Origin: an uncultured bacterium
GTDB lineage: Bacteria; Chloroflexota; UBA5177; JANWHV01
DNA: 64,000 nt
Assembly (NCBI GenBank): GCA_963827235.1
Contig: CAWHAE010000016.1
Coordinates: 864,001 to 928,000 of the forward strand
Direction of reading: 5' to 3'
Below the pieces are notes generated by a model. That model was not told the origin of the DNA, made no database searches, and saw nothing but the letters and a program-made list of their open reading frames with translations. The translations under genes and the position numbers were made by a program. How positions within the stretch are numbered: position 1 is the stretch's first letter; the number at the start of each line of letters is the position of its first letter. Shown here one piece after another: positions 1-64,000 of this stretch.

Positions 1-974
1 GCATTGTCGGCCACGATGGCACTTGGTGGTTCAGACTGCCGGACTGCGGTGAGCAGGTAGGCACGTTTGCCATCGACCTTGATGACGCCTGATCGGATCG
101 CGTAGCGCTTTCGCAACCGTGGGATTCCACGTTTCCGCGCGGCTGGTCGCTCAACAGTCGGGTCGACGCCCTACAGCAGGGTTAGCGCCTGTCACACCCC
201 TGTCGCGTTCTCGGCACTGGTGCGACTTGTACCTGCTTGATGTCGCAGACCGCTCGGAAGCCACCGCTCCCGACGGCGGCAATCTTCTCATGTCCATTCG
301 CGATGTCCTCCGGCCCGATGCTGTCGAGCTGGTTGACTTGGCCCGGACCGGCGGAGTACCGGTGAACCGACCTCGTCGTGCGCGGAACACGAGCTACCAT
401 GCTTGCGACGCCGGCGTGACCACTATCCGCCGCGCCTGCCACACCCCGCGCACGCTATCACGGACGACGGGATAGAAGTCATCGGCCGCGTCCAGGGCGC
501 GCCTCCAGTAGAGGATCGCTGCCACTACTATGCTTGGTTAGCATTATGATGGAGCTATGGCTTGACACACGTTGTAGTCTTTATATATCACGTGGCTGAG
601 CTCCTTGCACTTCTCTTGTTCTCACACCACATACTGCGACGTTCTGGTGTGCACCAAGCAGAGCCTTGGTGCCGAGCGAAGCTGAAGCCCGAGAGGAATG
701 TACCTCCTATGCTGGCTTTCGCACGACCCGAGATTGCTGGTGATCCCCATATCTGTATGCTGGCATCCTCCGTACCGGCCACTCGAGATTGGAGGAGGAA
801 TTCGTCGGGCGCGTCTTGGCCGGGTGTGACGACATTGACCCGGTCGCTAGGTAGGAGGCTATCGAATCGGATTGACAGAGAGTGGGTAGAGGAATCAGGG
901 GAACTTGCCTCGGCCGGCGCGGTACTCGCTGCGACAGGCGCGAGCCACAAGCAATGGAAGGGAGATCGCTCAAC

Positions 975-1715
975 ATGGCAAGCTATCGATTCGGAAAGCA
1001 TCCGCCGAAGGTCGACTATCGCACGCTGCGCTTCAGGAACTATCTGACGCCTGCGCTCGCTCCACCGCCGGCGTCCGTCGACAACCTTGCCCGCGTGTAC
1101 GCCAATCTCGGTACGAACAATCCGACCACGCTGTTCCCCATGGACGGCAACGACACCCTCGGCGACTGCACGATCGCCGCGGTTGCCCATGCCGAGACGC
1201 TTTATCGCGGGCTGGTCAGCAAGCGCCATATCCCCTCGCAGAGCATAGTGGTCAAGCTATATATGCATCTGACAGGCGGAGTGGATTCAGGGCTCAACGA
1301 GCTCGACGTGCTGAACTACTGGCGCCAGCACCGCGTCTCCGGCGACGAGATCATCGCGTTCGCCAGCATCGATCCGAAGAATCACGTGCATGTACAGCAG
1401 GCCATGCAGATCTTCGGCGGCGTCTACCTGGGGTTCCAGGTCCAGCAGAATTGCCTGCAGGAGTTCGATAGCGGCCAGCCCTGGACGCCGGGTCCATTGA
1501 CCACCGACGGCCACGCGGTCGTTGCCGTGGGGTACGACCAGCAGTACGTCACCGTGCTGACCTGGGGCAAGACTCAGCAGGGCACCTGGGACTGGTGGGA
1601 TGAGTGCGTCGACGAAGCGTACGCTATACTGCCGCCCGAAGCGAACCAGCCCGGTTTTGCACCTGGATTCAACATGGCCCAGCTGCAGGCAGATCTCTCT
1701 GACGTAGCGAACTGA
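975..1715 (+). CDS. Papain-like (clan CA) cysteine peptidase family protein
   Basis: GAAGGGAG RBS before ATG 975. Motifs GNDTLGDCTIAA (Cys), GHAVVAVGYD (His) and LTWG (NSWG position). No signal peptide. Confidence 0.7.
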   Translation: MASYRFGKHPPKVDYRTLRFRNYLTPALAPPPASVDNLARVYANLGTNNPTTLFPMDGNDTLGDCTIAAVAHAETLYRGLVSKRHIPSQSIVVKLYMHLTGGVDSGLNELDVLNYWRQHRVSGDEIIAFASIDPKNHVHVQQAMQIFGGVYLGFQVQQNCLQEFDSGQPWTPGPLTTDGHAVVAVGYDQQYVTVLTWGKTQQGTWDWWDECVDEAYAILPPEANQPGFAPGFNMAQLQADLSDVAN

Positions 1716-1986
1716 CCGCAGACGCCAAATCGGGAGCGTGCATGCGAAGCTAACGGCTTGATCCAGATGCCAGCTTCACTGCTCGACAAGCAGGGAGCTG
1801 TCTCGACCGCAGGCGCGGTGGATTCTTTTGCGCTGCGACCTGAGCGGCCCGATGGACTGCTCAGGTCGTGCCTGTGCCGCGGGAATGCCCAGCCGGCTCG
1901 GTCCGCCCACGACACCGTGAAGCCGGCCACGCCACGCGACCGCGAAACCGTGGTCAGGCCCCTGGGCGGCCACACCTGCTCCCGGC

Positions 1987-2937
1987 TCAGAGCATCTCCT
2001 TGAGGCGACTCCGATCCACGTTTCCGCCGCTCAGGATGGCGACGACACGGGCGCCTTCGCGGAGGCGGCAGCGCCCGGCCAGCAGAGCGGCCACGCCTGC
2101 AGCGCCGGCCGGTTCCACCTGCAGTTTGGTGCGTTCCAGCACCACGATAAGTGCCTGCACGATCTCTTCATCGGAGACCAGCACCACATCGTCGACGTAC
2201 CGATGGGCGACCTCCAGCGTGACGTCACTGGCGAAAGGAGCCGCCAGGCCGTCGGCGATCGTGGTGAGCGTCTCAAGGGGCGTGACATGACCGGCGGCCA
2301 GAGCACGACTTAACCCGGGCGCACCCACGGGCTCCACGCCGATGACCCGCACCTGGGGACGCTGCTCCTTGAGGGCCACGGCAACACCGGCAAGCAGGCC
2401 GCCCCCGCCCACTGGCACGATAACCGCCTCAAGGTCCGGCATGTCCTCAAGCACCTCCAGGCCGACTGTGCCCTGGCCTGCGATGACCGTCGGATCGGCG
2501 AATGGATGCACTGGGACTTGGCCCTCCGCAGCGAGGAGACGATCGTACTCGGCAAAAGCCTCGATCGACGTCGCCCCATGCTGCACGATCCGGGCACCGT
2601 ACTCGCGCGCCGCCATGACCTTGCTGCGCGCTGCCGTTGCAGGCATGACCACGGTGCAGGGAATGCCCTCGCGGGTGGCGCCATAGGCCACCGCCTGGGC
2701 GTGGTTGCCGGCGGAGATCGCGATCACGCCACGGGCGCGCTCCTCGGCCGTGAGTGACGCCAGCTTGGCCAGCACGCCGCGTGGCTTGAACGACCCGGTC
2801 TTCTGCAGCAGCTCGGCCTTCACCAACAGCTGCACGCGGGCCATGGCGCCCAGGCTCGTGGCGCTGAGGGTAGGGGTGCGGTGCAATCGGTCGCCAATCA
2901 CGGCGCGCGCGGCCAGGATATCGGACAGTGTAACCAT
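1987..2937 (-). CDS. ilvA: PLP-dependent threonine/serine dehydratase (short form, no ACT domain)
   Basis: KAELLQKTGSFKPRG PLP-lysine motif, SAGNHAQ, VPVGGGGL, EPAGAA and LSGGN. GAGGGAG RBS. Confidence 0.9.
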   Translation of the reverse strand: MVTLSDILAARAVIGDRLHRTPTLSATSLGAMARVQLLVKAELLQKTGSFKPRGVLAKLASLTAEERARGVIAISAGNHAQAVAYGATREGIPCTVVMPATAARSKVMAAREYGARIVQHGATSIEAFAEYDRLLAAEGQVPVHPFADPTVIAGQGTVGLEVLEDMPDLEAVIVPVGGGGLLAGVAVALKEQRPQVRVIGVEPVGAPGLSRALAAGHVTPLETLTTIADGLAAPFASDVTLEVAHRYVDDVVLVSDEEIVQALIVVLERTKLQVEPAGAAGVAALLAGRCRLREGARVVAILSGGNVDRSRLKEML

Positions 2938-3217
2938 GGTGTGTCTCCCTCACTCATGCATGTGGTGGCGAACGCAGCGGTGCCCAACATCCTCTTTGCC
3001 GATCGTATTGAGCGTACCAGGCACAACCGTATGATGCGGCTCCCGGCGCAGCTGGCCAAAGGCAAGAGTGCCCGTGTACACCCCACGGGCTCGGTAGCCG
3101 TGACCGCGATGAAGCCTCGATTCGCGGGTTTCTACTTCGTGGCCGTTGTCCTTGGCCCGTACAGACGTGCGGTCACGCCGGCGGCGTGCCGCGATCGTCG
3201 AGACCTATTCTGAACCG

Positions 3218-3724
3218 CTAGAGCGACGTCGCCATGATCGGCGTGATCGAGATCCTGCCGCCGCACGGAGTGGCACCGTTTGCGGGCACTGCAACACTGG
3301 TCCGCTCGTCGGGCGGTGTGACGAGATAGTACCCGACTGCCGGACATGCTTCGCTGCCGGTGGGAACGTCCGCGTACATGAACGTCGCGTAGGCGGCAGC
3401 ACCGGGCTTGACGAGTATCGTCTTTGTGGGAACGTTGGGTAGCTGGCTGCCGGTTCCCCACAGCACACGCGTCGCCATGTCCTGGCCGGTCGCGCTGACC
3501 AGCTGCAGGCCGGGAAAGCCGTAGAACGAGCAGAGCGCCGGAGCGATCGAGCGAAAGCGCAGGGTGACTGCGATGTGCCCGAGGGCACCATTGGTGCCGC
3601 TCACGGTCACGTACAGACAGCCGGTGTGGCAGCGGAGCGCCGCGCCGAACGTTCGCGCGGGGCTAGCGGTGATCGCGCTGAAAATAATGGCGACCACGGC
3701 AAACAAGCGGATTGTGGTGGTCAT
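3218..3724 (-). CDS. Secreted DUF4232-like protein
   Basis: Signal peptide. C..GFPGLQL, PG.AAYA and VTPPDE motifs with paired Cys, typical of DUF4232. Confidence 0.7.
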   Translation of the reverse strand: MTTTIRLFAVVAIIFSAITASPARTFGAALRCHTGCLYVTVSGTNGALGHIAVTLRFRSIAPALCSFYGFPGLQLVSATGQDMATRVLWGTGSQLPNVPTKTILVKPGAAAYATFMYADVPTGSEACPAVGYYLVTPPDERTSVAVPANGATPCGGRISITPIMATSL

Positions 3725-3993
3725 GGCTCAAGTCCCCTTTCTGTGTTGGCGGCCGATGCCCGGCTTGCCCACGCATTGTGCCACGTTGCCTGCAATCTAT
3801 CGAAGGTCACTGTGCATGGACATGCCGAGGCGAGTATGTCATCGAATCGTCATATAGCGATCATCTTCATGCAATATGCGGGTCACGATTTCGTCACGCG
3901 CAAGGCAGACGCTAGGGGTGTATTCGAAGCAGACGATGCGTGCGAAGAACACAAGCCTTGCAGTACGAATAGTCGTTCTCTGGAGTAGAAACC

Positions 3994-4368
3994 ATGAACA
4001 AGATCAAGAGACTGAACGTAAAGATGGCGGGATTCACGCTCGTCATCGTGCTCTGCGCCGGGCTCGCGTTCTACGGCGGGCGCGTGTATCAGAATAGCGC
4101 CGACCAACCGCTCTTCACGCAGTACAGCCCACCGGTTGCAGTATCCGCAGGAGCGTCCGGCAGCTACTTCGGCGGCGGCACGTCGAGCAGCTCGCAGATC
4201 CAGGCGGCGCTGGCCTACGCGACCCCGCCCGGATCCTCTTCCTCTCAAGCTGGCGGCTCGAGCACGCGCGCTTCCGGCGGCCAGTCCGGCAGCGGTTCTG
4301 GGACTCAGAACCATGGCAGTGCCGCAGAACAGACCCCCACCACCGGCGGGAAGACGATCACGCCTTGA
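3994..4368 (+). CDS. Hypothetical membrane-anchored protein with Ser/Gly-rich tail
   Basis: GGAG RBS. One N-terminal hydrophobic helix ending FYGG, then a low-complexity S/G/T tail. The 3' end overlaps the convergent regulator remnant by 11 bp. Confidence 0.6.
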   Translation: MNKIKRLNVKMAGFTLVIVLCAGLAFYGGRVYQNSADQPLFTQYSPPVAVSAGASGSYFGGGTSSSSQIQAALAYATPPGSSSSQAGGSSTRASGGQSGSGSGTQNHGSAAEQTPTTGGKTITP

Positions 4369-4750
4369 TCTTGTAGCCTACACCGCGCACCGTCTGGATG
4401 AGCTGGTGCTCGCACCCGTCGTCCACCGCAAGTCGCAGCCGGCGAATGGTAGCGTCCACCACGTTGGCAAACGAGCCGAAGCCGTAGTCCCAGACACGCT
4501 CCATGATCATCGTACGGCTCAGCACCTGCCCGGGATGGCGCATCAGATACTCCAGCAGCGAGAACTCCTTCGGCGCTAAAGGGATGAGCTTGCCATCGCG
4601 ATAGACTTCGTGCGCCTGCAGGTCCAGCACGAGGCCACCGACGTCCAGACGGTCATCCTGCGTTCTCCGCCCGTTGCGCCGGGTGATCGCGCGCAATCGC
4701 GCCAGGAACTCCTCAAAGGCGAATGGTTTCGTCAGATAGTCGTCGGCGCC
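4358..4750 (-). pseudogene. 5'-truncated OmpR/PhoB-family response regulator
   Basis: The frame reads GADDYLTKPFAFEEFLARLRA...LAPKEFSLLEYLMRHPGQVLSR...IQTVRGVGY. In-frame TAG at 4772-4774 upstream, so the phospho-Asp part of the receiver domain is missing. Confidence 0.8.
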
Positions 4751-5223
4751 AACGGTGCAGTCAGTATGCCGCTATCCATCGTTGCCGGAACGCTGCTGAG
4801 TCTCGGATACCTCGCGTTTTCCCATCGCGTTTCTCTGGCCTCAGAGCCGGCGCATGGGCCGCAACAGAGCGACAAGGACCAGGGCGTTTGCAGGTCCACT
4901 CAGCCCGGGCAGCTATGAAACTGGGGGCATGAAGATAGCCTACCGCTGCGGTATAGACGCCGGTCAGAGTGCGGCCACGGTGGCGCAAGACTTTTGCCCC
5001 ACCGGTCGTCCGTGTGTTCGCCGCTCCGCCAGAGTGCCTGTAGAGCTCAAGGCGCGCTCAGGGAGGGTCACGTGGCGTAGGCCCACCGATCGCGCCAGGC
5101 GCGACTACGGCGCACGATCTGCCCAGTTCCTCTTGCCAGCCGGCGGCACGGCCCACCGCTAGGGCGACCGATGCTTGGTACCCGGTGTGAGTCACGCCCC
5201 CGTAGGCAACTGTGTGCTTCGGT

Positions 5224-5260
5224 GCCGTTGGTCTTCGGCCCGTGGCCGAAGACCAACGGC
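5224..5260. terminator. Perfect 17-bp stem / 3-nt loop hairpin downstream of the minus-strand heme operon and small gene
   Basis: GCCGTTGGTCTTCGGCC-CGT-GGCCGAAGACCAACGGC. No U-tract. Confidence 0.55.
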
Positions 5261-5286
5261 TACCCTGCAAAGCGGAGTCGCCCTGC

Positions 5287-5631
5287 TCAGCGATTCGTCC
5301 CGTCGCAGACGGTAAGTCCATCGCCGTAGAGGTCCAAACGGCAGGTGCCCCAGGAGGGTGGCAGGGTGGATATCTGCACGGAGCTACCGCACTTGATCGT
5401 GCCGTCGCCATCCGGGTCGCTGAAGCAGCCGTAGGCCGAGGGCAGGCTCGATGGCGCGATCACGCGCTGCTCCTGTTGCACTGGCGCGGCTGCCGGGCCG
5501 TTCAGCGCAGCAGCACCGAGACCTGCCAAGGCGAGCGTGCCAGCCAGCATCAACGAGGAGCCGGGTCCCTTGAGAAAGAAACGGACCATGTGCTTCTGCA
5601 GTTCGGCGATCAGTGCTTGCTGTGCGTACAT
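5287..5631 (-). CDS. Small exported Cys-motif protein
   Basis: GGGAGG RBS before ATG 5631. Hydrophobic segment, then two C-x2-D-x2-GDG-x3-C motifs. Confidence 0.55.
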   Translation of the reverse strand: MYAQQALIAELQKHMVRFFLKGPGSSLMLAGTLALAGLGAAALNGPAAAPVQQEQRVIAPSSLPSAYGCFSDPDGDGTIKCGSSVQISTLPPSWGTCRLDLYGDGLTVCDGTNR

Positions 5632-5771
5632 GAGCCTAGTCCTCCCGTGTATCGGCGTTGCCATGACCATCATCATATACGAGTGACGGTTACGGTGCCC
5701 TGCGCGTCTACCTCCGCAATTGCTAGGGAGGGCAATCCCCCTCTGCCGTGTAGCGGTGACGAGAGGACCTG

Positions 5772-6551
5772 TCAGATGCCATCCGCCAGCACCAGCGGAC
5801 AGTTCCGGCGCGGATGCGTGGTCACATAGATGGGATGGCCGTATATCTCGGTGAGCAGGGGTGCAAGCAGCGTTTCAGACGGCGGTCCAAGCGCCGCCAG
5901 GTGCCCGCGGTCAAGGAGCGCGATGTCGTCGGCATAGGCAGCAGCCAGGTTGAGGTCGTGCAGGATCACGCACACCGCTTTGCCTTGCTCTGCCAGGGTT
6001 CGGCAGGTGCGCATGACCAGTTCCTGATGCCGTATGTCCAGACTGGCCGTCGGCTCATCGAGCAGCAGGAGGTCAGTCTGCTGGGCGATCGTCCGCGCCA
6101 TCAGCGTTCTTGACGCTTCTCCGCCGGAGAGAGTCGGATAGGCCCGCGCACGGTAGGGCTCCATCTCGGTGCGTTGGAGCGCCTTCAGCACGATCTGCCG
6201 GTCCTGGGCTGGCGACATGTCTCGCCTGCTTTCATGGGGATAGCGGCCCATTGCCACCACCTGCTCTACCTGGTAGGCAAAATGAATCACGGCATGTTGA
6301 GTCATCACCGCGCGCAGCCGAGCAAGCTGCAGCGGCGAATAACGGTGCGGAGGCTGCCCGTCCAATAGGATAGTTCCCTCGCTGGGTCGCAGATCCCCGG
6401 CCAGCAGGTGCAGCAGTGTCGTCTTCCCGGCGCCGTTCGGTCCCACGACCGCCAGCAGACGCCCCCCGCCGAGTGCGAGGCTCACATCGGAGATTAGCGG
6501 TATCGACCCAGCGCGGAAGCTGACATGGCTGGCGACCAACAACTCACTCAT
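5772..6551 (-). CDS. hmuV: Heme ABC transporter ATP-binding protein
   Basis: GPNGAGKT Walker A, LSGGE signature, LLLLDEPT and ILHDLNLAAAYAD. ATGA overlap with the permease stop. Confidence 0.85.
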   Translation of the reverse strand: MSELLVASHVSFRAGSIPLISDVSLALGGGRLLAVVGPNGAGKTTLLHLLAGDLRPSEGTILLDGQPPHRYSPLQLARLRAVMTQHAVIHFAYQVEQVVAMGRYPHESRRDMSPAQDRQIVLKALQRTEMEPYRARAYPTLSGGEASRTLMARTIAQQTDLLLLDEPTASLDIRHQELVMRTCRTLAEQGKAVCVILHDLNLAAAYADDIALLDRGHLAALGPPSETLLAPLLTEIYGHPIYVTTHPRRNCPLVLADGI

Positions 6552-7648
6552 GTCCACCGACCGCGCAGTGTGCCGGCATGGCGAAGCAACCAGACAAAGT
6601 AGGGGCATCCCAGAATCGCGGTGAGCGAGCCCAGCGGTAGCTCGGCTGGTGCCGCCGCCGTGCGGGCCAACAGATCCACCAGCATGACGAGCACGGCGCC
6701 TGCCAGAGCGCTGGCGGGCAGCACGGCAGCATGGTCTGGTCCCAGGAATGTGCGCATCAGATGGGGAACGATCAGGCCGACAAAGCCCACGATGCCAACA
6801 GTGGACACGGCCGCACCCGTGAGGATGGCGGTAGCTGCCAGAAGAATCATGCGCGATCGCGCCACGCGCACGCCGAGGTAGTGTGCATCGCGATCGCCGG
6901 TGGCAAGAAGGTCGAGCACCCGTGCCCAGCCTGACAGGAAGATCATGCCCAGCAGGGCCAGCGGTGCCGTTACTTGCACTCCCTCCCAGGTGGCTCCGCT
7001 CAAGCTGCCGAGCTCCCAAAAGGCCACGCTGTTCAGCGCGGCGTTGTTCGTGGCGGCGATGAGCAGACCCACCACGCCGGCGGCGATGGCATTGACGGCG
7101 ACACCGGCCAGCACCATCGTCAGCATGTCGGGTCGGCCATCATGCACCGCCAGCAGGTATACCATGCCGATCGCCAGCAGACTGCCGGCGGCAGCCGCCG
7201 GCAGCATCGCTGCCACGCTGAGTCCCGCACCGCCAATCAGCAGCATCAGCACGGTGCCCAGCACGGCGCCGGCTGAACAGCCCAGCAGCCCCGGATCGGC
7301 AAGTGGATTGCGAAGCACCCCCTGCAAGGTGGCGCCTGCTAGACCCAGGCAACAGCCCACCAGAGCGCCAAGCAGCACCCTGGGCAGGCGCAAGGACCAC
7401 AACACCCCGTCCTGCACACCGGAAGACGACGCGCTGCCGGCCAGGCCTGCGTGATGGAGCAGGATAGCCACCACCTGAGACGGGCTGATCGCCACCTCTC
7501 CGATGCCGAGGCTGACGAGCATGGTGCCGAATGCGCCGCAAATCAGCAGCGCGAAGATGATCTTACGCCTGGCTCTGTTCACTGGCAACGCCGGCGGACT
7601 CAGAAGTGGACTTTCCTCCTCGTGATTCTGGTCGGATGCATCTACCAC
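6548..7648 (-). CDS. hmuU: FecCD/HmuU-family permease
   Basis: LRLPR, LQGVLRNPLADPGLLG and GIVGFVGLIVPH motifs. Multiple TM segments. Confidence 0.9.
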   Translation of the reverse strand: MVDASDQNHEEESPLLSPPALPVNRARRKIIFALLICGAFGTMLVSLGIGEVAISPSQVVAILLHHAGLAGSASSSGVQDGVLWSLRLPRVLLGALVGCCLGLAGATLQGVLRNPLADPGLLGCSAGAVLGTVLMLLIGGAGLSVAAMLPAAAAGSLLAIGMVYLLAVHDGRPDMLTMVLAGVAVNAIAAGVVGLLIAATNNAALNSVAFWELGSLSGATWEGVQVTAPLALLGMIFLSGWARVLDLLATGDRDAHYLGVRVARSRMILLAATAILTGAAVSTVGIVGFVGLIVPHLMRTFLGPDHAAVLPASALAGAVLVMLVDLLARTAAAPAELPLGSLTAILGCPYFVWLLRHAGTLRGRWT

Positions 7649-8652
7649 TACTTCAGCTCGGGATGCAGCTCATAAACCAACTGAGCAAGCGCAAGGCCGG
7701 TGCGCGGACCCATGTTGCCCAGAAAATCATCGTCAAACACGAGCACGCGTTTCGCTTTCCCGGCAGGCGTTAGGGAGACGCCCGGCAGCTTGAGCACCCC
7801 GGGCAGACCGCCGACTGAGGCAACACCAGAACTGAAGACCAGCAGGACGTCCGGCCTGGCCTTCACCAGCGCCTCGGGAGTAAGCGGCAAGTAGCCTGCG
7901 ATGCCCGAGGTGCCTCCGGCATCGATGCCGCCGGCCGCCGCGATCAGTGTGCTGAAGCTGCTGCCCTTGCCCGCGATGAGGTACGTATTGGCTTGTGCCT
8001 GTATGAGCAGGAACACCACGCGCGGCTTGCTGGTAGCCTTCTTGGCCAGGACTTCAGCGGCAGTGATCTGGCTTCCCACGGTGGCGCTCAGGTGACGCCC
8101 GGACGAGGGCACTCCAAGGGCCTCGGCTACCTGGACGATGCGGCCCTGAACCGCTCGGGCCAAATTGCCGGTAACCGTCGTGTCGCTCGACGAGATGATC
8201 ACGACAGGAACGCCGGATGCTCGCAGTTGCTTGATCACCGACGGTGGTCCTGCGTCTGGCGTGCCGATGATAAGGGTCGGCTTCAGAGCAAGAATGGGCT
8301 CAGCCGTGAGCATGCGCTGATAGCCGATGTTGTGCAGACGCGCCGCCGCCGGCGGGTAGGTGGCGCTGAGGTCGGTGCCCACCACCTTGCTTCCCAGGCC
8401 GAGAGCCCAGATCATCTCGGCGACGTCGCCGTTCAGGGCCACGATGCGCGACGTATCCGGCGCGCCCATCCTGGCACTACCGGAGAGGGATGCGGCAGAG
8501 ACCACTGGCCCCTGCCCGGGGATAAGTGCAGCAGCAGCCAAGGCCAGGACAAGCATCCCGGCACGGAAGGCGTGTGCAGCACGCGTGCCGCGCGGACGAT
8601 GTCGGGCCATCCGAGCCTCGTCGGTTGAAGCGAGAAGATTACCGTTGCCCAT
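7648..8652 (-). CDS. hmuT: Heme ABC transporter substrate-binding protein
   Basis: AGGAGAAAGGA RBS before ATG 8652. RIVALNGDVAE, and IGYQR (heme-ligating Tyr as in PhuT/ShuT), plus AGPP and MGPR. Confidence 0.8.
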   Translation of the reverse strand: MGNGNLLASTDEARMARHRPRGTRAAHAFRAGMLVLALAAAALIPGQGPVVSAASLSGSARMGAPDTSRIVALNGDVAEMIWALGLGSKVVGTDLSATYPPAAARLHNIGYQRMLTAEPILALKPTLIIGTPDAGPPSVIKQLRASGVPVVIISSSDTTVTGNLARAVQGRIVQVAEALGVPSSGRHLSATVGSQITAAEVLAKKATSKPRVVFLLIQAQANTYLIAGKGSSFSTLIAAAGGIDAGGTSGIAGYLPLTPEALVKARPDVLLVFSSGVASVGGLPGVLKLPGVSLTPAGKAKRVLVFDDDFLGNMGPRTGLALAQLVYELHPELK

Positions 8653-9654
8653 CTGTCTATCCTTTCTCCTAGACAGCCGCATCACACGGACCATGACCGG
8701 TGCGCTGTCGGCCAGGCCCAACCCCTGGCGCAGCCGGCGAGTGCGACAGACGTCGAGGCGGGTGCCCGGCTGCGTTCTCGGTGCGGCATCAAGAACGCCG
8801 AGCCTGGCCCCAAACCGATTACCGTGAACAAAGTCCCGCGGTCCAATGTACTCCTGTGTACTCTGAAGCCGTAGGTGCCGGGCAGCCCAGGCGGCTCGAG
8901 CGAGCAACCTCGTCAAACTGGGCGACCGGGTGTCGCCATGCTTCGGGAATATGGTACCCATGATGGCCACCTACCTACTGGGCAGCTCCTCTCGCGAAAC
9001 GGCAAGGGGCGCATAGTTCTCCCGGCTGAACTCGTTCGAGACCGGCGCGTTGGGTTCCTCCAGGTTGGGCCGGCACCTCGATATCACCGGCGCCCAGATC
9101 AGAATGCCACAAAAGCCCGGGGCGCTGGCGATCGGCACCCCATCCTCCGCGTGCACGGGCGTGGCGGACGATCACGGGCAGTTCCGGCTGCCTGAATGAG
9201 GGCCTGTGTGCCTAAACGGCAGCGCGGTCGATAGGCGTTCCGGCCGTAGCCGCCGTGTGGAGCGTCGGGCGATCATCGAAACGTCATCCAATTCCGGCAG
9301 ACTATACTCCGCACGCGCGATCGGCTCGCGCCGTGACCCGAGTGGCGACGAGGCACAGGCCGTCGCCGCGCCAATAAGAACGATTCATCGCACTTGCCCT
9401 GGGTGGTAGCCCAGGATTTGCCGCGCTTGTCGATGCGCCGACATGCCACGCGGCACCGTGCTAAGCAGCGTCCGCCGCTGTATCGACCTGAGCCCTTGGG
9501 CTCACTCCTGCTATGTTTCAGGAGGGACGTTAGCGCCGCGATGGTGCCGGCATGACCTTTCAAGGTAACGCCGATCTCCGGGCGAACTCGGATTGAGAAG
9601 CATGAATCGCCGGCAGTACCACTGCCAGCAGAGTAGAGTTCTAGGCGGCACGAG

Positions 9655-10857
9655 ATGAAACCGATTGGGCAATCAGACCCGGAAGAGGACGCCGCGCTTC
9701 GGCCGGTGACCGCTGGGACCGAATCACGTGGCGGCCACCGGACTGAAGCGCCTGGTCCCCCGCTGGTGTCGGTGATCATCAATAACTACAACTACAGTCG
9801 ATTCCTGTCCTTTGCCATCGACAGCGCCCTGACGCAGTCATATCCGCATGTGGAGGTTCTCGTTGTTGACGACGGCTCGACCGACGACTCCAGGCAGGTC
9901 ATCGGCCGATATGGCGAACGGGTCACGGCCATACTCAAGCAAAATGGCGGTCAGGCATCGGCCATGAACGAGGGTTTCGCACGCAGTATCGGCAATGTCG
10001 TGCTATTCCTGGACGCCGACGACGCGCTGCGACCGGACATCGTCGCGCGCCTCGTCCAGACGTTCTGCGACTCACCTGTGCTGGGTAAGGCCCATTTTCG
10101 CCTTGCGGTGATTGATGCCGCCGGCGATGCGACCGGCGAGCTGAAACCGCCGCCACACATCTCGATGCTCGACGGCGATCTGCGCCGGCACTACCTCACG
10201 TTCCCTGACGACGTGTGGAGACTGCCGACCACCGGCAATGCCTTTCCGCGGTGGGCCCTCGATCAGATGATGCCCATCCCGATAGAGCACTACTCCCGAA
10301 CGGCGGCCGACACGTACCTCACGCACGTCGCTTCCCTATACGGGCCGGTGAAGTTCATCGACGAGGTGGGCGGCTACTACCGCATACACGGGGCAAACAA
10401 CTACGAACACGAGAAGCCCACGCTGGCACTTGATCGCGTGCGACTGGACATCGATCTTGCTCTTTGCACGCATAGCGAGCTCCGTAGAACGGCACACGCC
10501 CTTGGCCTGGCGGCGACCGTCCCTGAGCTTGGCATGCTCTCCACGTCGTTCGTGATCAACCGGCTCATCTCGCTCAGGCTCGATCCCATCCGCCACCCCA
10601 TATCTGGGGACTCACGACTGTTGCTCGTGCGGCTTGGCGTCAGGTCGGTACGGCGGCGATTCGACGTGTCGCCGCCGATGAAAGCTATGTATCTGGCGTG
10701 GATCGTGCTCATGGTGCTGGCTCCGCGGAAACTGGCACGGCGCCTGGCGGAGAGGTTGATGTTCCCGCAGACGCGATCATGGCTGGGCCCAACGCTGCGC
10801 TACGTCCAGCGGCCGTGGTCCATAGCTCGTGGCCAAGCTCCAATCCAGGCATCTTGA
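9655..10857 (+). CDS. Glycosyltransferase family 2
   Basis: VSVIINNYNY, VVDDGSTD, NGGQASAMN and FLDADD (DxD) motifs. Confidence 0.9.
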   Translation: MKPIGQSDPEEDAALRPVTAGTESRGGHRTEAPGPPLVSVIINNYNYSRFLSFAIDSALTQSYPHVEVLVVDDGSTDDSRQVIGRYGERVTAILKQNGGQASAMNEGFARSIGNVVLFLDADDALRPDIVARLVQTFCDSPVLGKAHFRLAVIDAAGDATGELKPPPHISMLDGDLRRHYLTFPDDVWRLPTTGNAFPRWALDQMMPIPIEHYSRTAADTYLTHVASLYGPVKFIDEVGGYYRIHGANNYEHEKPTLALDRVRLDIDLALCTHSELRRTAHALGLAATVPELGMLSTSFVINRLISLRLDPIRHPISGDSRLLLVRLGVRSVRRRFDVSPPMKAMYLAWIVLMVLAPRKLARRLAERLMFPQTRSWLGPTLRYVQRPWSIARGQAPIQAS

Positions 10858-10923
10858 CTAGTAGATGAGCCACTGGAGGTATCTTCGGTTGATATCGGGC
10901 AGCGTTTCGCACGGTCCGGCAGC

Positions 10924-12291
10924 TTGGTTGGAGCCCACGAGCGCCGAGTGCGCGCCTTGATGCGTGCCCTGGCAGGCGCGGGTCGTGTGCGCCATAGTGC
11001 GCATTGGGCTGTCGTAGTCACCTTTGGCACCATCTTCGGCACCAACATCGTGAACAACGGGCTGGGCGTCGTCTACTGGTGGATCGCCGCGCATCGATAC
11101 ACGCCCAGCGCTGTAGGTCTCGCCGCGGCGGCAATCTCCGCTATGAACCTCCTGGGCATGTTGGGCATGCTGGGTATCGGCACCCTCCTGATGGGAGAGC
11201 TGCCGCGGCGCCCAGACCAGCGGGGCGGCCTGCTCCTGGCGGGCCTATTGTCGGTTATGGGCGCTGGCCTGGTGCTCGGCCTGGCCTTCGCCATAGTGGC
11301 TGCCAGCTTCTCGAGCGCGCTCCGACCAATCGCGAGCAGCGCCGGTACTCTTGCCCTCTTCGCATGCGGCACCGGGCTCACTTCGCTGACTTTGGTGCTC
11401 GATCAGGCGCTGGTCGGCCTGATGCGCGGTCCGCTGCAATTACTGCGCAACGCGGTGTTCGGCATCGCCAAGCTGGCCGCGCTGGCGATCGCAGGCATTT
11501 GGCTGCTGCACGGCGGAGGATCCACGATTGTCGCTACCTGGATCGCCGGTTACGTCGTTTCACTTGCCTTGCTGCTTCGCATGGTGGGCGGGACGAGAAG
11601 GTTGCTCTCACCGCGCTTTGCACTGCTGCGCAGCCTTGGCTGGCAGGCCGTAGGCCACCATGTCTTGAACGTGGCGCTCCAGCTCCAGGGACTCCTGATG
11701 CCGCTCGTCGTCGCTGTCATGCTGTCGGTGACGGCAACCGCGTATTTCAACATGGCCGGTCTGGTATCGACGCTCGTCTACGTTCTTCCGTCGGCGCTGG
11801 CGACAGTGCTCTTCGCGGCTGCCTCCGCCGAGCCGGCGAGCCTGCCGCATCGCCTGCGTTTCTCCCTCGGGCTTTCGTTGGTGCTCACCTGCATAGCCAA
11901 CCTGCTGCTGCTGGTCACCGCTGGCCCGATCCTTGGCGTCTTCGGCTCGTCGTATGCCAGCAACGGCGCGATACCGCTGGTCCTGTTCTCGCTTGGCGCG
12001 ATTCCCATGACGATTCGGGAGCACTACGCCACAATTCAGCGCCTCAAAGGACGGCCCCTCGGTGCAGCCCCGATCGTTCTGGCGGGAGCCCTGGCCCGCA
12101 TCGTCCTCGGCGCGGAGGGCGCGAGGCTCGACGGACTGACCGGACTCGGCATCGGTCTTCTGATCACAGGCTGCGTCGAGGCCCTAGTCCTTGCTCCGGT
12201 CGTGCTGCCCGTGGCATTCGGCGCCACAATCGCGCGCTCCGCCACGCGCACGTCTACATTCGCCAAGGCACCGGGAGCGACTGCGGACTAG
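10924..12291 (+). CDS. Wzx-like polysaccharide flippase (MOP superfamily); start uncertain (TTG 10924 or ATG 10960)
   Basis: About 12 hydrophobic segments. GVVYWWIAAHRY N-terminal motif. Adjacent to the GT2 gene. Confidence 0.75.
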   Translation: MVGAHERRVRALMRALAGAGRVRHSAHWAVVVTFGTIFGTNIVNNGLGVVYWWIAAHRYTPSAVGLAAAAISAMNLLGMLGMLGIGTLLMGELPRRPDQRGGLLLAGLLSVMGAGLVLGLAFAIVAASFSSALRPIASSAGTLALFACGTGLTSLTLVLDQALVGLMRGPLQLLRNAVFGIAKLAALAIAGIWLLHGGGSTIVATWIAGYVVSLALLLRMVGGTRRLLSPRFALLRSLGWQAVGHHVLNVALQLQGLLMPLVVAVMLSVTATAYFNMAGLVSTLVYVLPSALATVLFAAASAEPASLPHRLRFSLGLSLVLTCIANLLLLVTAGPILGVFGSSYASNGAIPLVLFSLGAIPMTIREHYATIQRLKGRPLGAAPIVLAGALARIVLGAEGARLDGLTGLGIGLLITGCVEALVLAPVVLPVAFGATIARSATRTSTFAKAPGATAD

Positions 12292-12616
12292 GGCCGCTGC
12301 CGGCTGCGTGGAGACCAGGAGTGGAGCTACCCACGCCTACGAGCTGTGGAGAGGTCGCACTCAAGGTGGAAGCCCGGCACGACGATCACATGCACGCTTC
12401 CCGGCGGGACCACGACCTCAACATGATCGAGTCTTGACATCCAGCCGCAATCTGAGAGTCGCGATCATCGTGCAAGGGCCGGCAGTGGGGGTGCGACAGC
12501 GCAGATCCCGGGTCACTGCCGGCGCGACTGCCTGGCGGAGTTCGGCCCCTCGTGGCACACTTGGAGAATGTGACTCGACCGGTCGCCAGGTGCCCAGCGA
12601 TAGAGAGGCCCTCAAC

Positions 12617-13393
12617 ATGGCCGCGACCTCGGACGCGTGGAACCCCGCGCAGTACGACAAGTTTCGCTCGGAACGTGCCGCGCCGTTCTTTGACCTGCTG
12701 GCTTTGGTGCGCCCCCGCCCGGGTATGCGCGTGGTGGATCTCGGCTGCGGCACCGGCGAGCTAACGCGCCGACTGCATCACCAGTTGCAGGCTCGGGACA
12801 CCATGGGCATCGACCTTTCGCCGGCGATGCTCGCCAAGAGCGACGCCTATGGCGGGACTGGACTGCACTTTCGGCAGGGCGATATCGCGACCTTCGGCGA
12901 GTCGGACTATGACCTGATCTTCTCCAACGCGGCAATCCACTGGGTGGTCGAGCACGACGGGTTGCTTGCACGCCTGCGAACAGCTCTGGCGCACGGCGGC
13001 CAGCTGGCGGTTCAGGTGCCGGCCAATCATGACCATGCCTCACAGACTGTAGCCGCTGACGTGGCCGCGGAGCCACCGTTTCGCCAGGCCCTCGACGGCT
13101 ATGTCCGCCAGTCTCCGGTGTTGGCGCCTGAGCAGTATGCGCGGGTACTCCATCGTCTCGGCTTTCAGGTCCAGCACGTGCGCCTGCAGGTCTATGCGCA
13201 TGTGCTGCCGTCGCGGGCCGACGTGGTCGAATGGGTGCAGGGTACGCTCCTGACCGACTACGAGGCCCGCCTGCCCCCCGACCTGTTCACGCGATTCCTC
13301 GCGCGCTACCGCGAGTGCCTGCTGCCGCGACTCGAAGCCGAAACGCCATTCTTCTTCCCCTTCAAGCGCATCCTGTTCTGGGCGCAGTTGTAG
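12617..13393 (+). CDS. tam: Trans-aconitate 2-methyltransferase-like SAM methyltransferase
   Basis: WNPAQYDKF..ER..PF.DL, VVDLGCGTG, IFSNAAIHW, LAVQVP and FPFKRI. Confidence 0.8.
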   Translation: MAATSDAWNPAQYDKFRSERAAPFFDLLALVRPRPGMRVVDLGCGTGELTRRLHHQLQARDTMGIDLSPAMLAKSDAYGGTGLHFRQGDIATFGESDYDLIFSNAAIHWVVEHDGLLARLRTALAHGGQLAVQVPANHDHASQTVAADVAAEPPFRQALDGYVRQSPVLAPEQYARVLHRLGFQVQHVRLQVYAHVLPSRADVVEWVQGTLLTDYEARLPPDLFTRFLARYRECLLPRLEAETPFFFPFKRILFWAQL

Positions 13394-13692
13394 AGTAGGC
13401 CGAAGGCAAAGTACTGACTGGCGCCAAGGTGAGTACCGAACATGCAGCGGAAGCAAGAGGTGCCGCCTGACTACGACCAATCAGTGGCTACACGCCCGAT
13501 CTCCGGTTCGGCACGCACCTCCCGCAGGAAAGTCCCGCACGGTAGTCATGCAGGCTAGCCATACCTTCGCCGCTTCAGCGAGCTATTGCGTGACGGCGCG
13601 GAGGTGCCGGGTGCGGGGCCCAAACGGCACAGTGATCTTCACGTGCGCCTTCAGGGCGATTCGGTACGCGGTCGGCCGCGCCTGGAATCGGC

Positions 13693-14724
13693 TCAGGTGT
13701 ACGTGACGCTGCCGAGAACCGCAGCCAGGTTCGCCCGATCCTCGCTGGAGGCAGGTGCCATGATCACGGAGACCACATAGTACGTCAGCGGGCCCTTGCT
13801 TGTGGCGAGGACGCTCATCTCCCCGGCGCGGTGCTGGGAGTCTTTGATCGCTGCCGAGCCCTGGAGATAGCTGACGCCATTGATGGCGGTCGTGCCGTAC
13901 TTGACGCCACCGACGATCGTCGTGCCGTCGTGCAGCAGTGCCGCCAGCGTGGCCTTGAGCACCGCGCTGGCCGTCGCGTGGTGCGCCACGAACACGATCA
14001 GCGCGACGTGCTCGTCAAGCGCGCCGAACACCATCTCCGTGGGTCCAATGCCGGTCAGAACTGAATCGCCGGAGCTCGCCGTTTTCTCGCTGGCCACCAG
14101 CCAGGTCGCCGGGTAGCGGAGCGCATAATGGTCCTGATCATTCGCATAGTGCTTCGAGCTTCCGGAGACGGTGGCGGGAAGAAGCTTGAAACTCCTGAGC
14201 ATCGCCTGGAAGATCGGCAGCCACTCGGACTGGTCGCCTGCTGCCGTGGTGAGCCCGAAGAGCCAATCCGAGCCTTTCCGGACGAGATATGCCTGGATGT
14301 GACCGTTCTCGTCTGTGTACCTGAGAAGCGTCAGATTGTGGCCCGCTACCAGAATCTGCCCAAGCTCGGCGACGCCACTGTAGCCCTCCGATTTGAACTG
14401 GTCTTCGTTTCCCTTGAGCATGCTTGCCTCGGTCGAGGATGCGGCTCCGGGTATACAGGCGACCACAACGTTCACGACGAAGTTGTGGGAGGGCTGGCCA
14501 ATGCTAAAAGCGTCGTACTGGTATGCGCTGAGGGGATTGGGAAGGTTTCCGGTGCTGTGCGTCCAGCTGGCAGGGTAGTCTATCCGAAACGCGTTGATCG
14601 CGCTGTGGAAAGTCACCATGTGCGATGCCTTCGGTGTGCCAGCGTATGCGGCACGGAAGGGGATCGATGCGACGAGGATGGTGCCGAACGCGAGGGCAGC
14701 AAGGGCGCTGAAGCTCGGTCGCAA
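13693..14724 (-). CDS. Secreted protein with two tandem PsbP/DcrB-like domains
   Basis: Signal peptide (AYA). Duplicated FRIDYPASW / YALRYPATW starts and MLRSFK / VLGSVT ends. Confidence 0.6.
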   Translation of the reverse strand: MRPSFSALAALAFGTILVASIPFRAAYAGTPKASHMVTFHSAINAFRIDYPASWTHSTGNLPNPLSAYQYDAFSIGQPSHNFVVNVVVACIPGAASSTEASMLKGNEDQFKSEGYSGVAELGQILVAGHNLTLLRYTDENGHIQAYLVRKGSDWLFGLTTAAGDQSEWLPIFQAMLRSFKLLPATVSGSSKHYANDQDHYALRYPATWLVASEKTASSGDSVLTGIGPTEMVFGALDEHVALIVFVAHHATASAVLKATLAALLHDGTTIVGGVKYGTTAINGVSYLQGSAAIKDSQHRAGEMSVLATSKGPLTYYVVSVIMAPASSEDRANLAAVLGSVTYT

Positions 14725-14975
14725 GGTGATTCAATCCTTTTTCTACACGTAACTCGGGTCGTTTTCCCGGCGTGACTTCCACCGGCCCAGCCATTATCCG
14801 GGAGAAAGGCGCGACCGTACAGAAGCCCGATCTGGGGATGCCGGATCGGATATCTTGGTCCCGCGAGCCGGATCTTGGCTGATCGACGCCTATGCCGTTC
14901 GGCGAGCACAGAACACCAGTGCAGGGCACATCCTGGCCGGCAGCGCCGACCGCGACCGGGCCAGCGGACACCAAC

Positions 14976-16547
14976 TCAGGTGGTCTTAACCGGTGCCGAA
15001 ACCACCCAGGTGCCCCAGTTGTTCACCTTGTCCCGCGCACGGACACGGAAAGTGTAGGTGTTGCCCGGCTGCGCCTGCCTGTATAGCACGACGGTCGCGT
15101 GAGCGGCTGCCGCCACGGTCTGCCAGGCACCGCCGTTCACCCTGACCTGCACCTCCGCGTAGGCGACCCCGGACCCCGGGGTCGGGTCCTGCGCCGTCCA
15201 GTATAGCTGGATGGTTCCCGGCCCCAGGTTGATGACCTTGGTGATCTGCGTGGCCGGCCCTACTACGTCGTAGAACTCGGGCGTGTAGAAGAGGTTTAGG
15301 CCGGGCTCGGTAGTGTTACTGCACGCCTGGAGGACGCGAAAGACCGGACCGTCAAAGGCCAAGACCGGGCGCAGGCAGTTGGTCGGCGTTGCCGGCCGTA
15401 GCACAGTCTCCGTGAAGTGGCCCGGCAATCCCGTCAGCACGTGGATATACTCGTGAGACTGTCCGCTCGGCTTGGCGCAAAAGCCGCCCCAGCGGTAGGC
15501 AAGTGCAAGGCGGCCGGGCACAGCCGCCACGGCCACGTCGAACTTCTCGCAGTTGAAAGGGTCCTGGGTGATGCGACGCACCGTCCAGCCTGAGCCGGAC
15601 TTATGCGTGCCCAGGAATACGTCGACGTAGGAGAAGCTGGTATTGGGCTTGGTGGACAGTGCATAGACCACGTAGGTCGTCCCGCCGCTTGCCGCTACCC
15701 GATAGTCCCCGTAATAGCCGCTGATATCCGCCAGCTTGCTCATCGGCGTCGACGCAGGTGCCGACCAGGCACCGCCCGCGCCCTGCGCGATGTACCATAG
15801 GCCGGTAGTATTGGTGTCGTCGAGCGCCATGAGCACGAAGCGCCCCGTCGTCCCGTCGTAGGCGAGGCGTTGCGTGCGGAATCCATTGGACTTGGCAGAG
15901 ACGCAGCTCGTCAGATCCTGTGGCTGGGACCAGGTCGATGCGCTGAATGTGAGCGCGATGACGTCGGCGATGCCATTGGTGCAGGCCGGCTTGATACCAA
16001 AGCCAACGGGGTTACCGAGAAAGGCAACGGCGACCTTACCGCCGCCGGCAGCGAGTGCTATATTCGCTGGGATTTCGTTGGCTGCCGTGGTCTTGACTAC
16101 CGTGATCGGTCCCTGCCAGGTGGTCCCCTCGTTGTCCGACGTGTAAAGGAGGAGTCCAGCCGTCACCGGCCAGGCGGCATAGAGGCGGTGAATACTCGGA
16201 TCGACGGCCAGGAGTGCGCGCGCCGCGTCCCCGGCCCCCGCGAACGCCGGCCCCACGGCGGCCAGCAGCCGCGTCTGCCAGGTGCCGGAGGCGTTAGTGG
16301 TGAAGTAAACCTGGTAGTAGGTGTGCTTCCCCACGGGATCGCCGAGCCAGAGTACATAGGCGTGGTTCCTGTACGTGGCCATGGACGGCGCGGACTTGTT
16401 CGTCGCGGAAAAGGTTGCCTGCTGCGTAGCCAGCCAGATTGGTCCGCCGGCCGAAACTGGCGTCACGGGCGCAAGAAGGAGCGCAAGCAACAGTCCGGCC
16501 AGCGCGACACACCCTACAACGCCTCGTCTCTTCAGTCCTCTTGCCAT
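14976..16547 (-). CDS. Secreted beta-propeller-like protein with C-terminal fibronectin type III domain
   Basis: GGGAG RBS and signal peptide. Asp-box-like SDNEGTTW. C-terminal DPTPGSGVAY...GNTYTFRVRARDKVNN FN3 motif. Confidence 0.65.
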   Translation of the reverse strand: MARGLKRRGVVGCVALAGLLLALLLAPVTPVSAGGPIWLATQQATFSATNKSAPSMATYRNHAYVLWLGDPVGKHTYYQVYFTTNASGTWQTRLLAAVGPAFAGAGDAARALLAVDPSIHRLYAAWPVTAGLLLYTSDNEGTTWQGPITVVKTTAANEIPANIALAAGGGKVAVAFLGNPVGFGIKPACTNGIADVIALTFSASTWSQPQDLTSCVSAKSNGFRTQRLAYDGTTGRFVLMALDDTNTTGLWYIAQGAGGAWSAPASTPMSKLADISGYYGDYRVAASGGTTYVVYALSTKPNTSFSYVDVFLGTHKSGSGWTVRRITQDPFNCEKFDVAVAAVPGRLALAYRWGGFCAKPSGQSHEYIHVLTGLPGHFTETVLRPATPTNCLRPVLAFDGPVFRVLQACSNTTEPGLNLFYTPEFYDVVGPATQITKVINLGPGTIQLYWTAQDPTPGSGVAYAEVQVRVNGGAWQTVAAAAHATVVLYRQAQPGNTYTFRVRARDKVNNWGTWVVSAPVKTT

Positions 16548-16864
16548 GACTCGACTCCCATCGTGCGCAGGTCCACCCAAGGGACCCCAGCGCCCACGCC
16601 GCGACCGGCAGGAACGCTAACGCTGTGAGGCAAAGCTTAGCACAATCAATCGTATTTTCACAGTATTCGCTGTGTTTACCTGCTGAATCCACGTTTATGC
16701 GTGCCCCGGCTTGGCTTTGGGACCGCATGGTTTAGGAGGCCGGCCGGTCCGCGCCGCCACCGCCACCGCCGGCATCCAGGACCGTCGTCGAAGGCGTAAT
16801 GGACCGTCTCCGGCCGCTAGCTCGCCGGCCGGTCCGCGCCGCCGCCGCCAGCGGGACGGAACTG

Positions 16865-17986
16865 TCAAGGGCGTCGGACCGGGCGGAAGCGGCTCATTGT
16901 TCGCGAAGATCGGCGTGAGGAGGGAGGACGGATTGGGGTGGCCTTCTCGCGGTAGCCGCGAGCAGCGGGTATGGCTTCCGGCGAGCTGCTCTCACGCACC
17001 TGGAGCGTGAAGGCGGGTTCGATGCGCTCAGGCGGTCCGGTGCGGCTGCCGTCGATGCGCCCCATCAGCAATGACACGGCCAGGCGGCCGATCGCGCCCT
17101 TGTCAGGAGAGATGCTCGTAAGAGCCGGCGTCGCGAAGTGACCTTCCTCAAGGTCATCGAACCCAACCACCGCTATGTCCTGTGGGATGCGGTAGCCAGT
17201 CTCATGGAGCGCTCGCAAGGCACCGATCGCCAGCATGTCGCTCAGACAGAATACCGCATCCGGCGGTTCCGGCAGCACAAGCAGGCGTCGCATGGCCTGT
17301 GCCCCGGCCGCGCGATTCCACTCGTCGCACTGGACCAGCAAAGAAGGATCGGCCGTAATACCGGCATCCGAGAGAGCCTGCAGGAAACCCTGCAGACGCA
17401 ACGTCGCCGCGCCTTCCGTCTTCCGCCGATCCACCCCGATCACACCCAACCGGCGCCGGCCCAACCGGAGCAAATGCCGAGTCGCCGTGTGCGCGGCTCT
17501 GACATTGTCTATCACCACGTGGTCCAGAGGAACACCCAGGAGCTGTTCCCCAAGTAGCACCACCGGCACGTGAGCTTGATGCAGCTGCAGATCGACGTGT
17601 TCGAGCGCCTGCGCGTCCAGGATTACTCCGTCGATCGCGTGCGAGCCCAGCCCGCGGATCACTTCCAGCTCTCGTGCCCGATCGAAGCGGGTATGGTCCA
17701 GCAGCACGGTGTAGCCAAATGAGGCTGCCTCCGCAACCACGGTGTTCCCCAAATCGGCATAGTAAGGATTGACCAGGTCAGGGATCGCCAGGGCGATCAG
17801 ACCGACCCGGCCCCGCCGGAGAGAGCGCGCCGCGGCGTTGGGCGTGTAGCCGAGCGTCGCGATCGACGACAATACTTGCAGGCGCGTCTCTTCCGCCACT
17901 CGGGCAGTCTTGCCGTGCACCACGTTGGACACCGTTTGCGCTGAGACACCGGCGTGCACCGCCACGTCCTTGAGCTTGACAGCCAC
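16865..17986 (-). CDS. LacI-family transcriptional regulator
   Basis: LKDVAVHAGVSAQTVSNV HTH, YTPNAAARSL hinge, IPQDIAVVGFDD. GAGGAGG RBS before GTG. Confidence 0.95.
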   Translation of the reverse strand: MAVKLKDVAVHAGVSAQTVSNVVHGKTARVAEETRLQVLSSIATLGYTPNAAARSLRRGRVGLIALAIPDLVNPYYADLGNTVVAEAASFGYTVLLDHTRFDRARELEVIRGLGSHAIDGVILDAQALEHVDLQLHQAHVPVVLLGEQLLGVPLDHVVIDNVRAAHTATRHLLRLGRRRLGVIGVDRRKTEGAATLRLQGFLQALSDAGITADPSLLVQCDEWNRAAGAQAMRRLLVLPEPPDAVFCLSDMLAIGALRALHETGYRIPQDIAVVGFDDLEEGHFATPALTSISPDKGAIGRLAVSLLMGRIDGSRTGPPERIEPAFTLQVRESSSPEAIPAARGYREKATPIRPPSSRRSSRTMSRFRPVRRP

Positions 17987-18005
17987 GCCCTCCTCCTCTC
18001 TCGCT

Positions 18006-18017
18006 TTTAACGTTACA
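18006..18017. promoter_or_regulatory. Candidate LacI-family operator (autoregulatory site)
   Basis: TTTAACGTTACA, a near-palindrome with a central CG, about 20 bp upstream of the regulator start. Confidence 0.65.
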
Positions 18018-18252
18018 CTAACTTCGCCCCAAACAGTGTCTGCGATGGGCTCTGACGACGCATCCTCCCGCGTGATGCCGGCCGGCCTCCTGGCGGGAGG
18101 GCTCCACCCTGCCGTGTATGCTGCGCATGCTGGAGTATACCGCGCCGGGGACTAGTCAGGCCAGAGTAAAACCATCGCTCCCCTGCAACACCACCTTACG
18201 AAGAGCACCGGATGGGATAGCCGCGCAGGAGCCGCCGGGCAGCCGCGCCCGC

Positions 18253-18281
18253 TTGACACCCGCTGGCGGGCATGCTAGAGT
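18253..18281 (+). promoter_or_regulatory. Sigma70-type promoter of the sugar operon
   Basis: TTGACA-17 bp-TAGAGT with an extended -10 TG. Confidence 0.8.
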
Positions 18282-18283
18282 GG

Positions 18284-18295
18284 TTTAACGTCAAA
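18284..18295. promoter_or_regulatory. Candidate LacI-family operator over the transcription start
   Basis: TTTAACGTCAAA, 10/12 identical to the site at 18006, directly after the -10 box. Confidence 0.7.
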
Positions 18296-18406
18296 TCAGA
18301 CGCTGTTCCGGCGTTGCACAAGAGGGGAGGTAGTGCAGGCTCACCGAGGAGTCGCAAGGCCGCAGGAGATCGTCGAGGACGCCGTACTCAAAGGAGAATG
18401 AACGTA

Positions 18407-19795
18407 ATGACCACCGAGCATGATCCTGTACAAGACGCTGACGCATCGGGCACCGGCATACTCACACGCCGTACACTGCTCAAAGGGGCGGCCACCGCGG
18501 CAGGAGCGGCGCTGCTCGCGACGCCGCTCGCCACGAAGATAGCCGCCACGCCCGCGCTCGCTGCTCCAGCCTACCTTCCGCCCCCGGACGGCACGATCAC
18601 GATCTGGGATCGTGCGGGGGATCTTTTTCACGTGTTCGACGCGGTGATCCCCGCATTCAACAAGAAGTACCCGCGCATTAAGGTCAATCACGTTGCCGTG
18701 GACGTGGACTCCAAGCTTCCCACGACGCTCGCCACCGGGGTAGCCGTGCCGGACGGCGCATTCTATGAGGACAATAATCTGCCGGAGCAACGCGCGCACT
18801 TCTACGACATCACCGACTGGATCAAGCCGTACGTCAAGGACCTTGTGCCGTTCAAGGTCACCGTCAATAGCGACAGCAGTGGTCGTATCCTGGGTGTGCC
18901 CTGGGATCTTGATCCTGGCCTCCTGTATTATCGCGAGGATCTCTTGCAACAGGTTGGCGTCGACCCCGCGTCAATCGCGACCTACGATGACCTGTTCAAT
19001 GTCGCCCAGACCCTGAAGCAGAAGCTGGGCGCCAAGGTGAAGCCGATCCATCTGGAACAGGATCCGGGCCTCACGCTGCTGTGGACGGAAATGTTCGCCA
19101 ATCAGCAGGGTGTGAGCATGGTGGACACCAGGGGCAAGCTCACCATCAACACAGGCCCGTATCTCAAGATCATGCAGTGGTACAAGAAAGTGAGCGATGC
19201 CGGTCTGGGAACGCATGCGGTCTATACTGGACCCGGCGATCTCGCCGCGCTCGACAGCGGTCAGGAGGCCCTCTACCCCTGGGCTATCTGGTACTCGTAT
19301 GCACCGCAGTTCCAGCTCAAGAAGACGAAGGGCCTGTGGCGCGCCATGCCGCTGCCGGCATGGACCCCGGGCGGAGCACGCGGCGCCGTGATGGGCGGCA
19401 GCTCGTTCATCATTCCCAAACAGGCCAAGAATCCCTATCTGGCCTGGCTCTGGTTTGAGTTCCTCACTATGCAACCGCAGGGCTATGCCGCGGTCTATGG
19501 CCCCAACAAGCTCTATCCGGGTGGCCTCAACACGTCCATGCCCTCGTACCTGCCGGCTCTGGAACACCAGCTTTTCAAGAATGTGCCGGCCCTGGGCGGG
19601 CAGAACCTTTGGCAGGTGGCCTACAGTACCGTGAACTCGATTCCCGGCACCTACTATTACCCCACCTGGTACAACCAGGCCGCTTCATACTTCGGTGCCA
19701 ATATCCAACGCCTTCTCGCTGGGTCGATGACGCCTCAACAGGTGCTCACGCAGTCCTCCAGCCAGATCCAGCAGAATCTGGTCAATCGAGCCTGA
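18407..19795 (+). CDS. Carbohydrate ABC transporter substrate-binding protein (Tat signal)
   Basis: AAGGAG RBS. TRRTLLK twin-arginine motif, LYYREDLL, and family-1 SBP layout. Confidence 0.9.
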   Translation: MTTEHDPVQDADASGTGILTRRTLLKGAATAAGAALLATPLATKIAATPALAAPAYLPPPDGTITIWDRAGDLFHVFDAVIPAFNKKYPRIKVNHVAVDVDSKLPTTLATGVAVPDGAFYEDNNLPEQRAHFYDITDWIKPYVKDLVPFKVTVNSDSSGRILGVPWDLDPGLLYYREDLLQQVGVDPASIATYDDLFNVAQTLKQKLGAKVKPIHLEQDPGLTLLWTEMFANQQGVSMVDTRGKLTINTGPYLKIMQWYKKVSDAGLGTHAVYTGPGDLAALDSGQEALYPWAIWYSYAPQFQLKKTKGLWRAMPLPAWTPGGARGAVMGGSSFIIPKQAKNPYLAWLWFEFLTMQPQGYAAVYGPNKLYPGGLNTSMPSYLPALEHQLFKNVPALGGQNLWQVAYSTVNSIPGTYYYPTWYNQAASYFGANIQRLLAGSMTPQQVLTQSSSQIQQNLVNRA

Positions 19796-19805
19796 GAGTG
19801 AGCAG

Positions 19806-19844
19806 GGAAGCCGGCCACGTCGTGCGGCGACGCGGCCGGCTTCC
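19806..19844 (+). other. Intercistronic stem-loop after the SBP gene
   Basis: GGAAGCCGGCCACGTCG-TGCGG-CGACGCGGCCGGCTTCC (16/17 paired). Position typical of mRNA-stabilising hairpins in ABC operons. Confidence 0.6.
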
Positions 19845-19864
19845 TCTGGAACCAGGAGTCGGCC

Positions 19865-20791
19865 ATGCACCGAGTCGAAGCGCTCAACCGTCCGTCGTCG
19901 GCAACAGGCTACGCAGGTCTGCGCAGGTGGCTGGGAGGCAGCTACGCCCCCTATCTGTTCATTGCCCCGTTCTTCATCCTGTTTGCCTGCTTCAGTCTCT
20001 ATCCGCTGCTGTATGCGCTGCGGCTGAGCTTCACCTATTGGCATGGCGCGGGCGTACCGCGGTGGATCGGGTTGAGCAACTATACCTATCTGTTGACCAA
20101 CACCTTCTTTTGGCAATCCATCGCCACTTCAGGCGTGATCTGGCTGCTGATCGTCCCTGGACAAACGATCTTCGCCATCCTGGCGGCCGTCGTATTGTCG
20201 GGCCAGGGCCTGCGCTTCCGCTGGTTCTTCCGCACCGCCTTTCTCACTCCCTATGTCGTGCCGCTTGTCGCCGTGGCCCAGGTCTGGCTCATACTCTTTG
20301 ACCAGGAATTCGGCGCGATAAACACGTTGCTTCAACTCGTGCATCTGCCTGCCGTGGGTTGGTTGACCGACGCGTCGTGGGCCAAGCCTACCCTGGCGCT
20401 TCTAGTCCTCTGGAAGAGCAGCGGCTTCGCGATCGTGATCATGCTGGCGTCGCTGCAGAGCATCCCGCAAGAGCTCTACGAGGCGGCGGTGATCGATGGG
20501 GCAGGTGCCCAGGCACAGTTCTGGCGTATCACGGTGCCGCTCCTCCGGCCCGCCATTAGCTTCTTCATCATCATCTCCACGCTGAATGTGATTCAGATGT
20601 TCGCCGAGCCCTATGTGCTTACGCAGGGTGGACCGTTTAACTCGACCACCACGGCCGGTTATCTCCTGTACAGCTACATCCAGAATGCCGACTACGGCAC
20701 AGGTGCCGCGAATTCGTTCTTGCTCATGGTGCTGGTCGTGATGGTGGCACTGGTGTTGCTACGACTACTGCGCACCACCGAGGAGGCATAA
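19865..20791 (+). CDS. Carbohydrate ABC transporter permease 1
   Basis: YLFIAP, IGLSNY and the EAA loop ELYEAAVIDGA. Confidence 0.95.
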   Translation: MHRVEALNRPSSATGYAGLRRWLGGSYAPYLFIAPFFILFACFSLYPLLYALRLSFTYWHGAGVPRWIGLSNYTYLLTNTFFWQSIATSGVIWLLIVPGQTIFAILAAVVLSGQGLRFRWFFRTAFLTPYVVPLVAVAQVWLILFDQEFGAINTLLQLVHLPAVGWLTDASWAKPTLALLVLWKSSGFAIVIMLASLQSIPQELYEAAVIDGAGAQAQFWRITVPLLRPAISFFIIISTLNVIQMFAEPYVLTQGGPFNSTTTAGYLLYSYIQNADYGTGAANSFLLMVLVVMVALVLLRLLRTTEEA

Positions 20792-21688
20792 GTGGAATCA
20801 GCCGTGGCTCTTTCCCCGCACCGGCGACGCCAGCCTGCGGCGCGGCGCGCGGTCGGCGCGATTCTCCGCTACAGCTTCCTGCTCGTCGTCACGGTGCTGT
20901 TCCTCTACCCGCTGTTCTGGATGATCACGTCGTCGTTCAAACCCGGCGATGACATCGCCACTGCACCGCTGAGCCTGGACCTCGGGGCGTGGTCGACCGC
21001 CAATTATGGCGGGGTGCTCTCGGCAGTGCCCCTGGGTATCGGCTTCAAGAACACCGCGATTGTAGTGCTCTGCAAGGGCGCGATGACGCTTTTCTTCTGT
21101 CCACTTGCCGGCTTCGCCTTTGCCAAGTATCGCTTCCGCGGACGAAATGCCCTGTTTACCTTCATGCTTGCGACGATGATGCTGCCGCCCATCATCTTCC
21201 TGATCCCGCTTCTGCTGGAAATGGGAGTGCTCGACTGGGTGAACACCTATCAGGCGCTGATCTTCCCCGGCGCCGTGGGCGCGTTCTATATCTTCTGGAT
21301 GCGCCAGCAGATCGCGGACCTCCCCGATGAGCTGCTCGACGCCGGTCGCATCGATGGCTGCGGCGCATTCGGCCTCTATTGGCGGATCGTGCTGCCCGTG
21401 ATCCGCCCCGCGTTTGCGGCGCTGGCCATCCTGACGTTTCTTGACATCTACAACGACTTCGTCTGGCCGGTGGTCGTGCTCAATACCAACGACATGCAGA
21501 CGCTCCAGGTGATGCTCTCCGAACTGTACACCACGATCAACAATGCCCAGGTGGGCACGACCGGCCAGAACGCCTGGGGTGAGGTGCTCGCCGCCAGCAC
21601 GGTAGCTACCGTGCCGGTGCTCGTACTGTTCGTGTCGCTGCAGCGCTACTTCATCCGTGGCGTGCTGGCCGGCAGCGTGAAAGCCTGA
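20792..21688 (+). CDS. Carbohydrate ABC transporter permease 2
   Basis: GFAFAKYRFRGR, ELLDAGRIDG, YNDFVWP and QRYFIRG. Confidence 0.95.
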   Translation: MESAVALSPHRRRQPAARRAVGAILRYSFLLVVTVLFLYPLFWMITSSFKPGDDIATAPLSLDLGAWSTANYGGVLSAVPLGIGFKNTAIVVLCKGAMTLFFCPLAGFAFAKYRFRGRNALFTFMLATMMLPPIIFLIPLLLEMGVLDWVNTYQALIFPGAVGAFYIFWMRQQIADLPDELLDAGRIDGCGAFGLYWRIVLPVIRPAFAALAILTFLDIYNDFVWPVVVLNTNDMQTLQVMLSELYTTINNAQVGTTGQNAWGEVLAASTVATVPVLVLFVSLQRYFIRGVLAGSVKA

Positions 21689-21736
21689 GGTCCGGCGGCG
21701 TAAGCCTGCATACGGGGAAGGAAAGAAGACGAGTCC

Positions 21737-22948
21737 ATGCTATTCGATTGCCCTCGCCGGCGAATGCGCGCACTGTTGCTTTGCACAGCTCTCCTTCTCA
21801 GCCTCGCGGGGCATGCCGTGGTGGACTGCTCACTTGGTGCACGTGCCGGGGCAGCATCCGCCGGTCAGGAGGTGTACACTCCCGCCGACCCCGGCCAATT
21901 TGCCGGCTACCCGCGCGTGATCCGGCTGGAGCACAATGGCAGCGCCGACGGCGATCTCCTGGCCGCGTTCGACATCTTTACGAGTGGGCACGATAGCATC
22001 CTGCTGTATGCCAGTAAGGACGGTGGCCGAGCCTGGAGCCCCCACGCCCAGCTTGACGAGGCGGCATACGGGGGACGCATGTGTTGTGAGACCCTCTTCG
22101 AGCTGCCGCTGCGTCTGGGCACCCAGCCCGCCGGCACACTCCTGCTCGCCGAGTCGGCCGGCGCCGCGGGTGACATAGGCCACGCAATCCGCATATTTCA
22201 CAGCGTAGACCAGGGACGGCACTGGACGTACTTCAGCACCGCCGCTTCCGGCGCCGGCGGCGTGTGGGAGCCTGAGTTTGCAATCGACCGGGCCGGACAC
22301 CTGGTCTGCTATTTCTCCGACGAGCGTCAGGCCACCTATAGCCAGTTCCTGGGCCAGGTTGCCTCTATCGACGGCGGTCGCACCTGGGGACCGGAGCATG
22401 CCGACGTTGCCGTCCCAGATGGCTTCTCGCGGCCCGGCATGGCCACGGTGGTCCGGCTGCCGTCCGGCAGCTACGTCATGAGCTTCGAAGTCTGCGGTCG
22501 CAGCAACTGCGAGGTCCATGTAAAAACATCTTTCAACGGCGACTCGTGGGGCTCCCCCGCCGACCTGGGACCGCGAGTACAGACCACACGTGGACTCTAC
22601 GCCGGCCATACACCGTATCTGACCTGGACTCCGACCGGCGGCCCACGGGGCACGCTGGTGTTGGCCGCACAGGATCTCTTCACACCCGATGATCTGGAAG
22701 CGCCGCAGAGCCGGGACCTGCTGCTGATCAATCGCCGCGCAGGGATCGGTCCCTGGACACCGATCGCGGCACCCGTGCGCGTCTCCCACGGTGGACCTCA
22801 ATGTGCCAACTATAGCTCCGCGCTCCTGCCCTCGCACTCCGGTTCGGACCTTCTCATGGTCGCCGCCGTGGGCCTGGACGCGGGCGGCTGCGCTATCGAG
22901 GCACGAACCGCGCAACGCGCCTTCATTTCCCCTGGTAGTGCTACCTAG
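21737..22948 (+). CDS. Secreted GH93-like exo-arabinanase / BNR beta-propeller glycosidase
   Basis: Signal peptide. YPRVIRL, Asp-boxes (SKDGGRAW, SVDQGRHW, SIDGGRTW), VWEP, YFSDE, RPGM and MSFEVCG. Confidence 0.7.
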   Translation: MLFDCPRRRMRALLLCTALLLSLAGHAVVDCSLGARAGAASAGQEVYTPADPGQFAGYPRVIRLEHNGSADGDLLAAFDIFTSGHDSILLYASKDGGRAWSPHAQLDEAAYGGRMCCETLFELPLRLGTQPAGTLLLAESAGAAGDIGHAIRIFHSVDQGRHWTYFSTAASGAGGVWEPEFAIDRAGHLVCYFSDERQATYSQFLGQVASIDGGRTWGPEHADVAVPDGFSRPGMATVVRLPSGSYVMSFEVCGRSNCEVHVKTSFNGDSWGSPADLGPRVQTTRGLYAGHTPYLTWTPTGGPRGTLVLAAQDLFTPDDLEAPQSRDLLLINRRAGIGPWTPIAAPVRVSHGGPQCANYSSALLPSHSGSDLLMVAAVGLDAGGCAIEARTAQRAFISPGSAT

Positions 22949-22988
22949 GCGCCCGACCGGGGTCACTGCAGAAAGGATGCCCTCTTTC

Positions 22989-25061
22989 ATGGATACGCAC
23001 CGTGCCTATCCACGGCCGCATTTCGATCGTTCCCACCGCTGGCTCGATCTTCGCGGCACGTGGGATTTCGCGCCCGATCCGCAGAATGGCGGACTCGATG
23101 CCGGGTGGTACCTGCCCGATCATCGGGCATGGCCTGCCAAGATCCAGGTTCCGTTTGCCTGGGAAACACCGCTCTCTGGCATCGGCCAGGAGTGGCTGCC
23201 GATCGGCTGGTACCATCGGCGCATCGAGCGTCCGCGGGACTGGGCGGTGGAGCGCACAGTGCTCCATTTCGGGGCTGCCCACTACTCCTGTGAGGTCTGG
23301 CTGAACGGGCAGCCGATCGGTACCCACGCCGGAGGGTATCTGCCCTTCTCCTTCGATGTCACCGACTCGCTCGAGGGCGGGGCTGGCGACCTCGTCGTGC
23401 GCATCGAGGCACCGCTGGACAAACTCGCCCTTCCACATGGTAAACAGCGCAGCCGTCCTGCGGATGACTATGATGGAGTGTGCTTTACCGCCACCAGCGG
23501 GATCTGGCAGCCGGTCTGGATGGAGGGGCGGCCCGCTTCGTATGTCGACGGGCTTGCCCTGCGCTCCGGTCCGGATCTCGCCAGCATTGAGGCGGACGTC
23601 AGACTGACCGGCCTGCACCTGGGGACCGCAACGCTCGTGTTACAGGTGGCCGGCGAGGCGGATGCGTGCATCATCCCAGTGCAGGGCCGCACGGAGTTGA
23701 GCGTGCGCCTGCCCATTACGGCTCCCCGGCTGTGGTCGCCGCGCGACCCGCATCTATACGACGTGCTGGTGCGGCTGGAGAGTGCGGCGGGCGAGGATCG
23801 GGTCCGCGGTTACACAGGCCTGCGGTCGATCGCGGCGGACGGTTGCCATCTCCTGCTCAATGGCGATCGCCTGTTCGTGCGCGGTGTGCTTGACCAGGGC
23901 TACTGGCACCGGGGCGGCTACACAGCTCCCGATGACGAAGCATTGCGGCGGGATGTGGAGTTGACGCTCGCCGCCGGCTACAACTTGGCGCGCAAGCATA
24001 TCAAGCTGGAGGACCCGCGCTGGCTGTATTGGGCAGATCGGCTTGGCCTGCTGGTCTGGGAAGAACCACCCTGCGTGAGCCGCTATGGAGCGGAGGCTCT
24101 CGTTCGCTTTGAGAGCCAGCTGGCCCCTATGGTCGCGCGGGACGGCAATCACCCCTGCATCGTCCTCTGGGGCATCTACAACGAGGAATGGGGCCTGGAC
24201 TGGCGCAGTGCCGAGGACCCCGAGAAACAGGACGCAGTGATTCGTGCCTACACCCTGCTCCGGTCCGCGGATACCAGCCGTCCTATTATCGATGATTCGG
24301 GCTGGTGGCATGTCAAGACCGATGTGCTCGACTGGCACTACTATGACGACAACCTACGACGGTGGCGCGAACTGACTGCCGCCCTGGCACTCGATGCCGC
24401 CACCTGGTTTGGACACCAGCTCGGACCCGATCACTGGTATGAGACGCAGATGAGTGTGCCTGGCCGGAACCATCGCGACCTTCCGCTGCTAAACGGCGAA
24501 TACGGTGGAGGGTACACTCCCCGCGAGCGGGGCTGGCACCTGCGCTGGCAGACGCAGGAACTGCGCCGCCACGACGCGATCAGCGGCTATATCTATACGG
24601 AACTTTATGACGTGGAGCACGAGCTGTGCGGCGTCTACACGTCCGAGCGTGCGCGCAAGGACCTTGGCTGCGAGCCGGCCGCGGTCAACGCCGAGACGAC
24701 ACTCCTCTTCGACCTCGTGCCGATTCGGCCGGGATGCGATCTAGTGGCACCGGCGGGGACAATTGACGTCAGAGTGCAGATCTCGCACCATGGGCTTGGG
24801 ACGCTTACAGGCACGATGGCCTGGGCATGGGAGGGCGACCGGCGGGATCCTCATGCAAGGCTCCCTGTCACGGTGTTGCCCTTCGTGCTTACGGACCCGA
24901 TAGCGATCCGCTGCACCGTCCCAGAGGCTGCGACCGAGACGCGACTGGCAGTTTGGGTTTGCGACGAAAGCGGTCGGTGCCGTGCGTCAGCGTTCCTGGA
25001 CGTGGTGGGTCTTCCGCCTACGGCGGGCAACCCGGACATGCCTGGGGGAACTGGGAGATAA
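22989..25061 (+). CDS. Glycoside hydrolase family 2
   Basis: YPRP, LHFGA, TSGIWQPVW, LDQGYW, RKHIK, WGIYNEEWG (acid/base) and NGEYGG (nucleophile). Confidence 0.9.
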   Translation: MDTHRAYPRPHFDRSHRWLDLRGTWDFAPDPQNGGLDAGWYLPDHRAWPAKIQVPFAWETPLSGIGQEWLPIGWYHRRIERPRDWAVERTVLHFGAAHYSCEVWLNGQPIGTHAGGYLPFSFDVTDSLEGGAGDLVVRIEAPLDKLALPHGKQRSRPADDYDGVCFTATSGIWQPVWMEGRPASYVDGLALRSGPDLASIEADVRLTGLHLGTATLVLQVAGEADACIIPVQGRTELSVRLPITAPRLWSPRDPHLYDVLVRLESAAGEDRVRGYTGLRSIAADGCHLLLNGDRLFVRGVLDQGYWHRGGYTAPDDEALRRDVELTLAAGYNLARKHIKLEDPRWLYWADRLGLLVWEEPPCVSRYGAEALVRFESQLAPMVARDGNHPCIVLWGIYNEEWGLDWRSAEDPEKQDAVIRAYTLLRSADTSRPIIDDSGWWHVKTDVLDWHYYDDNLRRWRELTAALALDAATWFGHQLGPDHWYETQMSVPGRNHRDLPLLNGEYGGGYTPRERGWHLRWQTQELRRHDAISGYIYTELYDVEHELCGVYTSERARKDLGCEPAAVNAETTLLFDLVPIRPGCDLVAPAGTIDVRVQISHHGLGTLTGTMAWAWEGDRRDPHARLPVTVLPFVLTDPIAIRCTVPEAATETRLAVWVCDESGRCRASAFLDVVGLPPTAGNPDMPGGTGR

Positions 25062-25067
25062 CAACCC

Positions 25068-26534
25068 TTGAGCCCAACCATTACCATCGACCCCACGGCG
25101 ACTATCGGGCGAATCAACCCCAACCTCTTTGGGTACTTCGTGGAACACCTGGGGCGCAGCGTCTATGGTGGCATCTACGAGCCCGGATCACCGCGTGCGG
25201 GTGCAGACGGATTTCGTCTCGACGTGCTTGAGGCCGCCCGAGAGCTTGCCCCCACTACGGTCCGCTATCCAGGGGGTAACTTCGTGTCCGGCTATCACTG
25301 GCGCGACGGGGTGGGACCGCGCGAGAAGCGACCGGTCCGCTCTGAACATGCCTGGAAAGCGGTTGAGTCGAACACGTTTGGTACCCACGAGTTCATGACC
25401 TGGGCGCGGCGTCTTGGCACGGTCCCCTATCTCTGCGTCAACCTGGGTAACGGCACGCCCGAGGAAGCAGCCGGGTGGCTGGAGTACTGCAACGGCACTG
25501 TCGACACGTCCCTGACGAGGCTTCGCGCGGCGAACGGTGCCCGCGAGCCCTTCAATGTGCCAATCTGGGGTCTTGGCAACGAATTGTATGGCTCCTGGCA
25601 GATCGGCTGCAAGAGTGCGGCAGCCTACGCAGAGGTGGCACTGGAAGCGGCACGGCGCATGCGGGAGATTGATCCATCGGTGCAGCTCGTCGCGTGTGGC
25701 TGGGAAAACAGCTCCACCTGGAATGCTACCGTTCTCGACACGCTGGTTCCAGCCGTCGACTATCTCTCCCTGCACCTTTACATAGGTCGTGATGACTATG
25801 CCACTGCCATGGCGCAGCCGTTGCTGCTCGAGCAGTTGAGCCGCTGGCACGCCGGCCTGGCACGCCTCGTCTGCCGTGAACATGGGTTGACCAAGACAAT
25901 CCCTCTGGCCTGGGATGAGTGGAATGTGTGGTTCAGCGAGCAGAGCAGCCCAGTCGCAGGCAAAGAGATCTACACGCTCCGCGACGCGCTGGCGGTTGCC
26001 GGATGCCTCAATGCCCTGCTGCGCTGCGCCGATGTCGTGTCCCTTGCTAACCTGGCGATGTTAGTCAACGTGATCGCCCCTATCTATACGGACACGCAAG
26101 GGCTCTTCCGCCAGACAATCTATTGGCCACTGGCGGTCTATCGCCGGATGGCCGGCTGGCGCTCAATCCGTCCATCGGTCCACTGCGACGGGTACCGAGC
26201 ACAGTACGCGTTCCGCGGCTGGTCGATCGATGAAGAGATTCCCTACCTGGACGTCGCGGCCGCGCTCGCCCCCGATGAACGAACGCTCATGCTCGGCGTA
26301 GTCAACCGTCACGCCGACGCGACAATCGATGCCGAGCTGCTGTTGGGCGACCTACGGCCCACCGCCGCGTGCTTGGCAGAGACGGTCGATGGCCCAGACG
26401 TAGGCTCGTACAACAGCATGGAGCAACCCGACACGGTCGCAGTAACACGCACTACCTGGTCTGCCGGCGCCCACGCACCGCGCTACACCTTTCCGCCGCA
26501 CACGCTGACCATGCTGACCATGCCGCTCGGGTAG
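25068..26534 (+). CDS. abfA: Alpha-L-arabinofuranosidase, GH51
   Basis: FVEHLGR, RYPGGNFVSGYHW, GLGNE (acid/base) and WDEWNVW (nucleophile). Confidence 0.93.
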   Translation: MSPTITIDPTATIGRINPNLFGYFVEHLGRSVYGGIYEPGSPRAGADGFRLDVLEAARELAPTTVRYPGGNFVSGYHWRDGVGPREKRPVRSEHAWKAVESNTFGTHEFMTWARRLGTVPYLCVNLGNGTPEEAAGWLEYCNGTVDTSLTRLRAANGAREPFNVPIWGLGNELYGSWQIGCKSAAAYAEVALEAARRMREIDPSVQLVACGWENSSTWNATVLDTLVPAVDYLSLHLYIGRDDYATAMAQPLLLEQLSRWHAGLARLVCREHGLTKTIPLAWDEWNVWFSEQSSPVAGKEIYTLRDALAVAGCLNALLRCADVVSLANLAMLVNVIAPIYTDTQGLFRQTIYWPLAVYRRMAGWRSIRPSVHCDGYRAQYAFRGWSIDEEIPYLDVAAALAPDERTLMLGVVNRHADATIDAELLLGDLRPTAACLAETVDGPDVGSYNSMEQPDTVAVTRTTWSAGAHAPRYTFPPHTLTMLTMPLG

Positions 26535-26542
26535 ATCAGGTG

Positions 26543-28382
26543 GGGCGGACCTGAGATATGTGATCTCCTGTAGGCAGAGATCACGCGAAGCGCTTCTGGC
26601 AAACCGGCACGCGTCCCCAGTAGCCTTTGCCTTTGCCCCAGGGTTTGCCGTCCGCCTGGATGCGGCTGCGGCACTGGGGTGCGGTCGGCGAGGGGAGGGA
26701 CTCGTCTGGTGGCGTCGCTGTGGTTGGCACGGCGGGGCTGGCCGGTGGCGTGTGGGGAGTCTGGGTCGCGGCACGGGGCGGGGGTGCTGCCGCTGCCTGG
26801 GCCAGCGCGAGAGCGCGACAGAGCGGGCGCGACTGCCAGAGGGCGAACCAGCGGCCCGGCGAACGGTGCAAGGCGCGCAGGTTGGCCAGGGCATGGGCCC
26901 CGGGCTGTGTCCAGCGCATGCCTGCTTGCACGGCGCGCGCCTGGATGAGGTTCTTGACAGTACCCTCGATAGCCCCCGAGCCGATCGGGAGCAGGCGTGC
27001 GCGGAAGGCCGGGTAGTCCGCCCGCTGGGCATGGTCCGCCAGGTAGGCGCGGGTCAGCCGCAGGACCTTCGCCGCGGTGTGCTTGCGGGGGTGCAGTCGG
27101 TCCAACGCCGCCAGCACGGGGGCGACCCCTTGGTGGCGCAAGGCGTGGCACTGCTTGTCCAGCCACAGCTGGCCCACGTCACTCTCAGCGCCATAGATGG
27201 CGACGGCCACCTGCGCCAGGTGCTGGCTGGCATGGTAGAAGTCCAGGATTTCGATCACCTCCACGCCCGGCAAGCCCAACTGGCAGCGCGCCTGGTGCCA
27301 GATCCACTCGGCGCCGTCCGCCAGCACCACCACGCGCTTGAGGTGCCGGCCCAATCCCGCCCGCACCGCCTCGCGCACCAGCCGCGGCCAGAAGTCGTCG
27401 CAGGATTCCACACCCGCGCAGTAGCACGACGGTCCCAGGGCCAGATAGCGGTCGCCGCTGTCCGGGTCTGCCAGCAAGGTGGGTCCCGGCGGGGCCACCC
27501 GGCCCGCCTTCAGTTCGCTCCAGGCGCGGCGCAGGTGCACCATCCCCCCATCCAGCTCCACCACCAGCGTGTCCACGTCCGCCGGCGGCGCGGTCACCGG
27601 CACCGGCGACGCCGCCGCCTGGTCCGCATCGACTAGGTGGCCCAGCTGCTCGGTCACGCGCCGGAGCACCTCCTCGTCCACCTGCACCCCCAAATGCTCC
27701 TCCAGCAGACTGGCGCCATAGCCGAAGGGCGCCTCCAGCCCGTCCCGCGCCGCCACTCGCGCCAGCCCCGGCGTCAGCATCCCGCGGTCCAAGCCCCACA
27801 CCGCGTCCGCCGGCGCCTGCCCGACTCCGCAGGCCGCACAGTGAAAGTAGGGCCGCTGCAGCTGCACGTCCCCCACCAGCCCCACCAGCTGCCGCGCCCG
27901 CAGCCCCACCCGCCGCATCGGCTGGCCGCACCCGGCACACGGCGGGGCCACCGTCGGCACCTCGGCCGCCGCCCACGCCGCCAGGTCGCCCACCAGCAGC
28001 CCCCCGACCCGCCGTAAGAGCGCCTGCACCCGCACCTCGATGTTGCCCAGATCCGTGCCGCGTGCTTGCGCGTACAACGACCCCAGCCCCTCGTGCAGGA
28101 TCTGTCCCACTTCCGCCACCACCGCAGCCATGCGTTCGCTACGATCCACTACGTACCCTCGCCTAGGCACGGCTGTTGTGTTTGATTGCTTGGCCGTGCA
28201 AGCGTCGAGGGTACCTTATCGTCGCCCTCCGCTGCGCAGATCGCTGCCATCCGCAGCGCCCCACCGCGTGCGCCAGACACCACCTGCCGCCAAGCAGCCT
28301 GCGCTGGCCCCATCCACCGGCCTCCCCGTGCCCTCCCGGCTTCGCCCTTTCTCCCAGTTGATCACATCTTCCAGGTCCGCCC
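26543..28382 (-). mobile_element. Insertion sequence, ISKra4/ISLre2-type (prokaryotic Mutator-like), 1,840 bp
   Basis: Terminal inverted repeats GGGCGGACCTGAGATATGTGATC (26543-26565) and the reverse complement GGGCGGACCTGGAAGATGTGATC (28360-28382), 20/23 identical. Flanked by the direct repeat AGATCAGGTG at 26533-26542 and 28383-28392. Confidence 0.92.
26581..28170 (-). CDS. ISKra4/ISLre2-type DDE transposase (start may be ATG 28131)
   Basis: CxxC...CxxC Zn ribbon. VELDGG (D), LADGAEWIW (D), LDFYHA (DxxH) and IGSGAIEG (E). Confidence 0.9.
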   Translation of the reverse strand: MPRRGYVVDRSERMAAVVAEVGQILHEGLGSLYAQARGTDLGNIEVRVQALLRRVGGLLVGDLAAWAAAEVPTVAPPCAGCGQPMRRVGLRARQLVGLVGDVQLQRPYFHCAACGVGQAPADAVWGLDRGMLTPGLARVAARDGLEAPFGYGASLLEEHLGVQVDEEVLRRVTEQLGHLVDADQAAASPVPVTAPPADVDTLVVELDGGMVHLRRAWSELKAGRVAPPGPTLLADPDSGDRYLALGPSCYCAGVESCDDFWPRLVREAVRAGLGRHLKRVVVLADGAEWIWHQARCQLGLPGVEVIEILDFYHASQHLAQVAVAIYGAESDVGQLWLDKQCHALRHQGVAPVLAALDRLHPRKHTAAKVLRLTRAYLADHAQRADYPAFRARLLPIGSGAIEGTVKNLIQARAVQAGMRWTQPGAHALANLRALHRSPGRWFALWQSRPLCRALALAQAAAAPPPRAATQTPHTPPASPAVPTTATPPDESLPSPTAPQCRSRIQADGKPWGKGKGYWGRVPVCQKRFA

Positions 28383-28461
28383 AGATCAGGTGCCACGCTT
28401 GCCGCTGCCTGTGGGCTCAGCTACGCTATGCATGGTGGTACGTCGCCAGAGCGGTACCGGG

Positions 28462-29064
28462 ATGACACTCGAGCTGCATACCGAACGCCTGCGGCTGCGT
28501 CGCTTCACGCAAAGCGACGCCGAAAACCTCGTCATTCTGGACGCCGATCCCGAGGTGATGCGATTTCTGACAGGAGGCACGCCCACACCTCGTGCCGTTA
28601 TCGTCAACGAGATCCTGCCCAGGTTCCTGGACGCCTCCGCGTGCACGGCGGGATTTGGCTACTGGGCGGCAATCGAGCGGGCCACCAGCGCTTTCCTTGG
28701 TTGGTTCGCTCTGCGGCCGCGAGACGGTGATACTCCGGTCGAGGCACACCTTGGCTACCGGCTGCGCCGTGACGCGTGGGGCCAGGGCTACGCCACCGAA
28801 GGGACGAGGGCGCTGATCGCCAAGGGCTTCGACGAGCTTGGCGTGCACCGGGTGCTTGCCACGACCTACCAGGACAATCATGCCTCTCGCCGCGTGCTGG
28901 AGAAAGCCGGACTGACCCTGGTGCGGAGCTTTCGCTTCACCACTGCGGACCTCCTGGCCGCGGGCACCTTCCAGGTCGCGTCTGCCGAGATATGGGACGG
29001 GGAAGAGCTCGAGTATGCGCTGGAAAAGGCGGACTGGGGGAGGCAGCACCACGCGCCGCCGTAG
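28462..29064 (+). CDS. RimJ/RimL-type GNAT acetyltransferase
   Basis: TERLRLR, LGYRLRRDAWGQGYATE and NHASRRVLEKAG. Confidence 0.9.
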   Translation: MTLELHTERLRLRRFTQSDAENLVILDADPEVMRFLTGGTPTPRAVIVNEILPRFLDASACTAGFGYWAAIERATSAFLGWFALRPRDGDTPVEAHLGYRLRRDAWGQGYATEGTRALIAKGFDELGVHRVLATTYQDNHASRRVLEKAGLTLVRSFRFTTADLLAAGTFQVASAEIWDGEELEYALEKADWGRQHHAPP

Positions 29065-29529
29065 ATCCGTCGTCTGAACGCCCGGAGGATCTCCTGGACA
29101 TTCGCCCGATACCTGTGTGCGGTGAGCCGCTATCTTGACGCGGACCTCCCTGGTGCGACCGAACGATTCCCAGCTAAGCTGTTGAAGTGGCCGCGCCAGT
29201 GAGCAGAGCTCAAGCGACGAGTACGGAGGCGACGCCGGCCAGAGAACGTGCATGAGATTTCTGCCTGGGCCTGCCTTCGATGGAGATACTCGCCTGCGAG
29301 ACGTGGACCGCGCCGAGCGACGTCATAGTGGGGGCTTTCGCGCTCGTGCGCACCTGTTGACCACAACGGCCGGCCTGAAGACAGGTTAGCTGTCGTATAC
29401 TTCACCCGAGCCCGATCGAATTGCACAATGCGCTCATGGCGCGCTCCGAAAACTACAAGAGAGAAGGAGCGCGTCGCCGCACGCGATCTCGATTCAGGGC
29501 AGGCCCGTGGGCACCAAGGAGGTGTAGCG

Positions 29530-32522
29530 ATGCTCGATCTTTGTTGGCTCAATGTGCGCCGTGCCCGGTCGTGGCGGCTGGCTATTCTCACGGCCTGTGT
29601 GCTGTTCCTGGCAGCTCCGATGTCGCAGGCCAAGCCGGTACATGCATCGGGCTTGACACTGGCGCTGAGTCCGACCACGGGTGCCGTCGGGACCACGGTG
29701 ACGGCGAGCGGCTATGCCTCCACCACCGGGAGCTCGTTGCAGATCACGATCTACTTCGGTAGCTCGCTGATCGCGACCGCTTACACGAATGCCTCTAGCG
29801 GCTACTACAGCACGAGCTTTACGGTGCCAAGCACGGCAAGTGGCAATGTGACAGTGACTGCCAACTCGGCCACGTACGGCTACTACGCGAGCACTACCTT
29901 CTACGTGACCGGGTCGACAGCCGGCCTGACGCTGAGCCCGACAACCGGCGCCATTGGGTCGACCGTCACGGCCTATGGCTACGCCACCGTCGTGACCGGT
30001 GTCTCCCTGACCATCTCGATTGTGTTCGGCGGCACTCCGGTCGCTTATACCACGTCCAATGCCTCCACCGGCTACTATAGCGCGAGCTTCACGGTGCCGA
30101 GCACGGCAAGTGGCACGGCGACGGTGACGGCCAGCTCAGCCACGTACGGCTATCAGGCGAGTGCCACCTACTATGTGTCGGGATCGACGGGAGGTCTGAC
30201 GCTGAGCCCCACCACCGGTGCGATAGGCACGAGCGTCACAGCCTATGGCTATGCCACGATTGTGTCCGGAAGCTCCCTGCCGATCACGATCTACTTTGGC
30301 GTCACGTACGTTGCGACGGCCTATAGCAATGCCTCGAGCGGCTACTACAGCACGAGCTTCACGGTGCCGAGCACGGCAAGCGGCACGGTGACGGTAATCG
30401 CCAGCTCGACCACGTACGGCTACCAGGCGAGCGCCACCTATTACGTGACGGGTTCCACTGGAAGCCTGACGCTGAGCCCGACCACCGGCGCTATCGGGAC
30501 GACCATCACCGCGAGCGGCTATGCGACCACGGTCTATGGCACGTCGCTGCCGATTACGATCTTCTTCGGCGGCACACAGGTGACGACCGCCTACAGCAAC
30601 GCCTCGACCGGCTACTACAGCACGAGCTTCACGGTGCCGAGTACGGCAAGCGGTGCGGTGACGGTGATTGCCAGCTCGACCTCGTACGGCTACCAGGCGA
30701 GCGCCTCCTACTACGTGACGGGGTCGACGGCAAGTCTGACCCTGAGCCCGACCACCGGCCCGGTCGGGACGACCGTCACCGCGAGCGGCTACTCCACCAC
30801 GATATGGCACCGCCTGCCGATCGCGATCGTGTTCGGCAGCACGCAAGTGGCCACTGCCTACACGAATGCCAGCACCGGCTATTTCAGCACGACCTTACCG
30901 TGCCGAGCGCGGCAAGCGGCACGACGACGGTGACAGCGAGCTCGACCTCGTACGGCTACTCGGCGTCACAGACCTTCAGCGTGGTGGCGCCGCAGATCAC
31001 GCTCGGCAGCACCGCCGTGGTGCCGAGCACCTCGCTGACGATCAGCGGTTCCGGTTTCACGCCGAGCGAGACGGTGACCATTACCTTGCCGGGTGGCACG
31101 ACCACGACCGCGAGCCGCGGACTAGCAGCGGCAACCTGAGCACGACCGTCACTATTCCAGCCGGCGCGGCCGGCGGCGCAAACGCGATCTCGGCCATTGG
31201 CTCCTCGAGCCAGGTCAAGGTAACCGCGTCGCTGACTATCTCTAGCGCGTCGCTGACGGCAAGCGCCTCTCTGGTGAGTGCCGGCAGCAACGTTGGCCTC
31301 TCGGGCAGCGGCTTCGCGCCCGGCGAATCGGTGTCGATTGTGGACTCCGCGGGCGGGTCCCAGACGGTGACGGCGACGAGCCAAGGCAATCTCACGGCGA
31401 CCGCCACGATCGCCTCCACGCATGGCAGCGGCGCGGTCACCTACACGGCCACGGGAAGTGACGAGCAAGTTGGTAGCCACGACCAGCGTCACTGTCCTAG
31501 CCGTAGCACCAACCGCGACTGCGACTGCGGTAGCCATGGCGCAGACGATCGGCTTTGGCTCTCTGACTACCCACACCTTTGGTGACCCGCCATTCACGGT
31601 GAGCGCTACCGGCGGCGCCTCAGGCAATCCGGTGACATTCCAGGCGATCGGAAACTGCACCGCGAGCGGGTCAAACGGCAGCACGATCACGCTGACGGGC
31701 GCCGGGAGCTGCACGGTGACCGCCAACCAGGTCGGCAGTGGCCAGTACACCGGCGCCGCGCCCGTCGTGCAGTGGTTTGCCATCCTGCGCGGAGCGCCGG
31801 CCGTCACCTGGCCCAGGCCGGCGAACATAACCTACGGCACCGCCCTGAGCGCGCGCCAGCTGAATGCGACGAGCCGGCTGCCTGGCAAGCTCCGCTACGC
31901 GCCTGGCGCCGGCACGCTGCTGCCCGCCGGGGCCAATCAGGAAATAGATGTGCACTTCGCACCAGCGGATAGCACGAACTATGTTCCGGTGGTGGCCACG
32001 ACGCAGATCACCGTCCTGCAGGCTAGCCAGCACATAGCGCTAATGCCGTTGCCCGATCGCACTTACGGCGACGCGTCCTTCGTGGTGAGCGTAAGCGGCA
32101 ATCTGGCTGGCACAGCGACCAGGTTCGCGGCCCGGGGCGCCTGCCGAGCCGGCGGTATGAACGGCAAAGTAATCAGCCTAACTGGCGCCGGCAGCTGTAC
32201 GGTGGCGGCGACCCAGCCGGGAAGCCAGAACTACCGGGCAGCGACTGCTGCTGCAGCAACCTTCCGCATAGGAAAGGCCGCGCCACGAATCACGTGGTCG
32301 AATCCGGCCGCGATCCTGGTAGGAACGCCGCTGGGCACGAGCCAGCTGAACGCCCGGGCTACCTTCGAGGGAAAGGTCCTGAAAGGGACGTATGTTTACG
32401 CGCCCGCGGCCGGTACCAAGCTCTCGGCGGGAAAGCAGACGCTACGTGTGACCTTCACGCCGAGCGATCGCACGGACTTCACGACGGCCAGCGCAAGCAT
32501 TTCCGTTTCCGTAGTCAAGTGA
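29530..32522 (+). pseudogene. Large secreted Ser/Thr-rich Ig-like repeat protein, broken by several frameshifts (true pseudogene or sequencing error)
   Basis: AAGGAGGT RBS and signal peptide. Homologous repeat sequence continues across ORFs 29428-30933, 30804-31139, 30866-31585 and 31422-32522. The C-terminus has two copies each of ITLTGAGSCTV and P..TW..PA.I..GT.L...QLNA modules. Confidence 0.75.
29659..30990 (+). repeat. Five tandem coding repeats of about 270 bp (90 aa)
   Basis: L(A/T)LSPTTG units start at 29659, 29926, 30196, 30466 and 30736. Confidence 0.92.
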
Positions 32523-32747
32523 CGGGTGCCGCGTCGCGTGTGGAGGGGCCGGCCCGGACGGTGCTCGCGCGCCACGTGGCGCCCGCGTCGCCACGTACGG
32601 TGAGCGTCGAGGGCAGCTCATTGGAGGGGCTCGTTTCGGCTCCGCCCGCGGCCACGCAGGTCGTCGCGTCTGGACAGGTCACGCAGTGCATGCACTTCCT
32701 GGCGCCGGACGCCCGCTGTCGCCACGTACGGCCAGCATCCTTGCTGC

Positions 32748-33140
32748 CTACGCCACAGTGCCGTCAGGATACTGAGTCATCCCGGCAAAATGCACGGCGA
32801 TCCGCCCCTCACGGAGCACCCAGCTGTCCGCGAAGCGCATATGCGCTTCGCCATCGGCAGTTTGCATCGTGATGTTCTCGACGATCATCAGCGTCTGCGG
32901 ATCGGGCGTCTCCGCCCAGAAGGCAATGTCGGTTTCCAGGCCCTGAATGCCGAGAATGCCCTGCATGTGCTCCCGAATCTGATCCCGACCTTTGTAGATC
33001 AGCGGCTTTCTGGTAAAGCTGCTTATGAGCAGCGCGTCCTCTGTATATTGGTCGAGCAGCGCATCAATATTCTTGTCCAGAATATGCTGGATGTGCTGCC
33101 GGTACATGCGTCCAAGCGCCGTGTTCGGGACGTTCTCCAT
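32748..33140 (-). CDS. NTF2/SnoaL-like protein
   Basis: GGAGGAG RBS. IDALLDQYTEDA, KGRDQIR and FADSWVLREGRI. Confidence 0.8.
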   Translation of the reverse strand: MENVPNTALGRMYRQHIQHILDKNIDALLDQYTEDALLISSFTRKPLIYKGRDQIREHMQGILGIQGLETDIAFWAETPDPQTLMIVENITMQTADGEAHMRFADSWVLREGRIAVHFAGMTQYPDGTVA

Positions 33141-33156
33141 TGTTGTCTCCTCCAGG

Positions 33157-34686
33157 TTAGCTGTGGGACGTGATCAGATCGGCAGCTTTCTCACCAATCA
33201 TGTAGCAGGCTGCCAGGGTGTTGCCGCTGGTTACCGTTGGCATCACCGAGGCATCGGCCACGCGGAGTCCTTCAACACCGCGCACGCGCAACTGCGGATC
33301 GACGACGCTATCGGCATCCTGCCCCATCTTGCACGTACCGGCGGGGTGCCACAGCGTCGAGACCTGCGAGCGAATAAACGACACCAGGTCGACATCAGGT
33401 CCCGGCACCAATTCACCGCCGTTCAGATCGGAGAACGCCTTCGTGTTTGCCAGTGTGCGAATGATCTTGACGGCTTGCACGAGCACGTCCACGTCTGTCT
33501 GCTCCCGCAAGTAGTTCGGGTTAATGACGGGATGGTCGCTCGGGTTTGCCGACCGAAGTCGAACCTCGCCGCGGCTTTCAGGCTGGACCATTATCGGCAA
33601 GAAGATCGAGGCAGGTCCTCCGAAGTCAAGAATCGGCGCCAACAAACTGGGCACGGCGGGCGTGAAGTTGAGCTGCAGGTCTGGGGGCGCGGATGGATTG
33701 TCAGGACGGGTTGACGTGAAGAGGGTATTACCTGTAAGCAGAGTAGGCATGGGCTGATCGGCTTTTGAGCGGTAGACGACCGGCAACTGCAGGTGGTCCT
33801 GCAGATTCTGCCCGACCCCCGGCAGATCGGCAACCACCGAGATCCCGTGTGCCTTCAGGTGGTCGGACGGGCCGATTCCCGAGAGCATCAGCAGTTTCGG
33901 CGACTGGAATGCGCCGGCGCTGACAATCACTTCCAGCAGCGAACCGGCCTGGAGAGTCTGACCATCCTGAAGGTACTCAACTCCAACGGCGCGCGTGCCA
34001 TCGAACACTATTCGCGAGACTTCGGCTCGCGTCTCCAGTCTGACATTTGGTCGCTTTAGCGCTGCAGAGAGAAACGCGCTTGCCGCGCTGCTGCGCTTTC
34101 CATTCTTGTCGATCGTGAATTGCAGGAGCCCAGCCCCGTCCTCCTGCCGAGCAGCGTTGTAGTCCCAGTTCGGCCCATTATAGCCCAGCTCAGTTGCTCC
34201 AACCATAAAAGCGTCGGAACGAGATGCGGTTTCATGATTAACCCGCACCTTGAGCGGCCCGCCGACCCCGTGAAACTCCGACTCGCCCTCCTGATAGTCC
34301 TCAGATCTCTTGAAATAGGGCAGGACGGCATCGTATCCCCAGCCAGGATTGCCGAGCGCTTGCCAGTGATCGAAGTTGCGGCGGTTACCGCGCACATACA
34401 TCAGGGCGTTGATCGCCGTGCTTCCGCCAAGAACTTTTCCCTGGTTGATCAGGATACTACGTCCGTTGAGACCCGATTGTTCCTCTGTACTGAACTTCCA
34501 GTCGATATCAGATCCCCATAATTGCACGAATCCACCAATATCGTAGATTCGCTGGTCCGCATCCATGGCGCCGGCCTCGAGAAGCAGCACCCTGCAATCG
34601 GGGTTGGCCGACAGACGTTCCGCGAGGACGCAACCTGCGGCCCCACCGCCAACGACGATGTAGTCAAAGGCAGCTACCGTTGTCAT
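33157..34686 (-). CDS. GMC-family FAD oxidoreductase
   Basis: DYIVVGGGAAG, GKVLGGSTAIN, GQNLQDH, WHPAGTC (His) and SGNT (Asn). Confidence 0.93.
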   Translation of the reverse strand: MTTVAAFDYIVVGGGAAGCVLAERLSANPDCRVLLLEAGAMDADQRIYDIGGFVQLWGSDIDWKFSTEEQSGLNGRSILINQGKVLGGSTAINALMYVRGNRRNFDHWQALGNPGWGYDAVLPYFKRSEDYQEGESEFHGVGGPLKVRVNHETASRSDAFMVGATELGYNGPNWDYNAARQEDGAGLLQFTIDKNGKRSSAASAFLSAALKRPNVRLETRAEVSRIVFDGTRAVGVEYLQDGQTLQAGSLLEVIVSAGAFQSPKLLMLSGIGPSDHLKAHGISVVADLPGVGQNLQDHLQLPVVYRSKADQPMPTLLTGNTLFTSTRPDNPSAPPDLQLNFTPAVPSLLAPILDFGGPASIFLPIMVQPESRGEVRLRSANPSDHPVINPNYLREQTDVDVLVQAVKIIRTLANTKAFSDLNGGELVPGPDVDLVSFIRSQVSTLWHPAGTCKMGQDADSVVDPQLRVRGVEGLRVADASVMPTVTSGNTLAACYMIGEKAADLITSHS

Positions 34687-34904
34687 GTTGTGCTCTTTTC
34701 TCAAGGCAGTGAACCACCGGTCGTACGACCGTGTCTCTTGCGCCGGGTCGGGATCGGACTTCGGAGTAGCTTCGTGACTTGAGACGCCTGATGGCGGCGT
34801 CCTTCACCCGATCAGCTCGCCCACAGGAAGAGGCATCACGCGCAGCCGGACCATACCAACGTCGACCACAGGCGGAGATACCGAAGGCAGTTGGTGGCCG
34901 GCGG

Positions 34905-35318
34905 CTACTTGGGCAACACCCCTAGCTGCTGCAGCAGGCCCAGGCTATCCTGGTTGACCCACATTTCGACGATCTTGTTGTTCTCGATACGGAAGATATC
35001 GATGCCTTGATCCGTGACGCGCTTACCCGTGGCCGGCCGCCCCAGGAACTCACCGGTGTTGGTAGCGATGTAGCTCCAGCGGCACGCCACCTCATCGCCC
35101 TCGGCGATCGACTGGTACAGCGTAAAGTGCACGTCAGGGAATGCGATCAGGGCAGTCTCAAACCATTTCCTGAGCGACGGCGGCTGGTGAGCTTGACCGC
35201 CAGGAAAGTGGAAGATGACCGGATCGACGGCAATCTCATCGATGACATCCTTCTTGTCGTTCCAGAGCTCCATCCAGTACCGGCGAACAAGCGCCTTGTT
35301 TTCCTCAATCGTTGCCAT
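34905..35318 (-). CDS. SnoaL-like ester cyclase
   Basis: EENKALVRRY, AFPDVHF, IAEGDEV, PATGK and DSLGLLQQLG. Confidence 0.88.
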   Translation of the reverse strand: MATIEENKALVRRYWMELWNDKKDVIDEIAVDPVIFHFPGGQAHQPPSLRKWFETALIAFPDVHFTLYQSIAEGDEVACRWSYIATNTGEFLGRPATGKRVTDQGIDIFRIENNKIVEMWVNQDSLGLLQQLGVLPK

Positions 35319-35519
35319 TAGGATCCTCGTTCCCGTACACGGCTGCTGCCGCCACTACGCCACCCCATCTGCCTGTAGCGGACTTCGATCTATCCGTGAG
35401 TCGCCCTCGTGTAGAGGGGAAGACTGACTCGTGGTATCACCATCCAGCGCGTCTGCGCGACGCGCTCAAGGCATGGTCGATTGATGCGTACATCCCGGTG
35501 AACGGCCTCTGGAACCTCT

Positions 35520-35957
35520 TTACGCTCCAGGAGGCGGGGGAACGACGCCGAGCTGCTGCAACAGGCCCAGCTCGTCGACATTTGCCCAGCGCTCCGCGAT
35601 CTTGCCGTTCTCCATGCGCACGATGGTCGTGCCGGTGAACGTGAGCTGTTTGCCCGAGGCCGGCATTCCCATCACCCCACCAGTGTCCGTGCCGGTAAGG
35701 TGCCAGCGATGCACGACCCGATCGGCGGTGAAGATCTGATCGTCGACGGTGAGCTGAATATTCGGCATCGCCGCGCGGAACATGCCCACGATATGGCGGA
35801 AACTCGCCGATCCCCGTTCTTGCTTATCCTTCCCGCCGACGGTAGAGTGGTCGACGGCGTCGGGAAGGATCAGCTCCTCCAGAAGGTCTCCCTTGTTCCA
35901 CGCCGAATCGAAGAAGCGCATGCAGATCGCGTTGTTCTCTTCCGGTGTGTGTGGCAT
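35520..35957 (-). CDS. SnoaL-like ester cyclase
   Basis: AAGGAG RBS. EENNAICMRFF, PASGK and DELGLLQQLG. Confidence 0.88.
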   Translation of the reverse strand: MPHTPEENNAICMRFFDSAWNKGDLLEELILPDAVDHSTVGGKDKQERGSASFRHIVGMFRAAMPNIQLTVDDQIFTADRVVHRWHLTGTDTGGVMGMPASGKQLTFTGTTIVRMENGKIAERWANVDELGLLQQLGVVPPPPGA

Positions 35958-36093
35958 CACTGTCTCTCCTTGTCGTGCGTCCAAGCACGTGGTCTCGGTT
36001 CCTACAACCCAAGTCGCTGCTAGCAAGCAACAACGACGCTGCCCCGGATACGGAACGCCTGATCGGCGATGGCAGCCGGTTACACAGGCATAC

Positions 36094-36963
36094 CTACTGC
36101 TTGGCCTGCAGCTGCTGGAATAACCCGAAGTCGTTCTCGTTGACGTGAACGGTCTTGATCTTGCCGTTATCAAAGGTGAAGATATCTACGCCGTAATCCT
36201 GAATAGTGTTGCCGCTGGCCGCCATGCCGAGGAACTCGCCCTTGTGCGTGCCCTTGATCCACCAGCGCACTGCCACCTTGTTGTCGACGGCGATCTCCCG
36301 CTCGACGCTAAACGTGATATCGGGGAAGGCGTTGCGCAGGTAGGAGACAAAGTCACGCATATTCGCGTACCCGGCGATCGGTGCGGGCTGAGTGGGAATG
36401 ATGAACTGGAAATCGGGCGTCATGATCTGCTCGATCACTTCCAGCTTACCCTGGTTCATCACCTCGTCGAAGTAGCGGTGGGCAACCTTCGTATTCTGCT
36501 CGGGAGTTGACGCAAGCAGCGGGCTGGTGGGAATTATGCCCAGTTGGTTGAACATGCCCACCGTGTCTTCGTTGCCGAGCGCCTCGACGATCTGACCGTT
36601 TTCCATGCGGTGCCATGTCATGCCGTCGATCTCGAACTTCCGACCGCTGGCCGGGATATCGCCGGCGACCGTGTGGATCGCCGCGCCGAGGTGTGTGCCG
36701 CCTCCGCGCCAGCGTGTGACGACGGTGTCGCCGAAAGCCACCATGTCCTGCGGATGGATGTAGAAATCCGGGAAGCAGCTATGCAGCATCGTGACCAACT
36801 CTTTGAAACCGTCCGGCCCGTGATAGGGCTCAGGGTGCGTGGGCAGGGTAAAGACGTTAGTCGGCGCGATGAGCTCGTACAGGCTCGCCAGGTTGCCGTC
36901 GGTCATGATCTCCCTGAAGTAGCGCAGGGCAATGTACTTGTTCCGGATGGCTGTCGCACTCAA
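36094..36963 (-). CDS. Tandem two-domain SnoaL-like ester cyclase
   Basis: GAGGAG RBS before TTG. Two homologous halves (RYFREIM/RYFDEVM, CFPD/AFPD, PASGR/AASGN). Confidence 0.88.
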   Translation of the reverse strand: MSATAIRNKYIALRYFREIMTDGNLASLYELIAPTNVFTLPTHPEPYHGPDGFKELVTMLHSCFPDFYIHPQDMVAFGDTVVTRWRGGGTHLGAAIHTVAGDIPASGRKFEIDGMTWHRMENGQIVEALGNEDTVGMFNQLGIIPTSPLLASTPEQNTKVAHRYFDEVMNQGKLEVIEQIMTPDFQFIIPTQPAPIAGYANMRDFVSYLRNAFPDITFSVEREIAVDNKVAVRWWIKGTHKGEFLGMAASGNTIQDYGVDIFTFDNGKIKTVHVNENDFGLFQQLQAKQ

Positions 36964-37032
36964 GACGCACGCTCCTCACTGGCTGACAGGAAGTGCCTCA
37001 GTCCCGCCCGCTGTCTCAACGATTATGACACG

Positions 37033-37061
37033 ATTCTACAGGCTAAAGTGCTAATACTCAA
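37033..37061 (-). promoter_or_regulatory. Sigma70-type promoter for the SnoaL-GMC operon
   Basis: Minus strand TTGAGT-17 bp-TAGAAT in an AT-rich patch about 70 bp upstream of 36963. Confidence 0.6.
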
Positions 37062-37215
37062 CTATAGGCCGCCGCTTGCCCGGGCTCATCCGTGAGCAAG
37101 GATGGTAGTATCGGAGCAGGGTGAACAAGGTGGTGAGGTGCTACGCCTGTCTTGGGGTCGCGGCGAGTGCGACCAAGGAACCCAGAGTACTGATGAGTTG
37201 GCAAGGAGGACCGGG

Positions 37216-37611
37216 ATGCCGCAGAAGGAGATCGAGGTCATATTAACCCGGCAGCTGGCGAGTTACCTCGCGGTGCCGGTCCTCATCGTGGATCCGGCTG
37301 GGACATTGCTCTACTTCAACGAGCCGGCGGAGACGATCCTTGCCAGGCGCTTCGACGAGACCGGCGAGATGCCCGCCGCCGAGTGGTCCACCATCTTCGT
37401 GCCGACAGACGAGGAGGGCGAGCCTCTGCCGCCCACGGAATTGCCGCTGCTGAGCGCCCTTACGGACAACCGGCCCGTCCATCGCCGGATGCGTATCTGT
37501 GGCCTCGATCGCGTGACCAGGCACGTGGAGATTACCACGTTCCCACTTGTCGGCACGGCGGGCCGCTGCCTGGGAGCCGTTGCCCTCTTCTGGGAGGTAT
37601 CGGCACCATGA
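37216..37611 (+). CDS. Stand-alone PAS-domain protein
   Basis: AAGGAGG RBS. VLIVDPAGTLLYFNEPAETIL PAS motif. ATGA-coupled to the MBL gene. Confidence 0.8.
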   Translation: MPQKEIEVILTRQLASYLAVPVLIVDPAGTLLYFNEPAETILARRFDETGEMPAAEWSTIFVPTDEEGEPLPPTELPLLSALTDNRPVHRRMRICGLDRVTRHVEITTFPLVGTAGRCLGAVALFWEVSAP

Positions 37612-38450
37612 AAGTCACGCTCTGGGGCACCCGCGGGTCCCTGCCGACGCCTGGTCCGGAGACGGTGCGCTACGGCGGCAATACGTCATGCGTTGAGGTT
37701 CGGGCGACCGATGGCGCGGTGCTGGTTCTGGACGCCGGCACGGGAATACGGCGGCTCGGTGCCTCGTTGGCCGGATCGGTGCGTCGCGTGGACTTGCTGC
37801 TCACGCACCTGCACATGGACCATATCCAGGGTTTGGGCTTCTTCGCGCCCCTGTTCGACCCGCGGGTCTCAGTACACCTGTGGGGTCCGGCCAGCATCAC
37901 ACAAAGCTTGGGCGACCGCCTGGGCCGCTATCTGTCGCCACCGCTGTTCCCAGTACATCTGCGGGACCTACCGTGTACCCTTCAGATCCACGAAGTGCCC
38001 CGCGAGGAGATCAGGATCGGGCCCTTCCGCGTGGTAGCACAGGTGGTCTGCCATCCCAATGCGACGGTCGGCTATCGGATCACACAGGGAAACGCCACGC
38101 TTGCCTACCTGCCCGACCATGAGCCGACACTCGGCTTGCGCGCCGGATACCTGGGCGGCGACTGGACCTCGGGCTACGGCCTCGCGGTCGGGGCCGACCT
38201 GCTCATCCACGATGCACAGTACACCGCGCGCGAGTATGCCGAGCGGGTCGGCTGGGGGCACAGTGCGATGCCGGACGCATTTGCCTTTGCGGCGTTGGCC
38301 GGGGTGAAACACCTGGTGCCGTTCCATCACGACCCGGACCACAGCGACGGCGATATCGACAGAATGATCACCTCGACCATCGCGCTGACCGATCCGCCCT
38401 TCACGGTGACGGCCGGCGCGGAAGGCAGCACGTTCGATCTCGAACGGTGA
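37608..38450 (+). CDS. MBL-fold metallohydrolase (candidate cyclic-nucleotide phosphodiesterase)
   Basis: WGTRGS..PG...RYGGNTSC, THLHMDH (HxHxDH), HP, DHE, GHS and HHDP. Confidence 0.85.
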   Translation: MKVTLWGTRGSLPTPGPETVRYGGNTSCVEVRATDGAVLVLDAGTGIRRLGASLAGSVRRVDLLLTHLHMDHIQGLGFFAPLFDPRVSVHLWGPASITQSLGDRLGRYLSPPLFPVHLRDLPCTLQIHEVPREEIRIGPFRVVAQVVCHPNATVGYRITQGNATLAYLPDHEPTLGLRAGYLGGDWTSGYGLAVGADLLIHDAQYTAREYAERVGWGHSAMPDAFAFAALAGVKHLVPFHHDPDHSDGDIDRMITSTIALTDPPFTVTAGAEGSTFDLER

Positions 38451-38542
38451 AAGCTCGGCCCGCCCGGCCCTGACCGCGTCATTGCCTCGCCGGAGAGCCG
38501 GTATAGGCAGGTTGTGTATCGATTACCGTCGTTGTAGTTCTC

Positions 38543-38887
38543 TCAGACAATTCGGCAACAGGTAGCGTCGTCGTGCAGGTGCTCGACCAGACCGCAGCTC
38601 TCGCGCCCTTTCGAGAACCTGACCAAGAATCTGGCTGCGGCCGGAGTCTCGGCCCATGGTCTGGTTGTGAATAGCACGCTGGCGATCGCGGCGGAGCAGG
38701 TGCAGAACGACGGCGAAGCGACCAGCAGTACGGCCGGCGCGCCGCGTATGGCGTCGCGCAGCGCCTGCTCCCAGCTTTGGTGTCGCGCCCGCGAAGCTTG
38801 CTGGTCCAGCCAGATCGCGATGTCGCGATGCTGCAGTTCGGCACTGAGCAGGTCCAGGCGCGCAGGATCCGCTTTAGTGCGGATCAT
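38543..38887 (-). pseudogene. Degenerate TIR-like domain remnant
   Basis: D...L...L....IAIWLD....WEQALRDAIRGAPAVLLVASP resembles a TIR_2 core. The FISY start and catalytic-Glu region are absent. Confidence 0.45.
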
Positions 38888-38983
38888 ACGGTTGAGCCAC
38901 TGCTTGCATGCGGAGGTGCCGCTGCTCAGTGCAGAGTCAGCCTGGCTCCCAGTCGTGCGCGGTGCCTCAGCCACTACCGGCAT

Positions 38984-40888
38984 TCAGTCGGGTGGTCGTC
39001 GCGGGAGCGTTATGCCTGGGTAGCTGGCGCACCAGTCGACGTTTGCTCCAGCGGTGGGCCGAGTGCCATAGACACGGACGGCGGTTGCCCGGCCTTTGAC
39101 GTGGACTTCTCCGAGCGCTGTGGGCGCGAGCTCTGCTGTCAGCTCGGGCGCTAACGACTCGACGACGGCCGCGCTGGCTACGATGGAGAAGCCGGCCTCC
39201 TTGGTGTAGCTCTCCAGGCGCGAGGCAGTGTTGACCGTATCGCCGATCGCGGAGTATTCGCGCTTTGACGGCGCACCCATGACCCCAACTGCCGCCGGAC
39301 CGTGATGCAGTCCGATTCCGATGGCAATCCGCAGGCCGAATGTGCTCGCGAATTCCTCGTTGAGGGCGAGCAGCCGCCGCTGCATGCCAAGAGCTGCGCG
39401 AACGGCCTTGGTTTGAGGCTCGGCAAGATCGGATGGAGCACCGAACAGCGCCATAACGGCGTCTCCCACGTACTTGTCCACCGTGCCATCCTGGCGCTGG
39501 ATTTCCTCCACCATGGCGCTGAAGTAACGGCTCAAAAGCCGCACGATCGCCTGCGGCGGCAGCCCTTCAGAGAGCGTTGTGAAGCCACGGATGTCGGAGA
39601 ATAGCACCGTGATCTCGCGCACCTCGCCTTCCAGACCAAAGGCGTCCGGATCGTCGAGGATGCGCGACACGACTCCAGGCGCTACATACCGGCCGAACAG
39701 CGAGCGAAGCTCCCGATGTGCGCGCTGCTCGGTAGAGAACCGCGCCCCAAGCACCGAGAGCGGCGAAAGCACGAGGGCAACTGTAGGCGCGCTCACGTCG
39801 ATCCATGTATTGAAGAGCAGGAAGGCTGCGATGCTTGCAGCAGCCGCGAGCACGGTGAGGCCGGCGATGACCAGCAAGGTTGTCAGGAGCCGGGCGCGGA
39901 TCGCCCAACCGGCGACCAACGCCGCGAGTGGGAAGGTAAGCAAGATCTGCGTCGGGGTCCCAGGCCTCTGCAACGGATCGTGTTCCAGCATTGTGTTGAG
40001 AGCGTTGGCATTGAGCTCTATGCCGTACATGACGTCGGCGCCGCCATTGGCCTGTGAGACACCGCTATCAACAGGCGTGGAGAAATAGTCCTTGTCAACG
40101 CTGAGCTCATCGCCGACGGCCACGATCGCACCCTTGATTGCCGCGAGATTCTGTGTGCCATCCAGCACCGAGGCAAGCGAATAGGTCGGATACGTGGCGC
40201 CTGCAGGTCCTGCGAAATCGATCAGAAACGTGCCGCTGCTCGTATTCGGGTGCTCGCCCAGCGCTAGGGCAGCAGCGAGGGCAAATGATGGTGGTGCATG
40301 GCCCGCGGCATTCTGTGCGGCATCGATCCAATAGTTGTATTCGCGATAGCGGGCGAGCGGGTCGCGGCCGTCCGGCGGCGGGAGATTGACCACGCCAATT
40401 CCACGAGCGGCCGCTGCTATGCTGCTTTCAAGGGGCACCAAGCTCAACGAATTCGTGTACAGGGTCGAGCCCACGGCGATTTCCTGAGCCAGGACCACGT
40501 TGCCTGCACGACGTATAGCGCTGCTCAACTGCGCCGTGCCGCTGCGGCTGTCTTCGTACAGGCGGTCAAGCATGATCAAGCGTGCACCGGCCGAGTGAAG
40601 GCGGTCCACGAGCTGCGCGGTTGCAGCGCGCGACCAGCCGTCAAGTACCTGGTCGCTGTGTTGATCATACGCCACGATCACAATCGGGACCCGAGGCGGG
40701 TCCAGCCCTGCCTGGTGCCTCAGGGCAAATAGCTGGCTTTGCCAGGCGAGGTCCAGAGGCTCGAAGGCGCCGCGCAGAGCCAGGGATCCGCACACGATGA
40801 GCACCGCGAGGGCGGCAGCCACGCAGGCGATGCGAGTGTTGCGGCGCGCGCGCCGCGCCGGCCCACTATGTATTCGCTTCTCGGGCAC
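38984..40888 (-). CDS. CHASE2-domain class III adenylate/guanylate cyclase
   Basis: TM, then IVIVAYD..S...W.R, D.F.TP, MYGIELNAN, and 3 TM. Cyclase motifs FSDIRGFT, DKYVGDAVM, YSAIGDTVNTASRLE and VKGR. The Lys plus Ser specificity pair suggests class IIIb adenylyl cyclase. Confidence 0.92.
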   Translation of the reverse strand: MPEKRIHSGPARRARRNTRIACVAAALAVLIVCGSLALRGAFEPLDLAWQSQLFALRHQAGLDPPRVPIVIVAYDQHSDQVLDGWSRAATAQLVDRLHSAGARLIMLDRLYEDSRSGTAQLSSAIRRAGNVVLAQEIAVGSTLYTNSLSLVPLESSIAAAARGIGVVNLPPPDGRDPLARYREYNYWIDAAQNAAGHAPPSFALAAALALGEHPNTSSGTFLIDFAGPAGATYPTYSLASVLDGTQNLAAIKGAIVAVGDELSVDKDYFSTPVDSGVSQANGGADVMYGIELNANALNTMLEHDPLQRPGTPTQILLTFPLAALVAGWAIRARLLTTLLVIAGLTVLAAAASIAAFLLFNTWIDVSAPTVALVLSPLSVLGARFSTEQRAHRELRSLFGRYVAPGVVSRILDDPDAFGLEGEVREITVLFSDIRGFTTLSEGLPPQAIVRLLSRYFSAMVEEIQRQDGTVDKYVGDAVMALFGAPSDLAEPQTKAVRAALGMQRRLLALNEEFASTFGLRIAIGIGLHHGPAAVGVMGAPSKREYSAIGDTVNTASRLESYTKEAGFSIVASAAVVESLAPELTAELAPTALGEVHVKGRATAVRVYGTRPTAGANVDWCASYPGITLPRRPPD

Positions 40889-41037
40889 GTCTAGCTCCTG
40901 ACGTCAGATCGCTCGCAGGCCGCGCCCATTGCCCGGCCCCCACCAAACTCGCGACGCATGGCGAAGAGCAGGCGGAGCTACCGTCCGCCATTACCAATCC
41001 ATGCGCCGGATGACCACTGCGTACACACGGCACCGCT

Positions 41038-42521
41038 TTAGGAAGCCGCTGCCACGGTAATCTGTGTTGAAAGCTGGAGACCACTTGTCTGTCCGGTAGC
41101 AGCTACCGTGTGTGTGCCCGCCGGCTCGGTCGGCGGAATAGTGACTCGTGCGCTAAACGTGCCATCGGCAAGAACGGAAGGCGAGGCTACTTGGGTGCCG
41201 TCAAGTGTGATTAGCACGACCTCGGAAGCCTGGAAACCGGTGCCGCTGATGGCCACCACTTGACCAGGCGTGATGACAGACTGGTTGCCCGGTACCAGGG
41301 ACGAAAACGCGATATGTAACGTGGGCAGTGGGAGCCGGTGTCGCGGCCGCGGTCGGCGTGCCTGGCGGCCCGACCGGCACGGTCGCCGTAGTCGTAGGCG
41401 TGACCGTCGGAGTAACTATGGCCGTCGCCGTGAGGGTGGCTGTCATGGTCGGCGTGAGGGTGGCTGTCATGGTCGGCGTGATGGTGGCCGTCGCCGAAGG
41501 AGTGGCCGGCTGCGTGTAGGTGCAGTCACCGTCGGCGTCGCGGTCTTCGTCGGCGTATTCGTAGCCACCTCGCCGGCGGAATCAGGCTCGCCGGCAGCAC
41601 GGCCGCGGTGGTGTTCGGCAGCATCTTCACCCACGCCACCACCCTGCGCACATCCACGTTCGTAGGCGCGGTCGGCGCCCGGTTAGCCACTACCGTCGTC
41701 TGCTGACCGGCGCTCACCAGCGTCGAGCGCTTCTGATTGGTCACCTGCACCCGCCCCTCCACCACGGTGACTACAAACGAGCGGCTTTTCGCGTTGTAGC
41801 GTACGTCGAATCGGGTGCCCTTGGTGGCCGCCAACGCGGTGCCTGCCTGCACCTGGTGGCTCGTTGCCCCGTGCACCACTGCCAGGAACAACTCCCCACC
41901 GTTAATCGTCGTGTGCAGCGGGTCCTTGATCAGCACGTCGGTATTGCTGTTCAGGTCAAGCAGCGTGCCATCCCGCGTCTCGAGCGAGGCAAGTTGCGCT
42001 CGCCCTGTCAACGCGTGATAGTTCGCCAGCAAGTCACTGCCCACCGTGCCCGGTTGGAGCTTCGCATGCGGGGGTAGGATACCCATGCCACGCACGATCG
42101 CCGCCACCGAGACCGGCGGACCCAGCACAATCGGCACCCGAAGCGTGGCCACGCTAAACCCCGAGGCGCTGACACGCACCGTGGCGGCGCCCAGCGCGCT
42201 GGCATGGACCATTATGGCCAGCGCGCCATGCGCCGCGGTTCCCTGCAGCAGTTTGCCGACCCCGCTAACGCTGACGTGCGCCGAGACCGGCTTGTTCCCC
42301 GGGCCCGTCACCACCACGTGCAGCAGGACGTCCCGACCGATTTTGATTTGATTCGGCGTGACCGTCACATGCAGAGCGACCGTCTGCGCGGGCTGGGACT
42401 CCGCCGCACGAGCGGGCGCCGCAGTCGGCCCCTGCAACGCAACCAGCAGCGACACGAGTGCGACCAGCACGACACGACCGAGACTACGCAAGAGCACTCC
42501 GGAGGGTGGGGCGGGTTGCAA
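41038..42521 (-). pseudogene. Secreted FecR-like protein with Pro/Thr linker and C-terminal Ig-like domain, frameshifted (or sequencing error)
   Basis: Signal peptide. DGTLLDLNSNT...AATKGTRF...VVEGRV FecR-like core. TP-rich linker and GQVVAISGTGF domain lie in other frames, with shifts near 41570, 41515 and 41305. Confidence 0.7.
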
Positions 42522-43036
42522 GCAGGCGGTCTGCGCCCAGACCGCAATTTACGCTACCCCGTCGAGATCCTATCGTCAAGTGCTGCGCTCCGCGCGCTCA
42601 CGTGGTAACCTTCCGCGGCCTGGCGTCAATCTTCAGCGGACAATGACAGACCGTATCGTCGGAGGTGCCGCGCTCGCGGTCGGGCGCGGTGCCGAACACG
42701 CCTTGCAACCGGGCCATGACCTGATGTGGATGGTCGGCACCGGACCGCTGTCGGTACATGGGCAGCTTTGACCTGCTCTTGCACATTAGTCCCGATATAG
42801 TAGTGTTAAGTGAGACTCTGCGATTCTTCCCCGTCACAGGCGTCGCGATGCACTCCCTCCAGCCAACGGGCGATCATCATCTGCTGGAGACAGGGGAAGG
42901 CGCTCACTAGCTACTCGCCGGCAGGTGCAGAGGTCTGGCTGCGGTGCTCGTCGCCCTGCGCGCGCACGGGATCGAGTCGAAGCCACGCTGCACTTGTCTC
43001 AGTCACGCCAGTCGCAACGATGAAGGCAAACCATAG

Positions 43037-43828
43037 ATGAACATCGACGAACGATTGATCGGCCTGCGCGGCGTTGGCATCCTGGCCGCCACTTCAGACG
43101 ATGTGCTTGCAGAGGTGGCACAGGGCCTCACCGCAGTGACTGTCGAAGCCGGTCAGACCATCTTCGCAAAGGGTGAGGCCGGTGACTCACTCTACATCAT
43201 CGCCGACGGCAAAGTCGGCATCTTCGATGGCCCATTGCTTCTCGGCCACCACTATCCCGGCGATGTATTTGGAGAGATGGCAGTACTGGATTCACAGACG
43301 CGGAGTGCCACGGCAGTTGCAGCGACCGTGTGCAGGCTCTACCGGCTCAGTAGCACCGAGTTTCGCCATCTGCTCAGCGAGCGTGGTGAGGTGGCCGAAG
43401 GCGTCATCAAGGTGCTCTGCGAGCGCCTGCGGAACACCAATTCCAATCGGACCGAGGACTACGAGTACATTCGCATGGTCGAGATGATCACCTCCGCGGC
43501 TCACGATCTTGAGATCTGCACGTTCCGCGCGGAATCCCTTCAGGAGGTGACCCAGCGAACCGACTCGTTGGGACACCTTGCCCGCGTCTTTCTGCGCATG
43601 GCGCGCGAAGTGCAGGCTCGGGAGGAGGCCCTCAAGCAGATGGTTCGTGAGCTGCAAATCGAGATCGACCCTGTGCAGCAGGCTAAGCAGGTGGATGAGA
43701 TTGTCGACACCGACTTCTTCAAGAACCTGCAGGTCCGGGCCCAGTCTACGCGCGGCTCTCGGACCTTCGGCAGAGTCGAACCGGCAGTCGCGGATGTAGT
43801 GTCCGCTAACGACAGCAGTCCGCGATGA
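43037..43828 (+). CDS. Cyclic-nucleotide-binding protein with HAMP-like segment and conserved C-terminal tail
   Basis: GQTIFAKGEAGDSLYII and phosphate-binding cassette FGEMAVLDSQTRSAT. No HTH. C-terminal LARVF..MA.EVQARE...IEID...TDFF. Confidence 0.85.
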   Translation: MNIDERLIGLRGVGILAATSDDVLAEVAQGLTAVTVEAGQTIFAKGEAGDSLYIIADGKVGIFDGPLLLGHHYPGDVFGEMAVLDSQTRSATAVAATVCRLYRLSSTEFRHLLSERGEVAEGVIKVLCERLRNTNSNRTEDYEYIRMVEMITSAAHDLEICTFRAESLQEVTQRTDSLGHLARVFLRMAREVQAREEALKQMVRELQIEIDPVQQAKQVDEIVDTDFFKNLQVRAQSTRGSRTFGRVEPAVADVVSANDSSPR

Positions 43829-44413
43829 GAGGAGCAGTGGTCCGACAAAGCCGGAACCGTCGCGGCTCACCCTTCCAGGCCGCTACCCAATGAATCGACG
43901 CACCCCTGGCAGCATCGTGGACTACCACGTATATGTGCACTACGCGGACACGTGCCGTGCGAGTATCTGTTGTTGCGGTCGCACGGCGGGCTCGACAGGC
44001 CTCCAGTTTGCGCTGAATAGCGAAATACCGGCCGGTTTGTAGCGCCGGATCATGTTCTGGACATCGGACCGGTGCCTCTCAGCCGGGATCGTGAGGAGCG
44101 CGGTCCGCATCACTCAGCGGAGCCTGCCAAGCCGGAAAAGGATCGGGACCACGAGATTGGTACCGGCCGAGACCGACTTACTGCTTCCGTCCAAGCGCCA
44201 TCGGCCTTATGGAGGTCGACCCGACGCAGGTGCAGCAAAGCCACTCCGGCGTGTTCAGCTATGCCAGCAAGCTCACGTAAGACGGCCACCACGTCTCGTG
44301 CCGCACAGGCTGGCCGTCATTTTCTCGGGGCGCGGAAGTGGGGGTCGGCTTCCTGCCGTGCCGGCGACACCACAGGGCAAAGTCCGCTCGTGGTGGTGGA
44401 GGCCGATACGGTA

Positions 44414-44442
44414 TTGACGGGCAATAACGCGTACAGTAGAGT
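44414..44442 (+). promoter_or_regulatory. Sigma70-type promoter upstream of the AGE-GlgX operon
   Basis: TTGACG-17 bp-TAGAGT (same -10 hexamer as the promoter at 18276). Confidence 0.6.
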
Positions 44443-44687
44443 TAGATCTGTCTTTTCTTCCTATACCCAACGATGATCTATGCTCGGGATTCCCACCAAC
44501 CTGCTTGCAGAGATTAGCGCATGTGTGTCGAATCCACGTGGCGCGGCAGTGTATCCTTGCGCTTCGAGAGACTTCAATTGAGATCGGAGGCTACCGGGAC
44601 CAAGTAGTCCATCGACCCACGCCAGGTCAGCAGTAATCCCCGTTGGTACCGATGGTTCTAGAGTCAACTGCAGGGAGAACGGTCGTC

Positions 44688-46505
44688 GTGAGTAACCTCA
44701 GCTTTACCTTCTCTGACACCATTGCTGGTTATGTCACCTCTTTCGACGAAGGTACCCGCACCTTCGGCATGAGGACGTCTGACGCGCGCGAGTTCAGCGT
44801 CAAGATCAGTGATGGCGCCTACGCCGAGCTGTTGCGGAACGCGGATGAGCCCTACAAGGACGCGACGGGTCTGATCAATCGCATGCTGGTACCCGGGCGC
44901 TTCCTCTATGCCTACGGCACGTTTTACCCGGAGGCAACTCTCACCTATGAGGCCAAGCGCCTGATCTTCGTGGGCCGCGACGCCGACGAGTTTCTCTTCG
45001 AGAAACCGGACTGGTGGGTGAATCAGATCTCGTCTATTGGTGACTGCTACCTCCGCTGGCAGTTTGGCGACGAACCGGTCGACTATCGCAACTACCGGAC
45101 ACTGATCAGCCTCACCGGTGGCAAGAAGAGGGACGACTTCCGGCAAGAGACCGACACCATCTCGCGCATGATCTACGGATTCGCATCATGCTATTTGCTC
45201 ACCGGGGAGGACCGGTTCCTGGAGGGCGCCGAGAAGGGCACGGAGTACCTGCGCGAACACATGCGCTTCGTCGACCGCGATGAAAACATTGTGTATTGGT
45301 ACCACGGCATCGACGTGCACGGAGCGCGTGAGGACAAAGTCTTCGCGTCCGAGTTCGGCGATGACTACGACGCGATTCCTGCCTACGAGCAGATATATGC
45401 GCTGGCAGGTCCGATCCAGACGTATCGCGTCACCGGCGATACCAGGATTCTCTCCGATGCCAAGGCTACCATCGATCTGTTCGATCGTTTCTTCATCGAT
45501 AAGGAAGGCAGGGGATACTTCTCGCATATCGATCCGATAACGCTGGATCCTCGAAGCGAGACGCTCGGCCGAAATCGCGCCAAGAAGAACTGGAACTCTG
45601 TTGGCGATCACGCCCCGGCGTATCTGGTCAATCTGTGGCTCGCCACGGGTGACGACCGCTACGCCAAGATGTTGGCCTACTGCGCGGATTGCATCGAACA
45701 GTACTTTCCGGACGACGAGCACAGTCCTTTCGTCCAGGAACGCTTCTTTGAAGATTGGAGCCACGACAAGACGTGGGGCTTCCAGCAGGATCGCGCCGTG
45801 GTGGGTCACAACCTGAAGATTGCCTGGAATCTCACGCGCATCTTCAACATGACGGCTGAAGAGCGCTACGCCACCCTGGCCAAGAAGATCGGCCGCGTCA
45901 TGCCCGCCGTGGGCAGCGACACACAGCGCGGCGGCTGGTACGACATGGTCGAACGGACGCTCAAGCCCGGAGAAAAGTATCACCGCTTCTCCTGGCACGA
46001 TCGCAAGGCGTGGTGGCAGCAGGAGCAAGCCATCCTGTGCTACCAGATCCTGGCCGGTACCTTTGGCGGGAATGAGAATCTGAAGCAGGCGCGCGAGGCT
46101 GCCGCGTTCTACAATGCCTTCCATCTCGACCATGATGATGGCGGTGTCTACTTCAACGTGTTGGCCAACGGCATTCCGTATCTGGTTGGGACCGAGCGCT
46201 ACAAGGGTAGTCATTCGATGAGCTTCTACCACTCGTCGGAGCTCTGCTACTTGTCGGCGGTCTATATCAACCTTCTGCTGACCAAGACGCCGATGGATTT
46301 CTTCTTCAAGCCGTTGCCGTCGGCGTTCCCCGGCAACGTGCTGCGGGTCTCACCCGATATCCTGCCGCCCGGCAGCGTGAAGCTCACCGCGGTGTGGATC
46401 GACGACAAACCGTACAGCGCATTCGACTCGAGCGCTCTGACCGTACAGCTGCCGGATACAAAGGAACAGGTCCGTGTGCGCGTCACGATCACTCCGAGGC
46501 GATAG
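44688..46505 (+). CDS. AGE-family (N-acylglucosamine 2-epimerase-like) epimerase/isomerase with extra terminal domains
   Basis: AGGGAG RBS before GTG. SRMIYGF, GDHAP, GHNLKIAW, WWQQEQ and FYHS match the (alpha/alpha)6 AGE motif positions. Confidence 0.8.
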   Translation: MSNLSFTFSDTIAGYVTSFDEGTRTFGMRTSDAREFSVKISDGAYAELLRNADEPYKDATGLINRMLVPGRFLYAYGTFYPEATLTYEAKRLIFVGRDADEFLFEKPDWWVNQISSIGDCYLRWQFGDEPVDYRNYRTLISLTGGKKRDDFRQETDTISRMIYGFASCYLLTGEDRFLEGAEKGTEYLREHMRFVDRDENIVYWYHGIDVHGAREDKVFASEFGDDYDAIPAYEQIYALAGPIQTYRVTGDTRILSDAKATIDLFDRFFIDKEGRGYFSHIDPITLDPRSETLGRNRAKKNWNSVGDHAPAYLVNLWLATGDDRYAKMLAYCADCIEQYFPDDEHSPFVQERFFEDWSHDKTWGFQQDRAVVGHNLKIAWNLTRIFNMTAEERYATLAKKIGRVMPAVGSDTQRGGWYDMVERTLKPGEKYHRFSWHDRKAWWQQEQAILCYQILAGTFGGNENLKQAREAAAFYNAFHLDHDDGGVYFNVLANGIPYLVGTERYKGSHSMSFYHSSELCYLSAVYINLLLTKTPMDFFFKPLPSAFPGNVLRVSPDILPPGSVKLTAVWIDDKPYSAFDSSALTVQLPDTKEQVRVRVTITPRR

Positions 46506-46520
46506 TGCGCAGGTTGGAGA

Positions 46521-46865
46521 ATGACGATGGAAGTTTCTGTCAACACCGTGGATGGCGCCACGGTCGTAGCTCTCGGTGGTGACATCGACGGCAGCACGGC
46601 ACCGGTAGCCCAAGGCAAGATTCTCGAGCACGTGGTTCCGGGTCAAGCATTGATCCTCGACATGACCGATGTCTCGTACATGTCAAGTGCCGGCCTGCGC
46701 ATGCTCCTGTCTGCCCATCGCTCCGCGGTGGCACAGCAGGCGTCTGTACTCCTGGTCGGTCTGTCCGAGGATCTGCAGGATACCATGGCCGCCACCGGGT
46801 TTCTGGAGTTCTTCAGCACGCATGCAACTGTGCCTGCTGCAATGGCATCACTTGGGAAAGGGTAG
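46521..46865 (+). CDS. STAS anti-anti-sigma factor (RsbV/SpoIIAA-like)
   Basis: GDIDGSTAP, ILDMTDVSYMSSAGLR (phospho-Ser position) and TGF. Confidence 0.9.
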   Translation: MTMEVSVNTVDGATVVALGGDIDGSTAPVAQGKILEHVVPGQALILDMTDVSYMSSAGLRMLLSAHRSAVAQQASVLLVGLSEDLQDTMAATGFLEFFSTHATVPAAMASLGKG

Positions 46866-46870
46866 CGGGC

Positions 46871-48997
<2,127 letters not shown>

Positions 48998-49023
48998 CTG
49001 GGGAACGACTAGGGAGAACGTGC

Positions 49024-49341
49024 ATGGCTTTCAGCTCGACGCTCACGTACGAGGGTAATGTGGCAAAGATTGCCATCAATGGTGAACTCGACGCCAGCTC
49101 GGCACCGGCGTTTCGAGAGAGAATCGAGGAGGCAGCCAACCACAATGTGGGGAAGCTGGTCATCCTGATGTCCGGCCTGACCTATATGGCAAGCGCCGGT
49201 CTGCGCGTGCTCATCTTCGCGAAGCAGAAGATGGGCAACTCGGTGGAGATCGCGCTGATTGGCCTGACGGATCCCGTCAAAGAAACCCTTGAGCTGACCG
49301 GCTTCCAGCATAGCGTGACCATCGCCGATTCCTATGAGTGA
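49024..49341 (+). CDS. STAS anti-anti-sigma factor, second copy
   Basis: AGGGAG RBS. GELDASSAP, LTYMASAGLR and LTGF. Confidence 0.9.
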   Translation: MAFSSTLTYEGNVAKIAINGELDASSAPAFRERIEEAANHNVGKLVILMSGLTYMASAGLRVLIFAKQKMGNSVEIALIGLTDPVKETLELTGFQHSVTIADSYE

Positions 49342-49465
49342 GGGACAGGGCTAGACGTCGCAAGAGTCGCCACCTGGCCGGCAACTGTGCACTATCGCCT
49401 TGATCACACGTAACCTCCTATCTGTGTCTGGCCACGTGCGCCGGACATAAGGAAGAAACCAGTTC

Positions 49466-50740
49466 ATGAACGGAAACCAAGCCAGGATCCTCATCGTCAG
49501 CGGGACCGAGGCGACATCGGCCCTTCTGACTGAATATGTTGTCCAGCACGGGTTCGTACCTGCCGTCGCCCAGGATGGCACTCAGGCGCTCGCCGCGGCT
49601 CAGGAGAATCCGCCGGATCTGGTCCTTCTTGCCCTCGATCTTCCCGAGGATGGAAGCACCCTGCTTGCCGAGCGCCTCAAAGCCACGCCGGCGCTGTCGA
49701 CGGTGCCTATCGTCGCCATTGCCGCACAAGAACAGCTTGGCAAGATAGAGTACTGCCTGGCCCTGGGCGTCGAGGACTATGTGCTGCTGCCGCTGCATGC
49801 GCCGGTAGTGCGGGCCCGCCTGGACGTGCTGAATGCTCGCCGGCAACATGCCTCGCTTCCGGCAGACACCCAGCGCGAAGAGGCGTTGCTCAAGATCGAG
49901 CGGGATATTCAAATCGGCCGGAACATCCAGCTGAGCTTCCTTCCCCAGTCGCTGCCGGACGTCCCCGGTTGGGAATTGGCGGCGCGCTTCCAGCCTGCCC
50001 GCGAGGTAGCCGGTGACTTCTACGATGCCTTCCCCCTGAATCAGGGCCGGCGGCTCGGCATAGTGATCGCGGATGTCTGTGACAAGGGCGTCGGAGCTGC
50101 CCTGTTCATGGCGCTGTTCCGCAGCTTGATCCGGGCGTTCGCCCAACAGCACTATTCGATCCGCTGGATGGGCGAGGACGAAACGGACTTTCTATCCGAC
50201 CCGGTGAAGGATAGACGACGCGCCATTCCGTCGACCGGCACCACCGCTCTCAAGAATGCCATGTCGCTGACGAACAACTACATCATCACGAATCACGGCG
50301 ACACGAGCATGTTTGCCACCATGTTCTTTGGCGTGCTTGATCCGATGACCGGCGTGCTCAGCTACGTGAATGGCGGTCACAACCCGCCATGGCTGTTCAA
50401 CGACGCCGGTATCAAAACCCGCCTCGTCCCCTCGGGCCCCGCGGTGGGAATGGTACCCGACGCAGACTTCGCCATACGGCAAGTCACCTTCATGCCTGGC
50501 GACACCCTGCTGACCTTCACTGACGGGGTGCCTGAAGCACGAGATCCCGCTGGAGCATTCTTCACCGAGGCCAGGCTGCGCTCGTGTCTCGGCGATCCGG
50601 CACCGCAATCGGCACATGACCTGGTGTCGCGGGTACACGCCGCACTGACCGCGCACATCGGCAGCGCGGTGCAGTTCGACGACATCACGATGCTTGCGGT
50701 GCGCCGCGCTACAGAAGCAGATGTGCTTGCCGTTACCTGA
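49466..50740 (+). CDS. PP2C/SpoIIE phosphatase with N-terminal pseudo-receiver domain (RsbU/RsbP-like)
   Basis: IQLSFLP, VAGDFYD, IADVCDKG, NGGHNPP, FTDG and DDIT. The receiver-like N-terminus lacks the canonical Asp and Lys. Confidence 0.9.
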   Translation: MNGNQARILIVSGTEATSALLTEYVVQHGFVPAVAQDGTQALAAAQENPPDLVLLALDLPEDGSTLLAERLKATPALSTVPIVAIAAQEQLGKIEYCLALGVEDYVLLPLHAPVVRARLDVLNARRQHASLPADTQREEALLKIERDIQIGRNIQLSFLPQSLPDVPGWELAARFQPAREVAGDFYDAFPLNQGRRLGIVIADVCDKGVGAALFMALFRSLIRAFAQQHYSIRWMGEDETDFLSDPVKDRRRAIPSTGTTALKNAMSLTNNYIITNHGDTSMFATMFFGVLDPMTGVLSYVNGGHNPPWLFNDAGIKTRLVPSGPAVGMVPDADFAIRQVTFMPGDTLLTFTDGVPEARDPAGAFFTEARLRSCLGDPAPQSAHDLVSRVHAALTAHIGSAVQFDDITMLAVRRATEADVLAVT

Positions 50741-50797
50741 GGCAGCGGGCATCCCCGCAGCAGCTGCAAGAGACTTCTCGTCTCAAAGGAGAGCATC

Positions 50798-51226
50798 TTG
50801 GACCGTCTGACGGTACCGGGCAAGCTGGAGTCGCTGGAGGCTATCGGCCAGTTTGTGCTTCGCGCGGCGGGTGAAGCCGGCCTGGACAAGAAGGCAGCGT
50901 ACCGGCTTCGCCTCGCAGTGGATGAGATCGCCACAAACATCATCGTGCACGGATATGAAGAGGCAGGCCGGCAGGGTCCCGTCGCTCTTTGGTCCGAGCT
51001 CGACGAGGGTGAGCTTCGCGTGTGCCTAGAGGACTCGGCACTACCGTTCGATCCGCACGCCGCTCGCACGCCCGCCGGCCTGGATCGACCCCTGGAAGAG
51101 CGCGAGATAGGCGGCTTGGGCGTGTTCCTGGCGCTTCGTGGTGTCGACGATCTGCGCTACGAGCGGGCGGGAGACGCAAACCGGAATACCATCGTCGTGC
51201 ATCGTCCAAAGCCAGCAGCCCAGTAG
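50798..51226 (+). CDS. Anti-sigma factor / Ser kinase (RsbW-like HATPase)
   Basis: AAGGAG RBS before TTG. LAVDEIATNIIVHG (N box), D...FDP and GGLGVFL. Confidence 0.9.
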   Translation: MDRLTVPGKLESLEAIGQFVLRAAGEAGLDKKAAYRLRLAVDEIATNIIVHGYEEAGRQGPVALWSELDEGELRVCLEDSALPFDPHAARTPAGLDRPLEEREIGGLGVFLALRGVDDLRYERAGDANRNTIVVHRPKPAAQ

Positions 51227-51256
51227 GCGAAAGCCGTACTGAGAGAGGGGAACTCC

Positions 51257-52012
51257 ATGTCTCGCATCATCTCGGTTCACAGCTACCGCGGTGGTACCGG
51301 GAAATCGAATACGTCGGCGAATCTCGCGGCGCTGATGGCCGTTGGCGGTCAGCGCGTCGGCATCATCGACACGGACATCATGTCGCCCGGGATTCACGTG
51401 CTGTTCGGCATGTCGCAGGATCCACCGGGACCAGTGCTCAACGACTACCTCTGGGGCAAGTGCGAGATCAAGGACGCCGCGTATGACGTGACAGCCTCGG
51501 TAGCGCCGAACCTGGACGGCAAGGTGTTCCTGGTACCCGCCAGTGTGCAGGCCAACAATATCGCTCGTATCCTGCGTGAGGGTTATGACGTCGGCCTGCT
51601 GAATGATGGATTCAACGCACTTGTCCGCGATCTGAAGCTGGACACGTTGATCATCGATACTCATCCGGGGCTGAACGAAGAAACACTGCTGTCCATTGCC
51701 ATCTCCGATGTGCTGCTGATCGTGCTGCGACCTGACCTGCAAGACTACCAGGGCACCGGTGTGACAGTGCAGGTAGCGCGAAAGCTGAGCGTCCCGCTAT
51801 TGTTGCTCGTGGTGAACAAGTGCCCCCTCAGCCTGGACGTCGACGCGGTACGGACCCGCGTGCAGGAGGCCTACAACAGCGAGGTGGCGGCGGTGTTCCC
51901 GCACTCAGACGAGATCATGACCCTCGCGAGCGGCGGCGTGTTTACGGTGAAGTACCCGGATCTGCCGGTTACGAAGACGTTCAAGCAGCTCGTGGGCCGC
52001 ATCCTTCAGTGA
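51257..52012 (+). CDS. MinD/ParA-family ATPase, atypical
   Basis: HSYRGGTGKSN deviant Walker A, IIDTDI switch I and IIDTHPG switch II. Confidence 0.88.
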   Translation: MSRIISVHSYRGGTGKSNTSANLAALMAVGGQRVGIIDTDIMSPGIHVLFGMSQDPPGPVLNDYLWGKCEIKDAAYDVTASVAPNLDGKVFLVPASVQANNIARILREGYDVGLLNDGFNALVRDLKLDTLIIDTHPGLNEETLLSIAISDVLLIVLRPDLQDYQGTGVTVQVARKLSVPLLLLVVNKCPLSLDVDAVRTRVQEAYNSEVAAVFPHSDEIMTLASGGVFTVKYPDLPVTKTFKQLVGRILQ

Positions 52013-52078
52013 CCGCCGGTGACTGTCGCCTCCCAGCATGCACACGCGTCTCGCGGTCCGGGCTGAGGGATTCCCAGC

Positions 52079-52438
52079 ATGAGTAGGGCCGAGATCCGGG
52101 CCTGGCTTGATCGAAATCGAGATCATCCGCGAGCCGAGGGTATATCGGCGGTCGATTTACTGGATCTTCCGCCGGTACTCAACCAGGTCGTGCGTGTGCT
52201 GCTCACACACGAGGCCCTGACGCAAGTGCAGATAGCAGCGGCGCTGGTCGCCTTGCCTGACACACTCTGGCGCCAGGACAGGAACCTCGCGTTCGCGCTC
52301 GATGGCCTCGTGGAGCAGCAGTGGCTGCGCCGTGTTGCCGGCAACTCCCCAGTGCAAGATCCGGTCTATCGGGTCAATCTGCGGACGCAAACGCGCACCA
52401 CGGTTGTGAGCAGCGGATGGGAGTGCAGCGATTTCTAG
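52079..52438 (+). CDS. Small hypothetical protein, possible winged helix
   Basis: DLLDLP...VVRVLL, LT..QIAAAL, LDGLVEQQWL and YRVNL fit a wHTH-like pattern. Lies directly after the MinD-like gene. Confidence 0.55.
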   Translation: MSRAEIRAWLDRNRDHPRAEGISAVDLLDLPPVLNQVVRVLLTHEALTQVQIAAALVALPDTLWRQDRNLAFALDGLVEQQWLRRVAGNSPVQDPVYRVNLRTQTRTTVVSSGWECSDF

Positions 52439-52466
52439 ATCAGTGGGGCTGCAGAGGAGCGCAAAT

Positions 52467-53531
52467 ATGCAACGTGCCTTTTTGAGCGTCCTTAGCCGGG
52501 CTGCACGACTACCGGCGTCAGCCACGTGGCTGGCTCGGCCGGTGATAGCCAGGGTCAGCCTTTGGATCCAAATGCTGGCTATATTCCTGCTGCTCTTTGC
52601 CGTGGCCTTTGGAGGGATGGCCTACCTGTTCTACACCAACTCGACCGATCAGGCCATGACTGTGCTGCGCAACGACTTGAGCGGCAGCGCTACCGATCTC
52701 GCCAAGCACCTGAACGCTTCGGACTTGACGACGATACAGACTACCAGGCGGATGACCGGCGACTACACGGCCGTGCAGGCACAGCTCCTGTACTTGAAGG
52801 ATTCCGATCCCAAGATCTACGGCGCCTACGTCTTCACGCGCAATCCTGCCAATCCGCGCACGATGCTCTGGGTGGTCACTTCCAACCTGCATCCAACAAA
52901 GAGATGCCGTCCGGTTCCCGGTTGCAGCTACGATCCCAAAACGCACCTGGGGGAAATGTCCGCGGCGTTTGAGCATCCTACTACCAGTCCCGGTATCTAC
53001 AGCGACGTATATGGCTCGTGGCTATCGGGATATGCCCCGATCCGCGACGCCAAAGGCACCGCGGTGGCTATTGCCGAGGTTGACATGACCGCGCAGTCGG
53101 TCATCGACGTGCAGAATGCCATCAAAGCCGCCAGCTTGCGGGTATTCATCATTGTCTTGGTCTGCTTGCTGGCCATTATCCCGTTCATGGCTGCAATTAT
53201 CACGAACCCACTCAAGATGGTGACCGCGGCGGCTCGCGCGCTCGAGCTTGGCACGTCTCCCAACCGGGCTGAGCTCCAGCGGGCAACTCAAGGCCACGAC
53301 GAGGTGAGCCAGCTGGCACGGGTGTTCAGCCGCATGGCCGACGAGGTACAGGCCCGCGAACAGAGGCTGAAACGCCAGGTAGAGGAGCTGAAGATTGAAA
53401 TCGACCTGACCAAGCAGCAAAGCGAGGTGGCCGAGATCACCGAGACGGACTTCTTCCGACAGCTCCAGCAGAAGGCGCAACGCATGCGCGCGCGCACCAC
53501 GGGATCGGTACAGGTAGCACCGGCCACGTAA
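52467..53531 (+). CDS. Membrane sensor: TM, Cache-like domain, TM, HAMP and conserved tail, with no catalytic output domain
   Basis: GAGGAG RBS. YSDVYGSWLSGYAPIRD...VDM Cache motif. HAMP (NPL..V...DEVSQLARVF..M). Tail IEID...EI.ETDFF..LQ. Confidence 0.85.
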   Translation: MQRAFLSVLSRAARLPASATWLARPVIARVSLWIQMLAIFLLLFAVAFGGMAYLFYTNSTDQAMTVLRNDLSGSATDLAKHLNASDLTTIQTTRRMTGDYTAVQAQLLYLKDSDPKIYGAYVFTRNPANPRTMLWVVTSNLHPTKRCRPVPGCSYDPKTHLGEMSAAFEHPTTSPGIYSDVYGSWLSGYAPIRDAKGTAVAIAEVDMTAQSVIDVQNAIKAASLRVFIIVLVCLLAIIPFMAAIITNPLKMVTAAARALELGTSPNRAELQRATQGHDEVSQLARVFSRMADEVQAREQRLKRQVEELKIEIDLTKQQSEVAEITETDFFRQLQQKAQRMRARTTGSVQVAPAT

Positions 53532-53594
53532 GCGTGGCGCGTCAGTTCGACAGCGTGCCGGGACATAAATCGCTAGACAGGAAGCACGAGAACC

Positions 53595-54122
53595 ATGTAT
53601 GAAGCGACTCTGACCGCGGAGATCGGCGAGGGCCGCGCGGTTCGCCGCCGTCTCGCTCTGCGAGAGGCAACACCTGATGACCGAGAGCGGCTGATGGACT
53701 TCATCGGCCGCTCAGGCCTGGAGGCAGCAGGAGCCCTCGAGCCGGGTACCCGATTCTGGGTAGGGGAGAACGCCGGCGGCCGGATCGTCGCGAGCACCGG
53801 CATGGAGTACGGAGCAGCAGCAGTGCTCTTGCGCAGCACCGCCGTGGACTCCGCATACAGGCATCGCGGCCTGGCCCTGGCGCTCTACGAATTTCGCTTT
53901 GCCGTGGCTCTGGCAGAGGGCTACGACGTCGCCTATGCGTTCTGCGATACGCCGGCCTTCATGCTGCGCACGGGCTGGCGTGCCGTGCCGGTCACGGAAC
54001 TGGTAGAGGCGCTGCCGGCCAGCTATCAGGTCGCGCATTTCGCGCGCCTCGGCTGGCTGCCTACGGAGCACGCCTTCCGCAAAGACCTGAGAACAAGCCT
54101 GATAACGAGGGGAGACGATTAA
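53595..54122 (+). CDS. GNAT-family N-acetyltransferase
   Basis: LLRSTAVDSAYRHRGLA acetyl-CoA binding motif. Confidence 0.8.
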   Translation: MYEATLTAEIGEGRAVRRRLALREATPDDRERLMDFIGRSGLEAAGALEPGTRFWVGENAGGRIVASTGMEYGAAAVLLRSTAVDSAYRHRGLALALYEFRFAVALAEGYDVAYAFCDTPAFMLRTGWRAVPVTELVEALPASYQVAHFARLGWLPTEHAFRKDLRTSLITRGDD

Positions 54123-54233
54123 CCGCGCTGGACAGAACCACCGCTCCTGGTAGCAGGCCGGACGCTGCCGGCCCATGTGATGCGTGGCATCACCTATGCA
54201 AGTGAAGATGCTGGTCAATGAAAGGGCAGATGG

Positions 54234-55055
54234 ATGAAACGAATCCTGATCACGCTATCGGAGTTCGGGTACTGGGGTGAGGAGCTGGTGGGTCCCCTGG
54301 AGGTGCTGGACAAGGCTGGGTATGAGACGGTCTTCATGACGCCGAGAGGCCGGCGAGCTCACGCGCTCCCACCCAGCATGACGCCCGGCTACCTTGATCC
54401 GCCGCTGGATAAAGTTGTAACGGACGAGCACTTCGCTGGGGCAACACGGGACATCGACGCATCGTCTCGGCTGGACAACCCTGTCAACCTCTCGTCGTGG
54501 TTTCCTGAGCGCCCGTACTTCAACGCGCCGGGCTTCGGGCATGGTCTGGAGGCGTACTACGCCGAACGCGACAGGCGCTGGCAGGAGCTCGAACAATATG
54601 ACGCGCTATTGTTGGTCGGCGGTAGCGGGCCGATTGTCGACATGGTGAACAATCAGCGGCTTCACGACGTGATCCTGGGCTTTCTCGCCGCGGGCAAATT
54701 GATCGCTGCCGAGTGCTACGGCGTTGCCTGCCTTGCATTCGCCCGAGACTGGACGGATCGCCAGAGCATTATCTGGGGCAAGCACGTAACGGGCCATGCC
54801 CTGGAGTACGACTACAAGGACGGCACCGGATTCCTCAATGCGGATATCAACATGGGGCCACCCCCGTATCCGCTCGAGCTCATTCTGCGTGATGCCACCG
54901 GGCCCGACGGCCGGTACCACGGCGGAGTCGGACACACCCTATCGACCATTCTCGATTATCCCTTCCTGACCGGCCGGTCTACTCAGGATTCGCATCTGGT
55001 GGGCGAACTGACAGTACAGGTACTGGAGAAGGGACTCCGCCGGTATGGCTGGTAA
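54234..55055 (+). CDS. DJ-1/PfpI (GATase1) family protein, long Hsp31-like form
   Basis: GYWGEEL, YDALLLVGGSG and nucleophile elbow AAECYG. Confidence 0.8.
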   Translation: MKRILITLSEFGYWGEELVGPLEVLDKAGYETVFMTPRGRRAHALPPSMTPGYLDPPLDKVVTDEHFAGATRDIDASSRLDNPVNLSSWFPERPYFNAPGFGHGLEAYYAERDRRWQELEQYDALLLVGGSGPIVDMVNNQRLHDVILGFLAAGKLIAAECYGVACLAFARDWTDRQSIIWGKHVTGHALEYDYKDGTGFLNADINMGPPPYPLELILRDATGPDGRYHGGVGHTLSTILDYPFLTGRSTQDSHLVGELTVQVLEKGLRRYGW

Positions 55056-55110
55056 GGCCGAGCTCCGGACGATGATCCTGCTGCGCTTGTAGAGAGGCAA
55101 AGAGAACCCG

Positions 55111-56814
55111 ATGCAGGAAAACGGTCATCACGCCATCCTGAGGCAATTCCTTGCCGATGGGTTGAACATCATGTTTGGCAACCCCGGTACCGTCGAGCAG
55201 GGATTCCTCGATGCGCTCAGCGATGTTCCCGAGTTACGCTACATCCTGACGTTGCAGGAGAGTGTGGCCGTGCTCATGGCCGACGGCTACGCACGCGCCA
55301 CGCACCGGCCGGCGCTGGTTCAGATTCACAGTTCGCCCGGTCTGGGCAACGCCATTGGCGCGCTGTATCAGGCGTATCGTGGGCACTCCCCATTGGTGGT
55401 CATCGGCGGTGACGCGGGCATCAAGTATCAGCCGATGGACTCGCAGATGGCGGCGGATCTCGTCGGCATGGCCAAGCCGGTTACCAAGTGGGCGACGACG
55501 GTGCAGGACCCGCAGTCGCTTCTCCGGGTAGTGCGGCGGGCAATCAAGATCGCCGCGACGCCACCTATGGGCCCGGTCTACGTGTGCCTGCCACAGGACG
55601 TGCTGGACGCACCTGCAACCGAGGACGTCTTCAAGACAAGCATCCCGGAGATGCGCGTCTCTCCAGCGCCCAGCCTTCTCCACGCGCCCGCGGCGGCATT
55701 GGCGGGGGCGTCGTGCCCAATGTTCTATGTCGGCGACGGGATTGCATTTGCCGACGCCCAGGACGAGCTCACCCGGCTCGCCGAGCTTGTCGGTGCTCAG
55801 GTCTATGAAGCCGACGCAGGCGAAGTCAACATGAGCCGCAGCCATCCTCTGTTTCAGGGATCGACAGGCCACATGTTCGGCTATCAGAGTCTGCCGACGA
55901 CACGGAAGGGTGACGTCAATCTCATCTGCGGCACCTACGTGCTCCCGGAGGTGTTTCCGGAGCTCGGAGACATTTTCGCCGCCGGGTCCGTGGCCATTCA
56001 CATCGACCTGAACGCCTACGAGATAGCAAAGAATCAGCGGGTGGATTTTGGCTTCGTCAGTGATCCAAAGCCTACCCTTGCCGCCCTCGCCGAGGCGGTC
56101 GACACCGCGATGACTCCGCAGCAGAGAGCGGACGCACGGGAGCGAGCAGAGCGGATCGGTGCAGAGAGCGCGGAGGGCGCGACGAAACGGCTCGAGGAGG
56201 ACAAGTCCCGGCGAGATACCGTGCCGCTCCACATGGCCCGCTTTGCCGAGGAGCTCAAGAAGGCGATTCCGGGGGACGTGGTCATCTTCGACGAGGCATT
56301 GACCAATAGCCCGCCGATTGGTCGCTACTTCCAGGCAAAGCGAACCGGCGACTACTTCCTCACTCGCGGAGGCTCCCTGGGCGTCGGGTTTCCAGGTGCC
56401 ATTGGAGTGAAGCTGGCTCATCCCGAGAAACTGGTGATTGGATTCAGCGGTGACGGCGGCGCGATGTATACGATCCAGGCGCTATGGTCGGCGGCCCGCC
56501 ATAATGTCGGCGTGAAACTCGTCGTGTGCAACAATCGCTCATACCGGCTGCTGCAGTCGAACGTGCTGGCCTACTGGACGGAGAGGAGCATTGAACCGCA
56601 TGCCTATCCGCTCAGTTTCGATCTCTCTCAGCCAGTGCTTCGATTCGACGAGCTTGCGCGATCCATGGGGGCCGGAGGCGAGCGGGTCGAGCGACTGGAG
56701 GACATTGCTCCGGCAATCGCCCGGATGGTGGCACACTCGGGCCCGTATCTCATCGACCTGATTCTCGAAGGGGACACGCATCCGGAGTTGATAGGCGTGA
56801 AGTGCGGCCAGTGA
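55111..56814 (+). CDS. ThDP-dependent enzyme, benzoylformate decarboxylase-like
   Basis: FGNPGTVE, LQESVAV.MADGYA, QIHSSPGLGN and the ThDP motif GDGG...NN. Confidence 0.9.
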   Translation: MQENGHHAILRQFLADGLNIMFGNPGTVEQGFLDALSDVPELRYILTLQESVAVLMADGYARATHRPALVQIHSSPGLGNAIGALYQAYRGHSPLVVIGGDAGIKYQPMDSQMAADLVGMAKPVTKWATTVQDPQSLLRVVRRAIKIAATPPMGPVYVCLPQDVLDAPATEDVFKTSIPEMRVSPAPSLLHAPAAALAGASCPMFYVGDGIAFADAQDELTRLAELVGAQVYEADAGEVNMSRSHPLFQGSTGHMFGYQSLPTTRKGDVNLICGTYVLPEVFPELGDIFAAGSVAIHIDLNAYEIAKNQRVDFGFVSDPKPTLAALAEAVDTAMTPQQRADARERAERIGAESAEGATKRLEEDKSRRDTVPLHMARFAEELKKAIPGDVVIFDEALTNSPPIGRYFQAKRTGDYFLTRGGSLGVGFPGAIGVKLAHPEKLVIGFSGDGGAMYTIQALWSAARHNVGVKLVVCNNRSYRLLQSNVLAYWTERSIEPHAYPLSFDLSQPVLRFDELARSMGAGGERVERLEDIAPAIARMVAHSGPYLIDLILEGDTHPELIGVKCGQ

Positions 56815-56838
56815 GCATTGCATGCAGAAAGGTCCAGC

Positions 56839-57408
56839 ATGAAACTCGCGGGTGCGAAGATCGGCGTGCTCATAGAGAGCGATTTCTATGAGAATGAGAT
56901 TCTCTATTACCAGCATCGGTTTCCAGAGGAGGGGATGGATCTCCATTTCCTCACCCGCCTGTGGGGGCAGCCATCCCTGACGTTCCATGGCCACGAGTAT
57001 AAGGTGCCATTTGAATGCCATGAGAGTTTCGAAGATATCGACGACGAGATGCTTCGCACCTACTCGGCAATCATCGTGCCCTCGGCGATTGTCGCCGACC
57101 GTCTTCGCTATACCGAGGACGTGACCAAGCTGCCACCGGCCACTGAGTTTCTCAAGCGGGCCTTCGCGCAAAAGAACATCATCAAAGGCATCATCTGCCA
57201 CGGGATGTGGCTGGTGTCGCCTGCGCCCGAGCTCGTGCGCGGCCGACCGGTCGTCGTCCACAACAACCTGATCGGCGATGCCCGGAATATGGGCGCTATC
57301 TACACCGACAAAGACGTCGTGGTAGACGGCGACCTGGTTACGGCCCGGACGGGCGGACACTGCCATCTCCTCGCCCGGACCATCATCGACATGCTCGCCG
57401 CCCGATAG
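56839..57408 (+). CDS. DJ-1/PfpI family protein
   Basis: FYENE, IICHG and DVVVDGDLVTAR. Confidence 0.85.
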   Translation: MKLAGAKIGVLIESDFYENEILYYQHRFPEEGMDLHFLTRLWGQPSLTFHGHEYKVPFECHESFEDIDDEMLRTYSAIIVPSAIVADRLRYTEDVTKLPPATEFLKRAFAQKNIIKGIICHGMWLVSPAPELVRGRPVVVHNNLIGDARNMGAIYTDKDVVVDGDLVTARTGGHCHLLARTIIDMLAAR

Positions 57409-57551
57409 CTGCCAACTGGATACGGATCATGGCGGAAACAGCATGGATGACAAACTCCGATCTGTTTGGGTCGACGTGCACCCACGTACGCGGCAACCGT
57501 GCGCAGGTCATGCAGCGGCGGCCTCTGCAGGCCGCGACGAGGAGGTAGGTT

Positions 57552-57968
57552 ATGGCGTTTCTGCGATTTTCCCACGTCGCTCTGTCGTGCCGGGATCCCC
57601 TGGCGGTCGAGCGATTCTACACGAAGCACTTCGGCTTCGCGCGAGCTCGAGTAATCGGCGACGACGTCGTGTTCATCAAGTCGCAAAATGCCTATCTCGA
57701 GCTTTTCAAGGCTGAAGGGGAACCGCCGGGCCCGGCGGCTGGGGGTGACGGGCCGCACTACCGAGGCTGGCGCCACATCGCATTTCAGGTCGACGACGTC
57801 GGTGCCAAGCTGGCGGCGATGGGCGACGACGCCCGCGTCACGCTGGGTCCGCTCGACTTCGGAGAAGTAATTCCGGGCTGGCGAACGGCTTGGGTTGCAG
57901 ACCCCGAGGGAAACATCGTGGAGATCAGCCAGGGGTACGTAGATCAGGAGAATCCGCCCACCCCTTAA
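57552..57968 (+). CDS. VOC/glyoxalase family protein
   Basis: AGGAGG RBS. Metal ligands in HVAL, LELF, HIAF and DPEGNIVEI. Confidence 0.9.
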   Translation: MAFLRFSHVALSCRDPLAVERFYTKHFGFARARVIGDDVVFIKSQNAYLELFKAEGEPPGPAAGGDGPHYRGWRHIAFQVDDVGAKLAAMGDDARVTLGPLDFGEVIPGWRTAWVADPEGNIVEISQGYVDQENPPTP

Positions 57969-58008
57969 GCAGTGGCTCCACAGGAGAGAAAAGAAGGAGA
58001 AGAGCAAG

Positions 58009-58455
58009 ATGGCCGAACCAATCACACTCGATCAGATCAAGCGATTCGTAGCGGCGTGGTACCTGGCCCTCGACCAGCACGATCCTTTTGAGGGCATTTA
58101 CACCTTGCTGGCCGACGGCAACGTCAACGTCAAGTTCCCGGATGGCGACATTCACGACAAAGCCAGCTTCAAGAAGTGGTACGACCGAGTCACGAACCTG
58201 TTCTTCGACGAAAGCCACGTCGTCCAGAGCGTGGAAGCGGAGATCAAAGGCGATCAGGCCGACTGCCGGATCGTTGTGGGCTGGCAGGCAAGCTGGTGGG
58301 AGCCACCGGCGGCAAAGAGCAAACGCGTCTCCATGGACGCGACGCAGACCTGGACCGTGCGCCGGTCCACCAAGAACCCACACGGGCTGGAAGTTATCAC
58401 CTACAACGCGACCGCCGAGCCGTTCAAGTACGCGCCGGGGTTTGCACGCCTGTAG
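58009..58455 (+). CDS. NTF2/SnoaL-like protein
   Basis: AAGGAG RBS. FVAAWY..LD, FPDG, F..WY and ESH fit an NTF2-like pattern. Confidence 0.75.
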   Translation: MAEPITLDQIKRFVAAWYLALDQHDPFEGIYTLLADGNVNVKFPDGDIHDKASFKKWYDRVTNLFFDESHVVQSVEAEIKGDQADCRIVVGWQASWWEPPAAKSKRVSMDATQTWTVRRSTKNPHGLEVITYNATAEPFKYAPGFARL

Positions 58456-58562
58456 GTAGACTCATGTGTGGGCCGTCCTGATTTGGGGGAAGTGTACACC
58501 GCTTCCCCTACAGGGAACATCACGATCGGGCTGCGGACTGCATACATGCCGCGAAAGCTGGA

Positions 58563-59288
58563 ATGACTGACGACATCGAGCACGCCCGCGACGTCGCACC
58601 GGCGTCCCATTCAACGCGCGGTCCGCGGCAAAGGGTCGTCGGCCTCGATTCCAATCGCGTGGAAGCGTTCAGCGACGGCGTTTTCGCCATTGCGCTCACC
58701 CTCTTGATTTTCAATATCAAGATTCCTCAAGTGCACACCGAGGCCGCTCTGCTGCGTGCACTCTCTGATCAGTGGCTTGCCTACATGAGCTATGCGCTCA
58801 GTGTGGTGGTGGTCGGCGTCTTCTGGGTAGCGCATCACGCGCTTTTTCACTATATCCGCCGTGTCGACCGTCCGCTGCTGTGGCTGAACATCCTGTTTGT
58901 CGGCACCGTGGCATTCATTCCATTCCCATCTGCGTTGCTGGGCCAGTACGGGCAGTATCGATCGGTAGTGGCTTTCTACGGGGCCACGCTCGCGATAGCC
59001 GGGATCGTGCTTGACGGCATGCGCGCTTACGCCTACAACGGGCGGCGGCTCGTGGACCCAACGCTCGGCGAGGATGTTTCGCGCGGCTACAGGAGGCGCG
59101 TGCGCATTGGGCCCACGGTCTACCTGGCGGGCATAGTTATCGCGTTTCTCCCCATCGGCCCCATCGCCAGCCGGATCAGCCTTGTACTCTACGTGCTGGT
59201 GCCGCTCCTCTATACGTTGCCGGGCCGCCCGGATCGTCACTGGACAAAGAGCCGGCACGAGCATGATCCTGGGGACCAGGCACAATAA
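58563..59288 (+). CDS. TMEM175 (DUF1211) family K+ channel
   Basis: RVEAFSDGVFAIALTLL signature, FWVAHH and FIPFP. Confidence 0.9.
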   Translation: MTDDIEHARDVAPASHSTRGPRQRVVGLDSNRVEAFSDGVFAIALTLLIFNIKIPQVHTEAALLRALSDQWLAYMSYALSVVVVGVFWVAHHALFHYIRRVDRPLLWLNILFVGTVAFIPFPSALLGQYGQYRSVVAFYGATLAIAGIVLDGMRAYAYNGRRLVDPTLGEDVSRGYRRRVRIGPTVYLAGIVIAFLPIGPIASRISLVLYVLVPLLYTLPGRPDRHWTKSRHEHDPGDQAQ

Positions 59289-59352
59289 CGAGTGAAGCCT
59301 ATCCCTGGGCGGTGGCTCGCGCCAAGGACTGTTTATTCCGCTTGAGAAAGCC

Positions 59353-62300
59353 ATGGGGACGACAATGCGCCTGCTTCGCCTTGGCCTGGTTGCTGTTCTG
59401 TCTGTGGTAATGAGCCTTCCCGTGACGGGACGACCGTCGTCTGTCTGGGCCTCGACGGCCAGGTCTGGCGCCACTGCAAAGGGCTCGGCTGAGCCGGCTC
59501 TTCGAATTGGCGTGCGGCCCGCCCAGATAAACATCGGCCGCGACGTGGCGCTCACGGTGCAAGTCACAGGCTCCTCAAACAGGGCCGTACCCGGCACGGT
59601 GATCTCTATCACCGGAGTCGGGCTGCCGATCGTTGGCACCGCACCACACGGCGTCATGACAGTTACCGTCCACGCCGTGACGCTCGGCAGCATGCTGGTG
59701 CAGGCCACAAGCCCCGGCTACGCTTCGTCGAAGCTGGTTGTGCCCGTGGTTGCCGGCCCGCCCGCGACAGTCGCCGCAGTCAGGGTCGGCATGAGCGTCT
59801 TGATACCGAATGCCCAGCCGGCTCCGGGAGCCGTCGGCACGAATCTCCTGGACCGGGACCAGGCAATCACCGGGAGCGGGCAGTTCGCGTCCCTTGCACT
59901 ACGCGACGGCTCGCTGGTCGACCTCAACAGCAACACCGACGTGACCGTCAAGGATCCACTTCATGTCAAACTATCGAGCGGTGAGCTGTTCCTCGAGGTC
60001 ATACATGGTGAAGTGAGCCATCAGATCCAGGCGGGCTCGGCTGTCGCGGCCACCAAGGGCACGCGCCTGGACGTGCGGCTGGATTCCAAGACGCACACAG
60101 CAGTGATTACGGTAATCGAAGGTGAAGTGCTGGTCACGAATAATGGGAAATCCGTGACCGTGGGCACCGGCGAACAGAGCGTAGTATCGGCAAGCACGGC
60201 GCCTCGGCAGCCTCAGGCCGTGAGCCTGGGCGGTGTGGTGTCCTGGGTGCAAAATGTGCCGAACACCGCTCCCACCACTGTTCCGCCTGTGCTGAATCTT
60301 CCCCATCCACCGCCGGTGCACCCCGTCCTGAAGCTGCCGCGAATTCTGCCTGTGCAGATCCCGCTGCCTCCACCCGCCCAGACCGTCACCATGACCGCGA
60401 CAAATCCCGCGCAGGCACTCTGGTCGGGAGTGGTGTACGTGCCCGCAAGCGTGACTGTCCCTTCCACGGCCACACTCACCATTGCACCCGGCACCGTGGT
60501 GCGCATGGAACGGGGCTCCTCCCTTGCAGTCGATGGAACGCTCCTTGCGGCCGGCAACGCGACGTCGCCAATCACCTTCACCAGTGCCGCTGCTCAGCCG
60601 CAGCCCGGCGACTGGGGCGGGATAAGTGTTGACGGCACGGCCGCCAGCCAGAGCGTGCTGACATACGTCCATGCCTTCTACGGCAGCCGCAGCGGGAGCG
60701 GCGAGGGCATGCTTACCGTCACGGGTGGCGCGAACGCGTCCATCAGTGACGCCGTGCTGGCGCAAGCGCCGGACGACGGGATCTGGGTCGACGATTCGAG
60801 TCGGCCTACCCTCAGCAACTGCAGCTTCGGATCCGACGCCGCATTCGCCATTTCTGTTTCGGCTGAAGGAGCTGGGCTCGTAACCGGCAGCAGGCTTGCC
60901 GGCGGTCAGAATGGGATCGAGATTCGCGACACAGTTGTGGACCACACTACCACATGGAAGCAGCAAGATGCCGCGTATACTCTGGATGGCGCCACGGTGA
61001 GCGCGGGTGCCAGGCTGACGATCGCACCTGGGACGGTGGTCCGCATGGCGCGTGGGGCGACACTTCATGTCGAGGGCACCCTGCTTGCCAAGAGCAGCTC
61101 CGACGCACCGATCGCCATCACCGGTCAAGCCGCGAATCCGACAGCCGGGTATTGGAACGGGATCGTGCTGGATGGCGCCGGCGCCAGCGACAGTGTGCTC
61201 GATAATGTCGAAGTCTACGCGGGCGGCTCGAGCGGCGGCAACGCGAGCATGCTGTCCGTGATAAACGGGTCGACGCCGACGATAGCAGGCAGCGTCTTTG
61301 CCCAGTCGCTCGGGGACGGGATCCTGGTAGATGACACGAGCCGCCCTACGATAAGCAACTGCGTGTTTTCGGCTGACATCGACTTTGCGATGTCTGTGCC
61401 TGCCGGCGATGCAGCCCTCGTTACAGGCACCAAGCTGGACGCCGGGCAGGACGGCATCGAGGTGCGCAACACATCCATCACACTCGACGGCACGTGGCAC
61501 AAACAGGACGCGCCCTTCGTGCTCGACGGCAGTACGCTGAGCGCCGGTGTCACACTGGTCATAGCCAAGGGGACGGTCATCCGCATGGGCGCTGGAGCAA
61601 CCTTCAGGGTGCTGGGCACGCTCGTAGCCCAGGGCACAACGGAGGCACCCATCATCATGACCAGCAACGCCGATGATCCGTCGCCGGGCGACTGGAATGC
61701 GATGGATTTCGCCGGCACAGGGACCAATCATTCCGTCCTGAACCACGTGTGGCTCTCCTATGGCGGCCGCGGCGCTGGTAGCGGGATGCTTTCCGCGCTG
61801 GACGGAGCATCGCCCTCGATCAGTAACAGCGTCCTCGCGCAAGCCCGATTCATCGGCATTTGGGCTGATGACCACAGCCGGCCCAAGATCAGCAATTGCG
61901 CGTTTGCAGCGGGCGGCGCCGCGGCCATCTCAGTTCCCGCAGACGACATGAGGTGGGTAACGAGCACATCAGTGGGACCCAATCAGGAAGGCATCGAAAT
62001 CAGGGACACGCCCATGCGGCACGACGCTACCTGGCACTTCCAGCACGCTCCCCTCATCTTGGACGGCGGCACGGTCGGTGCGAACGTGACGCTTTCGGTC
62101 GACCCCGGAGTCACGCTGCGGATGGCAAAGGGATCGACCTTCCGCGTAGATGGTGTATTGCGGGCTATTGGGAGCGCCAATGCCCCGATCGTAGTGACCA
62201 GCAACAGCGCGCAGCCCGCCGCGGGCAACTGGAATAGCATCGTCCTGGACGGCGCCACTGCCGGGAAGTCCATTCTCAGTCATGTCCAGTTCTCGTTTGG

Positions 62301-62553
62301 TGGCGTGAGCGGAGCCGGGGGAGGCGTGCTGTCGATACTGGGCGGAGCCGACCCGTCCGTTACAAACAGTATGTTTGCACAGTCGCGAGGCGACGGCATT
62401 TGGGCCGACGACAGGAGCAGACCGACAGTAGTGTCCTGTTCCTTCGCCAACCTGGGCGGTTCGTCGATCTCGATACCCGAGGCCGACGCCGCGAATGTGC
62501 ATGACAACGTTGTTGCTGCCGGCCAGCTGGGCGTCGACATTCGAGCTGGTTGA
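59353..62553 (+). CDS. Secreted FecR-like protein with four right-handed beta-helix-type repeats
   Basis: Signal peptide, Ig-like domain, FecR-like core (AATKGTRL), Pro-rich linker and four repeats of about 180 aa. Confidence 0.8.
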   Translation: MGTTMRLLRLGLVAVLSVVMSLPVTGRPSSVWASTARSGATAKGSAEPALRIGVRPAQINIGRDVALTVQVTGSSNRAVPGTVISITGVGLPIVGTAPHGVMTVTVHAVTLGSMLVQATSPGYASSKLVVPVVAGPPATVAAVRVGMSVLIPNAQPAPGAVGTNLLDRDQAITGSGQFASLALRDGSLVDLNSNTDVTVKDPLHVKLSSGELFLEVIHGEVSHQIQAGSAVAATKGTRLDVRLDSKTHTAVITVIEGEVLVTNNGKSVTVGTGEQSVVSASTAPRQPQAVSLGGVVSWVQNVPNTAPTTVPPVLNLPHPPPVHPVLKLPRILPVQIPLPPPAQTVTMTATNPAQALWSGVVYVPASVTVPSTATLTIAPGTVVRMERGSSLAVDGTLLAAGNATSPITFTSAAAQPQPGDWGGISVDGTAASQSVLTYVHAFYGSRSGSGEGMLTVTGGANASISDAVLAQAPDDGIWVDDSSRPTLSNCSFGSDAAFAISVSAEGAGLVTGSRLAGGQNGIEIRDTVVDHTTTWKQQDAAYTLDGATVSAGARLTIAPGTVVRMARGATLHVEGTLLAKSSSDAPIAITGQAANPTAGYWNGIVLDGAGASDSVLDNVEVYAGGSSGGNASMLSVINGSTPTIAGSVFAQSLGDGILVDDTSRPTISNCVFSADIDFAMSVPAGDAALVTGTKLDAGQDGIEVRNTSITLDGTWHKQDAPFVLDGSTLSAGVTLVIAKGTVIRMGAGATFRVLGTLVAQGTTEAPIIMTSNADDPSPGDWNAMDFAGTGTNHSVLNHVWLSYGGRGAGSGMLSALDGASPSISNSVLAQARFIGIWADDHSRPKISNCAFAAGGAAAISVPADDMRWVTSTSVGPNQEGIEIRDTPMRHDATWHFQHAPLILDGGTVGANVTLSVDPGVTLRMAKGSTFRVDGVLRAIGSANAPIVVTSNSAQPAAGNWNSIVLDGATAGKSILSHVQFSFGGVSGAGGGVLSILGGADPSVTNSMFAQSRGDGIWADDRSRPTVVSCSFANLGGSSISIPEADAANVHDNVVAAGQLGVDIRAG
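60451..62550 (+). repeat. Four tandem coding repeats of about 540 bp (180 aa)
   Basis: (I/V).(P/K)G...RM anchors at 60481, 61021, 61561 and 62098. Each unit has P..G.W..., GI..DD.SRP...C. Confidence 0.88.
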
Positions 62554-62750
62554 TAGCGCACGGCAATCACTCCCGCGGGCGTCCGCGGCCGCCGGCACAT
62601 CGAAGCTCCCGCGGGATCTGCCAATCGGTCCGTTCTCGTGCGCGTCGAAAAGCGTTTACGAGTTGCTCACACGCAGGCAACACTCTCGAGCTACTGTTGG
62701 TCGCAGGACACCTAGTAGTTGGGTGCAAACTCTGCGGGAGTGACGACGCG

Positions 62751-62942
62751 ATGGAAGCCAACGATCTTTCAGCAATGGCAGGCACCACGGTCCAGACAAC
62801 GACATTCACTATTGCACAGTTGCAGGAGCTGGAGCGACTACGTGAGCGGTATCGCCAAGGGTGTGACTTCCTGAGCGCAGGAGAGCTTGTCAACCTGCGC
62901 TTTACACGCTGGCTTTACCAGACAGGCCGGGTTGAGCCATAG
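62751..62942 (+). CDS. Small hypothetical protein (63 aa)
   Basis: GGGAG RBS. C-terminal E...L.F.RWLYQTGR motif. Confidence 0.6.
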   Translation: MEANDLSAMAGTTVQTTTFTIAQLQELERLRERYRQGCDFLSAGELVNLRFTRWLYQTGRVEP

Positions 62943-63085
62943 GCAGCCGGGCGGTGAGTGAGCCGTTCGACTCGGCATATGGGACTCCGGGAGACAGTCC
63001 CGGCTCCCGCTCTGGCAAGTAACTAGTCGCTGGCAGCCGGGGGCAGCGTGCCGCACTTCGTCGATCGAGAGATGGGCCGGCGTGT

Positions 63086-64000
63086 TCATCGATCTTGTAT
63101 TGTCAACAGATATGGATAGTCGGTCGCCTGCAACACGACGTCCACGCCGGATCTGCTCCTCGCCGTAACGCTCACAGGCACGCTGCGGTTGTGCATCGGA
63201 TCGTACGCGCTGATCTCCGCGCCGGTGCCGTCCACACCTGCCAGACTGACGGTGAATCGCTCTGGAGCAAGGTCCCTCATGATATCGCGCGTCATGACGT
63301 AGTAAGGGATCACAAACCGATGGGGATTGACTTCGAACGGAAGGAAGGTGAAAACGTCCCTGTCGTAGAGGGTGGGATGCGCCGCGGAGCCATCACCCTG
63401 GAATACCGCGTGGTTGTGCGTGTCTGCCACGGATAGCACCTCTATCGGCCGGGTTTGCCTCACCTTCAGGTCCAGTGCCTGTCGCATCTTCTGTACAATG
63501 CGTGCCGTAACCATCAGTGCCGGCGTGGTGTAGGAGGCGTCATGCGTTGGGTATGTTGCGCCGGGCTTCGATGCCAGCGACAGGATGCTCGACGACAGGA
63601 GGCCGCTGTCCGGATGGACTGCCGCATAAATGTCGACCTGCGTTGCTCCCTTGGCCAGGAAGAAACAGTAGTACCGCGAATCTGCTTTTGCCTGGATATA
63701 GAGATCGCGGTCCACTGAAACCCGCGGCCAATCCTGACGTGCCTCCAGCCCAACCTCGGTGATCCACACCGGCGTCGGCACGACCTTGCCGCCTACCTTC
63801 CGTGCGAGCCGGCCGTGCGCGACACCGTCGATGGCGGTAGTGATCGGCGCCATGTCGCGGACGACGCTGTCGGTCCGCAGGTAGGTCGCGTAGAACTCAG
63901 GGAAGAATGCCGAGTAGGAGGGCTCATATGTCGACGTATCCCGTTGGCCCAGCGCGTTGAGATGAACCTTGCTCCAGGTGTCGATCACCGAGCGATCGAA
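63086..64000 (-). CDS. Partial (5' end outside window) glycoside-hydrolase-like protein
   Basis: Frame is open to the window edge. VWITEVG resembles a clan GH-A nucleophile motif. Beta-rich C-terminal domain. Confidence 0.55.
   Translation of the reverse strand, partial: FDRSVIDTWSKVHLNALGQRDTSTYEPSYSAFFPEFYATYLRTDSVVRDMAPITTAIDGVAHGRLARKVGGKVVPTPVWITEVGLEARQDWPRVSVDRDLYIQAKADSRYYCFFLAKGATQVDIYAAVHPDSGLLSSSILSLASKPGATYPTHDASYTTPALMVTARIVQKMRQALDLKVRQTRPIEVLSVADTHNHAVFQGDGSAAHPTLYDRDVFTFLPFEVNPHRFVIPYYVMTRDIMRDLAPERFTVSLAGVDGTGAEISAYDPMHNRSVPVSVTARSRSGVDVVLQATDYPYLLTIQDR

Follow-up and report, generated by a model that had tools for sequence, protein, structure and literature searches.

A module shared by the C termini of diverse bacterial sensors and its genomic association with a MinD/ParA-family ATPase

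Introduction

HAMP-linked sensors are usually classed by their enzymatic output, and those whose C terminus is just a helix are recorded as truncated or as 'HAMP domain-containing'. Two sensors with nothing C-terminal to a long helix are encoded in the window, a stretch of 64,000 nucleotides from the genome of an uncultured Chloroflexota bacterium, and they raise the question of what such C termini act on. A preliminary description of this DNA had proposed that the two proteins share a non-catalytic output module, and had named a nearby MinD-like ATPase and a small winged-helix (wHTH) protein as candidate partners. With a probability of roughly 0.7, judged from sequence comparison and genomic context, we consider that the module, about 100 residues long, is a dedicated transmitter that couples many input types to one specialised, highly conserved MinD/ParA-family ATPase.

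Results

Two sensors with unrelated inputs share a C-terminal module

The sensors and their putative transmitter modules are located as follows.

43037..43828, + strand: cytoplasmic sensor (263-aa ORF) with a cNMP-binding domain, a HAMP-like segment, a coiled coil and the tail
43478..43771, + strand: shared module of the cNMP protein, residues 148-245 (BLASTP, tblastn and alignments)
52467..53531, + strand: membrane sensor with a TM helix, an sCache/PDC-like extracytoplasmic domain, a second TM helix, HAMP, a coiled coil and the tail
53211..53498, + strand: shared module of the membrane sensor, residues 257-352 of a 362-aa ORF

Both ORFs are present as first described; that of the membrane sensor is open from a GTG at 52443, and the ATG at 52467 matches the 354-aa database form (P0001). 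PF00027 (cNMP_binding) matched residues 34-115 of the cNMP protein (E 2.5e-21, 75.9 bits against a Pfam cut-off of 27.5). BLASTP aligned the two proteins over their C-termini only, with 57 of 107 residues identical (53%, E 2e-25), a likeness far beyond chance between proteins whose N-terminal parts are unrelated. The claim of a common C-terminal module in two unrelated sensors was thus borne out over the last 107 residues, while the length of ~40 aa first given to it was too short: according to the alignments and a structure model, the conserved unit comprises ~100 aa, namely a HAMP-like helix pair and then one long helix ending in IEID...EITETD[YF]F. The same genome has a third copy (C16:293544-294599) within a segmental duplication of the whole cluster, with 86% identity to the membrane sensor's version.

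The AF2 monomer model of the module (mean pLDDT 81.8) consists of helices at 2-15, 21-27 (short) and 33-100. PF00672 (HAMP) scored 22.8 bits in the membrane sensor, below the Pfam cut-off of 25, and gave no match at E <= 0.01 in the cNMP protein; many homologues exceed the cut-off, for example P0125 (42.8 bits) and P0241 (62.1 bits). No family in Pfam, NCBIfam or the PDB accounts for the tail, in agreement with the earlier statement that it could not be assigned, and no family or fold beyond HAMP was found for the module.

The extracytoplasmic part had been labelled Cache. A Pfam scan of the membrane sensor found no Cache domain, and the label stands at the fold level because the AF2 model of the whole protein (pLDDT 79.4), in which a long helix and a TM helix accompany a five-stranded sheet region at 117-208, matches single-Cache/PDC sensor domains. 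Foldseek aligned the model to the formate chemoreceptor 8py0 (E 8.4e-7, TM-score on target 0.59-0.60), to WalK (7dud, 0.67) and to CitA (8biy, 0.66). The predicted fold therefore places the protein among the Cache/PDC extracytoplasmic sensors.

The module occurs behind many inputs and usually ends the protein

A word-indexed search yielded 565 clusters at E <= 1e-3 among 619 candidates, and exhaustive phmmer yielded 1502 representatives at E <= 1e-3, the weak ones of which may be generic HAMP or coiled-coil proteins, and 221 at E <= 1e-10. The tail motif was present in 218 of 268 retrieved proteins, at most 40 residues from the C-terminus in 207 of the 218. Loci with the module span Chloroflexota, Cyanobacteria, Rubrobacteraceae, Binatia, Dormibacterota, Gemmatales and Gammaproteobacteria. 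Among 148 module representatives, Pfam assigned dCache_1 to 24, REC to 18 (12 of them also with HisKA), GAF to 4 and cNMP_binding to 3; further inputs were 4HB_MCP, CHASE3, sCache_3_2 and DUF4118, and PAS also occurs among homologues. No Pfam domain was found C-terminal to the module in these 148, and an enzyme domain was absent in the forms surveyed first. This tabulation of inputs, which the preliminary description had called for, supports its idea of a modular, non-catalytic output, as one module stands behind REC, HisKA+REC, cNMP, GAF, PAS, dCache, sCache, 4HB and CHASE3 inputs. The concern that the tail is the stub of a truncated kinase or phosphatase did not materialise: whatever follows the module is the same MinD-like ATPase.

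In an alignment of 72 modules, R51, D67, V75, F84, F41, M44 and L62 are invariant, E52, Q74, E77 and E80 are conserved in at least 92%, and position 95, near the tail end, is basic (88% R, otherwise K). As judged from this alignment, polar surface residues are kept beyond the needs of a coiled coil.

The signalling helix (S-helix), as defined in the excerpt of PMC1592074 used here, is a ~40-residue coiled coil between sensor and output whose central heptad has ERT in positions c, d and e. The module resembles it in the features given there, a parallel coiled coil with a polar central heptad after HAMP, REC, GAF or PAS and before a dimeric output. It does not carry the signature: A50 (71%), R51 (invariant) and E52 (99%) replace ERT in the 72 modules. 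Its helix is also longer and has a family-specific tail end, and the position between a sensor or receiver and an output is found in its fused forms, described below. S-helix transmitters have dimeric outputs such as cyclases, GGDEF domains and histidine kinases, whereas the output proposed here, a MinD-like ATPase, is in most cases a protein of its own.

The module is genomically linked to one MinD/ParA-family ATPase

51257..52012, + strand: MinD/ParA-family ATPase with Walker A RGGTGKS, the proposed partner and output of the module (Pfam and genomic links)

The deviant Walker A motif reads xKGGxGK[ST], with a signature lysine, and is accompanied by Walker A' and Walker B aspartates. The ATPase exceeded the Pfam cut-offs of ParA (57.4 bits), AAA_31 (53.6) and CbiA (39.1). 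Its family has 78% mean column identity over 54 sequences, in all of which (54/54) the GKS of Walker A, D38/D40 and the DTHPG Walker B (D134) are invariant, as is an arginine, R11, at the position of the signature lysine. By these motifs it belongs to the MinD/ParA group (SIMIBI, deviant Walker A) with R11 as the signature residue, and it looks active and constrained. MinD proper has a C-terminal amphipathic membrane-targeting helix and the partners MinC and MinE. The present protein falls well below the MinD models (TIGR01969, 93 bits against a cut-off of 201.75; TIGR01968, 42.3 against 212.9), and neither minC nor minE lies beside its gene among the window ORFs or in related loci. Among proteins of solved structure, those closest to it in sequence are MinD proteins and FleN (FleN E 3.8e-9).

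We collected 78 related loci, in 70 of which the ORF caller recovered the tail gene. The ATPase was the commonest neighbour family (42 ORFs in 37 of the 78 loci). An orthologue (phmmer E 1e-70 to 1e-114) was found in 34 of the 70 tail-gene loci and in 25 of the 41 loci of at least 15 kb; in 20 of the 70 it immediately neighboured the tail gene, without exception in the same orientation, and the gap ranged from -85 to +184 bp. About half of the loci (36 of 70) lack the ATPase gene within 10 kb, so many tail proteins must have a target other than a nearby ATPase, be it one encoded far away or something of another kind. In the window itself, the gene of the cNMP protein is 7.4 kb from that of the ATPase and does not adjoin it. 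More than one tail gene per ATPase gene was seen in 6 of the 70 loci and also in L079-L081.

Co-occurrence of tail and ATPase was near-perfect in samples of two phyla. In 301 genomes of the phylum of the window, both were present in 35, a full tail only in one (G086), the ATPase only in none and neither in 262, with three more genomes showing only partial tail matches that miss the tail end, a distinction whose criterion ('tail end reached') was chosen after the table had been seen. In 201 genomes of the phylum of a Nostoc locus, the corresponding numbers were 30 (both), 2 (tail only: G305 and G493), 4 (ATPase only) and 165 (neither) at the thresholds used; one of the four ATPase-only genomes has a partial tail match adjoining the ATPase, leaving G469, G481 and G501 as exceptions. 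These tables, which were built for the ATPase only, overstate the support because kin genomes are not independent.

The ATPase (E <= 1e-30) is also part of 198 clusters of longer proteins (441-2000 aa). In 106 of the best 120 of these, an input, HAMP, coiled coil and tail stand immediately N-terminal to the ATPase, joined to it by a low-complexity linker of 0-66 residues (median 42). The fused inputs include cNMP (~505 aa), HisKA+REC (~710-750 aa), dCache (~761 aa) and PAS (~507 aa). Adjacency within operons, co-occurrence in two phyla and natural fusions are three independent lines that strengthen the early candidacy of the MinD-like ATPase as partner.

The same observations have to be weighed against ParA/MinD-type positioning, in which the ATPase, with the wHTH protein as adaptor, would space or segregate sensor clusters, and the tail would be the ATPase-contact peptide of a cargo and not a signalling output. 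Adjacency and co-occurrence fit this equally well, and the MinD and FleN relationship of the ATPase, the small DNA-binding-type wHTH partner beside it, as in ParA-ParB pairs, and the basic residue kept at position 95 also speak for it. The ATPase-stimulating peptides of the ParB, MinE and McdB type are short, carry a conserved basic residue and promote hydrolysis on contact with the ATP-bound dimer. The excerpt of PMC11407121 used here offers a precedent, as it lists chemoreceptor arrays, via ParC/PpfA, among the cargos of A/D ATPases; in ParC/ParP and PpfA/TlpT, too, coiled-coil signalling receptors are the targets of a ParA/MinD-family ATPase encoded alongside them. The function of those systems is spatial positioning. 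The receptors here lack an MCP signalling domain, their loci lack CheA/CheW, their inputs include REC and cNMP, and natural ATPase fusions exist. A receptor terminus reportedly contacts the ATPase in PpfA/TlpT; the contact element proposed here is the C-terminal HAMP-coiled coil-tail. Fusion of a cargo to its own ATPase is unlike the design of known positioning systems, the supposed cargo would include small soluble REC-only and cNMP-only proteins, which offer nothing obvious to position, and a non-rigorous look at the ATPase spotted neither a membrane-targeting helix nor a DNA-binding motif. We regard positioning as unlikely, though as an explanation to be kept in mind.

Other recurrent neighbours are less constant than the ATPase

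52079..52438, + strand: small winged-helix protein, the third recurrent component (family profile)
50798..51226, + strand: RsbW/SpoIIAB-like kinase or anti-sigma factor (HATPase_c_2; PF13581 E 2.3e-21)
49466..50740, + strand: REC-PP2C (SpoIIE-type) phosphatase (PF07228 E 1.6e-44; PF00072 E 1.3e-11)
46521..49341, + strand: STAS, GlgX-type debranching enzyme and STAS, the first three genes of an icfG-like cluster (Pfam STAS)

The small wHTH protein has no Pfam match of its own; a homologue (L012) matches HTH_IclR, MarR_2 and HTH_24 at E ~2e-5. Its family, which has a basic C-terminal stretch, recurs in 20 of the 78 loci, mostly adjoining the ATPase, as expected of the candidate named at the outset. 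One of the best 120 long ATPase proteins is an ATPase-wHTH fusion, and the wHTH module is also embedded in permease-like proteins of ~965-1000 aa. A gap of 30 bp separates the RsbW-like gene from the ATPase gene downstream of it.

By domain content and order, on which alone orthology was judged, 46521-51226 has the icfG-type arrangement STAS, isoamylase, STAS, PP2C, RsbW-like kinase; the GlgX identity of ORF 46871-48997 was read from its translation and not from a family scan. This order is shared with the icfG cluster slr1856-slr1861 of Synechocystis (slr1856, slr1857 (isoamylase), slr1859, slr1860, slr1861), for which the excerpt of PMC12329169 used here reports experiments showing that Slr1861 acts both as anti-SigC factor and as STAS kinase; that excerpt mentions no MinD-like ATPase, wHTH protein or tail-bearing sensor.

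Given these neighbours, the direct partner of the tail might be the wHTH module, the PP2C, the RsbW-like kinase, a STAS protein or an MFS/permease-like protein, with the ATPase merely a co-regulated assembly or chaperone factor. The recurrence of the wHTH family and its occurrence inside the permease-like proteins would suit this, as would a PP2C orthologue (E <= 2e-59) in 9 of the 78 loci, all 9 of which have the ATPase, RsbW-like relatives in 8, STAS in 8, and an MFS/TLC-like protein of ~450 aa in 7 and in the paralogous cluster of the genome. The ATPase, however, is a much steadier neighbour than any of them (37-38 of 78 loci), and against the tail-ATPase fusions (106 of 120) the proteins surveyed for inputs and for fusion gave no tail-wHTH or tail-PP2C fusion. 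We consider another direct partner quite improbable. That the tail is a partnerless dimerising extension of HAMP or a leftover signalling helix, the proteins being decoys or truncated sensors, has the uninterrupted helix of the monomer model and the want of a family or fold beyond HAMP in its favour, but is hardly credible given polar residues invariant across phyla, hundreds to 1500 clusters that all stop at the same place, and co-occurrence and fusion with one ATPase family.

Discussion

In the transmitter reading that we prefer, a HAMP or HAMP-like helix pair would lead into the long coiled-coil helix and then into the tail, IEID...EITETD[YF]F...L...R. Coupling in the window would occur in trans, the cNMP receptor and the membrane sCache sensor both carrying the module, with the single ATPase gene between the two sensor genes in a co-directional string; in other organisms the same module is tied by a flexible linker to the ATPase N-terminus. 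The sensor would be a parallel dimer whose tail recruits ATPase protomers, or tethers them in fused forms, and a signal-dependent rearrangement of HAMP and coiled coil would decide whether the protomers form the ATP-bound sandwich dimer and hydrolyse ATP. Downstream, the small wHTH protein would read the nucleotide state of the ATPase, as probably would the adjacent icfG-type partner switch (REC-PP2C, RsbW-like kinase and STAS), and several sensors would thereby be integrated on one ATPase switch. We infer direct binding, control of dimerisation and downstream read-out from the conservation and modularity of the module and from its adjacency, co-occurrence and fusion with the ATPase. The existence of natural split and fused versions and of few invariant residues would make the system directly testable.

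Two other arrangements are comparable. FlhG/FleN, a MinD-like ATPase, serves as a partner switch that depends on ATP and targets FlrA/FleQ and FliM; as in the present case, the ATPase is of the MinD clade, and in the excerpted account of PMC11407121 its monomer or dimer state selects partners and controls transcription. The ATPase here differs in having no flagellar context, in forming a distinct family by TIGR01969 score and R for signature K, and in that its upstream regulators would be dedicated sensors with a common tail. TadZ/CpaE likewise has a MinD-like ATPase and a domain of signalling type in a single chain; the receiver-like N-domain of CpaE lies right against the ATPase and has its role in localising pili, whereas here HAMP, coiled coil and tail separate input from ATPase, the inputs vary, and in most members sensor and ATPase are encoded by separate genes. 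CpaE is among the A/D ATPases in Table 1 of PMC11407121, as excerpted.

We found no published description of a signalling route from this module to the ATPase. More broadly, and at odds we would put a little short of even, the system may be a distinct and widespread signalling mode, in which one-component sensors, response regulators and cNMP receptors converge via one transmitter on a MinD-type integrator switch, not a positioning motor; the ATPase would drive the wHTH adaptor, permease-like proteins and an icfG-type partner switch that sets sigma-factor activity and carbon/glycogen metabolism, and would add a new output-domain class alongside kinases, cyclases, GGDEF and PP2C. If this is true, hundreds to more than 1000 orphan sensors of Chloroflexota, Cyanobacteria, Actinomycetota and other phyla would gain an output, including cNMP receptors and proteins annotated just as 'response regulator'; ParA/MinD ATPases would become receptor-controlled signal integrators besides their known cargo-positioning roles, and the cyanobacterial icfG/SigC carbon-signalling hub would acquire candidate upstream sensors.

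In a PADLOC search, the membrane sensor and the wHTH protein had no defence-system match. The cNMP protein matched Pycsar effectors through its cNMP domain only, and the ATPase had only a partial match (PDC-M28B, E 1.7e-7, residues 5-96); neither was retained as a defence protein. One further gene of the window touches on the cytoplasmic input.

38984..40888, - strand: CHASE2 sensor with a class III nucleotide cyclase (PF05226 E 5.9e-35; PF00211 E 4.5e-26)

This cyclase is a possible source of the cNMP read by the protein at 43037-43828, and cyclase-AAA_16-TPR proteins neighbour module genes in 10 of the 78 related loci.

Two sensors share a C-terminal module

Both sensor genes of the preliminary description are present in the ORF listing of the window:

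43037-43828, + strand, cNMP protein of 263 aa, with PF00027 at residues 34-115 (E 2.5e-21)
52467-53531, + strand, membrane sensor; the ORF is open from a GTG at 52443, and the 354-aa database form (P0001) starts at the ATG at 52467

The common C-terminus proposed for these proteins was borne out by BLASTP, with 57 of 107 residues identical (E 2e-25) and an alignment confined to the C-termini. The tail had been put at about 40 aa, which is too short, as the conserved unit in alignments of homologues spans about 100 residues (hereafter the module). The membrane sensor had also been described as a Cache protein. Its AF2 model (pLDDT 79.4) consists of a TM helix, an alpha/beta domain, a second TM helix and further helices, and the extracytoplasmic part resembles the sCache/PDC sensors 8py0, 7dud and CitA; because it is based on Foldseek matches of this model, the Cache label stands at the level of the fold only. 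The HAMP match of the same protein reached 22.8 bits, under the Pfam cut-off of 25. As had been claimed, the tail matched no named family in Pfam (E ≤ 0.01) or NCBIfam (E ≤ 0.1). Pfam searches with homologues and a sequence profile search of PDB likewise gave no tail family, the best PDB matches being the HAMP domain of NarQ (E 0.18, weak) and a designed scaffold (E 0.035).

In alignments of homologues, the module comprises a first helix, a connector, and a helix that starts as HAMP AS2 and continues unbroken through the whole tail. Helices at residues 2-15, 21-27 and 33-100 are seen in the AF2 monomer model (pLDDT 81.8). A ribbon-helix-helix fold, with IEID as the strand followed by two helices, is disfavoured by the continuous helix 33-100 of this monomer model, which leaves room for other dimer states. 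Across 72 aligned sequences, F41, M44, R51, L62, D67, V75 and F84 were invariant, E52, L55, I64, I66, Q74, E77, I78, E80 and L87 were conserved in at least 92%, and R95 in 88%. The invariant polar residues and the off-heptad hydrophobic residues (L62, I64, I66) argue for a specific surface rather than a generic coiled coil. The central A-R-E of the module recalls the ERT signature that PMC1592074 gives for the S-helix, from which it differs.

When the last 73 residues served as query in a word-indexed search, 565 clusters out of 619 candidates reached E ≤ 1e-3. An exhaustive search covering 1.84 billion representatives gave 1502 at this threshold, the weakest of which may be generic HAMP proteins, and 221 at E ≤ 1e-10. 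Of 268 proteins, 218 had the tail motif, and for 207 of these its end was no more than 40 residues from the C-terminus. Pfam assigned diverse inputs to 148 module representatives, including 18 with REC (12 also having an N-terminal HisKA-like domain), 24 with dCache_1, 4 with GAF and 3 with cNMP_binding, as well as 4HB_MCP, CHASE3, sCache_3_2, DUF4118 and an ECF-S-like membrane domain. A Pfam domain C-terminal to the module was absent from all 148, many of which are fragments that match HAMP alone or nothing. The word-indexed and the exhaustive survey both found the tail at C-termini only; fused forms surfaced when long relatives of the ATPase described below were sought, and a strictly C-terminal position is therefore true of the best-scoring matches, not of the whole family.

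A MinD-like ATPase is the commonest neighbour of tail genes

Two genes directly upstream of the membrane sensor gene in the window are relevant here:

51257-52012, + strand, MinD/ParA-family ATPase with Walker A RGGTGKS, the proposed partner of the module
52079-52438, + strand, small winged-helix protein (wHTH)

Of 600 candidate stretches in a scan of species-representative genomes, at least 404 were confirmed; the 78 loci obtained belong to many phyla, and the following neighbour counts rest on their crude ORF sets. Orthologues of the window ATPase formed the commonest neighbour family, with 42 ORFs in 37 of the 78 loci (44 ORFs in 38 loci by phmmer); they occurred in 34 of the 70 loci with a recovered tail ORF, and in 25 of the 41 loci of at least 15 kb. 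In the 34 loci, the ATPase gene was next to the tail gene in 20, two to three genes off in 8 and further away in 6. Wherever it was the next gene, the two genes ran in the same direction and were separated by -85 to +184 bp. With 2 such ATPase genes in the 8.0 Mb of the genome that contains the window, simple arithmetic predicts one in about 0.5% of random 20-kb stretches. Several tail genes were found together in 6 of the 70 loci.

wHTH homologues (family profile) numbered 22 ORFs in 20 of the 78 loci, mostly touching the ATPase gene. A PP2C orthologue was present in 9 loci, all of which have the ATPase, and RsbW-like and STAS proteins in 8 each; cyclase-AAA_16-TPR proteins were found in 10 loci, an MFS/TLC-like membrane protein of about 450 aa in 7, and HEAT-cNMP proteins in 5. 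The same gene set was seen again in three extra loci from the window's phylum. A second, more divergent ATPase paralogue was also a recurrent neighbour. It occurs in many genomes with 40-54% identity to the window's ATPase, often in tandem with the conserved one (loci L003, L016, L043 and L079-L081, and G222:C1:1464580-1466086); the window cluster has a single ATPase and no divergent paralogue.

Larger proteins of about 965-1080 aa (loci L005, L007, L014, L031, L049 and L051) also contain the wHTH module, internally at roughly residues 590-750, and had no Pfam match at E ≤ 1e-4. The gene for one of them, L007:10315-13206 (-), abuts the ATPase gene, and its ESM Atlas cluster carries the label amino-acid transporter (56% of members have Trp_Tyr_perm and 13% HTH_IclR), which is a lead only.

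As a standalone protein the ATPase itself is very abundant, at least 7999 of 8000 scored candidates reaching E ≤ 1e-40; its annotation goes no further than MinD/ParA family. Identity between distant lineages was 64-70%, and mean column identity was 78% (54 sequences). GKS, D38/D40 and DTHPG are invariant, and the deviant Walker A motif has an invariant arginine where its signature lysine would be. The closest solved relatives by sequence were archaeal and bacterial MinD (1hyq, E 1.2e-17) and FleN, and the protein scored below the MinD equivalog cut-offs of NCBIfam.

Module and ATPase co-occur across genomes

In the co-occurrence counts, related genomes are not independent, and the rule that a match reach the tail end was set post hoc, once the profile was found to catch plain HAMP domains as well. 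Among 301 genomes of the window's phylum (ATPase cut-off E ≤ 1e-50), the module was detected in 39, in three of which (G050, G147, G224) the match stops short of the tail. The ATPase was detected in 35 genomes, all among the 36 with the full module, leaving the module alone in one genome (G086) and neither in 262. A second sample comprised 201 genomes of the phylum holding a Nostoc locus (ATPase at E ≤ 1e-45, module match reaching profile position 95 or beyond). The ATPase was present in 34 and the module in 32, with both in 30 and neither in 165; two genomes had the module alone (G305, G493) and four the ATPase alone (G469, G481, G501, G431), G431 having a partial module match beside the ATPase.

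Module and ATPase are fused in single proteins

Proteins of 441-2000 aa that match the ATPase at E ≤ 1e-30 form 198 clusters, and profiles of the module, the ATPase and wHTH were run on the best 120. In 106 of these 120 the ATPase is immediately preceded by a complete tail, with 104 arranged as module then ATPase and 2 likewise with a duplicated part. Of the others, 13 joined the ATPase to other partners, including kinase-FHA, amino-acid-permease-like and PrsW-like proteins (precomputed Pfam labels), and one was ATPase then wHTH. In P0481, the ATPase is fused with an Aa_trans/Trp_Tyr_perm protein. The inputs of the fused forms match those of the split forms, in which sensor and ATPase are separate genes (cNMP, HisKA+REC, dCache and PAS). 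Tail and ATPase are joined by an S/P/Q-rich linker of 0-66 residues (median 42), more in keeping with a tether than with a rigid helical junction. Among the fused forms are several from isolate genomes, annotated as no more than "response regulator", "cyclic nucleotide-binding domain-containing protein" or "P-loop NTPase". Cyanobacterial HisKA+REC fusions (P0408-P0436) have a tail motif more divergent than that of split forms, e.g. S-I-D for E-I-D and A-T-D-H-F for T-E-T-D-Y-F, which would fit relaxed selection on affinity after tethering.

Probable functional coupling and possible mechanism

Adjacency, co-occurrence and fusion together make it very likely, with a probability of roughly 85-90%, that module and ATPase are functionally coupled. 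Direct contact between them would be the simplest reading of a tethered fusion. The main rival, a positioning role of the ParC/PpfA type, agrees with precedents in the ATPase family, but it fits poorly with the fusions and with the small soluble "cargo" that it would have to place. In the proposed mechanism, a dimeric sensor would display two tails that hold two ATPase protomers, and rearrangement of the HAMP/coiled coil would gate formation of the ATP sandwich dimer, by analogy with HAMP/S-helix transmitters that gate dimeric cyclases and kinases. Candidate readers of the ATPase state would be the wHTH protein, the permease-like proteins with a wHTH module (suggested by the Atlas label only), and the partner-switch proteins. 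Predicted complexes of two ATPases with ATP/Mg and one tail (33-108) scored 0.28, 0.34 and 0.24 against a mark of 0.32, in runs without controls and with a single tail helix that may be unphysiological, and so tip the case for binding in neither direction.

The system combines known kinds of components, namely HAMP-type transmitters and ParA/MinD ATPases with partner proteins. Searches of open-access full text and preprints turned up no account of the tail, of a MinD-like ATPase serving as the output for sensors, or of the ATPase family itself, and the tail motif strings matched no paper there. No such system is described in the available portions of PMC11407121, PMC7159879, PMC1592074 and PMC9953108; the MinD/ParA-like domains that PMC7159879 deals with belong to conflict systems and are inactive. 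The chance of the module-ATPase system being a distinct signalling mode is substantial.

The window cluster resembles icfG and is duplicated

All genes between 43037 and 53531 lie on the + strand, in the order cNMP-module protein, N-acylglucosamine-2-epimerase-like, STAS, GlgX-like, STAS, REC-PP2C, RsbW-like kinase, ATPase, wHTH and membrane sensor, and the ATPase gene starts 30 bp past the RsbW-like kinase gene. The order STAS, GlgX-like, STAS, PP2C, RsbW-like kinase (46521-51226) equals that of the Synechocystis icfG cluster (slr1856-slr1861), which the accessible part of PMC12329169 links to carbon signalling and SigC control, with Slr1861 as anti-SigC factor and STAS kinase. In the window, the icfG-type order is found outside cyanobacteria and is joined to the ATPase system.

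About 14 kb of the window (44670-58464) is duplicated on contig C16 of the same genome (C16:284644-299066, locus L082) with 74-81% nucleotide identity. The duplicated genes are those for the epimerase-like, STAS, GlgX-like, STAS, PP2C, RsbW-like, ATPase, wHTH and membrane sensor proteins, a 175-aa protein, a DJ-1-like protein and a ThDP enzyme. In the C16 copy, the PP2C lacks REC, an extra MFS-like gene (450 aa) lies between wHTH and sensor, and the cNMP-module gene is absent. Because the cluster is a segmental duplication, co-occurrence within this genome is not independent evidence.

A PADLOC scan was negative for defence systems. A small ORF at 38546-38983 (-), directly downstream of a CHASE2-cyclase gene, has a weak TIR_2 match (E 1.3e-5, 26.1 bits, cut-off 28). 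Two FecR-domain proteins are encoded in the window, one at 41529-42521 (-), between the cyclase gene and the cNMP-module gene, and the other at 59353-62550 (+), a protein of 1066 aa with right-handed beta-helix repeats. A GMC oxidoreductase gene lies within a run of SnoaL-like genes (32751-36963, -), one of them encoding two SnoaL domains; sequences resembling parts of this run (window 32748-33140 and 36100-36951) occur at C16:299098-302000, close to the duplicated cluster.
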